In this document: piece after piece, positions 1 to 64,000 of the stretch
Layout of the letters: every line of letters starts with the position of its first letter
Position numbering within the stretch: the stretch's first letter is position 1
Origin: Thalia democratica
Lineage: Eukaryota
Assembly (NCBI GenBank): GCA_965202585.1
Contig: OZ241827.1
Location: forward strand, 21,638,001 to 21,702,000
Reading direction: 5' to 3'
Length of the DNA: 64,000 bases
Made by a program: the position numbers and the translations under genes
Notes under the pieces: model-generated
What the model was told of the DNA's origin: nothing
Seen by the model: the letters and a program-made list of their open reading frames with translations, nothing else
Database searches by the model: none

Positions 1-635
1 TATAGGTTGTATAGCAGACCTCATTGAATAAGTAGCTAGGGAAGGTAAAGCGAGAGCAAGGCAGGTACCGTCCTAAGCAAGCCGTTGAGCATGAAAGCCG
101 CTCTCTCGCAAGGCGTAGCAGTATATGAACGAGCTGTGACATGATTCAGCCCAGTTGAAAGTACGTTTGAGTGCAAAAAGTAAAGCATTTCTAGAGGTGA
201 AGGTTCGGACGGGGCGACTGAAGCAGAGTAGGCGAGATACCAGAAATTGCGAAGCACTCAAAATGTAACTTGTAAAAAAGCGGCATAATCTCATGGTCGC
301 TTTCAAAGTCAGAGGTCAGTTGAAGCGAAATGTTTTGGAAGGGAAGCAGGAGGCTCGAGAAAATATTTGTAAAAGAGCGGGAGGTCTGTTTTTTGGAAAA
401 ATTGTTGAAAATGAATTTTTGGGTTTTGAGAAGGGTCGAGGGAATATAGGAAGAAAAGTTGGAAAAAAATTTGAGCAAAAAAGCCGTCCGAATTCGCCCG
501 CGGGCGAATTCGGACGGCTTTTTTGCTCAAATTTTTTTCCAACTTTTCTTCCTATATTTTTTTCAAAGGTGTTCGACGAAAGTCGGACGCCTTTTTTTTT
601 ACCCAAAAATTTTTTAGGCTACCTCAAGAGAGTCA
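1..635. mobile_element. Right part of the same element (window starts inside it)
   Basis: Matches 52970-53604. Right inverted repeat GGCTACCTCAAGAGAGTCA at 617-635. Confidence 0.55.
443..558. repeat. Perfect 116-bp palindrome with no spacer (58-bp arms, centre 500/501)
   Basis: Checked base by base: aatataggaagaaaagttggaaaaaaatttgagcaaaaaagccgtccgaattcgcccg|cgggcgaattcggacggcttttttgctcaaatttttttccaacttttcttcctatatt. Confidence 0.97.
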
Positions 636-690
636 GAGTTTTTGCCTAGTAATGATTTTTTTTCAGTTCCACTGATGTCATAAGTTTTGA

Positions 691-717
691 ACGTTGCTGC
701 CGAAAGGTTAGCATCGT
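691..717 (+). other. GAAA-loop stem-loop followed by a T-run just outside the right inverted repeat (also near 29553 and 53660)
   Basis: acgttgctgcc-gaaa-ggttagcatcgt followed by ttttatttt, about 55 bp beyond the right inverted repeat. Confidence 0.4.
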
Positions 718-1177
718 TTTTATTTTACAAGTTCTTAATAAAGGTTGTTAAGGTTTTTGAAATTACAAATTGTCAATAGCCATATTAGAAAAATTTATAT
801 TACTTTCGATACTTATAATAAATAAATAAAAAACTTAAGAACATGTATATATATTACTTATGCTGATAAGATAACAAATCCAATTGTACAATCAAAAACA
901 AATTAAATTCGTATCTGTGCCTACGAACAACTATGTCAAAAAGAAAATTAAAAGTGTTGTTTTATAACTAAAAAAAACTTTTTAAAGCTGACACTTAATA
1001 AAGCAAACAGTTTCATTCAACATTGATACTTTTTAATAGTACTTGTATGAAGTTTTCTATACAATAAATAAAATTTTAAGTAGCAGGTATTTTGATTAAT
1101 TTAGTTAAAAGTTTATAATTCATTTAAATTTTTCTTAAAAATAAAATATCAGAGTTTAGTTTGTTAAATAAAACGAC

Positions 1178-1784
1178 AAAATCGATAAAACCTTTTGTGT
1201 AGTTTTGAAACAAATAGTTTAAGTAAACTTTCAAAATCAATTTATCTGATTAAATAATGTGATTTAGTTCATTTAACATAACGCATAATTAAAGTGTAGA
1301 TAGCATTTAATTATATATGTAACTAAACATAAATCGATAAAATCTTTTGTGTAGTTAAGAAACAAATAACTTATGTAAACTTTCAAAGTCGATTTATCTG
1401 ATTAAATAATGTGATTTAGTTCATTTAACATAACGCATATTTAAAGTGTAGATAGCATTTAATGATATATGTAACTAAACATAATCGATAAAACCTTTTG
1501 TGTAGTTAAGAAACAAATAACTTATGTAAACTTTCAAAGTCGATTTATCTGATTAAATAATGTGATTTAGTTCATTTAACATAACGCATATTTAAAAAAT
1601 AGATAGCATTTAATGATATATGTAACTAAACATAAATCGATAAAACCTTTTGTGTAGTTAAGAAACAAATAACTTATGTAAACTTTCAAAATCAATTTAT
1701 CTGATTAAATAATGTGATTTAGTTCATTTAACATAACGCATATTTAAAAAATAGATAGCATTTAATGGTATATGTAACTAAACA
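1178..1784. repeat. Tandem repeat, 4 x about 152 bp, AT-rich
   Basis: The anchor atcgataaaa recurs at 1181, 1333, 1484 and 1636. The units are near-identical with no unique spacers. Confidence 0.95.
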
Positions 1785-1982
1785 GATTTTGTTTGAAACA
1801 ACTGTCATAGTCAAGATCTGAATTAATGATTAATAAAGACACCTCATATTTTCTAGAATATGCGCAAAAACTTAGTAGAAACATTAAATAATTAATTAAA
1901 ATAATTACAAAACATTGATTACTCCCACAACTGATTTCTGAATACAATTTAGCTTCGTTTTCTTTTTGCATGTTTTATTTGT

Positions 1983-4470
1983 TTAATTTTCAAATTTTAA
2001 ATTGTAAAGCTTAATATTCATCGGCTCGTTAACGATTGTAAAAGATGTGGTGTACGACTCTATAACCGAAAGGTTCTTTTGTGCACCAGGTCCTTTGACA
2101 AAATTTTTTGCACATTTTATTATGAGATTTAATGAACAAAACAATAATTGAAAACGGAAGACTACAAAATAAACGTACTGGTATAACGTTTTCACGTTTT
2201 GAAAACTCTTAAAACATATATTCTTCTCTATACTGAGCTAGACCTTCACAAATGTAGCGTCGACTTTTGCAAGACTGAGTGCCTGTTTTTCATTATATGA
2301 TTGTATATATGCCATTTTCAGCTAAGTTTATTAACGGAATTTGAGTTTATAAAAACATGTTTTGGTAGTAATTTGTTATTTAGTACAGTAATTTAGAAAT
2401 ACAGATATTTCTTATAAAATACTTGTCGCATTTTTGACAATAGCAGACGATGCAAATTGTTATTACTATAAAAGCTAATGAACACAGGAAAAAAAAGTCT
2501 AATAGAAGAGATGAGTACAAATTACAATGAAAAATAAAGTTATATTCGTTAAGACATCTTAGGATAGCGTTATGAATGCTTATAACAATCTAAATAGAGT
2601 ATTTTAAAATTTTGTAATTCAACAGAAGTTAACGAAATATGAATGTAAAGATAACTAATGAAAATATAAAAATCAATAGATGTACAAAAATTCAAGACTG
2701 TAAACTTTGAAAGGTTGTATTTTTTTCGATCGAAGTTAAACCCAAAATTTTATTTTAACAAAGCGTCATACGACTAATTATAAGGTAAATTTATGGTATT
2801 AACGATTGAGTTTGCTTATAAAATTAAAAATTTCGTTGATAAAATAGCTTTAGTAGTAACAACACCTATGACAGAACTAACCTTATAATTTTTAAACAAC
2901 GATTGATTGACTAATTTTTTTATTATAATACAGAGTTTGTACTTCATAAAAAGAAACATATTAAAAAAGAAATGCAAATTGATTTCAACAAATTAAACTT
3001 CAGCAAACTTTAGAGTCGTTTAGTCAAAATTAACATTTAAACAATTAAAGATGTAGTTGCTATCTTGCATAATTGGTCAAATAATGCAGTTACTTTGTGT
3101 ACATGAATTTAAGAAAGACCTGAATACAATTATCCGAACCGTAAACATTTGGTATTTATCACACTTCACGATGTAAAATCATGAAAAAAGTTCGAATTAG
3201 AAAAACATTAATTCTAAGATACTCTTCTGTATTATGCTCATTCCGAAGAATACATTTCTGGTAAAGACGTTAAACTGTATCCGTGGTGTATGACTTGACA
3301 ACCGTAAGGTATTTCGTACACCAGGTCCTTACACCAAGCTGTTTTTTGCGAACAATAAGTTGCAATAAACTGACTGCATGTCAAGGTAGGAACTAATTTC
3401 CAAGCATGTATAATAAAAATGTTAATGTTTGTGGCAAGTTTCTTTAAAGTTGCGTAAACGAACCATTTGTACATTATACTTGTTAAACGATAATATAAAC
3501 TAACTACCCAAAAGAAAATTGCGTTCATGTTATTTTACAATTATGTGTGAAAAATAAAAACTAATTTGTATTTTAATACTATTATATTGATAGCTTTAAA
3601 TAAATTATGGTAACTTAACATTCATGAGTTCTTTTTAAAACCAGTAGTTAAAGAACATGCCGAAAAATTCAATATATTTAAATTCCTATTTAGATGTCAG
3701 GAAAAAAATTTAACTAAATTCTTGTTCTTATTTTGCTAATATAGTAACTATACATAACAGTGTACTTATATATTCTTCGGATTTACTTAAAGTCTAGATG
3801 TGTGAATTTGCGACATAAAACTAGTGGTCATTAAAAAAAGCTTTAATCTGATAAATTATTTTATATCTCAACTTGAGGACTGATTGGAGTAAACATATCT
3901 TTATATTGATAAAAATTCAACAAAATTTAATGTTATATGACAAAGCCTTATGAGCATTCTAGACCTTTTGCTTTCAACGTAATGGCGTTCACTTTAAAAA
4001 TATATAGATTAATATATTTTATCTGGTATTCTGTTGTGTGTGTCTTAAAGTATTTCTCGTGATAACAATGCGGTCATTAAAAACTTATTTTTACCCCACA
4101 TTAGCATCTAAAATTGCAAATATAAGCCACAAAATATATCCTCAACTTTTCGTGTAATGATTCATAACTTATTGGTTCATTTAAAAATGCTAGGATAGAA
4201 ATGATTTGAAGACATGTCTTTTCAAAATTAAATTAATAAAATTCTACTTGCGGACATCTTACTAAAATTGACAGTTGATAAATTACATCCGGCTGATATT
4301 CAAACCCAGGATTATTAGCTTTAAAAAAATTATATTGCGAACATCAAATTGTAACAGATTGATAGTTTAATTTGCGATAAAACAAAAATATTCATATAAA
4401 AACGAGATTGATTTTCGGTTTTTGTCCGTCCAGGTGCTCCGACTGATCATCAAGTCCAAGTAGCGTCCTT
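1983..4470 (-). pseudogene. Possible relic of a fibronectin type III repeat gene (copies near 30850-33360, 33834-35710 and 54950-57440)
   Basis: Minus-strand peptides GPGAQKNLSVIESYTTSFTIVNEPMNIKLYNLKF (ORF 1983-2195), KYLTVVKSYTTDTV* (about 3270-3320) and a splice-bounded NNPGFEYQPDVIYQLSIL (4263-4318) resemble FN3 strand A/B and tyrosine-corner patterns. Segments 2047-2093 and 3283-3328 are homologous to each other. Stops and a frameshift are present, and no full gene model could be built. Confidence 0.3.
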
Positions 4471-7400
4471 AAAAATTTATTTATAGTTATACTACTTAGT
4501 ACTATATAGACTATCATATTATGTTTTTTGTTTAAAAAAAAAAATTTTTTTTACCTTAAAAAAGACAGTAATAAAATATACATATTAATCATTAAGTACT
4601 TATTGGTTTAATATTAATTAAATGCGATTGCGAGCTAGTAAATGTAAAATACAGACATAACTGTTATTAGATACACAAAACGTAAAAGAAAACCTTAAAT
4701 TGATTTTTACAATAGTAACTTTGTAAAAACTTATACAATGGCAAAGGAGTAAACTAAAACTAAAATATTTTGGGGGACCTTTAATTTAATTATACTGATA
4801 ACTTACATAAAAAAAGCCCAAAATAATGATTACTATTAAATAATGTATTTAAAAAACTTTGTGAACGTTAATTTTACATTCAAACGATAAGATACATATT
4901 AGATTAAATACTGTTAATTATTAACACTCAGAGACTATTATAAGTATAAATTCGGTAGAATAAAATTAAAATATTTTAGGTGTAAGGGATATAAGTTATC
5001 TTGACTTATGTTTCATGTACATCCATGCTATCAAGTAAAAATTGGTAAAGAAAAGGTTATACTGACCTAGAAACAAATAACATCAGTAGTTTCAGCTTAG
5101 TTGAAAGATGTAATCCCTTTTACATATCTTAATAAGCTTAGCAGAACAAATAAGCCATTCAGATTAATAAAAACATAACAACGTTGTTCAAAATTCAATA
5201 CCAATGTAATTTATTATTCATAATTGGTTGTAACACCAAATTAACAATAACAATTAGTTATAGAACTACAAATTATCATTTCTTACAAAACAATTTAGGA
5301 TTGTGCATTAGAAATATACGGAAAGTACTAAAGGTAATACACGTTTAACTTAACCAAAACTTTGTCTTCGAAATGAATAATTAGCTTCTAGAAAATAAAT
5401 AAACAATGATCTAAAAGCATGCTGACTTTATAAAATAATAAGTTTATTTTTACAAACAATACTACATTAACTATAAAAACTGCTACAATTTTCACACAAC
5501 TACTAGAAAAGGCTTACGTAAGTAATTAAATACTAAATGAACCGTCAGAACTTTTATCGTAAAGAAAGCTATAAGAATTATAATCAAAAAATTTTATTCA
5601 AAATATATGTATATGTATTTATTTATTAAAATTTAATACTCCAACAAAATTTTGTAAATTATTATAACAATCGTTATTAAAGAGAATATGTTTATTATCC
5701 TTGCAAAACAAAACTTATTCATATAACAATACCTTTTTCTTTAAATAAAATTGGCAAAAGTTGTATAGACATGTTAACGTCTACTAAAACTCAGAAATAT
5801 GTTTGAATTACTTGAAAATTAGTTGAATTTTGAACTTCATACTATATTTTTTTCAAATTAGCAAAAGTACAATTTTACCTGAAAACTTTCAAATAATAAT
5901 AATTAGTAAAGTATGTTAATCAATAATTCTAACTACCTTTCTTAAATCCGCTCTGTCAGCTGAGACTGCTTGATTGGTCACTTCAATTGTGTCATCCATC
6001 CAAGGTCCATGTCACTTCTTTTCTTCCACAACGTGTTTACTTGACTGTAAAATGAATAAATTATAATTCATACACATTTTATAATAGTTTTAAATAGAGG
6101 TTTGCAAATTAAACACTTTATTTACGACCCGGTTTTGGGGACAAAAAACCTTTAAGTAAAATAAAATAGTAAACTGCTCATAACAATGTTGGTTATCTAT
6201 AAAACTCTTTACACTTCAGTAAATTGAGCAATCTTTTTTAGTTAAGAAAAATAACTATGTAAAAGTATTATGAAAATTGACATTAATGGTTAAAAATTAA
6301 ACTGATTATTAATAGCTTATGTGAGTTAAAACTATAAAAAACAACTTATTTTGACACACAAAGTTGCTAAACTTAAGCCTAAGACTATTAGTCTTATAAG
6401 TGTGCTCAATAGTGTTTATAAAAAGTGTTTTAATGTGCACAATAAATTAAATAAGATGAAAGATATGTATGTAATAACAGCTGTTTTCTTTTGTGACTAT
6501 TGGAAAAATAACATAAGTTTTAAAAGTTCTATTTATAGACATTCAAAACATAACAAAATAACGTCAAAATAACATAAAAGTGAGGTGTCCAAAACTTTAA
6601 TTTTAGTAATTTAGTTTGCACAGCTTTTGAGCAAAAGCATTAAGACCACTACTTAAGACTGCAAGTAGAATAAAAGTACAGTTGTTAAGTTTATAATATA
6701 GTCATACTAACAAAATAAAAAATTGCAAATATTAAGTAATATGATACATAAAATGACAAAACTAGTATCAAAGTGTTATTATTGTTCCTTCATCTTTTTT
6801 ATACAGTTTAAACCTTTTTTACTAATAACAAGTAACAACTTTATGAAACAAAATATAACAGCAGAGTTGCACAAATTAATTTTTAAATACTCTTCAAAAT
6901 ATATCAGATGTCAACTTATAGATGGTTACAATTCTTTTTGTAACATAAGGAAAGTAAATTTCTGACTTTTTAAGGCTACTCAATTAAGGTTATGAGAATT
7001 TATGTACCATTTAAAATCATCACAAAGTTACTTATTGATTCTAAGTTGTATTTACATCATAACGTTTTTAAATCGATGTAATTCTCAAGCTCTGATGTTA
7101 TTGTATTACATCATAAAAACTTAATGGATCAACTTAAATTTAAAAATCTTATTCCTAAGAGTCTATAAATTTTTTTTAAATAAATTTGTTTCCAAGTGCA
7201 GTAACTTCTCTAAAAATAAGGACCTGTTTAGCAACCTAAACTCTCCTCTAATAACAGTTTAATAATGTAAAGGCACATACTTTTTGTTTCATTATAAATC
7301 TTGTTTCACAATCATATTTAAAAAAAATATATAAGTTAATTTATAAATTGATGTTATAAAGTTTCACCACTATAAAGCTTCCATTATATAAATTCAAGTT

Positions 7401-8037
7401 ATTTACAATTAATTTTTTTTAATTATAACCTTTGATATCAATAAACATGGCTGTGACCTTTATGAGCAAAAACACTAGCTTGCAAAGACAGTCCAACATG
7501 AGGTGAGATTTGAAAAATAAAAAATTCAAAATTATAACAATATTAATAATCAAGCTCAAATACTCGAAAATTATAAACAGGACATTAAGAAAGATTCATT
7601 TAAGAAAGAATATTTTAAAATTCTTGAGATTTTAGAATAGTGTACAAACTAGCTAAGTTTTGAAAAAGAAAATTAAACAATCTAAAGTTTACTTAGCTGG
7701 GTGGCAATTCTGCATAAGACATTTGAACAAAGAGTTCAAAAGAAAATTTAATGTGTCACTCCTACATTAAAACTTTGAATTTATATTGGAATTATGGAAA
7801 ATTCAATTTTCCCCCCTATGCCCTTATTTTTTTAAGTTAAAAACTTTGATGAATAGAACTTCTTCTGAACTGAAAACTTCAAGAGTAAGTTTAAAAATTG
7901 CACATAAACTGGGAGACTGGATCAAATAATTTTGAAGCAGACTCAATTAGTATTAACATTTTATTCATATTTAAAACTGTGCGTTATTATTACAGAAATT
8001 TATACTGCATTTATTGAAAATGATCAGCTTAATTTAA

Positions 8038-8401
8038 CAGTGTGGCCACTGGTTTGTTGTAAATTTCTTCCAGGTTTATAGATACAATTCAATTGTCAAT
8101 TTTAGGTATATTATTAAATTCATATTAAAAATACTGACTAAAATACTTTAACAACATTGAGTAGAAAATATTGTAAAACCTGTTTATAGTTTTAAATGAA
8201 AAAGATTATATGATAGGTGTTTCACATCTCAACCAAATTTTTTTAATTCACATGTTAACGTAGTTCTAAATTCCAGGTTCTTTAGAAATATTAATTCAAT
8301 TTTTTATTTTATATTTCACAAAGTACAGGTTTTATAGTCAAATTTGCCTAAAATGTCAAACTACAGGTTTTTCAAGGATTTCAGATTTTTTGGCCACCCT
8401 G
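8038..8401. mobile_element. Degenerate MITE-like relic (also 39276-39639 and 61007-61370)
   Basis: Ends CAGTGTGGCCA and TGGCCACCCTG form an 11-bp inverted repeat with one mismatch. The internal motif (c/a)caggttt recurs several times. No clear target-site duplication. Confidence 0.4.
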
Positions 8402-11400
8402 CTTTAATTGTATTTTGTATCTTTTGTTTCTTAAGGAAACTATAATAATATACTTCATATTAGTAACTCTAATTAAAGTTAGGAATGTTGTGTTTTATTT
8501 TAATGTTAAATTTGGAACTTAAACTAGTGAATACAAGAGCAAATGTACTAACATTGTAAGTTTGAAAAGAGAATCATTCCACTGGAACTGTGGGTGTCAT
8601 TTGGTTTTTGATGATTTTCCTCATTGAAGACCAGGAGCACAGTGGATATAGTTCTGAAATTTACATTAATTTAAAAGTCACTAAAAGTCACATAAAATTA
8701 AACAATTTTTAAACAACCTTTTACAAAATTTTTTCCAATCTTACAGAATACTTTCATAACAATATTCAAACATAACAACTTACTTGGTTTTAATTGTGAC
8801 TGCCTCTGTATTAAAGTATAAGCAATAAGAGACAACAATTGTTTTGTTTACAAACCAAATGATAAAACAACCATTTTAGAAGTGTTAATAAACATTTAAA
8901 AATTCGCTAAAAACCAGTACCAGGGAACAGATTTAAATTAAACACAAAAAAGTAATCTCTCGCTTACCTATAAAGGTTTAAGAAACTAAATGTTAAAAAA
9001 TATGAAACACATATGTACTAGCATAAAATTATAAACAAACCTAATAACTTTTTATTTAAAGACTTTATCTTTTAGCAACTATATTTTCATAGAAGTTTTG
9101 TCCCCCTTTTGGTAATTTTATCAAATATGTAGACAATAGGTACTAAATGGAACTACTTCAGTTTAGTGAAATGTTTTTTTAAATAAACGCTTAACTTTTA
9201 TAAATTAACACGTAGAGTTTTATTGAACCCATTCTTATTTAAATTTTACTTATGTTGATTACGCTTGAAATTATTTAATTGATTATTTACTATGTTGTGT
9301 AATATATATTGTTTGTGTTTTATCTTAGTTTATTGTTTCAATTGTATTTTCTCTGACGAAAATTGATGAAATATATTGGAAAAGAAAGAGTTTGAGTCAT
9401 TTTATTTATTTAGTAAAATTGAAAACAAGTCTGATTTTTAAATTATTAAAATTTTACTATATTCAGTCTACTACTATAAAGAAATTTTACTTAAAAATAA
9501 ATGAAATAGTTTCTCGTTGCAGCTAAAGTATTGTTTATTGTCAATCAAATATTCCTAAAACCTTTTGTTTAATTAGTTTCTAGTATTTAATTAGTAAAAA
9601 AAGTTTTTTTAGATCTTGTAAAAGTTTAAAATCACCAAAATATTTTTTAAAACAGTATAGTTCTTTTGAAAATTGCAACAAAAAACTTTAAAGCCTATAA
9701 ATTGTTTTTAAATTTTATTTTCACTGATAATAAGCTATATTATAATACTTCACATTAAAATTTATATACAATTCTAATTATCTCGTGCACATTTTTCCAA
9801 AACAAAAGGTGAGTGTAGTTTTTTTTTGTAGCTTTTTAAATAAAATTTCGTTTAACTTTAGCTACTTAGTTCAATCGAACTTTACAGGCATGTTTTTTTA
9901 TTTAGTTTATTTATACTAGAAGATGCAAACAAAAATTTTTGATAAAAATAGAAAAAATTGTTCTGAAATTAAACTTTTATATATCAAACTGCGAAATGAT
10001 TTAAGCTTCTAAAAATATGAGAACTTGTTTTAAATCGCAACTGTATAAACTTAAAAATTGTTGGTTTTAGTAACACAAAATATTGATGATTTAAATAAAT
10101 TACCTTTTAAAATAAATACTTATTAAAAACTTTCAAATTTTTTCTATTTTTTGACATTAACTCGAAATAACAAACCTGCATTTTACCTTGCTATCTAAAT
10201 TTGTCTTGTAAAATTTTTGTTAAGTTGTTAAAACATCTTAGTATAAATAACCACAATGATATAGTAAAAAAGTAGCCTATTTAGTTACTTTAAACACTAT
10301 AAATCTCAAGACTTTTTGAATAAAGAGCTTTAAATAGAAGAAACAGCTTTTAAGATAATTAGTTTAATTTATACTAATGAAAAAACGAGTTTGAAAAGTT
10401 TGTGTAATAAACAATATTATTAAATTCTTATAGTTAAAAACAAAAATTGGATATACTAAATAAAATCATTTATAAATCTATCATACGATCTAATATTATG
10501 ATAAACATCATACTAATTAAAATTTAAAAAAATCTACAAATAACAGACACTTCAATTAGGTTTATAAATCGTAACAAAGTTCATACTGATTAAACATGAA
10601 TTTAAGCAACTTTTGGTTACTTAACTCAATCAAGTGTCAGTATTTGTTACTATTTATTTGCATTTGATCGGAATTAATTTATAAAACAGCAGAAAGTTTT
10701 GGGAAACCAAAAAAATGATTTTGTCTGCTTTTGTTAAAACTTTGTGAACATTGTTTTTGAATGTAAAATTTCTGAAAAACTTTTAAATAGGTAAACAAAC
10801 TTTATTTTACAAAAAAACGTACGTTACGTTAAACGTGTACCTTACAGCTTTAGACAAGATTTAGTTTTTTTTAAATTGAAAAATAGCTAATTTTTTATTA
10901 TGTTAACAAAAGTTTTACACGCTTAGTTTATTGTTTAAGTTATTTAAAAAATAACAGCTTTATGTTATCATAAAATATTTTAAAATCGTTTTTGCGTTCA
11001 TTTAATTAATTTATCTAATAAAACATCAAAAATTAAAAAAAAAAATTCATCTTATTTTCAATACTTAGTGCGTATCTATTAAAGTGCGTTCCATATTATT
11101 GCCCTTACTGTACTTGACTGTCTATTCATAAGAATAAAAAAGTATTTATAAAGGAAATTCTTATTGATTCTTGTATCATACTTTTAAATATTTACTAGAT
11201 TAGTATTATGAATTGTTTATCAAATGAGTTAATAATATTAAAGTAAACTGCATGGATAACAAACATTGCTTATTTTACTAGCTAATTAAATAACACAAAA
11301 AATGTTGTAGTTAGTGTTTTATTGTTGTGAGACAAGGTAAAAAGTTTCACTTTGTAACAATTATGAATTTATTTTTTAAAGTGCATTATGTAGTTGTAAG

Positions 11401-12155
11401 AACTGTGTTTTGTTTAACTTCAAAACAAAGTACTTGAAAAAAGGATGAATTAGCAAAACATTTAGTTTAAAAAGTAATTGCTATATTTATTAAATTTAGT
11501 TTAAAATAACATATCAGAAGTTATAAAGTAATAAAAGAATATTTTTTAAAACACTAATTTTTGTTTAAAAAATTGTAACTTTATTGGCTAAGTAAATATA
11601 TAACATTAAACATATTTTCAAAGAGATACTGTAAAAACAGCGACCAATACACAAACCCTTCTTGCTGATTGCGCCTGAAAACTTTCACCACAAGCATCAC
11701 GCGGCGGTCGATTTTAGGTTTCTGGTAAATTTACCTCTTTTATATTAGTTTCAAAACTTTTTTAAAGATTATTTATAATTCTTAATATGTCTTGGTTTTA
11801 AAACTGCTACTTAAACTTACTTAATAAGTTTCAATACAAATAAACCTTGCTTAATACAACTGATATGTTATTCTAACTGAATTTTTCGGTAAATGTAGGT
11901 ATAACCTGTATATTTTGTCTTTGCAAAATCATTTGAACAAACTAAAGAAGCTTTTAAGTTTAAAAGTCTACCAGGAAATAGTTTACGATGCAGTACTCAA
12001 ATATTAGAATAATAATAAAACGTATCTGTTGTATTAAAAGTTGAACAAAAAGCTTAAATTTCATCGAGACATCAACTTTACTGACAAATGTGATTTGTTT
12101 TTTTTAGTATAAAGTTTACTAATTTGTTATGTCTAGAAGAATTTTAAACTTATTC

Positions 12156-12255
12156 NNNNNNNNNNNNNNNNNNNNNNNNNNNNNNNNNNNNNNNNNNNNN
12201 NNNNNNNNNNNNNNNNNNNNNNNNNNNNNNNNNNNNNNNNNNNNNNNNNNNNNNN
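12156..12255. other. Assembly gap (100 N)
   Basis: Run of exactly 100 n, a placeholder of unknown true size. Confidence 0.99.
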
Positions 12256-14908
12256 CCCCACCAACCCACTCGAGTGCTCGGCCCTGGACAAGCTTCTGCC
12301 AGATTTCACCGATTTACTGGTCGGTCACGCCACCTGGCGGCCCTACTCGACCATGCTGAAGATCATGAAGAAGTACCACTTTCATTTCACCAAACACGAC
12401 GGTTTGTTTCTCCTTAATAAAAAAAAAGTTTCTAAGCGAGCTGGAAGGTTAGTAGTTTGTTTTGTGCATAAAAAAACTATTACTTACGATAAAATACAAA
12501 GGCGTATAGAGTTTTAGCATGGAATTTTTATGTATGAGAAGCATCACTTACAAAATCACGTTCACAGGTACTGAGTACGCAGGGAACAAAGTGGCTTACA
12601 ACAGCGAGCCTGGGTATTTGTTTTCATCCAACGACTGGTACATCATGTCGTCCGGTCTGGTGAGAACGAGCATTTGTAACATAACTGCATGTTGGAACTG
12701 TTGCTTTTTCAAAACTCCTTAAACATTTGGCACTAGTTTTAAGAACCAGCTTTAGTTTCTGAAAACAAAAACTCGTGTTACCCGAAGGTGACCATGGAAA
12801 CCACGATTGGAAACAGGAACGACGAAAGGGCGAAGAGTTTCGTGGGGGCCAGGGGGAGGTTGTTGGAGTGGGTGAGGGACCTGGTTGCCAACAGGATGGC
12901 GTCCAGCGGATCCGAGTGGTGCCAAGTGTTTCGGCGGCACAACAGCGGGACGTTTGAAATTTTATTTATTTTGATTAATTTTTTTCATCCAGTTTTTGAT
13001 TAACTTATATCTTAGAAACTATTTTATATAATGTTATTTATGTCTGCACAGAGAGCTGTACTATTAGGAGAAAATCAAAAACATTGCCCCGCGCATAGAA
13101 CACTTGGTGTATTAATTAAATCTAAATATATTATTTTTTGTTATTTGATTAACCTTTATTTGTAATGTTTTTTTAATATATGAGCTAATTCTTAGTTAAT
13201 TAGGTACAATAACCAGTGGATGGTAATTGATTACAACAAGTTCGTTCCTGGGAGGAAACCTTCCAACAACGATGGACTGCTGTACGTTCTCGAGCAAATT
13301 CCGTGAGCTTACTTTTGAAAGTTCATATATATGTATAAGTTTCTAGTTGTGCTTTATTTGAAGAAACCACTCTTTTACGTAAATAATGACAATTAAGCTA
13401 ATTTTAAGTTTTTTAAAGCTCATTATTGAATTCACAAATATTGTTTCAAGACAGTTTGTTATTTGATTTCATGTTACACATTCTATTCAAAACGCACTGT
13501 TTTAATGCTTTCAGAGGTCTTGTACATTATAAAGATATGAGTGACAGACTTGTTGAAAAGAAATACTTTCCAAGTTACAACTATCCGTGAGTATTTTAAC
13601 TTTCAAAGTAAACTTTATTCATAGCTTCAATATTTTTGCTTACTTTGTAGTTGCTAAATTGCTAACATTAAAATTGTGAAAAGTTTCTGCCTTTCATTAA
13701 ACAAGTTTTTGTTAAAACTTCAAGCAAAACATTTTAAAGTCGTTGATTTTATTAGTCTTCACTTTATTTAAAAGCTATAAAAGTAGTTGAAGTTAAACTT
13801 AACCTTTATTTTTGTTATATAAATATTTTGTAACTTGTTTTTTATTATACACTGAAAATAGTTTGTAAGTGTGTTTTCATTTATTTTAAACAGCTACTTT
13901 GAAAAAGTACAGCGCGAAGGAGGTTTCTTGGATAAAAACGGTAAATCAAGCTACGATTCAAAACCAAGGGCTAAAATATTTGCTCACTACCAGTCGAATG
14001 TAACAGATGTTAGAAAAATGTTCAAACTAATGAGGTAATGTAATATTTAGTGCTTTTATGTATATTAAGTATGTGTACTGTGTATACTTTTTGAACTATT
14101 CAAAACAATGTTAATGAGTAGATTTAATATAAAAAGTTACAATTGTTTTTTACAGAACTAACGATCTAGTTTTTGTTTGTCCTTTTTAAAACGTCGTATA
14201 CAAGTGTATAGCATTGTGAACGACCTAACTAATTGCAACTAAACAAAATAAAATATGTAGTTAGTAATAATTATTAGTTAGCAAAAACCGTAGGTTAGTA
14301 AATAATTCTTATATTTTCTTAAATAACTACTTAAAAAACTGTGTAATTAGGTACTACTTTGTTATTTAACGACGCTTTAAAGCACTACAAAAACAAAAAT
14401 TAGCTTTTAAAAATGTTTCTTTACAAAATAAAGTTCACATATAAGGAGAACTTAATACAATTTTAAGTCTAATATAAGTTTAGTTATAACAATAGTTTTA
14501 TATGTATAACAATTGCATATAATGTTCTTTTGAAGCTTATTTTTTTTGATCCTGTAATCGGTTTATTAACAAATTGTATTTATACTACACTCTACCATTG
14601 TTGTTCTCCAAAAAAACTTAAAGAAAAATGTTATTTAGAGGTCGTTTTGAAAAAAATCATCAATTTATTCATATTAATTATTAACTGACAGGCTAAAAAA
14701 TTGATAAACTATCGAATTTTTGTACACCATCCCATTTTTCATTCGCAGAAAGAACGACTACAAACACGACCCGCTGCAAGGTGGTTGGGCGAGCAACGCG
14801 ATCGCTTCCAGGTACGATTTGAATGACGTGTACGGAGGACTGACGTCACAGCTCTTCGGCGCCACCGACGCCAAAGTGACCAGTTACCGCTTGCACAAGT
14901 TTGTTTGA
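12256..14908 (+). pseudogene. PLBD2: Inverted partial PLBD2 copy (part of exon 5 through exon 11; terminal exon absent; 5' part hidden by gap)
   Basis: Plus-strand exons: 12256-12401, 12568-12659, 12788-12951, 13204-13302, 13515-13586, 13894-14034, 14749-14898. They encode [15 protein letters not shown]...NSGTYNNQW...[13 protein letters not shown]. Homology to the other copies stops at about 15565, inside intron 11. Read-through of the exon 11 donor ends HKFV* at 14906-14908. Confidence 0.85.
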
Positions 14909-17900
14909 TAAGAATAACTTGAGTTGCTGTGTTAGTTTAATATATATATATCGGTATGAATATGTTTGAGATGACTGTATGCGTAAGATAACACTACGAA
15001 GAATTTAGACTTTTGAAAGTAAATAAACTGGTTCTTAAAATAAATGAAAGTTGTTTGATTAAAAGGATTAATTTAGGTAAAAGTTAAAGGTAAATGTTTA
15101 AAAACTTTAAAAATTAGCACGTCGTAGAGTTAAATAAAAAAAACTATTTTTAAGCATGCTGTTGTTCTAAAAAACAACACTGAAGTTGTGATTTCATTAT
15201 GTACAAATAGTAAAAAATATAAAAACTATAATTTAAACTATCTTCGAATAGACTTTATACTCTTTTTATTCTACTAGTATTTACGAATCGTAAAAAGATA
15301 TGATAGACTGCAAAAATATTTTTTCCGACTGTAAAATAGATCGCTTTGGTATGAAATTCAAACAAGGTTGATAGCCTGTATATAAATAATTTTTTATTTT
15401 TTCTGGCCTAGGATTTAAACTAAAGAATTAAGACTATAAGATTAAAATAGTTATCAATAACAGTATAATCAGACTAAAAATTAAAGAAAATTAAAAAACT
15501 ACTGAAGTGATTGTCGTACTCTGGTGACCTGTAGTATTTAAAAGTTTTAGCCGAGCAGACTTAATATACTACAAAAATTTAGTACACAAATCTAACTTAA
15601 CTATTTAAACAATTCTATACAATTGATTGTGAATTAATAAAAATTGTATTGACTGGGAAAAAACTATCAATTTAAACCAAAGTTCGTAAAATTGTGTTTT
15701 TTTTCTATAACATCCATAGTAAATTGTTTAAAATAATCAGTTTTTGATAAACAATACTTATTATGTATAAAACGAAGAAAGTTGTACACTTAATTATTTG
15801 ATGTAGTACAAAATCAAGTAAATTGTTCAGTTGGGTGTCATTTGGTTTTTGATGATTTTCCTCATTGAAGACCAGGAGCACAGTGGATATAGTTCTGAAA
15901 TTTACATTAATTTAAAAGTCACTAAAAGCCACATAAAATTAAACAATTTTTAAACAACCTTTTACAAAATTTTTTCCAATCTTACAGAATACTTTCATAA
16001 CAATATTCAAACATAACAACTTACTTGGTTTTAATTGTGACTGCCTCTGTATTAAAGTATAAGCAATAAGAGACAACAATTGTTTTGTTTACAAACCAAA
16101 TGATAAAACAACCATTTTTAGAAGTGTTAATAAACATTTAAAAATTCGCTAAAAACCAGTACCAGGGAACAGATTTACATTAAACACAAAAAAGTAATCT
16201 CTCGCTTACCTATAAAGGTTTAAGAAACTAAATGTTAAAAAATATGAAACACATATGTACTAGCATAAAATTATAAACAAACCTAATAACTTTTTATTTA
16301 AAGACTTTATCTTTTAGCAACTATATTTTCATAGAAGTTTTGTCCCCCTTTTGGTAATTTTATCAAATATGTAGACAATAGGTACTAAATGGAACTACTT
16401 CAGTTTAGTGAAATGTTTTTTTAAATAAACGCTTAACTTTTATAAATTAACACGTAGAGTTTTATTGAACCCATTCTTATTTAAATTTTACTTATGTTGA
16501 TTACGCTTGAAATTATTTAATTGATTATTTACTATGTTGTGTAATATATATTGTTTGTGTTTTATCTTAGTTTATTGTTTCAATTGTATTTTCTCTGACG
16601 AAAATTGATGAAATATATTGGAAAAGAAAGAGTTTGAGTCATTTTATTTATTTAGTAAAATTGAAAACAAGTCTGATTTTTAAATTATTAAAATTTTACT
16701 ATATTCAGTCTACTACTATAAAAGAAATTTTACTTAAAATAAATGAAATAGTTTCTCGTTGCAGCTAAAGTATTGTTTATTGTCAATCAAATATTCCTAA
16801 AACCTTTTGTTTAATTAGTTTCTAGTATTTAATTAGTAAAAAAAGTTTTTTTAGATCTTGTAAAGTTTAAAATCACCAAAATAGTTTTTAAAACAGTATA
16901 GTTCTTTTGAAAATTGCAACAAAAAACTTTAAAACCTATAAATTGTTTTTAAATTTTATTTTCACTGATAATAAGCTATATTATAATATTTCACATTAAA
17001 AGTTATATACAATTCTAATTATCTCGTGCACATTTTTCCAAAACAAAAGGTGAGTGTAGTTTTTTTTTGTAGCTTTTTAAATAAAATTTCGTTTAACTTT
17101 AGCTACTTAGTTCAATCGAACTTTACAGGCATGTTTTTTTATTTAGTTTATTTATACTAGAAGATGCAAACAAAAATTTTTGATAAAAATAGAAAAAATT
17201 GTTCTGAAATTAAACTATTATATATCAAACTGCGAAATGATTAAAGCTTCTAAAAATATGAGAACTTGTTTTAAATCGCAACTGTATAAACTTAAAAATT
17301 GTTGGTTTTAGTAACACAAAATATTGATGATTTAAATAAATTACCTTTTAAAATAAATACTTATTAAAAACTTTCAAATTTTTTCTATTTTTTGACATTA
17401 ACTCGAAATAACAAACCCGCATTTTACATGGCTATCTAAATTTTTCTTGTAAGATTTTTGTAAAATTGTTGAAACATCTTAGTAAAAATAACCACAACAA
17501 TATAGTAAAAAGTAGCCTGTTTAGTTACTTTAAATATTATAAATCTTAACACTTTTTGAATAAAGAGCTTTAAATAGAAGAAACAGCTTTTAAGATAATT
17601 AGTTTAATTTAGATTAATGACAAAAAGAGTTTGAAAAGTTTGTTTAATAAACGATATTATTAAATTCTTATAGTTAAAAACAAAATTTAAATATACTAAA
17701 TAAAATCATTTATAAATTTGTTATACTATCTAATATTATGATAAACATCATACTAATTAAAATTTAAAAAAATCCACAAATAACAGACACTTCAATTAGG
17801 TTTATAAATCGTAACAAAGTTCATACTGATAAAACATGAATTTAAGCAACTTTTGGTTACTTAACTCAATCAAGTGTCAGTATTTGTCACTATTTATTTG

Positions 17901-20444
17901 CATTTGATCGGAATTAATTTATAAAACAGCAGAAAGTTTTGGGAAACCAAAAAAATGATTTTGTCTGCTTTGTTAAAACTTTGTGAACATTGTTTTTGAA
18001 TGTAAAATTTCTGAAAAACTTTTAAATAGGTAAACAAACTTTATTTTACAAAAAGACGTACGTTACGTTAAACGTGTACCTTACAGCTTTAGACAAGATT
18101 TAGTTTTTTTAAATTGAAAAATAGCTAATTTTTTATTATGTTAACAAAAGTTTTACACGCTTAGTTTATTGTTTAAGTTATTTAAAAAATAACAGCTTTA
18201 TGTTATCATAAAATATTTTAAAATCGTTTTTGCGTTCATTTAATTAATTTATCTAATAAAACATCAAAAATTATAAAAAAAAATTCATCTTATTTTCAAT
18301 ACTTAGTGCGTATCTATTAAAGTGCGTTCCATATTATTGCCCTTACTGTACTTGACTGTCTATTCATAAGAATAAAAAAGTATTTATAAAGGAAATTCTT
18401 ATTGATTCTTGTATCATACTTTTTAATATTTACTAGATTAGTATTATGAATTGTTTATCAAATGAGTTAATAATATTAAAGTAAACTGCATGGATAACAA
18501 ACATTGCTTATTTTACTAGCTAATTAAATAACACAAAAAATGTTGTAGTTAGTGTTTTATTGTTGTGAGACAAGGTAAAAAGTTTCACTTTGTAACATTT
18601 ATGAATTTATTTTTAAAGTGCATTATGTAGTTGTAAGAACTGTGTTTTGTTTAACTTCAAAACAAAGTACTTGAACAAAGGATGAATTAGCAAAACATTT
18701 AGTTTATAAAGTAGTTGCTATATTTATTAAATTTATTTTTTTAAATAAACATAAATTTAAATAAAGTTTTTAATTTGTTCATACATACTTTAAAACATAT
18801 CAGAAATCATAAAGTAATATTTTTTAAAACACTAAATTTTTATTTAAAAATCTGTAACTTTATTGGCTTAAGTAAATATATAACATTAAACGTATTTTCA
18901 AAGAGATACTGCAAAAACCGCGACCAATACAAAAACCCTTCTTGCTGATTGCGCCTGAAAACTTTCACCACAAGCATCACGCGGCGTTCGATTTTAGGTT
19001 TCTGGTAAATTTCCCTCTTTTATATTAGTTTCAAAACTTTTTTCAAGATTTTTTATAATTCTTAATATGTCTTGGTTTTAAAACTGCTACTTAAACTTTC
19101 TTAATAAGTTTCAATACAAATAAACCTTGCTTAACACAACTGATATGTTATTCTAACTGAATTTTTCGGTAAATGTAGGTGTAACCTGTATATTTTGTCT
19201 TTGCAAAATCATTTGAACAAACTAAAGAAGCTTTTAAGTTTAAAAGTCTACTAGGAAATAATTTACGATGCAATACTCAAATGTTAGAATAATAATAAAA
19301 TGTATCTGTTGTATTAAAAGTTGAACAAAAAGCTTAAATATCATCGAGGCATCAACTTTACTGACAAATGTGATTTGTTTTTTTTTAGTATAAAGTTTAC
19401 TAATTTGTTATGTCTAGAAGAATTTTAAACTTATACTGTTTTCCAAATATTTCGTCAATACTACACGCTCAAAGTTCACATACACTTACAATTGTTAAAT
19501 TATTTTATAATTTTAAAGTAGAACTTTTTTTTAAATATTGTAAAAATACATTTTGCCGAAACACTGCCTTACTAAAAAACTAACCTTTAGTATTTTATAA
19601 ATTATTTTTGTAACATTTGAAACTTGTCATGCTTTTGATCACTAATTTGGAACTTGTCATAATAATAGTTACTATTTTAGATAAAGCATTAAATAAAATA
19701 AGAAGTTTTATTTGTCAGTCTGATTGTTTTTTAATTGCTTTTAATATAATAACCTATACAAGAAATTTTAAGAAGCTATACCACATTGTAAACATAATTT
19801 TTTCTAATTGTTTTTTTGAAAATTAAAGTTATGACTCATTTATCTTAAAATTATTTAGCATAAAAAAATTGTTATTTGATGTGAAAGTTATTAAGTAATT
19901 GTCAAATTTTTCAACAACCTTTTTAATCATCTTTAAAAAAATAATAATGTTGAACATAAAATAAAATACTAACATGAAGTTTGTAAAAAAACAATTTTAA
20001 CAAGTTATTGTTACTGTATTTAACGTGTTTAAGATTCAAATGCACATTAAATAAAAAGATCATAGACTTTTACATGAATATGTTGATTGTTTAATTTCAA
20101 ATCAGGGTTTAAATAAACACTATAACCACAAAACTTAAAATAATAAAACAGAAGAAAATCAATTAGTTTTCATGCTAAACACAATTTTCTTTTTGTAACA
20201 ATTAAAATTAAGCTTTGTCACACGCTTAACTTTCTCTTAAACACAGATGGATTCGTTTAAGAAACCAACTTTATACAATTCAAAACAAACTTATGTGTAT
20301 CAACAGATTTGGTGACATTTTAGTGATAGAAAAAAAATATTTTATAACAACAGTTTTTAAATGCCACTTTTAAACAACTGACTAATCTTAAAGAAGAAGT
20401 TATTTGCGATAAAGGTCTACAACCATTTTAGATTCAGTATCAAC

Positions 20445-23400
20445 CTAATCATTCAACCATTCGACTAGTATTGGTTTGAAGTCAAAAACGTCTGGTTGTC
20501 CCTCGTGCTTGTCCGGGGCGTTTTTGTGGTCGGACCATTTGAAAGGTGGTACCTGGTCGTGTGTTGGTCCGCACTCGGCAACCATGCTTAAGTTACTGAA
20601 GAAAAATCATTATGATTAAAAAGTTTTGTTTTGTAGTAGTCTGCTAGGTTAAAACTTTTAGATACTACAGATCACCAGAGTACGACAATCACTAAAATAG
20701 TTTTTTTAATTTTTTTTAACTTTTAGTCTGATTATACTTTTATTGATAACTATTTTAATCTTATAGTCCTAATTCTTTAGTTTAAATCCTAAGCTCAAAA
20801 ATAATAAAGATTTTATTACAGGCTATAAAGCTAGTTGAAATTTCATACCAAAGCGATCTATTTTACAGTCGGAAAGAAATATTTTTGCAGTTTATTATAT
20901 CTTTTTACGATTCGTAAAAATTTGTATAGTAAAAAAAGTTAAAATGTCATTTAAAGATTGTTTGAATTCTAGTTTTTATATTTTTTTTCTACATGTGCAC
21001 AATAAAATCACAACTTTATTGTTGTATTTTAGAACAACAGCATGCTTAAAAATAGTTTTTTTTAACCAATTATACGACGTGCTATTTTTTAAAGTTTTTA
21101 AGCGTTTACATTTAACTTTTCTCTAAATTAACCCTTTTTAACAAAGCACTTTCATTTATCTTAAGAACTAGTTTTTTTTACTTTCAAAAGTCTAAATTCT
21201 TCTTAATGTTATCTTATGCATACAGTTTTTCATCTCAAATATATTTATACCAACATATATATTAAACTAACACAGCAACTTAAGTTATTCTTATCAAACA
21301 AACTTGTGCAAGCTGTAACTGGTCACTTTTGCGTCGGTGGCGCCGAAGAGCTGTGACGTCAGTCCTCCGTACACGTCATTCAAATCGTACCTGGAAGCGA
21401 TCGCGTTGCTCGCCCAACCACCTTGCAGCGGGTCGTGTTTGTAGTCGTTCTTTCTGCGAATGAAAAATGGAATGGTGTACAAAAATTCATTAATTTATCA
21501 ATTTTTTAGCCTGTCAGTTAATAATTAATATGAATAAATTGATGATTTTTTTCAAAACGACCTCTAAATAACATTTTTCTTTAATTTTTTTTGGAGAACA
21601 ACAATGGTAGAGTGTAGTATAAATACAATTTGTTTATAAACCGATTACAGGATCAAAAAAAAAAAGCTTTAAAAGAACATTATATGCAATTGTTATACAA
21701 ATAAAAACTATTGTTATAACTAAACTTATATTAGACTTAAAATTGTATTAAGTTCTCCTTTTAGTGAACTTTATTTTGTAAAGAAACATTTTTAAAAGCT
21801 AATTTTTGTTTTTGTAATGCTTTAAAGCGTCGTTAAATAAAATAACAAAGTAGTACCTAATTACACAGTTTTTTAAGTAGTTATTTAAGAAAATATAAGA
21901 ATTATTTACTAACCTACGGTTTTTGCTAACTAATAATTATAACTAACTACATATTTTATTTTGTTTAGTTGCAATTAGTTAGGTCGTTCACAATGCTATA
22001 CACTTGTATAAAACGTTTTAAAAAAGACAAACAAAAACTAGATCGTTAGTTCTGTAAAAAACAATTGTAACTTTTTATATTAAGTCTACTCTTTAACATT
22101 GTTTTGAATAGTTCAAAAAGTATACACAGTACACATACTTAATATACATAAAAGCACTAAATATTACATTACCTCATTAGTTTGAACATTTTTCTAACAT
22201 CTGTCACATTCGATTGGTAGTGAGCAAATATTTTAGCCCTTGGTTTTGAATCGTAGCTTGATTTACCGTTTTTATCCAAGAAACCTCCTTCGCGCTGTAC
22301 TTTTTCAAAGTACCTGTTTAGTTTAAATGAGAACGCACTTTCAAACTGTTTCTAGTGTATAATAAAAAACAAGTTATAACATATTTATATAACAAAAAAA
22401 AAGTTAAAGTATAATTTCAACTGCTTTTTATAGTTTAAAAAAACATCGAAATAAAGTGAAGTACTAATAAATTCAACAATTTTGAAAAGTTTATGCTTGA
22501 AGTTTTAACAAAAACTTGTTTAATGAATAGCAGAAACTTTGCACAATTTTAATGTTAGCAATTTAGCAACTACAAAGTAAGCAAAAATATTGAAGCTATG
22601 AATAAAGTTTACTTTGAAAGTTAAAATACTCACGGATAGTTGTAACTTGGAAAGTAATTTTTTTCAACGAGTCTGTCACTCATATCTCTATAATGTATAA
22701 GACCTCTGAAAGCATTGAAATAGTGCGTATTAAGTAGATTGCTTTACATAAAACCAAATAACAAACTGTCTTTAAAACAACATTTGTGAATTGAATAATG
22801 AGCTTTACAAAACTTTAAATTAGCTTAATTGTCTTTATTTACGTAAAACAATGGCTTCTTCAAATAAAGCACAGCTAGAAACTTATAGATATGTATGAAC
22901 TTTCAAAAGTAAACTCACGGAATTTGCTCGAGAACGTACAGCAGTCCATCGTTTTTGGAAGGTTTCCTCCCAGGAACGAACTTGTTGTAATCAACTACCA
23001 TCCACTGGTTATTGTACCTAATTAACCAAGAATTAGCTCATATATTAAAAAAACATTACAAATAAAGGTTAATCAAATAACAAAAAATAATATATTTAGA
23101 TTTAATTAATACACCAAGTGTTCTAAGCGCGGGGCAATGTTTTTGATTTTCTCCTAATAGTAAAGCTCTCTGTGCAGACATATATAACATTATATAAAAT
23201 AGTTTCTAAGATATAAGTTAATCAAAAACTGGATGAAAAAAATTAAATCAAAATAAATAAAATTTCAAACGTCCCGCTGTTGTGCCGCCGAAACACTTGG
23301 CACCACTCGGATCCGCTGGACGCCATCCTGTTGGCAACCAGGTTCCTCACCCACTCCAACAACCTCCCCCTGGCCCCCACGAAACTCTTCGCCCTTTCGT

Positions 23401-26400
23401 CGTTCCTGTTTCCAATCGTGGTTTCCATGGTCACCTTCGGGTAACACGAGTTTTTGTTTACAGAAACTAAAGCTGGTTCTTAAAACTAGTGCCAAATGTT
23501 TAAGGAGTTTTGAAAAAGCAACAGTTCCAACATGCAGTTATGTTACAAATGCTCGTTCTCACCAGACCGGACGACATGATGTACCAGTCGTTGGATGAAA
23601 ACAAATACCCAGGCTCGCTGTTGTAAGCCACTTTGTTCCCTGCGTACTCAGTACCTGTGGACGTGATTTTGTAAGTAATGCTACTCATACATAAAAATTC
23701 CATGCTAAAACTCTATACGCCTTTGTATTTTATCGTAAGTAATAGTTTTTTTATGCACAAAACAAACTACTAACCTTCCAGCTCGCTTAAAAACACTTTT
23801 TTTTTATTAAGGAGAAACAAACCGTCGTGTTTGGTGAAATGAAAGTGGTACTTCTTCATGATCTTCAGCATGGTCGAGTAGGGCCGCCAGGTGGCGTGAC
23901 CGACCAGTAAATCGGTGAAATCTGGCAGAAGCTTGACCAGGGCCGAGCACTCGAGTGGGTTGGTGGGGAGGGAGTTTTCTGAAGACCTCCTGAAATTTGC
24001 GGGGCTGACGGCGAACAGAATTTCTTTTACCTCGTGATCGCTCGAAAGCTGGCTGTGATTGGTTTAAATTGTTCTCACATTGGGTGTTTAGTAAAGTTTA
24101 AGTAAAATTTCTAAATTCGATTTAAATTATCTTACTGCTAAATTTTATAAATAAAACTTTGTTTGTTTGATTAACTTTTTAATAAAAATCTACACTTATA
24201 TCCATTCAACTAACTACTTTAACTTTTATCCCTTTAAATGGACTCGTTATCGCTTGAGAGTTGGTTTATGTAGATTTGAACTGCGTTAAGTATAAAAAAT
24301 GTTAGCAGTTGCAGAAGAAACTATTTTTCTTTAAAAGTCAATTAAAATATTAATTTTGTCAAGTTTCTTAAGTAACATCTCGTTTATTTTATTGATATTT
24401 TAAGCAAACTTGAGCCTAAAATAATTTAAGGCTCTTGCGTGCATAAAAGTTTATTAAAAGTTATGATACAGATTTTGATGTTTTTTTTTGTTACAGGATT
24501 TAATTACAATGATTGTAAAAAAAGTTTTTTTTTTTCCAAAATTTTGGTTTTATTAATATTTTTATTAAGTGTTGTGAGAAAAAAAAATTAACAAAGTACT
24601 GTAAAAATGTATTAAGTTGAAATATGTAACTAATCGTAACAGGCTAATGTTTTAAACTTGTTCTACTATCTATAAATACAAAATAATACTTTTCAACACA
24701 TTAGTATGAATAATTATCGCATAATGAAGTTGAAATAAAATATCAATAACAAAAAATTTGAAGCATTAAAAAAAATGGTTTAAATTTTAATTATTAATGA
24801 TTGCTTATTAAACAGTATAAAGATGAGTATACATTTATGCAGTTTAATCATAATCAGTATTTTAAGTGGTCGTGTATATTATTTTTACTTTAGAAGTTTT
24901 TTATGAAAAAGTACTAAAAAATTTATACACACAATAATATGTTTTTTTTGAAAATATTTTAACTCTTACCTAAATCTAAAGCATTAATAATAAGAGCGGA
25001 GTATACATCATTGCAATTTAATCACATTCTATATTTTAGGTAACCGTCTTTTTTTTACTTTTGGAGTTTAACATGAAAAAGTAAAAAAAAAATTTCTACA
25101 CACAATAACATGTATTTTTGTGAAAACATTTAGACTAATACCTAAATCAAAAGCATTAATAAACAAAGCTAAGTATACATTAATGCAATATAATCACATT
25201 CGATACTTTAGGTATATTTTTTTACTTTTGAGATCATGAAAAAGTATAAAAAGTTTTACACACACAAAACAATATATTATTTTTTGAAAACATTTAAACT
25301 TTTTTTCTAAACTAAAGCATGTATGCAAAAAAGCAAATTTTAATAAAATACATAGGTATGTAAGATGTTTTAATTGTGCTAAGTTTACTACGTTTTTTCC
25401 TCCATTGACCATTTAAAAGTGTTTCATTAGTATAAAAAAATTGCTTTTAAAACTTATAGTAAATTGTTTTAACTTGTATAAAGTCACTAAATGTGATAAC
25501 AATATAAATTTGATACTTATTTTTGTTGTTAAAAGTTATTTCTTAACTTAGATTATATACTCCTGTTGTGTTCTACTCCAAAACAATAATATAAATATAG
25601 TACATGAAATTGAGTTATATATTTTTGCGTAAAAACAAAAAAAATAAGATTATTAAAAAAAACCAACTCTGTTCTTCAAGTTACATAAAATTTTATATAT
25701 GAAGTTTCTTTTGTTTGAATACTCAATAACTTTTTTTAATCATCAGAATAAAAGTTACTAGTGTGATAAAATTTTATTTTCTCGAAGAACAATGAGTTTG
25801 AAGAAGTACAAGTAAGCATTTAACTTTGTTACTTTTAAAAACTAAAAGATATTTGAAGTTTTTATGCATAAGTTTCTCATAGTTATTAGCTTTTAAACGT
25901 TTTAAATGTGCTTAAAAAACAAAATAAAAATTAATTTGTCAGCTAAATTTAGAAAAAATGTGTTTTAAGATAAATAAAGCATGATAATTTGATTTACCTT
26001 TTACAAGAGTAACCAACAACCAACCGAAAAATAAAAATTTGATTAGCTTAAATTATTTTTAGATCAATATATTTTAAATACTAACAATAGGTTTTACTGG
26101 AAACGATAAGTTTATCATTATTAGTCATAATTTAAAAAGTAATTTTTATTAAACTTTATATAAGTAATTAGTTATGTCATAATTTTTAAAAATAAAAAAA
26201 TGTACCACTTTTTATAATTCTAATATATGTTTATACAATTGCAGCAGGAAATTTCATATAAAATAAATAAATTACTAAATGTTAGATTAGAAAAAGACTG
26301 TTTTATATGTTTTAGAAATATTTCAAACAGGTCTGTTAAAATTATTTCGTTTTAAACAAAAACGTAAAGAAAGAAGCATGTTAATGGAAAAACTTGGTCA

Positions 26401-28305
26401 TTATTACATTTTTCATTGAAAAAGCAATATATAATAAAATTTAGTTTTATTTTTATACAAATTAAATTTAAGCGTTGAGGTTTGTATACATTTATTTATT
26501 GTCAAAATATGTTTTAAAACATAATATATTACATGTCTTTTTCTTAAAAGTAAAGCCTGATAAGTAAAAAGTAATAAAAAATCTTGTATGACTTTTTTTC
26601 TTTTTGAATGAAAAATAAGGCTGTATGTTTTATGTCAGGAAATCATCTGTTTTTTAAATTAATAATCTGAAGTTTTAATTGTCATCTTTAACTTTTTTGA
26701 CAAATTAAACAACAAAAAATAAATTTGTTTTTAAACAAACTTGTTGAATAAACTATCTAGCATTAGAGTAAACTCAGTTGTCTTAAAACTATGTAAAAAT
26801 AAGTTAGATATAATGATAAAGCCATAGTATTTGTATTCAGTTTGTCTTTAGCTAGTCACATCTTTTTCGACATGTATTATTATAACTAAACGAATAAGAG
26901 ATTCTTGCATAAACTGTAAATTTGATTGTTAACGGTAGAAAACGACGACAATATTAAAACATTTTCCTGTATTCCTTCAAAATTTACAAAACTCACAATA
27001 ATCCGTACGGGTCAATCCGTAGGCTCAAGTCTATATTTTCCTTTCCATTGTAACCGTCTTCTAAACCTTGTAATTGTAACAATATGAGACGGACCTAGGT
27101 AGTTAAAAAAATTACACAGTTATGTTGATCGTAAAAAACCACAAGTAAAATAATTATTTTTATCGGTATGCCCAGGGTCAAAAACTTATTATTTACTACT
27201 TAATATTATTATTTTTTTAACTAATGTACTTGTTGCCAGTAGTCACTTTTTGGGTTTTGATCGATCATACTGTACATGTAGTCCAAGTTTTCTCTGAAAA
27301 ACCTCTTGAGACGAGGGCAGTTTTTCGAAACTTTGGGACAGTGACCTGTGTTTTAGTTCCTTGTAAGTAATAATGTTTTATTCTTATACATAATTAAACA
27401 ACAATAACTTTTTAATTAACAATTTTTCAGCTTGTCTGATTGTTCCGGAAAAGTACTTTTGTTTTGTTTAAAACGAAAAAGTTGACAAGCTTTTAAATAA
27501 ACTCTTTAGGCTTTGTTTCATACACAAATTTTTAAATTTAGGTGTTTTTCAAAACATGTTTATAAGTTTTTGACTATCGTTAGAAATTAAAAGTTATCTG
27601 TTACATTTATTAAAGTATAGAAACCTGATTTTGAGTTTTCAATTTTTTGTTTTATCAGGTTTTTTGTTAGTATTCCTTCCGCGAAACCAGCGACATAGGC
27701 TTGCATTGAATTGTTGAATTTTGAATTTGTTTTAATGTCAATAAAGGAAAACCTTTGTAAAGTATAATAGAATTTACTAAAGTATTAACATTTTTCATAC
27801 TTACTTATAATGTCTTCAAAAATCTTTTTTTAATTAAAGTAATATTTGTTTTTACTCAAATTCGTAAAATTTTAAGTCCTTTAAACTTTTAATTTTTTAT
27901 TTGACTTCTATATTATTTAATTAAGAAAACCAATTTTAGTAGTATTTGTATGTGTTTTATAATTATTATGAAGAAAACTGAGTTTAAATACCAAAACTAT
28001 AGTATATAAAAACATTTTCTGCATATTAAAAAGTCTCCAAAAAAATAAGCATCTTTTAATTAAAAAACTTAATAGAAGACACACGCAGGTTATCTAACAA
28101 AGCTAACCCATTTTCTTTTATACTGTTTTTAAATGCAGCTCTTAAAATATCAGTTTTGCCAAAATTATCTCAGTTTTGTTGTTTTGAATTGAATTATTTT
28201 GTTTTGATGCACATCATGTTTAAACAAATATGTAGTCCATTTTGTATTACTATGAACTTTGGTAAAAATTGAAAAAAAAAGTACTAAACAAGTTAGTATA
28301 TTCAT
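20445..28305 (-). pseudogene. PLBD2: PLBD2 paralog, all 12 exons present but a 2-nt deletion in exon 1 gives an early stop
   Basis: Exons: 28108-28305, 27625-27752, 27230-27345, 26997-27094, 23823-24052, 23563-23654, 23271-23434, 22919-23017, 22634-22705, 22173-22313, 21304-21453, 20445-20595. Exon 1 is 198 nt versus 200 nt in the intact copy (plus-strand ttatctcagtt versus ttatctgtcagtt), giving ...FKTTKLR* after 46 aa. The other exons match the intact copy in length. A sequencing error cannot be excluded. Confidence 0.8.
24900..25325. repeat. Old degenerate tandem repeat of about 165-170 bp (about 3 units) in PLBD2 intron 4 (homolog at about 48920-49350)
   Basis: The pattern atgaaaaagta...acacacaa...gaaaa...cctaaatc.aaagcatt recurs at 24903, 25073 and 25236. 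Confidence 0.7.
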
Positions 28306-28569
28306 TCTGTTAATAAAACATTACAGTTTTTAGTTAATGCTTTTCTAAACGTTTTAAAACAACATATGCAAGTTTAATCTTTTATTTATTTATCGCTACT
28401 TTTATATTTTTATTTGATTGTAACAAATTAAACTTATGAAAATATGAACTGAAAAACTTTAAACGCGTTTTTTAACAAAGAAAACAGATAAAAATTTATT
28501 AAATTAGCATGTAGATAAGTTTTATTAAGAATAAAAAAAAGTTTAAAAAAGTTGAAGAAAAGAATAGGT

Positions 28570-29497
28570 TGACTCTCTTGAGGTAGCCACAATACAATAT
28601 TTCAACAGCAACATTTGAGCATCATACGCGTATACTTAATGCTACACTATTAAGAAAGGTACTTGAATGTGAAAAAAAGCAAGCTGACGACCTAGTCAGC
28701 TTAGGGATTTTACAGTGTAAAGCTGTAATGAATAAATCCCTAGACGTCTTAGCGGGTAGACGTCGTCAAGGCGGGCTGTTTGTTATTGTTTTTGCTGGCA
28801 TACAGGTTATAGCTGGAGTCGACGTGGCTGTCGACTCGAGCTGGAGTCGAAACACCGCAGCTAGGCGGTCAAAGGTTGTATAGCAGACCTGATTAAATAG
28901 GGAACGTAAAGCGAGAGCAAGGCAGGTACCGTCCTAAGCAAGCCGTTGAGCATGAAAGCCGCTCTCTCGCAAGGCGTAGCAGTATATGAACGAGCTGTGA
29001 CATGATTCAGCCCAGTTAAAAGTACGTTTGAGTGCAAAAAGTAAAGCATTTCTAGAGGTGAAGGTTCGGACGGGGCGACTGAAGCAGAGTAGGCGAGATA
29101 CCAGAAATTGCGAAGCACTCAAAATGTAACTTGTAAAAAAGCGGCATAATCTCATGGTCGCTTTCAAAGTCAGAGGTCAGTTGAAGCGAAATGTTTTGGA
29201 AGGGAAGCAGGAGGTTCGAGAAAATATTTGTAAAAGAGCGGGAGGTCTGTTTTTTGGAAAAATTGTTGAAAATGAATTTTTGGGTTTTGAGAAGGGTCGA
29301 GGGAATATAGGAAGAAAAGTTGGAAAAAAATTTGAGCAAAAAAGCCGTCCGAATTCGCCCGCGGGCGAATTCGGACGGCTTTTTTGCTCAAATTTTTTTC
29401 CAACTTTTCATCCTATATTTTTTTCCAAGGTGTTCGACGAAAGTCGGACGCCTTTTTTTTTTACCAAAAAATTTTTTAGGCTACCTCAAGAGAGTCA
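28570..29497. mobile_element. Type B copy of the 928-bp inverted-repeat-bounded element
   Basis: Same perfect 19-bp inverted repeats at 28570-28588 and 29479-29497. The interior carries substitutions and indels near 28780-28910, but the total length is unchanged. Confidence 0.55.
29304..29419. repeat. 116-bp palindrome, type B copy (one mismatch at 29410)
   Basis: Centre 29361/29362. The right arm reads ttttcatcc instead of ttttcttcc. Confidence 0.95.
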
Positions 29498-30040
29498 GAG
29501 TTTTTGCCTAGTAATGATTTTTTTTCAGTTCCACTGATGTCATAAGTTTTGAACGTTGCTGCCGAAAGGTCAGCATCGTTTTTATTTTACAAGTTCTTAA
29601 TAAAGGTTGTTAAGGTTTTTGAAATTACAAATTGTCAATAGCCATATTAGAAAAATTTATTTTACTTTCGATACTTATAATAAATAAATAAAAAACTTAA
29701 GAACATGTATATGTATTACTTATGCTGATAAGAAAACAAATCCAATTGTACAATCAAAAACAAATTAAATTCGTATATGTGCCTACGAAAAACTATGTCA
29801 AAAAGAAAATTAAAAGTGTTGTTTTATAATAAAAAAAAAACTTTTTAAAGCTGACACTTAATAAAGCAAACAGTTTCATTCAACATTGATACTTTTTAAT
29901 AGTACTTGTATGAAGTTTTCTATATAATAAATAAAGTTTTAAGTAGCAGGTATTTTGATTAATTTAGTTAAAAGTTTATAATTCATTTAAATTTTTCTTA
30001 AAAATAAAATATCAGGGTTTAGTTTGTTAAATAAAACGAC

Positions 30041-30648
30041 AAAATCGATAAAACCTTTTGTGTAGGTTTGAAACAAATAGTTTAAGTAAGCTTTCAAAAT
30101 CAATTTATCTGATTAAATAATGTAATTTAGTTCATTTAACATAACGCATATTTAAAGTGTAGATAGCATTTAATTATATATGTAACTAAACATAAATCGA
30201 TAAAACCTTTTGTGTAGTTAAGAAACAAATAATTTATGTAAGCTTTCAAAATCGATTTATCTGATTAAATAATGTGATTTAGTTCATTTAACATAACGCA
30301 TATTTAAAAAATAGATAGCATTTAAAGATATATGTAACTAAACATAAATCGATAAAACCTTTTGTGTAGTTAAGAAACAAATAGTTTATGTAAACTTTCA
30401 AAACCGATTTATCTGATTAAATAATGTGATTTAGTTCATTTAACATAACGCATATTTAAAAAATAGATAGCATTTAAAGATATATGTAACTAAACATAAA
30501 TCGATAAAGCCTTTTGTGTAGTTAAGAAACAAATAACTTATGTAAACTTTCAAAATCGATTTATCTGATTAAATAATGTGATTTAGTTCATTTAACATAA
30601 CGCATATTTGAAAAATAGATAGCATTTAATGATATATGTAACTAAACA
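30041..30648. repeat. Tandem repeat, 4 x 152 bp (type B copy)
   Basis: Anchors at 30044, 30196, 30348 and 30500. Confidence 0.95.
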
Positions 30649-33600
30649 GATTTTGTTTGAAACAACTGTCATAGTCAAGATCTGAATTAATAATTAATAA
30701 AGACACCTCATCTTTTCTAGAATATGCGCAAAAACTTAGTAGAAACATTAAATAATTAACTAAAATAATTACAAAACATTGATTACTCCCACAACTGATT
30801 TCTGAATTCAATTTAGCTTCGTTTTCTTTTTGCATGTTTTATTTGTTTAATTTTCAAATTTTAAATTGTAAAGCTTGATATTCATCGGCTCGTTAACGAT
30901 TGTAAAAGATGTGGTGTACGACTCTATAACCGAAAGGTTCTTTTGTACACCAGGTCCTTTGACAAAATTTTTTGAACATTTTATTATGAGATTTAATGAA
31001 CAAAACAATAATTGAAAACGGAAGACTACAAAATTAACGTACTGGTATAACGTTTTCACGACGGTTTGTAAAACTCTTAAAAAATATACTCTTCTCTATA
31101 CTGAGCTAGACCTTCACAAATGTAGCGTCGACTTTTGCAAGACTGAGTGCCTGTTTTTCATTATATGATTGTATGTATGCCATTTTCAGCTAAGTTTATT
31201 AACAGATTTTGAGTTTATAAACACATGCTTTGGTAGTAATTTATTATTTAGTACAGTAATTTAGAAATACAGATATTTCTTATAAAATACTTGTCGCATT
31301 TTTGACAATAGCAGACGATGCAAATTGTTATTACTCTAAAAGCTAATGAACAGAGGGAAAAAAAGTCTAATAGAAGAGATGAGTACAAATTACAATGAAA
31401 AATAAAGTTATATTCTTTAAGACATCTTAGGATAGCGTTATGAATGCTTATAACAATCTAATAGAGTATTTTAAAATTTTGTACTTCAACAGAAGTTAAC
31501 GAAATATGAATGTAAAGATAACTAATGAAAATATAAAAATCAATAGATGTACAAAAATTCAAGACTGTAAACTTTGAAAGGTTGTAATTTTTTCGATCGA
31601 AGTTAAACCCAAAATTTTATTTTAACAAAGCGTCATACGACTAATAATAAGGTAAATTTATGGTATTAACGATTAAGTTTGCTTATAAAATTAAAAAATT
31701 TCGTTGATAAATTAGCTTTAGTAGTAACAACACCTATGACAGAACTAACCTTATAATTTTTAAACAACGATTTGTTGACTAATTTTTTTATTATAATACA
31801 GAGTTTGTACTTCATAAAAAGGAGTTTGTACTTCATAAAAAGAAACATATTAAAAAAGAGATGCAAATTGATTTCAACAAATTAAACTCCAGCAAACTTT
31901 AGAGTCGTTTAGTCAAAATTAACATTTAAACAATTAAAGATGTAGTTGCTATCTTGCATAATCGGTCAAATAATGCAGTTATTTTGTGTACATGAATTTA
32001 AGAAAGACCTGAATACAATTATCCGAACCGTAAACTTTTGGTATTTATCACACTTCACGATCTAAAATCATGAAGAAAGTTCGAATAGAAAAACATTAAT
32101 TCTAAAATACTTTTCTGTATTATGCTCATTCCGAAGAATACATTTCTGGTAAAGACGTTAAACTGTATCCGTGGTGTATGACTTGACAACCGTAAGGTAT
32201 TTCGTACACCAGGTCCTTACACCAAACTGTTTTTTGCGATCAATAAATTGCAATAAACTGACTGCATGTTAAGGTAGAAACTAATTTCCAAGCATGTATA
32301 ATAAAAATTTTTCTGTTTGTGACAAGTTTCTTTAAAGTTGCGTAAACGAACCGAAACATTTGTACATTATACTTGCTAAACGATAATATAAACTAACTAC
32401 CCAAAAGAAAATTGTGTTCATGTTATTTTACAATTATGTGTGAAAATAAAAACTAATTTGTGTTTTAATACTATTAACTTGATAGCTTTAAATAAATTAC
32501 GGTAACTTAACTTTCATGAGTTTTTTTTAAAACCAGTAGTTAAAGAACATGCCGAAAAAGTCAATATGTTTAAATTCCTTTTTAAATGTCAGGAAAAAAT
32601 TAAATTCCTGTTCTTATTTTGCTAATATAGTAACTATACATAAAACAGTGTACTTACATATTCTTCGGATTTACTTAAAGTCTAGATGTGTGAATTTGCG
32701 ACATAAAACTAGTGGTCATTAAAAAAAGCTTTAATCTGATAAATTATTCTATGTCTCAACTTGAGGACTGATTGGGGTAAACATATCTTTTTATTGATAA
32801 AAATTCAACATAATTTAATGTTATATGACAAGCCTTATGAGCATTCTAGACCTTTTGCTTTCAACGTAATGGCGTTCACTTTAAAAATATAGATTAAAAT
32901 ATCTTTTCTGGTATTCTTTTGTGTGTGTATTAAAGTATTTCTCGTGATAACAATGCGCTCATTTAAACTTATTTTTACCCCACATTAGCATCTACAGTTG
33001 CAAATATAAGCCACAAAATATATCCTCAACTTTTCGTGTAATGATTCATAACTTATTGTTTCATTTAAAAATGCTAGGATAGAAATGATTTGAAGACATT
33101 TCTTTTCAAAATTAAATTAATAAAATTCTACTTGCGGATACCTTACTAAAATTAACAGTTAATAAATTACATCCGGCTGATATTCAAACCCAGGATTATT
33201 AGCTTTAAAAAAAATATATAGCGAACATCAAATTGTAACAGGTTGATAGTTTAATTTGCGATAAAACAAAAATATTTATATAAAAAAGAGATTGATTTTC
33301 GGTTTTTGTCTGTCCAGGTGCTCCGACTGATCTTCAAGTCCAAGTAGCGTCCTTTAAAATTTATTTATAGTTATACTACTTAGTACTATATAGACTATCA
33401 TATTATGTTTTTTGTTTATTTAAAAATCTATTTTTCACCTTAAAAAAGACAGTAATAAAATATACATATTAATCATTAAGTATTTATTGGTTTAGAATTA
33501 AATAATTGCGATTGCGAGCTAGTAAATGTATAATACAGACATAACTGTTATTAGATACACAAAACGTAAAAGAAAACCTTAAATTGATTTTTACAATAGT

Positions 33601-33733
33601 AACTTTGTAAAAACTTATACAATGGCAAAGGAGTAAACTAAAACAAAAATATTTTGAAGGACCTTTAATTTAATTATACTGATAAGTCACATAAAAAAAA
33701 GCCCAAGATAATAAGGATTACTATCAATAATGT

Positions 33734-33833
33734 NNNNNNNNNNNNNNNNNNNNNNNNNNNNNNNNNNNNNNNNNNNNNNNNNNNNNNNNNNNNNNNNNNN
33801 NNNNNNNNNNNNNNNNNNNNNNNNNNNNNNNNN
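33734..33833. other. Assembly gap (100 N)
   Basis: Run of exactly 100 n. The flanking contigs overlap in homology by about 2.3 kb. Confidence 0.99.
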
Positions 33834-36800
33834 AGAGTATTTTAAAATTTTGTAATTCAACAGAAGTTAACGAAATATGAATGTAAAGATAACTAATGAA
33901 AATATAAAAATCAATAGATGTACAAAAATTCAAGACTGTAAACTTTGAAAGGTTGTATTTTTTTCGATCGAAGTTAAACCCAAAATTTTATTTTAACAAA
34001 GCGTCATACGACTAATTATAAGGTAAATTTATGGTATTAACGATTGAGTTTGCTTATAAAATTAAAAATTTCGTTGATAAAATAGCTTTAGTAGTAACAA
34101 CACCTATGACAGAACTAACCTTATAATTTTTAAACAACGATTGATTGACTAATTTTTTTATTATAATACAGAGTTTGTACTTCATAAAAAGAAACATATT
34201 AAAAAAGAAATGCAAATTGATTTCAACAAATTAAACTTCAGCAAACTTTAGAGTCGTTTAGTCAAAATTAACATTTAAACAATTAAAGATGTAGTTGCTA
34301 TCTTGCATAATTGGTCAAATAATGCAGTTACTTTGTGTACATGAATTTAAGAAAGACCTGAATACAATTATCCGAACCGTAAACATTTGGTATTTATCAC
34401 ACTTCACGATGTAAAATCATGAAAAAAGTTCGAATTAGAAAAACATTAATTCTAAGATACTCTTCTGTATTATGCTCATTCCGAAGAATACATTTCTGGT
34501 AAAGACGTTAAACTGTATCCGTGGTGTATGACTTGACAACCGTAAGGTATTTCGTACACCAGGTCCTTACACCAAGCTGTTTTTTGCGAACAATAAGTTG
34601 CAATAAACTGACTGCATGTCAAGGTAGGAACTAATTTCCAAGCATGTATAATAAAAATGTTAATGTTTGTGGCAAGTTTCTTTAAAGTTGCGTAAACGAA
34701 CCATTTGTACATTATACTTGTTAAACGATAATATAAACTAACTACCCAAAAGAAAATTGCGTTCATGTTATTTTACAATTATGTGTGAAAAATAAAAACT
34801 AATTTGTATTTTAATACTATTATATTGATAGCTTTAAATAAATTATGGTAACTTAACATTCATGAGTTCTTTTTAAAACCAGTAGTTAAAGAACATGCCG
34901 AAAAATTCAATATATTTAAATTCCTATTTAGATGTCAGGAAAAAAATTTAACTAAATTCTTGTTCTTATTTTGCTAATATAGTAACTATACATAACAGTG
35001 TACTTATATATTCTTCGGATTTACTTAAAGTCTAGATGTGTGAATTTGCGACATAAAACTAGTGGTCATTAAAAAAAGCTTTAATCTGATAAATTATTTT
35101 ATATCTCAACTTGAGGACTGATTGGAGTAAACATATCTTTATATTGATAAAAATTCAACAAAATTTAATGTTATATGACAAAGCCTTATGAGCATTCTAG
35201 ACCTTTTGCTTTCAACGTAATGGCGTTCACTTTAAAAATATATAGATTAATATATTTTATCTGGTATTCTGTTGTGTGTGTCTTAAAGTATTTCTCGTGA
35301 TAACAATGCGGTCATTAAAAACTTATTTTTACCCCACATTAGCATCTAAAATTGCAAATATAAGCCACAAAATATATCCTCAACTTTTCGTGTAATGATT
35401 CATAACTTATTGGTTCATTTAAAAATGCTAGGATAGAAATGATTTGAAGACATGTCTTTTCAAAATTAAATTAATAAAATTCTACTTGCGGACATCTTAC
35501 TAAAATTGACAGTTGATAAATTACATCCGGCTGATATTCAAACCCAGGATTATTAGCTTTAAAAAAATTATATTGCGAACATCAAATTGTAACAGATTGA
35601 TAGTTTAATTTGCGATAAAACAAAAATATTCATATAAAAACGAGATTGATTTTCGGTTTTTGTCCGTCCAGGTGCTCCGACTGATCATCAAGTCCAAGTA
35701 GCGTCCTTAAAAATTTATTTATAGTTATACTACTTAGTACTATATAGACTATCATATTATGTTTTTTGTTTAAAAAAAAAAATTTTTTTTACCTTAAAAA
35801 AGACAGTAATAAAATATACATATTAATCATTAAGTACTTATTGGTTTAATATTAATTAAATGCGATTGCGAGCTAGTAAATGTAAAATACAGACATAACT
35901 GTTATTAGATACACAAAACGTAAAAGAAAACCTTAAATTGATTTTTACAATAGTAACTTTGTAAAAACTTATACAATGGCAAAGGAGTAAACTAAAACTA
36001 AAATATTTTGGGGGACCTTTAATTTAATTATACTGATAACTTACATAAAAAAAGCCCAAAATAATGATTACTATTAAATAATGTATTTAAAAAACTTTGT
36101 GAACGTTAATTTTACATTCAAACGATAAGATACATATTAGATTAAATACTGTTAATTATTAACACTCAGAGACTATTATAAGTATAAATTCGGTAGAATA
36201 AAATTAAAATATTTTAGGTGTAAGGGATATAAGTTATCTTGACTTATGTTTCATGTACATCCATGCTATCAAGTAAAAATTGGTAAAGAAAAGGTTATAC
36301 TGACCTAGAAACAAATAACATCAGTAGTTTCAGCTTAGTTGAAAGATGTAATCCCTTTTACATATCTTAATAAGCTTAGCAGAACAAATAAGCCATTCAG
36401 ATTAATAAAAACATAACAACGTTGTTCAAAATTCAATACCAATGTAATTTATTATTCATAATTGGTTGTAACACCAAATTAACAATAACAATTAGTTATA
36501 GAACTACAAATTATCATTTCTTACAAAACAATTTAGGATTGTGCATTAGAAATATACGGAAAGTACTAAAGGTAATACACGTTTAACTTAACCAAAACTT
36601 TGTCTTCGAAATGAATAATTAGCTTCTAGAAAATAAATAAACAATGATCTAAAAGCATGCTGACTTTATAAAATAATAAGTTTATTTTTACAAACAATAC
36701 TACATTAACTATAAAAACTGCTACAATTTTCACACAACTACTAGAAAAGGCTTACGTAAGTAATTAAATACTAAATGAACCGTCAGAACTTTTATCGTAA

Positions 36801-39800
36801 AGAAAGCTATAAGAATTATAATCAAAAAATTTTATTCAAAATATATGTATATGTATTTATTTATTAAAATTTAATACTCCAACAAAATTTTGTAAATTAT
36901 TATAACAATCGTTATTAAAGAGAATATGTTTATTATCCTTGCAAAACAAAACTTATTCATATAACAATACCTTTTTCTTTAAATAAAATTGGCAAAAGTT
37001 GTATAGACATGTTAACGTCTACTAAAACTCAGAAATATGTTTGAATTACTTGAAAATTAGTTGAATTTTGAACTTCATACTATATTTTTTTCAAATTAGC
37101 AAAAGTACAATTTTACCTGAAAACTTTCAAATAATAATAATTAGTAAAGTATGTTAATCAATAATTCTAACTACCTTTCTTAAATCCGCTCTGTCAGCTG
37201 AGACTGCTTGATTGGTCACTTCAATTGTGTCATCCATCCAAGGTCCATGTCACTTCTTTTCTTCCACAACGTGTTTACTTGACTGTAAAATGAATAAATT
37301 ATAATTCATACACATTTTATAATAGTTTTAAATAGAGGTTTGCAAATTAAACACTTTATTTACGACCCGGTTTTGGGGACAAAAAACCTTTAAGTAAAAT
37401 AAAATAGTAAACTGCTCATAACAATGTTGGTTATCTATAAAACTCTTTACACTTCAGTAAATTGAGCAATCTTTTTTAGTTAAGAAAAATAACTATGTAA
37501 AAGTATTATGAAAATTGACATTAATGGTTAAAAATTAAACTGATTATTAATAGCTTATGTGAGTTAAAACTATAAAAAACAACTTATTTTGACACACAAA
37601 GTTGCTAAACTTAAGCCTAAGACTATTAGTCTTATAAGTGTGCTCAATAGTGTTTATAAAAAGTGTTTTAATGTGCACAATAAATTAAATAAGATGAAAG
37701 ATATGTATGTAATAACAGCTGTTTTCTTTTGTGACTATTGGAAAAATAACATAAGTTTTAAAAGTTCTATTTATAGACATTCAAAACATAACAAAATAAC
37801 GTCAAAATAACATAAAAGTGAGGTGTCCAAAACTTTAATTTTAGTAATTTAGTTTGCACAGCTTTTGAGCAAAAGCATTAAGACCACTACTTAAGACTGC
37901 AAGTAGAATAAAAGTACAGTTGTTAAGTTTATAATATAGTCATACTAACAAAATAAAAAATTGCAAATATTAAGTAATATGATACATAAAATGACAAAAC
38001 TAGTATCAAAGTGTTATTATTGTTCCTTCATCTTTTTTATACAGTTTAAACCTTTTTTACTAATAACAAGTAACAACTTTATGAAACAAAATATAACAGC
38101 AGAGTTGCACAAATTAATTTTTAAATACTCTTCAAAATATATCAGATGTCAACTTATAGATGGTTACAATTCTTTTTGTAACATAAGGAAAGTAAATTTC
38201 TGACTTTTTAAGGCTACTCAATTAAGGTTATGAGAATTTATGTACCATTTAAAATCATCACAAAGTTACTTATTGATTCTAAGTTGTATTTACATCATAA
38301 CGTTTTTAAATCGATGTAATTCTCAAGCTCTGATGTTATTGTATTACATCATAAAAACTTAATGGATCAACTTAAATTTAAAAATCTTATTCCTAAGAGT
38401 CTATAAATTTTTTTTAAATAAATTTGTTTCCAAGTGCAGTAACTTCTCTAAAAATAAGGACCTGTTTAGCAACCTAAACTCTCCTCTAATAACAGTTTAA
38501 TAATGTAAAGGCACATACTTTTTGTTTCATTATAAATCTTGTTTCACAATCATATTTAAAAAAAATATATAAGTTAATTTATAAATTGATGTTATAAAGT
38601 TTCACCACTATAAAGCTTCCATTATATAAATTCAAGTTATTTACAATTAATTTTTTTTAATTATAACCTTTGATATCAATAAACATGGCTGTGACCTTTA
38701 TGAGCAAAAACACTAGCTTGCAAAGACAGTCCAACATGAGGTGAGATTTGAAAAATAAAAAATTCAAAATTATAACAATATTAATAATCAAGCTCAAATA
38801 CTCGAAAATTATAAACAGGACATTAAGAAAGATTCATTTAAGAAAGAATATTTTAAAATTCTTGAGATTTTAGAATAGTGTACAAACTAGCTAAGTTTTG
38901 AAAAAGAAAATTAAACAATCTAAAGTTTACTTAGCTGGGTGGCAATTCTGCATAAGACATTTGAACAAAGAGTTCAAAAGAAAATTTAATGTGTCACTCC
39001 TACATTAAAACTTTGAATTTATATTGGAATTATGGAAAATTCAATTTTCCCCCCTATGCCCTTATTTTTTTAAGTTAAAAACTTTGATGAATAGAACTTC
39101 TTCTGAACTGAAAACTTCAAGAGTAAGTTTAAAAATTGCACATAAACTGGGAGACTGGATCAAATAATTTTGAAGCAGACTCAATTAGTATTAACATTTT
39201 ATTCATATTTAAAACTGTGCGTTATTATTACAGAAATTTATACTGCATTTATTGAAAATGATCAGCTTAATTTAACAGTGTGGCCACTGGTTTGTTGTAA
39301 ATTTCTTCCAGGTTTATAGATACAATTCAATTGTCAATTTTAGGTATATTATTAAATTCATATTAAAAATACTGACTAAAATACTTTAACAACATTGAGT
39401 AGAAAATATTGTAAAACCTGTTTATAGTTTTAAATGAAAAAGATTATATGATAGGTGTTTCACATCTCAACCAAATTTTTTTAATTCACATGTTAACGTA
39501 GTTCTAAATTCCAGGTTCTTTAGAAATATTAATTCAATTTTTTATTTTATATTTCACAAAGTACAGGTTTTATAGTCAAATTTGCCTAAAATGTCAAACT
39601 ACAGGTTTTTCAAGGATTTCAGATTTTTTGGCCACCCTGCTTTAATTGTATTTTGTATCTTTTGTTTCTTAAGGAAACTATAATAATATACTTCATATTA
39701 GTAACTCTAATTAAAGTTAGGAATGTTGTGTTTTATTTTAATGTTAAATTTGGAACTTAAACTAGTGAATACAAGAGCAAATGTACTAACATTGTAAGTT

Positions 39801-42800
39801 TGAAAAGAGAATCATTCCACTGGAACTGTGGGTGTCATTTGGTTTTTGATGATTTTCCTCATTGAAGACCAGGAGCACAGTGGATATAGTTCTGAAATTT
39901 ACATTAATTTAAAAGTCACTAAAAGTCACATAAAATTAAACAATTTTTAAACAACCTTTTACAAAATTTTTTCCAATCTTACAGAATACTTTCATAACAA
40001 TATTCAAACATAACAACTTACTTGGTTTTAATTGTGACTGCCTCTGTATTAAAGTATAAGCAATAAGAGACAACAATTGTTTTGTTTACAAACCAAATGA
40101 TAAAACAACCATTTTAGAAGTGTTAATAAACATTTAAAAATTCGCTAAAAACCAGTACCAGGGAACAGATTTAAATTAAACACAAAAAAGTAATCTCTCG
40201 CTTACCTATAAAGGTTTAAGAAACTAAATGTTAAAAAATATGAAACACATATGTACTAGCATAAAATTATAAACAAACCTAATAACTTTTTATTTAAAGA
40301 CTTTATCTTTTAGCAACTATATTTTCATAGAAGTTTTGTCCCCCTTTTGGTAATTTTATCAAATATGTAGACAATAGGTACTAAATGGAACTACTTCAGT
40401 TTAGTGAAATGTTTTTTTAAATAAACGCTTAACTTTTATAAATTAACACGTAGAGTTTTATTGAACCCATTCTTATTTAAATTTTACTTATGTTGATTAC
40501 GCTTGAAATTATTTAATTGATTATTTACTATGTTGTGTAATATATATTGTTTGTGTTTTATCTTAGTTTATTGTTTCAATTGTATTTTCTCTGACGAAAA
40601 TTGATGAAATATATTGGAAAAGAAAGAGTTTGAGTCATTTTATTTATTTAGTAAAATTGAAAACAAGTCTGATTTTTAAATTATTAAAATTTTACTATAT
40701 TCAGTCTACTACTATAAAGAAATTTTACTTAAAAATAAATGAAATAGTTTCTCGTTGCAGCTAAAGTATTGTTTATTGTCAATCAAATATTCCTAAAACC
40801 TTTTGTTTAATTAGTTTCTAGTATTTAATTAGTAAAAAAAGTTTTTTTAGATCTTGTAAAAGTTTAAAATCACCAAAATATTTTTTAAAACAGTATAGTT
40901 CTTTTGAAAATTGCAACAAAAAACTTTAAAGCCTATAAATTGTTTTTAAATTTTATTTTCACTGATAATAAGCTATATTATAATACTTCACATTAAAATT
41001 TATATACAATTCTAATTATCTCGTGCACATTTTTCCAAAACAAAAGGTGAGTGTAGTTTTTTTTTGTAGCTTTTTAAATAAAATTTCGTTTAACTTTAGC
41101 TACTTAGTTCAATCGAACTTTACAGGCATGTTTTTTTATTTAGTTTATTTATACTAGAAGATGCAAACAAAAATTTTTGATAAAAATAGAAAAAATTGTT
41201 CTGAAATTAAACTTTTATATATCAAACTGCGAAATGATTTAAGCTTCTAAAAATATGAGAACTTGTTTTAAATCGCAACTGTATAAACTTAAAAATTGTT
41301 GGTTTTAGTAACACAAAATATTGATGATTTAAATAAATTACCTTTTAAAATAAATACTTATTAAAAACTTTCAAATTTTTTCTATTTTTTGACATTAACT
41401 CGAAATAACAAACCTGCATTTTACCTTGCTATCTAAATTTGTCTTGTAAAATTTTTGTTAAGTTGTTAAAACATCTTAGTATAAATAACCACAATGATAT
41501 AGTAAAAAAGTAGCCTATTTAGTTACTTTAAACACTATAAATCTCAAGACTTTTTGAATAAAGAGCTTTAAATAGAAGAAACAGCTTTTAAGATAATTAG
41601 TTTAATTTATACTAATGAAAAAACGAGTTTGAAAAGTTTGTGTAATAAACAATATTATTAAATTCTTATAGTTAAAAACAAAAATTGGATATACTAAATA
41701 AAATCATTTATAAATCTATCATACGATCTAATATTATGATAAACATCATACTAATTAAAATTTAAAAAAATCTACAAATAACAGACACTTCAATTAGGTT
41801 TATAAATCGTAACAAAGTTCATACTGATTAAACATGAATTTAAGCAACTTTTGGTTACTTAACTCAATCAAGTGTCAGTATTTGTTACTATTTATTTGCA
41901 TTTGATCGGAATTAATTTATAAAACAGCAGAAAGTTTTGGGAAACCAAAAAAATGATTTTGTCTGCTTTTGTTAAAACTTTGTGAACATTGTTTTTGAAT
42001 GTAAAATTTCTGAAAAACTTTTAAATAGGTAAACAAACTTTATTTTACAAAAAAACGTACGTTACGTTAAACGTGTACCTTACAGCTTTAGACAAGATTT
42101 AGTTTTTTTTAAATTGAAAAATAGCTAATTTTTTATTATGTTAACAAAAGTTTTACACGCTTAGTTTATTGTTTAAGTTATTTAAAAAATAACAGCTTTA
42201 TGTTATCATAAAATATTTTAAAATCGTTTTTGCGTTCATTTAATTAATTTATCTAATAAAACATCAAAAATTAAAAAAAAAAATTCATCTTATTTTCAAT
42301 ACTTAGTGCGTATCTATTAAAGTGCGTTCCATATTATTGCCCTTACTGTACTTGACTGTCTATTCATAAGAATAAAAAAGTATTTATAAAGGAAATTCTT
42401 ATTGATTCTTGTATCATACTTTTAAATATTTACTAGATTAGTATTATGAATTGTTTATCAAATGAGTTAATAATATTAAAGTAAACTGCATGGATAACAA
42501 ACATTGCTTATTTTACTAGCTAATTAAATAACACAAAAAATGTTGTAGTTAGTGTTTTATTGTTGTGAGACAAGGTAAAAAGTTTCACTTTGTAACAATT
42601 ATGAATTTATTTTTTAAAGTGCATTATGTAGTTGTAAGAACTGTGTTTTGTTTAACTTCAAAACAAAGTACTTGAAAAAAGGATGAATTAGCAAAACATT
42701 TAGTTTAAAAAGTAATTGCTATATTTATTAAATTTAGTTTAAAATAACATATCAGAAGTTATAAAGTAATAAAAGAATATTTTTTAAAACACTAATTTTT

Positions 42801-44392
42801 GTTTAAAAAATTGTAACTTTATTGGCTAAGTAAATATATAACATTAAACATATTTTCAAAGAGATACTGTAAAAACAGCGACCAATACACAAACCCTTCT
42901 TGCTGATTGCGCCTGAAAACTTTCACCACAAGCATCACGCGGCGGTCGATTTTAGGTTTCTGGTAAATTTACCTCTTTTATATTAGTTTCAAAACTTTTT
43001 TAAAGATTATTTATAATTCTTAATATGTCTTGGTTTTAAAACTGCTACTTAAACTTACTTAATAAGTTTCAATACAAATAAACCTTGCTTAATACAACTG
43101 ATATGTTATTCTAACTGAATTTTTCGGTAAATGTAGGTATAACCTGTATATTTTGTCTTTGCAAAATCATTTGAACAAACTAAAGAAGCTTTTAAGTTTA
43201 AAAGTCTACCAGGAAATAGTTTACGATGCAGTACTCAAATATTAGAATAATAATAAAACGTATCTGTTGTATTAAAAGTTGAACAAAAAGCTTAAATTTC
43301 ATCGAGACATCAACTTTACTGACAAATGTGATTTGTTTTTTTTAGTATAAAGTTTACTAATTTGTTATGTCTAGAAGAATTTTAAACTTATTCTGTTTTC
43401 CAAATACTTCGTCAATACTATACGCTCAAAGTTCACATACACTTACAATTGTTAAATTATTTTAGAAATTTAAAGTAGAACTTTTTTTTTAATATTGTAA
43501 AACTACATTTTGCCGAAACACTGTCTTACTAAAAAACTAACCGTTTGTATTTTATAAATTATTTTTGTAACATTTGAAACTTGTCATGCTTTTGATCACT
43601 AATTAGGAACTTGTAATAATAATAGTTGTTATTTAGGATAAAGCATTAAATAAAATATGAAGTTTTATTTGTCAGTCTGATTTTTTTTTTAATTGCTTTT
43701 AATATAATAACTTATACAAGAAATTTTAAGCGGCTATACCAAATTGTAAACATACTTTTTTCTAATTGTTTTTTTGAAAATTAAAGTTATGACTCATTTA
43801 TTTTAAAATTATTTAACATAAAAAAATTGTTATTTGAAGTGAAAGTTATTAAGTAATTGTCAAATTTTTTAACAACCTTTTTAATCATCTTTAAAAAAAA
43901 ATAATGTTGAACACAAAATAAAAGACTAACATGAAGTTTGTAAAAAAACAATTTTAACAAGTTATTGTTACTGTATTTAACGTTTTTAAGATTCAAATGC
44001 ATATTAAATAAACAAATCATAGACTTTTACATGAATATGTTTATTGTTTAATTTCAAATCAGGGTTTAAATAAACACTATAACCACAAAACTTAAAATAA
44101 TAAAACAGAAGAAAATCAATTAGTTTTCATGCTAAACACAATTTTCTTTTTGTAACAATTAAAATTAAGCTTTGTGACACGCTTAACTTTTAAAGATAGA
44201 TTCGTTTAAGAAACCAACTTTATACAATTCAAAACAAACTTATGTGTATCAACAGATTTGGTGACATTTTAGTGATAGAAAAAAAATATTTTATAACAAC
44301 ATTTTTCAAATGAACTTTTAAACAACTGACTAATCTTAAAGAATAAGTTATTTGCGATAAAGGTCTATCACCATTTAGAATTCAGAATCAAC

Positions 44393-47300
44393 CTAATCAT
44401 TCAACCATTCGACTAGTATTGGTTTGAAGTCAAAAACGTCTGGTTGTCCCTCGTGCTTGTCCAGGGCGTTTTTGTGGTCGGACCATTTGAAAGGTGGTAC
44501 CTGGTCGTGTGTTGGTCCGCACTCGGCAACCATGCTTAAGTTGCTGAAGAAAAATCATTATGATTAAAAAGTTTTGTTTTTGTTACTAACGCTTAGAACA
44601 AAAAATATCAGGCTATGATTTACCATTAGCTCAACTAAATAAAACATTACAAAAGAAAACAATGTAATTTTTTTTTCTAATTTTATATTTGTTTTTTAAG
44701 TCTGCTCGGCTAAAACTTTTAAATACTACAGGTCACCAGAGTACGACAATCACTTCAGTAGTTTTTTAATTTTTTTTAATTTTTAGTCTGATTATACTGT
44801 TATTGATAACTATTTTAATCTTATAGTCCTAATTCTTTAGTTTAAATCCTAGGCCAGAAATAAAAAAATTATTTATATACAGGCTATCAACCTTGTTTGA
44901 ATTTGATACCAAAGCGATCTATTTTACAGCCTGAAAGAAATATTTTTGCAGTTTATCATATCTTTTTACGATTCGTAAATACTAGTAGAATAAAAAAAGT
45001 ATAAAGTCTATTCGAAGATTGTTTAAATTATAGTTTTTATATTTTTTACTATTTGTACATAATGAAATCACAACTTCAGTGTTTTTTTTAGAACATCAGC
45101 ATGCTTAAAAATAGTTTTTTTTTATTCAACTCTACGACGTGCTAATTTTTAAAGTTTTTAAACATTTACCTTTAACTTTTACCTAAATTAATCCTTTTAA
45201 TCAAAGAACTTTCATTTATTTTAAGAACCAGTTTATTTACTTTCAAAAGTCTAAATTCTTCTTAGTGTTAGTTTTTCATCTCAATTATATTTATACCAAT
45301 ATATATATTAAACTAGTACAGCAACTTTAGTTATTCTTATCAAACGAACTTGTGCAAGCTGTAACTGGTCACTTTGGCGTCGGTGGCGCCAAAGAGCTGT
45401 GACGTCAGTCCTCCGTACACGTCATTCAAATCGTACCTGGAAGCGATCGCGTTGCTCGCCCAACCACCTTGCAGCGGGTCGTGTTTGTAGTCGTTCTTTC
45501 TGCAAAAAAAATTGAATGGTGTACAAAAATTCATTAATTTATCAATTTTTTAGCCTATCAGTTAATAATTAATATGAATAAATTGATGATTTTTTTCAAA
45601 ACGACCTCTAAATAACATTTTTCTTTAAGTTTTTTTGGAGAACAACAATGGTAGAGTGTAGTATAAATACAATTTGTTTATAAACCGATTACAGGATCAA
45701 AAAAAATAAAGCTTCAAAAGAACATTATATGCAATTGTTATACAAATAAAAACTATTGTTATAACTAAACTTATATTAGACTTAAAATTGTATTAAGTTC
45801 TCCTTTTAGTGAACTTTATTTTGTAAAGAAACATTTTTAAAAGCTAATTTTTGTTTTTGTAATGCTTTAAAGCGTCGTTAAATAACAAAGTAGTACCTAA
45901 TTACACAGTTTTTAAGTAGTTATTTAAGAAAATATAAGCATTATTTACTAAAGTACGGTTTTTGCTAACTAATTATTATTACTAACTACATATTTTATTT
46001 TGTTTAGTTGTAATTAGTTAGGTCGTTCACAATGCTATACACTTGTATACAACGTTTTAAAAAAGACAAACAAAAACTAGATCGTTAGTTCTGTAAAAAA
46101 CAATTGTAATTTTTTATATTAAGTCTACTCATTAACATTGTTTTGAATAGTGCAAAATGTATACACAGTACACATACTTAATATACATAAAAGCACTAAA
46201 TATTACATTACCTCATTAGTTTGAACATTTTTCTAACATCTGTCACATTCGACTGGTAGTGGGCAAATATTTTAGCCCTTGGTTTTGAATCGTAGCTTGA
46301 TTTACCGTTTTTATCCAAGAAACCTCCTTCGCGCTGTACTTTTTCAAAGTAGCTGTTTAAAATAAATGAGAACGCACTTTCAAACTGTTTCTAGTGTATA
46401 AAAAGAAACAAGCTACAACATATTTATATAACAAAAAAAAAGTTTAAGTATAATTTCAACTGCTTTTTATAGTTTAAAAAAACTTCGAAATAAAGTAAAG
46501 TACTAATAAATTCAACAATTTTGAAAAGTTTTTAATTTAAGTTTTAACAAAAAACTTGTTTAATTAAAAGCAGAAACTTTGCACAATTTTAATGTTAGCA
46601 ATTTAGTAACTACAAAGTAAGCAAAAATATTGAAGCTATGAATAAAGTTTACTTTGAAATTTAAAATACTCACGGATAGTTGTAACTTGGAAAGTATTTC
46701 TTTTCAACAAGTCTGTCACTCATATCTCTATAATGTATAAGACCTCTGAAAGCATTAAAACAGTGCGTTTAAAATAGATTGCTTTACATAAAACCAAATA
46801 ACAAACTGTCTTTAAACAACATTTGTGAATTGAATAATGAGCTTTACAAAACTTTAAATTAGCTTAATTGTCATTATTTAAGTAAAAGAGTGGTTTCTTC
46901 AAATAAAGCACAACTAGAAACTTATACATATGTATGAACTTTGAAAAGTAAACTCACGGAATTTGCTCGAGAACGTACAGCAGTCCATCGTTGATGGAAG
47001 GTTTCCTCCCAGGAACGAACTTATTGTAATCAATTACCATCCATTGGTTATTGTACCTAATTAACCAAGAATCAGCTCATAAATTCAAAAATACACATTA
47101 GAAATAAACGTTAATCAAATAACAAATAATAATGCACTTAGATTTAATTAATACACAGAGTGTTCTATGCGCGGGGCAATGTTTTTGATTTTCTCCTAAT
47201 AGTACAGCTCTCTGTGCAGACATAAATAACATTATATAAAATAGTTTCTAAGATATAAGTTAATCAAAAACTGGATGAAAAAAATTAAATCAAAATAAAT

Positions 47301-50300
47301 AAAATTTCAAACGTCCCGCTGTTGTGCCGCCGAAACACTTGGCACCACTCGGATCCGCTGGACGCCATCCTGTTGGCAACCAGGTTCCTCACCCACTCCA
47401 ACAACCTCCCCCTGGCCCCCACGAAACTCTTCGCCCTTTCGTCGTTCTTGTTTCCAATCGTAGTTTCCATGGTCACCTTCGGGTAACACGAGTTTTTGTT
47501 TTCAGAAACTAAAGCTGGTTCTTAAAACTAGTGCCAAATGTTTAAGGAGTTTTGAAAAAGCAACAGTTCCAACATGCAGTTATGTTACAAATGCTCGTTC
47601 TCACCAGACCGGACGACATGATGTACCAGTCGTTGGATGAAAACAAATACCCAGGCTCGCTGTTGTAAGCCACTTTGTTCCCTGCGTACTCAGTACCTGT
47701 GAACGTGATTTTGTAAGTAATGCTACTCATACATAAAAATTCCATGCTAAAACTCTATACGCCTTTGTATTTTATCGTAAGTAATAGTTTTTTTATGCAC
47801 AAAACAAACTACTAACCTTCCAGCTCGCTTAGAAACTTTTTTTATTAAGGAGAAACAAACCGTCGTGTTTGGTGAAATGAAAGTGGTACTTCTTCATGAT
47901 CTTCAGCATGGTCGAGTAGGGCCGCCAGGTGGCGTGACCGACCAGTAAATCGGTGAAATCTGGCAGAAGCTTGACCAGAGCCGAGCACTCGAGTGGGTTG
48001 GTGGGGAGGGAGTTTTCTGAAGACCTCCTGAAATTTGCGGGGCTGACGGCGAACAGAATTTCTTTTACCTCGTGATCGCTCGAAAGCTGGCTGTGATTGG
48101 TTTAAATTGCTCTCACATTGGGTGTTTAGTAAAGTTTTAGTAAAATTTCTAAATTCTATTTAAATTATTTTACTGCTAAATGTTATAAATAAAACTTTGT
48201 TTGTTTGATTGATTTTTTATTAACATTTGTATCCACTTAACTAACTACTTTAACTTTTATCAATTTAAATGGACCCGTTATCGCTTGAGAGTTGGTTGAT
48301 GTAGATTTAAATTGCGTTGAGTATAAAAAATGTTAGCAGTTGCAGAAGAAACTATTTTTGTTTTAAAATCAGATAAAATATTAACTTTGTTAAGTTTCTA
48401 AAGTGAAATCTCGTTTATTTTATTAACCTTTTAATAAAACTTGAGCCTAAAATAATTTAAGGCTTTTGCGTGCATAAAAGTTTATTAAAAACTATGATAC
48501 AGGTTTTGATGTTTTTTTTTTGTTTGTTACAGGATTTGATTACAATATTTGTAATATAAGTTTTTTTGGAATTTATTAGTATTTTTATTAAGTGTTGTGA
48601 GAAAAAAAAATATAATGATACTGTAAAAACGTACTAAGTTGAAATATTTAATAAATCGTAACAGGTTAATGTTTTAAACTTGTTCTACTATCTCAGAATA
48701 TAAAGTAATACTTTTCAACACATGAGTATGAAAAACTATCGCATAATGGAGTGGAACTAAAATATCAATAACAAAAAATTCAGAGCATTAAAAAAAGAGT
48801 TTAAATTTTAATTATTAATGATTGCTTATTAAACAGTATAAAGATAAGTATATATTTATGCAAATTAATCATATTCAGTATTTTAAGTAATCGTCTATAT
48901 TTTTTTTACTTTAGAAAGTTTTTTATAAAAAAGTATAAAAAAACTTATACACATAATAATATGTTTTTTTTGAAAGTATTTTAACTCTTACCTAAATCCA
49001 AGCATTAATAATAAGAGCGGAGTATACATCAATGTAAATTAATTACATTCTATATTTTAGGTAACCGTCTATTTTTTTTTTAATTTTGGAGTTTTACATG
49101 AAAAAGTACAAAAATGTTTCTACACACAATAACATGTAATTTTTGTGAAAACGTTTAGACTAATACCTAAATATTAAGCAATAATGAACAAAGCTGAGTA
49201 TACATTAATGCAATATATAATCACATTCTATACTTTAGGTTTTTTTTCTTTTTAGATTTTCATGAAAAAGTATAAAAAGTTTTACACACACAAAACGACA
49301 TATTACTTTTTTGAAAACACTTTAAACTATTTTTCTAAACTAAAGCATGTATGCAAAAAAAACAAACTTTAAGTAAATACATAGGTATAAAAGATGTTTT
49401 ATTTGTGCTAAGTTTACTACGTTTTTTCTAGTATTGATTATTTAAAAGTGCTTCATTAGTATAAAAAAGTAGCTTTTAAAACGTGTTTGCAAAATTGTTA
49501 AGTAAATTTGTATTGAAGCAGTTTCATATAAAGAGCTTGTTCGCAGTTCAACAACTACAAGTAAAGATTCAGTTTTCTTGTTTAAAAGAAACATGATAGT
49601 AAATTGTTTAAACTTGTTTAAAGTCACTAAATGTGATTACAATATAAATTTGGTACTTATTTTTGTGGTTAAAAGTTGTTTCTTAACTTAGATTATATAC
49701 TCTGTTGTGTTTTACTTCTAAACAATAAAGTAAATAAAGAACATAAAAATGAGTTATATTTTTTTGCGTAAAAACAAAAAATCAGATTATTAAGAAAAAA
49801 CAACTCTGTTCTTCAAGTTACATAAAATTTTATATATAAAATTTGTTTTTGTTTGAAAACTCAATAACGTTTTTTAATCATCAGAATAAAAGTTACTAGT
49901 GTGGTAAAATTTTGTTTTCTCAAAGAACAATGAGTTTGAAGAAGTACAAGTAAGCATTTAACTTTGTTATTTTTGAAAACTAAAAAAGTTTTTAAGTTTT
50001 TATGCAGAATTTTCTCATAGTTATTAGCTTTTATACGTTTAAAAGTGCTTAAAAAACAAAATAAAATTACTTTGTCAGCTAAAATTATATTAAATGTGTT
50101 TTAAGCTAAATAAAGCATGATAATTTGTTTTACCTTTTACAAGAGTAACCAACAACCTAACAACCAACAGAAAAAAAAAATTGATTAGATTAAATTATTT
50201 TTAGATTAAATATTTTAAATACTAATAATAGGTTTTACTGGAAACGATAAGTTTATCGTTATTTGTAATAATTAAAAAGGTAAGTTTTTTTAAAGTTTAT

Positions 50301-52413
50301 ATGAGTAATTAATTATGTCATAACTTTAAAAAATAAAAAATATACCACTTTTTATTTAATATAATTCCAGCAGGAAATTTCATATAAAATAAATAAAGTA
50401 CTAAATGTTAGATAAATAAATAACTGTTTTATTTGTTTTAAAAACATTTCAATTAGGTATGTTAAAATTATTTTGTTTCTAAATAAAAACGTTAAGAAAG
50501 AAGCATGTTAATGGAAAAACTTAATCATAATTACATTTTACATTGAAAAAGCAATATATAACAAAATTTATTTTTATTTTTATAGAAATTAAATTTAAGT
50601 GTTGAGGTTTGTATACATTTATTTAATGTCAAAGTATGTTTAAAACATAATACATTACATGTCTTTTTCTTAAAAGTAAATCCTGATAAGTAAAAAGTGT
50701 TATAAATTCTTATATGAATTTTTTTATTTTTTAATGAAAAATAAGGCTGTATGTTTTATGGCAAGAGATCATCTGTTTTTTAAATTACTAATCTGAAATA
50801 TTAATTGTCATCTTTAACTTTTTTGATGAATCAAACAACAAAAAATACATTTGTTTTTATATAAACTTGTTGAATAAACTATCTGGCATAAGAATAAACT
50901 TACTTATCGTGATAAATAAGTTAACTATAAGAATTAAGCCATAGTATTTGTATCTGTAACTTGTCTTTAGCTAGTCACATCTTTTTTGTACATGTATCAT
51001 TATAACTAAACGAATAAGAAGTTCGTGCATAAACTATATATTTAATTGTTAATGGTAGAAAACGATGAAAATTTCTAAATAGTTTCCTGTATTCCTTCAA
51101 AATTTACGAAACTCACAATAATCCGTACGGGTCAATCCGTAGGCTCAAGTCTATATTTTCCTTTCCATTGTAACCGTCTTCTAAACCTTGTAATTGTAAC
51201 AATATGAGACGGACCTAGGTAGTTAAAAAAATTACACAGTTATGTTGATCGTAAAAAACCACAAGTAAAATAATAATTTTTATGGGTATGCCCAGGGTCA
51301 AAAACTTATTATTTACTACTTAATATTATTATTTTTTAACTAATGTACTTGCTGCCAGTAGTCACTTTTTGGGTTTTGATCGATCATACTGTACATGTAG
51401 TCCAAGTTTTCTCTGAAAAACCTCTTGAGACGAGGGCAGTTTTTCGAAACTTTGGGACAGTGACCTGTGTTTTAGTTCCTTGTAAGTAATAATTTTTTAT
51501 TCTTATACATAATTAAACAAGAATAACTTTTTAATTAACAATTTTTCAGCTTGTATGGCTGTTCCGGAAAACTACTTTTGTTTTGTTTAAAACGAAAAAA
51601 TTGACAAGCTTTTAAAAAAACTCTTTAGGCTTTGTTTCATACACAAACTTTTAAATTTAGGTGTTTTTCAAAACATGTTTGTAAGTTTTTGAGTATCGTT
51701 AGAAATTAAAAGTTATCTGTTACATTTATTAAAGTATAGAAACCTGATTTTGAGTTTTCAATTTTTTGTTTTATCAGGTTTTTTGTTAGTATTCCTTCCG
51801 CGAAACCAGCGACATAGGCTTGCATTGAATTGTTGAATTTTGAATTTGTTTTAATGTCAATAAAGGAAAACCTTTGTAAAGTATAATAGAAATTACTAAA
51901 GTATTAACATTTTTCATACTTACTTATAATGTCTTCAAAAATCTTTTTTTAATTAAAGTAATATTTGTTTTTACTCAAATTCGTAAAATTTTAAGTCCTT
52001 TAAACTTTTAATTTTTTATTTGACTTCTATATTATTTATTTAAGAAAACCAATTTTTGTAGTATTTGTATGTGTTTTATAATTGTTATGAAGAAAACTGA
52101 GTTTAAATGCCAAAACTATAGTATATAAAATCATTTTCTGCATATTAAAAAATCTTCAAAAAAAAAAGTAATTTTTATTTAAAAAACTTAACAGGTTAAT
52201 TAACAAAGCTAACCCATTTTCTTTTATACTGTTTTTAAATGCAGCTCTTAAAATATCAGTTTTGCCAAAATTATCTGTCAGTTTTGTTGTTTTGAATTGA
52301 GTTATTTTGTTTTGATGCACATCATGTTTGAACAAATATGTAGTCCATTTTGCATTACTATAAACTATGGTAAAAATTGAAAAAAAAAGTACTAAACAAG
52401 TTAGTATATTCAT
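44393..52413 (-). CDS. PLBD2: Phospholipase B-like 2 (lysosomal 66.3 kDa-type Ntn hydrolase), 12 exons, apparently intact, 546 aa
   Basis: Manually spliced with GT-AG introns. Exons: 52214-52413, 51744-51871, 51349-51464, 51117-51214, 47861-48090, 47605-47696, 47313-47476, 46958-47056, 46674-46745, 46212-46352, 45350-45499, 44393-44543. They total 1641 nt (546 aa + TAG) with consistent phases. The protein has a signal-peptide-like start [21 protein letters not shown] and family motifs [39 protein letters not shown] (nucleophile Cys), [52 protein letters not shown] and [13 protein letters not shown]. The ETTIGN and GPTxDQVPPF motifs favour PLBD2 over PLBD1. Confidence 0.92.
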
Positions 52414-52676
52414 TCTGTTAATAAAACATTACAGTTTTTAGTTTATGCTTTTCTAAACGTTTTAAAACAACATATGCAAGTTTAATCTTTTGTTTATTTA
52501 TCGCTACTTTTATATTTTTATTTGATTGTAACAAATTAAACTTATGAAAATATAAACTGAAAAACTTTAAACGCGTTTTTTAAAAAAGAAACAAATAAAA
52601 ATGTATTAAATTAGCATGTAGATAAGTTTTATTAAGTATAAAAAAAAGTTTAAAAAAGTTGAAGAAAAGAATAGGT

Positions 52677-53604
52677 TGACTCTCTTGAGGTAGCCACAAT
52701 ACAATATTTCAACAGCAACATTTGAGCATCATACGCGTATACTTAATGCTACACTATTAAGAAAGGCACTTGAATATGAAAAAAGCAAGCTGACGACCTA
52801 GTCAGCTTAGGGATTTTACAGTGTAAAGCTGTAATGAAAAAATCCCTAGACGTCCTAGCGGGTAGACGTCGTCAAGGCGGGCTGTGTGTTTTTGCTGGCA
52901 TACAGGTTATAGCTGGAGTCGACGTGGCCGTCGATTCGAGCTGGAGTCGCTAGACCGCAGTTAGGCGGTTATAGGTTGTATAGCAGACCTCATTGAATAA
53001 GTAGCTAGGGAAGGTAAAGCGAGAGCAAGGCAGGTACCGTCCTAAGCAAGCCGTTGAGCATGAAAGCCGCTCTCTCGCAAGGCGTAGCAGTATATGAACG
53101 AGCTGTGACATGATTCAGCCCAGTTGAAAGTACGTTTGAGTGCAAAAAGTAAAGCATTTCTAGAGGTGAAGGTTCGGACGGGGCGACTGAAGCAGAGTAG
53201 GCGAGATACCAGAAATTGCGAAGCACTCAAAATGTAACTTGTAAAAAAGCGGCATAATCTCATGGTCGCTTTCAAAGTCAGAGGTCAGTTGAAGCGAAAT
53301 GTTTTGGAAGGGAAGCAGGAGGCTCGAGAAAATATTTGTAAAAGAGCGGGAGGTCTGTTTTTTGGAAAAATTGTTGAAAATGAATTTTTGGGTTTTGAGA
53401 AGGGTCGAGGGAATATAGGAAGAAAAGTTGGAAAAAAATTTGAGCAAAAAAGCCGTCCGAATTCGCCCGCGGGCGAATTCGGACGGCTTTTTTGCTCAAA
53501 TTTTTTTCCAACTTTTCTTCCTATATTTTTTTCAAAGGTGTTCGACGAAAGTCGGACGCCTTTTTTTTTACCCAAAAATTTTTTAGGCTACCTCAAGAGA
53601 GTCA
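52677..53604. mobile_element. 928-bp GC-rich non-autonomous element bounded by 19-bp inverted repeats (MITE- or Helentron-like; class uncertain)
   Basis: TGACTCTCTTGAGGTAGCC at 52677-52695 and its exact reverse complement at 53586-53604. The interior is much more GC-rich than the flanks. No transposase ORF and no target-site duplication (flanks gaataggt / gagttttt). Confidence 0.55.
53412..53527. repeat. Perfect 116-bp palindrome, third copy
   Basis: Identical to 443-558 at offset 52969. Confidence 0.97.
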
Positions 53605-54146
53605 GAGTTTTTGCCTAGTAATGATTTTTTTTCAGTTCCACTGATGTCATAAGTTTTGAACGTTGCTGCCGAAAGGTTAGCATCGTTTTTATTTTACAAG
53701 TTCTTAATAAAGGTTGTTAAGGTTTTTGAAATTACAAATTGTCAATAGCCATATTAGAAAAATTTATATTACTTTCGATACTTATAATAAATAAATAAAA
53801 AACTTAAGAACATGTATATATATTACTTATGCTGATAAGATAACAAATCCAATTGTACAATCAAAAACAAATTAAATTCGTATCTGTGCCTACGAACAAC
53901 TATGTCAAAAAGAAAATTAAAAGTGTTGTTTTATAACTAAAAAAAACTTTTTAAAGCTGACACTTAATAAAGCAAACAGTTTCATTCAACATTGATACTT
54001 TTTAATAGTACTTGTATGAAGTTTTCTATACAATAAATAAAATTTTAAGTAGCAGGTATTTTGATTAATTTAGTTAAAAGTTTATAATTCATTTAAATTT
54101 TTCTTAAAAATAAAATATCAGAGTTTAGTTTGTTAAATAAAACGAC

Positions 54147-54753
54147 AAAATCGATAAAACCTTTTGTGTAGTTTTGAAACAAATAGTTTAAGTAAACTTT
54201 CAAAATCAATTTATCTGATTAAATAATGTGATTTAGTTCATTTAACATAACGCATAATTAAAGTGTAGATAGCATTTAATTATATATGTAACTAAACATA
54301 AATCGATAAAATCTTTTGTGTAGTTAAGAAACAAATAACTTATGTAAACTTTCAAAGTCGATTTATCTGATTAAATAATGTGATTTAGTTCATTTAACAT
54401 AACGCATATTTAAAGTGTAGATAGCATTTAATGATATATGTAACTAAACATAATCGATAAAACCTTTTGTGTAGTTAAGAAACAAATAACTTATGTAAAC
54501 TTTCAAAGTCGATTTATCTGATTAAATAATGTGATTTAGTTCATTTAACATAACGCATATTTAAAAAATAGATAGCATTTAATGATATATGTAACTAAAC
54601 ATAAATCGATAAAACCTTTTGTGTAGTTAAGAAACAAATAACTTATGTAAACTTTCAAAATCAATTAATCTGATTAAATAATGTGATTTAGTTCATTTAA
54701 CATAACGCATATTTAAAAAATAGATAGCATTTAATGGTATATGTAACTAAACA
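54147..54753. repeat. Tandem repeat, 4 x about 152 bp (third copy)
   Basis: Matches 1178-1784 at offset 52969. Confidence 0.95.
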
Positions 54754-57700
54754 GATTTTGTTTGAAACAACTGTCATAGTCAAGATCTGAATTAATGATT
54801 AATAAAGACACCTCATATTTTCTAGAATATGCGCAAAAACTTAGTAGAAACATTAAATAATTAATTAAAATAATTACAAAACATTGATTACTCCCACAAC
54901 TGATTTCTGAATACAATTTAGCTTCGTTTTCTTTTTGCATGTTTTATTTGTTTAATTTTCAAATTTTAAATTGTAAAGCTTAATATTCATCGGCTCGTTA
55001 ACGATTGTAAAAGATGTGGTGTACGACTCTATAACCGAAAGGTTCTTTTGTGCACCAGGTCCTTTGACAAAATTTTTTGCACATTTTATTATGAGATTTA
55101 ATGAACAAAACAATAATTGAAAACGGAAGACTACAAAATAAACGTACTGGTATAACGTTTTCACGTTTTGAAAACTCTTAAAACATATATTCTTCTCTAT
55201 ACTGAGCTAGACCTTCACAAATGTAGCGTCGACTTTTGCAAGACTGAGTGCCTGTTTTTCATTATATGATTGTATATATGCCATTTTCAGCTAAGTTTAT
55301 TAACGGAATTTGAGTTTATAAAAACATGTTTTGGTAGTAATTTGTTATTTAGTACAGTAATTTAGAAATACAGATATTTCTTATAAAATACTTGTCGCAT
55401 TTTTGACAATAGCAGACGATGCAAATTGTTATTACTATAAAAGCTAATGAACACAGGAAAAAAAAGTCTAATAGAAGAGATGAGTACAAATTACAATGAA
55501 AAATAAAGTTATATTCGTTAAGACATCTTAGGATAGCGTTATGAATGCTTATAACAATCTAAATAGAGTATTTTAAAATTTTGTAATTCAACAGAAGTTA
55601 ACGAAATATGAATGTAAAGATAACTAATGAAAATATAAAAATCAATAGATGTACAAAAATTCAAGACTGTAAACTTTGAAAGGTTGTATTTTTTTCGATC
55701 GAAGTTAAACCCAAAATTTTATTTTAACAAAGCGTCATACGACTAATTATAAGGTAAATTTATGGTATTAACGATTGAGTTTGCTTATAAAATTAAAAAT
55801 TTCGTTGATAAAATAGCTTTAGTAGTAACAACACCTATGACAGAACTAACCTTATAATTTTTAAACAACGATTGATTGACTAATTTTTTTATTATAATAC
55901 AGAGTTTGTACTTCATAAAAAGAAACATATTAAAAAAGAAATGCAAATTGATTTCAACAAATTAAACTTCAGCAAACTTTAGAGTCGTTTAGTCAAAATT
56001 AACATTTAAACAATTAAAGATGTAGTTGCTATCTTGCATAATTGGTCAAATAATGCAGTTACTTTGTGTACATGAATTTAAGAAAGACCTGAATACAATT
56101 ATCCGAACCGTAAACATTTGGTATTTATCACACTTCACGATGTAAAATCATGAAAAAAGTTCGAATTAGAAAAACATTAATTCTAAGATACTCTTCTGTA
56201 TTATGCTCATTCCGAAGAATACATTTCTGGTAAAGACGTTAAACTGTATCCGTGGTGTATGACTTGACAACCGTAAGGTATTTCGTACACCAGGTCCTTA
56301 CACCAAGCTGTTTTTTGCGAACAATAAGTTGCAATAAACTGACTGCATGTCAAGGTAGGAACTAATTTCCAAGCATGTATAATAAAAATGTTAATGTTTG
56401 TGGCAAGTTTCTTTAAAGTTGCGTAAACGAACCATTTGTACATTATACTTGTTAAACGATAATATAAACTAACTACCCAAAAGAAAATTGCGTTCATGTT
56501 ATTTTACAATTATGTGTGAAAAATAAAAACTAATTTGTATTTTAATACTATTATATTGATAGCTTTAAATAAATTATGGTAACTTAACATTCATGAGTTC
56601 TTTTTAAAACCAGTAGTTAAAGAACATGCCGAAAAATTCAATATATTTAAATTCCTATTTAGATGTCAGGAAAAAAATTTAACTAAATTCTTGTTCTTAT
56701 TTTGCTAATATAGTAACTATACATAACAGTGTACTTATATATTCTTCGGATTTACTTAAAGTCTAGATGTGTGAATTTGCGACATAAAACTAGTGGTCAT
56801 TAAAAAAAGCTTTAATCTGATAAATTATTTTATATCTCAACTTGAGGACTGATTGGAGTAAACATATCTTTATATTGATAAAAATTCAACAAAATTTAAT
56901 GTTATATGACAAAGCCTTATGAGCATTCTAGACCTTTTGCTTTCAACGTAATGGCGTTCACTTTAAAAATATATAGATTAATATATTTTATCTGGTATTC
57001 TGTTGTGTGTGTCTTAAAGTATTTCTCGTGATAACAATGCGGTCATTAAAAACTTATTTTTACCCCACATTAGCATCTAAAATTGCAAATATAAGCCACA
57101 AAATATATCCTCAACTTTTCGTGTAATGATTCATAACTTATTGGTTCATTTAAAAATGCTAGGATAGAAATGATTTGAAGACATGTCTTTTCAAAATTAA
57201 ATTAATAAAATTCTACTTGCGGACATCTTACTAAAATTGACAGTTGATAAATTACATCCGGCTGATATTCAAACCCAGGATTATTAGCTTTAAAAAAATT
57301 ATATTGCGAACATCAAATTGTAACAGATTGATAGTTTAATTTGCGATAAAACAAAAATATTCATATAAAAACGAGATTGATTTTCGGTTTTTGTCCGTCC
57401 AGGTGCTCCGACTGATCATCAAGTCCAAGTAGCGTCCTTAAAAATTTATTTATAGTTATACTACTTAGTACTATATAGACTATCATATTATGTTTTTTGT
57501 TTAAAAAAAAATATTTTTTTTACCTTAAAAAAGACAGTAATAAAATATACATATTAATCATTAAGTACTTATTGGTTTAATATTAATTAAATGCGATTGC
57601 GAGCTAGTAAATGTAAAATACAGACATAACTGTTATTAGATACACAAAACGTAAAAGAAAACCTTAAATTGATTTTTACAATAGTAACTTTGTAAAAACT

Positions 57701-60700
57701 TATACAATGGCAAAGGAGTAAACTAAAACTAAAATATTTTGGGGGACCTTTAATTTAATTATACTGATAACTTACATAAAAAAAGCCCAAAATAATGATT
57801 ACTATTAAATAATGTATTTAAAAAACTTTGTGAACGTTAATTTTACATTCAAACGATAAGATACATATTAGATTAAATACTGTTAATTATTAACACTCAG
57901 AGACTATTATAAGTATAAATTCGGTAGAATAAAATTAAAATATTTTAGGTGTAAGGGATATAAGTTATCTTGACTTATGTTTCATGTACATCCATGCTAT
58001 CAAGTAAAAATTGGTAAAGAAAAGGTTATACTGACCTAGAAACAAATAACATCAGTAGTTTCAGCTTAGTTGAAAGATGTAATCCCTTTTACATATCTTA
58101 ATAAGCTTAGCAGAACAAATAAGCCATTCAGATTAATAAAAACATAACAACGTTGTTCAAAATTCAATACCAATGTAATTTATTATTCATAATTGGTTGT
58201 AACACCAAATTAACAATAACAATTAGTTATAGAACTACAAATTATCATTTCTTACAAAACAATTTAGGATTGTGCATTAGAAATATACGGAAAGTACTAA
58301 AGGTAATACACGTTTAACTTAACCAAAACTTTGTCTTCGAAATGAATAATTAGCTTCTAGAAAATAAATAAACAATGATCTAAAAGCATGCTGACTTTAT
58401 AAAATAATAAGTTTATTTTTACAAACAATACTACATTAACTATAAAAACTGCTACAATTTTCACACAACTACTAGAAAAGGCTTACGTAAGTAATTAAAT
58501 ACTAAATGAACCGTCAGAACTTTTATCGTAAAGAAAGCTATAAGAATTATAATCAAAAAATTTTATTCAAAATATATGTATATGTATTTATTTATTAAAA
58601 TTTAATACTCCAACAAAATTTTGTAAATTATTATAACAATCGTTATTAAAGAGAATATGTTTATTATCCTTGCAAAACAAAACTTATTCATATAACAATA
58701 CCTTTTTCTTTAAATAAAATTGGCAAAAGTTGTATAGACATGTTAACGTCTACTAAAACTCAGAAATATGTTTGAATTACTTGAAAATTAGTTGAATTTT
58801 GAACTTCATACTATATTTTTTTCAAATTAGCAAAAGTACAATTTTACCTGAAAACTTTCAAATAATAATAATTAGTAAAGTATGTTAATCAATAATTCTA
58901 ACTACCTTTCTTAAATCCGCTCTGTCAGCTGAGACTGCTTGATTGGTCACTTCAATTGTGTCATCCATCCAAGGTCCATGTCACTTCTTTTCTTCCACAA
59001 CGTGTTTACTTGACTGTAAAATGAATAAATTATAATTCATACACATTTTATAATAGTTTTAAATAGAGGTTTGCAAATTAAACACTTTATTTACGACCCG
59101 GTTTTGGGGACAAAAAACCTTTAAGTAAAATAAAATAGTAAACTGCTCATAACAATGTTGGTTATCTATAAAACTCTTTACACTTCAGTAAATTGAGCAA
59201 TCTTTTTTAGTTAAGAAAAATAACTATGTAAAAGTATTATGAAAATTGACATTAATGGTTAAAAATTAAACTGATTATTAATAGCTTATGTGAGTTAAAA
59301 CTATAAAAAACAACTTATTTTGACACACAAAGTTGCTAAACTTAAGCCTAAGACTATTAGTCTTATAAGTGTGCTCAATAGTGTTTATAAAAAGTGTTTT
59401 AATGTGCACAATAAATTAAATAAGATGAAAGATATGTATGTAATAACAGCTGTTTTCTTTTGTGACTATTGGAAAAATAACATAAGTTTTAAAAGTTCTA
59501 TTTATAGACATTCAAAACATAACAAAATAACGTCAAAATAACATAAAAGTGAGGTGTCCAAAACTTTAATTTTAGTAATTTAGTTTGCACAGCTTTTGAG
59601 CAAAAGCATTAAGACCACTACTTAAGACTGCAAGTAGAATAAAAGTACAGTTGTTAAGTTTATAATATAGTCATACTAACAAAATAAAAAATTGCAAATA
59701 TTAAGTAATATGATACATAAAATGACAAAACTAGTATCAAAGTGTTATTATTGTTCCTTCATCTTTTTTATACAGTTTAAACCTTTTTTACTAATAACAA
59801 GTAACAACTTTATGAAACAAAATATAACAGCAGAGTTGCACAAATTAATTTTTAAATACTCTTCAAAATATATCAGATGTCAACTTATAGATGGTTACAA
59901 TTCTTTTTGTAACATAAGGAAAGTAAATTTCTGACTTTTTAAGGCTACTCAATTAAGGTTATGAGAATTTATGTACCATTTAAAATCATCACAAAGTTAC
60001 TTATTGATTCTAAGTTGTATTTACATCATAACGTTTTTAAATCGATGTAATTCTCAAGCTCTGATGTTATTGTATTACATCATAAAAACTTAATGGATCA
60101 ACTTAAATTTAAAAATCTTATTCCTAAGAGTCTATAAATTTTTTTTAAATAAATTTGTTTCCAAGTGCAGTAACTTCTCTAAAAATAAGGACCTGTTTAG
60201 CAACCTAAACTCTCCTCTAATAACAGTTTAATAATGTAAAGGCACATACTTTTTGTTTCATTATAAATCTTGTTTCACAATCATATTTAAAAAAAATATA
60301 TAAGTTAATTTATAAATTGATGTTATAAAGTTTCACCACTATAAAGCTTCCATTATATAAATTCAAGTTATTTACAATTAATTTTTTTTAATTATAACCT
60401 TTGATATCAATAAACATGGCTGTGACCTTTATGAGCAAAAACACTAGCTTGCAAAGACAGTCCAACATGAGGTGAGATTTGAAAAATAAAAAATTCAAAA
60501 TTATAACAATATTAATAATCAAGCTCAAATACTCGAAAATTATAAACAGGACATTAAGAAAGATTCATTTAAGAAAGAATATTTTAAAATTCTTGAGATT
60601 TTAGAATAGTGTACAAACTAGCTAAGTTTTGAAAAAGAAAATTAAACAATCTAAAGTTTACTTAGCTGGGTGGCAATTCTGCATAAGACATTTGAACAAA

Positions 60701-63700
60701 GAGTTCAAAAGAAAATTTAATGTGTCACTCCTACATTAAAACTTTGAATTTATATTGGAATTATGGAAAATTCAATTTTCCCCCCTATGCCCTTATTTTT
60801 TTAAGTTAAAAACTTTGATGAATAGAACTTCTTCTGAACTGAAAACTTCAAGAGTAAGTTTAAAAATTGCACATAAACTGGGAGACTGGATCAAATAATT
60901 TTGAAGCAGACTCAATTAGTATTAACATTTTATTCATATTTAAAACTGTGCGTTATTATTACAGAAATTTATACTGCATTTATTGAAAATGATCAGCTTA
61001 ATTTAACAGTGTGGCCACTGGTTTGTTGTAAATTTCTTCCAGGTTTATAGATACAATTCAATTGTCAATTTTAGGTATATTATTAAATTCATATTAAAAA
61101 TACTGACTAAAATACTTTAACAACATTGAGTAGAAAATATTGTAAAACCTGTTTATAGTTTTAAATGAAAAAGATTATATGATAGGTGTTTCACATCTCA
61201 ACCAAATTTTTTTAATTCACATGTTAACGTAGTTCTAAATTCCAGGTTCTTTAGAAATATTAATTCAATTTTTTATTTTATATTTCACAAAGTACAGGTT
61301 TTATAGTCAAATTTGCCTAAAATGTCAAACTACAGGTTTTTCAAGGATTTCAGATTTTTTGGCCACCCTGCTTTAATTGTATTTTGTATCTTTTGTTTCT
61401 TAAGGAAACTATAATAATATACTTCATATTAGTAACTCTAATTAAAGTTAGGAATGTTGTGTTTTATTTTAATGTTAAATTTGGAACTTAAACTAGTGAA
61501 TACAAGAGCAAATGTACTAACATTGTAAGTTTGAAAAGAGAATCATTCCACTGGAACTGTGGGTGTCATTTGGTTTTTGATGATTTTCCTCATTGAAGAC
61601 CAGGAGCACAGTGGATATAGTTCTGAAATTTACATTAATTTAAAAGTCACTAAAAGTCACATAAAATTAAACAATTTTTAAACAACCTTTTACAAAATTT
61701 TTTCCAATCTTACAGAATACTTTCATAACAATATTCAAACATAACAACTTACTTGGTTTTAATTGTGACTGCCTCTGTATTAAAGTATAAGCAATAAGAG
61801 ACAACAATTGTTTTGTTTACAAACCAAATGATAAAACAACCATTTTAGAAGTGTTAATAAACATTTAAAAATTCGCTAAAAACCAGTACCAGGGAACAGA
61901 TTTAAATTAAACACAAAAAAGTAATCTCTCGCTTACCTATAAAGGTTTATGAAACTAAATGTTAAAAAATATGAAACACATATGTACTAGCATAAAATTA
62001 TAAACAAACCTAATAACTTTTTATTTAAAGACTTTATCTTTTAGCAACTATATTTTCATAGAAGTTTTGTCCCCCTTTTGGTAATTTTATCAAATATGTA
62101 GACAATAGGTACTAAATGGAACTACTTCAGTTTAGTGAAATGTTTTTTTAAATAAACGCTTAACTTTTATAAATTAACACGTAGAGTTTTATTGAACCCA
62201 TTCTTATTTAAATTTTACTTATGTTGATTACGCTTGAAATTATTTAATTGATTATTTACTATGTTGTGTAATATATATTGTTTGTGTTTTATCTTAGTTT
62301 ATTGTTTCAATTGTATTTTCTCTGACGAAAATTGATGAAATATATTGGAAAAGAAAGAGTTTGAGTCATTTTATTTATTTAGTAAAATTGAAAACAAGTC
62401 TGATTTTTAAATTATTAAAATTTTACTATATTCAGTCTACTACTATAAAGAAATTTTACTTAAAAATAAATGAAATAGTTTCTCGTTGCAGCTAAAGTAT
62501 TGTTTATTGTCAATCAAATATTCCTAAAACCTTTTGTTTAATTAGTTTCTAGTATTTAATTAGTAAAAAAAGTTTTTTTAGATCTTGTAAAAGTTTAAAA
62601 TCACCAAAATATTTTTTAAAACAGTATAGTTCTTTTGAAAATTGCAACAAAAAACTTTAAAGCCTATAAATTGTTTTTAAATTTTATTTTCACTGATAAT
62701 AAGCTATATTATAATACTTCACATTAAAATTTATATACAATTCTAATTATCTCGTGCACATTTTTCCAAAACAAAAGGTGAGTGTAGTTTTTTTTTGTAG
62801 CTTTTTAAATAAAATTTCGTTTAACTTTAGCTACTTAGTTCAATCGAACTTTACAGGCATGTTTTTTTATTTAGTTTATTTATACTAGAAGATGCAAACA
62901 AAAATTTTTGATAAAAATAGAAAAAATTGTTCTGAAATTAAACTTTTATATATCAAACTGCGAAATGATTTAAGCTTCTAAAAATATGAGAACTTGTTTT
63001 AAATCGCAACTGTATAAACTTAAAAATTGTTGGTTTTAGTAACACAAAATATTGATGATTTAAATAAATTACCTTTTAAAATAAATACTTATTAAAAACT
63101 TTCAAATTTTTTCTATTTTTTGACATTAACTCGAAATAACAAACCTGCATTTTACCTTGCTATCTAAATTTGTCTTGTAAAATTTTTGTTAAGTTGTTAA
63201 AACATCTTAGTATAAATAACCACAATGATATAGTAAAAAAGTAGCCTATTTAGTTACTTTAAACACTATAAATCTCAAGACTTTTTGAATAAAGAGCTTT
63301 AAATAGAAGAAACAGCTTTTAAGATAATTAGTTTAATTTATACTAATGAAAAAACGAGTTTGAAAAGTTTGTGTAATAAACAATATTATTAAATTCTTAT
63401 AGTTAAAAACAAAAATTGGATATACTAAATAAAATCATTTATAAATCTATCATACGATCTAATATTATGATAAACATCATACTAATTAAAATTTAAAAAA
63501 ATCTACAAATAACAGACACTTCAATTAGGTTTATAAATCGTAACAAAGTTCATACTGATTAAACATGAATTTAAGCAACTTTTGGTTACTTAACTCAATC
63601 AAGTGTCAGTATTTGTTACTATTTATTTGCATTTGATCGGAATTAATTTATAAAACAGCAGAAAGTTTTGGGAAACCAAAAAAATGATTTTGTCTGCTTT

Positions 63701-64000
63701 TGTTAAAACTTTGTGAACATTGTTTTTGAATGTAAAATTTCTGAAAAACTTTTAAATAGGTAAACAAACTTTATTTTACAAAAAAACGTACGTTACGTTA
63801 AACGTGTACCTTACAGCTTTAGACAAGATTTAGTTTTTTTTAAATTGAAAAATAGCTAATTTTTTATTATGTTAACAAAAGTTTTACACGCTTAGTTTAT
63901 TGTTTAAGTTATTTAAAAAATAACAGCTTTATGTTATCATAAAATATTTTAAAATCGTTTTTGCGTTCATTTAATTAATTTATCTAATAAAACATCAAAA

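Follow-up and report, generated by a model that had tools for sequence, protein, structure and literature searches.

A spacer-less palindrome of 116 bp recurs across an animal genome, and comparison of its copies shows that the two arms stay identical to each other while their sequence drifts. The pattern of change strongly supports templated arm-to-arm copying as the process by which this symmetry would be upheld. We have analysed the palindrome in a window of 64,000 nucleotides (the whole stretch of DNA under study, C2:21638001-21702000 of the 801-Mb genome), which holds tandem units of the gene PLBD2, and have followed its relatives through the rest of the genome. Our joint reading, which we regard as probable and still well short of certain, is that the palindrome belongs to a conserved cassette module, that its arms are template-copied, that its inner hairpin serves as a + strand signal and that it is carried as a passenger of the PLBD2 array.

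A repeat search of the window located the palindrome in the first PLBD2 unit, with 58-nt arms that are 100% complementary and have 0 nt between them (Table 1). The 40-nt centre is present at three positions of the window (481, 29342 and 53450), and 100 dinucleotide-preserving shuffles yielded 0 matches to it. The core is GC-rich (GAATTCGCCCG and CGGGCGAATTC on the two sides of the centre), the outer arms are purine-rich on the left and pyrimidine-rich on the right, and complementarity ends at arm position 59, the flanks not being mirrored beyond 58 nt. When folded as ssDNA, 443-558 formed one hairpin of -78.1 kcal/mol (z = -16.5 vs. shuffles), with a short second hairpin lying next to it. This confirmed every structural detail of the original prediction, namely a 116-bp palindrome with 58-bp arms, no loop, a GC-rich core and skewed outer arms. 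Its count of two perfect copies and one with a mismatch at 29410 was borne out by the alignment of the three copies, in which the neighbourhood of the unit-2 palindrome was ~96% identical over ~1 kb to those of copies 1 and 3. A run of N is present in the window near 12129-12359.

Table 1. Positions of the palindrome, of the surrounding cassette and of associated features. Plain coordinates refer to the window; those in Mb refer to the genome.
Feature	Position	Strand	Remarks
Palindrome, copy 1	443-558		Perfect, 116 bp; arms 443-500 and 501-558
Palindrome, copy 2	29304-29419		Single arm mismatch, window 29410 = arm position 49, T>A in right arm
Palindrome, copy 3	53412-53527		Perfect; sequence = copy 1
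Palindrome inner 56 bp, GAGCAAAAAAGCCGTCCGAATTCGCCCG + mirror	473-528		GC-rich clamp between A6/T6
Hairpin 2 (GNRA)	568-600	+	10-bp stem GGTGTTCGAC/GTCGGACGCC, GAAA loop, then T9; T.G wobbles pair on + strand only
28S motif, inverted copy	617-635	-	19 nt, GACTCTCTTGAGGTAGCC (+1); exact match to the species' 28S rRNA, R2/I-PpoI site
28S motif, left copy = cassette left edge	28569-28588 (unit 2), 52676-52695 (unit 3)	+	19-20 nt, TTGACTCTCTTGAGGTAGCC
Cassette, unit 1	End near 823		Start beyond window edge
Cassette, unit 2	28569-29685	+	~1.1 kb, non-coding, hairpin-rich; block common to all families, 84-90% identity
Cassette, unit 3	52676-53792		
152-bp tandem repeat, 4-6 units	1028-1934, 30043-30798, 53997-54903		~0.5 kb right of each cassette; also in the C7 9.4-Mb array
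Right end of PLBD2 array, equivalent position	28465-28466 (unit 3: 52573)		Homology of last unit (L040) stops
Cassette arrays	C2 21.6 and 22.15 Mb; C7 9.4, 36.5 and 41.6 Mb; C1 93.2 Mb; C4 78.5-79.2 Mb; C5 65.7-66.1 Mb; C6 65.8-66.1 Mb		
Single cassette copies	C1 41.9 Mb; C2 69.3 and 81.9 Mb; C4 28.2 and 34.8 Mb; C7 40.5 Mb		

In the genome, the 40-mer centre was found at 36 places with up to 3 mismatches, and a 32-nt centre pattern with free positions at 95, the free positions being complementary to each other wherever listed. These places are distributed over C1, C2, C4, C6, C7 and small contigs, most of them in runs spaced 17-50 kb. At every locus examined, the palindrome occupied a fixed position within a cassette of ~1.1 kb, between the same non-palindromic flanks, and its arms were perfect in most of 35 loci and near-constant in length across the cassette families (52-60 nt). 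The cassette is usually present once per unit in at least nine arrays of differing unit length. A profile search of the genome returned matches to Pfam Phospholip_B, the PLBD2 domain, only at C2 21.629-21.712 Mb and on contig C663; hence, nearly all palindromes reside in arrays without PLBD2. The genome count called for in the original prediction thus gave 95 places for the 32-nt centre, nearly all outside the PLBD2 array. The accompanying claim that the palindrome is carried once per amplicon unit holds within the window, where each unit has one copy, and fails as a peculiarity of PLBD2, the cassette being common to many arrays that do not contain this gene. Where seen, the gene content of the arrays varies, with PLBD2 on C2 and C663 and a BTB/BACK-like ORF in the C4 array.

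The cassette body alone gave 474-545 first-look candidate matches in the genome. In two of the arrays, at C5 65.70-66.08 Mb and C2 22.148-22.198 Mb (83% identity), the match ends ~35 bp before the palindrome, and neither array appears among the listed zero-mismatch palindrome places; their cassettes may carry a different palindrome or none. In public sequencing runs, words of the cassette were 10- to 150-fold deeper than those of the PLBD2 flank.

From left to right, the cassette consists of a 28S motif, a hairpin-packed body of high GC content, the palindrome, a GAAA hairpin followed by T9, and an inverted 28S motif. An ORF listing over the 24-29-kb unit contained PLBD2 exons only and no mobile-element protein. 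There was no Rfam match at gathering scores in the whole window, and no tRNA gene beside the cassette, though some left flanks hold a tRNA-like word. A MITE or foldback transposon would be expected to have copies in unrelated flanks with target-site duplications. This candidate was rejected, every copy examined being in the same cassette position, with homologous flanks on both sides and no solo copy. A search of the genome for Helitron_like_N returned no match and had no positive control, the control genomes giving none either. With respect to the 3' hairpin of Helitrons and Helentrons, the hairpin of the palindrome is 58 bp and internal to a conserved block.

Several variants of the cassette were observed. 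One public-run contig joins 28540 to 29680 and so omits 1139 bp, nearly exactly the cassette; support for this joint is weak (21 letters on the shorter side), and it may represent a copy or allele without the cassette. In the C1:93.216-93.417 Mb array, the first and last cassettes are inverted with respect to the five inner ones, two of which are devoid of the first ~550 bp. The BTB/BACK-like ORF of the C4:79.08 Mb array (178 aa; L068 minus strand 3443-3976) lies beside the cassette, and a 136-aa minus-strand ORF (L061 2811-3218) was found between the two. The outer palindrome arms of the C4 family (L060-L070, C4 78.5-79.2 Mb) contain two adjacent T.G/G.T wobbles (AATGTAG vs. CTATGTT), which are kept through at least 10 array copies and pair on the + strand only.

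The symmetry comparison was made with 20-21 distinct palindrome versions from 69 loci. Within a copy, the two arms differed on average by 0.62 per 55 nt, whereas the same arm differed between copies by 4.3, and by up to 11. When the left arms were aligned together with the reverse complements of the right arms, the variable columns shared by more than one copy were all mirrored (20/20). They comprised C/G swaps at 3 positions, A/T swaps at 4, G/T/A changes and run-length changes in A/T tracts, and a mirrored run-length indel of 3 nt plus 1 nt was seen. Changes confined to one arm occupied 10 columns and were nearly all private to one copy or to one recent array. With a single representative per lineage, the own-arm differences amounted to 9, against 87.3 +/- 11.5 for permuted partners and a minimum of 33 in 20,000 permutations. 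These values support the earlier proposal that the symmetry of diverged copies is maintained through arm-to-arm correction. Old differences are always two-armed and young ones one-armed, as predicted if one arm keeps being copied from its partner.

Selection for pairing could also be a source of mirrored changes, but it predicts wobble intermediates and few mirrored indels. Compensatory selection, acting step by step, would hardly arrive at transversions and indels that are mirrored. In the RNAalifold pair table, the pairs of the palindrome vary on both sides, whereas the other cassette hairpins, the GNRA hairpin included, vary on a single side, by G.U wobbles that can form on the + strand but not on its complement.

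Arm-to-arm copying would begin when, in the course of replication or repair, a nascent or single strand folds back on itself. A difference present in one arm would then be written, as its complement, into the other, either by quasipalindrome template switching or by repair of the hairpin heteroduplex. Such copying would account for both the mirrored transversions and the mirrored run-length indels, and it would also fit the slippage-type minisatellite found beside the right arm in other copies. Template switching is known to turn imperfect inverted repeats into perfect ones in bacteria, in yeast and in human mutation spectra, and a single switch can transfer several substitutions and indels at once (PMC7202029; PMC7954356). 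The palindrome resembles these quasipalindrome corrections (the Ripley model, the Lovett-lab reporters and the short-range switches of apes) in that the nascent strand would copy the other arm and perfect the repeat. Those corrections are mutational events at repeats of ~10-30 nt, whereas here copying would, over the long term, keep arms of 58 nt homogeneous in ~95 copies that diverge from one another. Arm-to-arm gene conversion operates in the ampliconic palindromes of the primate Y chromosome, whose arms are likewise near-identical while orthologous or paralogous palindromes diverge. The Y palindromes differ in having arms of kb to Mb, spacers and homologous recombination, as opposed to 58-nt arms and no spacer.

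Long loop-less palindromes are usually unstable, and one that is not under selection would not be expected to persist; it may simply be that cruciform extrusion is slowed by the GC-rich centre. We have examined constraint along the cassette. The mean pairwise identity of nine family representatives was 95.8% in the inner 56 bp of the palindrome, 96% in the 28S motif, 92.5% in the GNRA hairpin, 82.3% in the cassette body and 79-83% in the outer arms of the palindrome. This comparison shows that the inner 28-bp arms have been more constrained than the remainder of the cassette. At 16/18 positions, including the T-run, the inner right arm (AATTCGGACGGCTTTTTT) was moreover identical to the 3' half of the GNRA hairpin together with its tail (AAGTCGGACGCCTTTTTT; p ~0.001 vs. 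shuffles). On the basis of this match, the palindrome looks like an extended and perfected member of the same family of terminator-like hairpins.

The outer arms would stem from fold-back copying of the purine-rich left flank, and the inner arms would constitute a very stable hairpin signal on the + strand of the cassette, used in transcript 3'-end formation or termination, or as a polymerase block. Their conservation makes it plausible that the inner arms work as a hairpin; a function had been suggested as a possibility in the original prediction, and the inner 56 bp proved to be the best-conserved part of the cassette. The likeness to intrinsic terminators lies in the inner stem (GCCGTCCGAATTCGCCCG/CGGGCGAATTCGGACGGC), which is followed by T6 on either strand, and in the paralogous neighbour hairpin with its GAAA loop, T9 and terminator-like call (obtained in a consensus scan for hairpin 2 of unit 2, 29427-29454). 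The setting differs, as this is an animal nuclear genome. To our knowledge, no polymerase uses a 58-bp stem of this kind.

Alternatively, the palindrome could be a functionless by-product of a single fold-back copying event in the ancestral cassette, kept only by template-switch repair. The outer arms are compatible with such an origin: the left one resembles the purine-rich body, the right one is its mirror, and both evolve at the pace of the body (79-83% vs. 82%). Correction of the arms, furthermore, requires no selection. We nonetheless consider this explanation unlikely, since the inner 56 bp are markedly better conserved than the body (96% vs. 82%), the arms have kept a near-constant 52-60 nt in all families, and neutral, deletion-prone perfect palindromes should have vanished from many of the 95 copies.

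The right edge of the palindrome varies in structure. In other families, the outer right arm and the GNRA hairpin are tandemly repeated, and public reads contain a 51-nt joint that "goes back" at this edge. The 28S motif to the right of the palindrome is direct instead of inverted in the C1 93-Mb family (L047/L049, C1 93.2 Mb), is doubled into a ~38-bp palindrome in L050 (C1 41.9 Mb; GGCTACCTCAAGAGAGTC and TGACTCTCTTGAGGTAGCC on the two sides of its centre) and is absent to the right of the hairpins in the C4 family. The tandem repeats, the flipped or doubled 28S motif and the 51-nt joint make this edge a local hotspot of slippage-type rearrangement.

The palindrome had also been proposed as a possible engine of the PLBD2 amplification, and this part of the original prediction was not supported. 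Palindromic gene amplification can be seeded by short inverted repeats, as in Tetrahymena rDNA and in yeast and mammalian amplicons (review PMC7999016). The PLBD2 array shares with those cases a short inverted repeat that adjoins amplified DNA. That route yields head-to-head units with the repeat at the axis, whereas the PLBD2 units are head-to-tail direct repeats spaced 28,861 and 24,108 bp, with flanks that are unmirrored beyond the arms and an array end ~900 bp away. The window has one large inverted duplication only, in which a partial PLBD2 copy (12256-15569) faces 20982-23968 around an axis near 18.1 kb, far from the palindrome. Given the head-to-tail units, the end of complementarity at arm position 59 and the place of this axis, classical palindromic amplification is excluded. 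The palindrome is also away from the one array end mapped and is not at the axis of any larger inversion, and its cassette resides in many arrays without PLBD2. The palindrome is a passenger of the PLBD2 array, not a demonstrated cause of it. The inverted partial copy is confined to the 28.9-kb unit; it faces the full gene of unit 1 and is also complementary to 44691-48006, the pieces being 92-99% complementary.

The only array end mapped lies ~103 bp to the left of the cassette and ~896 bp to the left of the palindrome centre, and no cassette was found within the 1.5 kb read beyond it. An end so near the cassette edge would arise by chance in roughly a few percent of cases in a 24-kb unit, which is suggestive, but it is a single case. 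An apparent second array end beside a cassette, at C7 41.6 Mb, was rejected, as the sixth unit of that array carries a 26.6-kb insertion.

The engine idea can also be shifted to the cassette as a whole, in which the palindrome would act as a fork barrier, a break site or an origin. By favouring unequal exchange or re-replication, the cassette would generate the large tandem arrays, the PLBD2 array included, in the manner of the rDNA-derived HOT1 and fork-barrier hotspots of yeast. That nine or more arrays of different unit lengths usually have a single cassette in each unit would agree with this, as would the difference in gene content where seen (PLBD2 on C2/C663 and a BTB/BACK-like ORF on C4) and the ~103 bp between the end of the C2 array and the cassette edge. 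On the other hand, that end is away from the palindrome and is the one mapped end, the apparent C7 end being the 26.6-kb insertion; single cassette copies exist, and the counts are inflated by array copies. Because flanks are shared beyond the cassette, several arrays possibly derive from one ancestral unit and not from independent amplifications. We thus see the cassette as an improbable driver of the arrays. In a bolder form, which we find quite doubtful, the 28S-tagged cassette, together with its palindrome and terminator-like hairpins, might be a portable amplification module that stalls forks or provokes breaks in the way of rDNA spacer elements and turns the surrounding 17-50 kb, irrespective of gene content, into a tandem array at each site where it lands. 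If true, this would account for the arrangement of PLBD2 and of other gene-bearing segments, each of them in an array with a single cassette in every unit. Through the regular presence of the cassette in large arrays, a connection between rDNA-like signals and segmental amplification could be put to the test.

The 19-20-nt motif of the cassette reproduces, letter for letter, the 28S rRNA of the animal itself at the R2/I-PpoI site, down to a G (TTGAGG) that is specific to the species. With this G variant, GACTCTCTTGAGGTAGCC was found at 252 places, each of which continues into 28S sequence (AAATGCCTCGTCATC), and those on C141, C440 and C520 lie inside mapped 28S genes. The region of the R2 site reads TTGAGG instead of the usual TTAAGG in 252/252 of the places found. 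The rDNA unit measures ~15.1-15.8 kb and was seen on C26, C37, C141, C440, C520 and other contigs. The cassette thus contains sequence identical to the animal's own rRNA gene, and the palindrome was not found in the rDNA unit at up to 2 mismatches, as indicated by its 95 centre places vs. 252 28S-site places and by 0/36 of the fully listed 40-mer places being on contigs seen with the 28S site. More diverged homologues of the palindrome may be present in the rDNA unit.

Yeast HOT1 is an rDNA-derived recombination hotspot. The cassette is comparable to rDNA spacer elements such as HOT1 and the fork barriers, as it contains an exact copy of the animal's 28S sequence and, like spacer elements in rDNA, is present once per tandem-array unit; it differs in the unequal number of 28S sites (252) and palindrome centres (95), with an rDNA unit that is without the palindrome at this level of mismatch. 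Replication fork barriers have been described in rDNA spacers (PMC5622318).

A further explanation, which we judge very unlikely, is that transcription of the palindrome yields a perfect hairpin RNA of 58 bp, which is diced to small RNAs, as an hpRNA or miRNA-like precursor. It has in its favour the perfect long stem, generic matches of up to 59 bits to plant and animal miRNA precursor models, and + strand-specific wobbles in the neighbouring hairpins, which suggest that the + strand is read as a single strand. However, the Rfam matches of the cassette (E-value up to 5) were all below threshold, the best reaching 59 bits vs. gathering scores of 117-211, as could be expected of any long hairpin. 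The arm changes, moreover, are mirrored transversions and indels and are not wobble-mediated, and none of the public runs holding the stretch is recorded as RNA.

We give practically no credence to the palindrome being an assembly or fold-back artefact, or the remnant of a cloning linker with an EcoRI-SacII-EcoRI core: the core does resemble a synthetic linker and none of the short-read contig pieces listed gets to the palindrome centre (several end in the left arm, 29318-29333), but the mirrored variants among the 95 copies are specific to lineages, the non-palindromic flanks are constant, copies stand in either orientation with respect to the contigs, and words of the centre are covered in four independent public runs, which come from four studies and include marine metagenomes. 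Its recurrence at 36 (40-mer) or 95 (32-nt) places on chromosomes and small contigs, with mirrored variants particular to a family and between flanks that are not palindromic, argues that it is not an assembly chimera. Marine metagenomes contain parts of the 64-kb stretch, and public metagenome contigs scanned for the palindrome and for hairpin 2 gave no matches. The published Salpa thompsoni genome paper makes no mention of "palindrome", "tandem repeat" or "inverted repeat".

If the reading of template-copied arms within a conserved cassette holds, the ~95 paralogous 116-bp palindromes would be a natural, many-copy record of short-palindrome homogenisation, from which the rate and tract length of arm-to-arm copying could be measured in an animal genome. 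Long loop-less palindromes, which are usually regarded as fragile, would then be able to persist.
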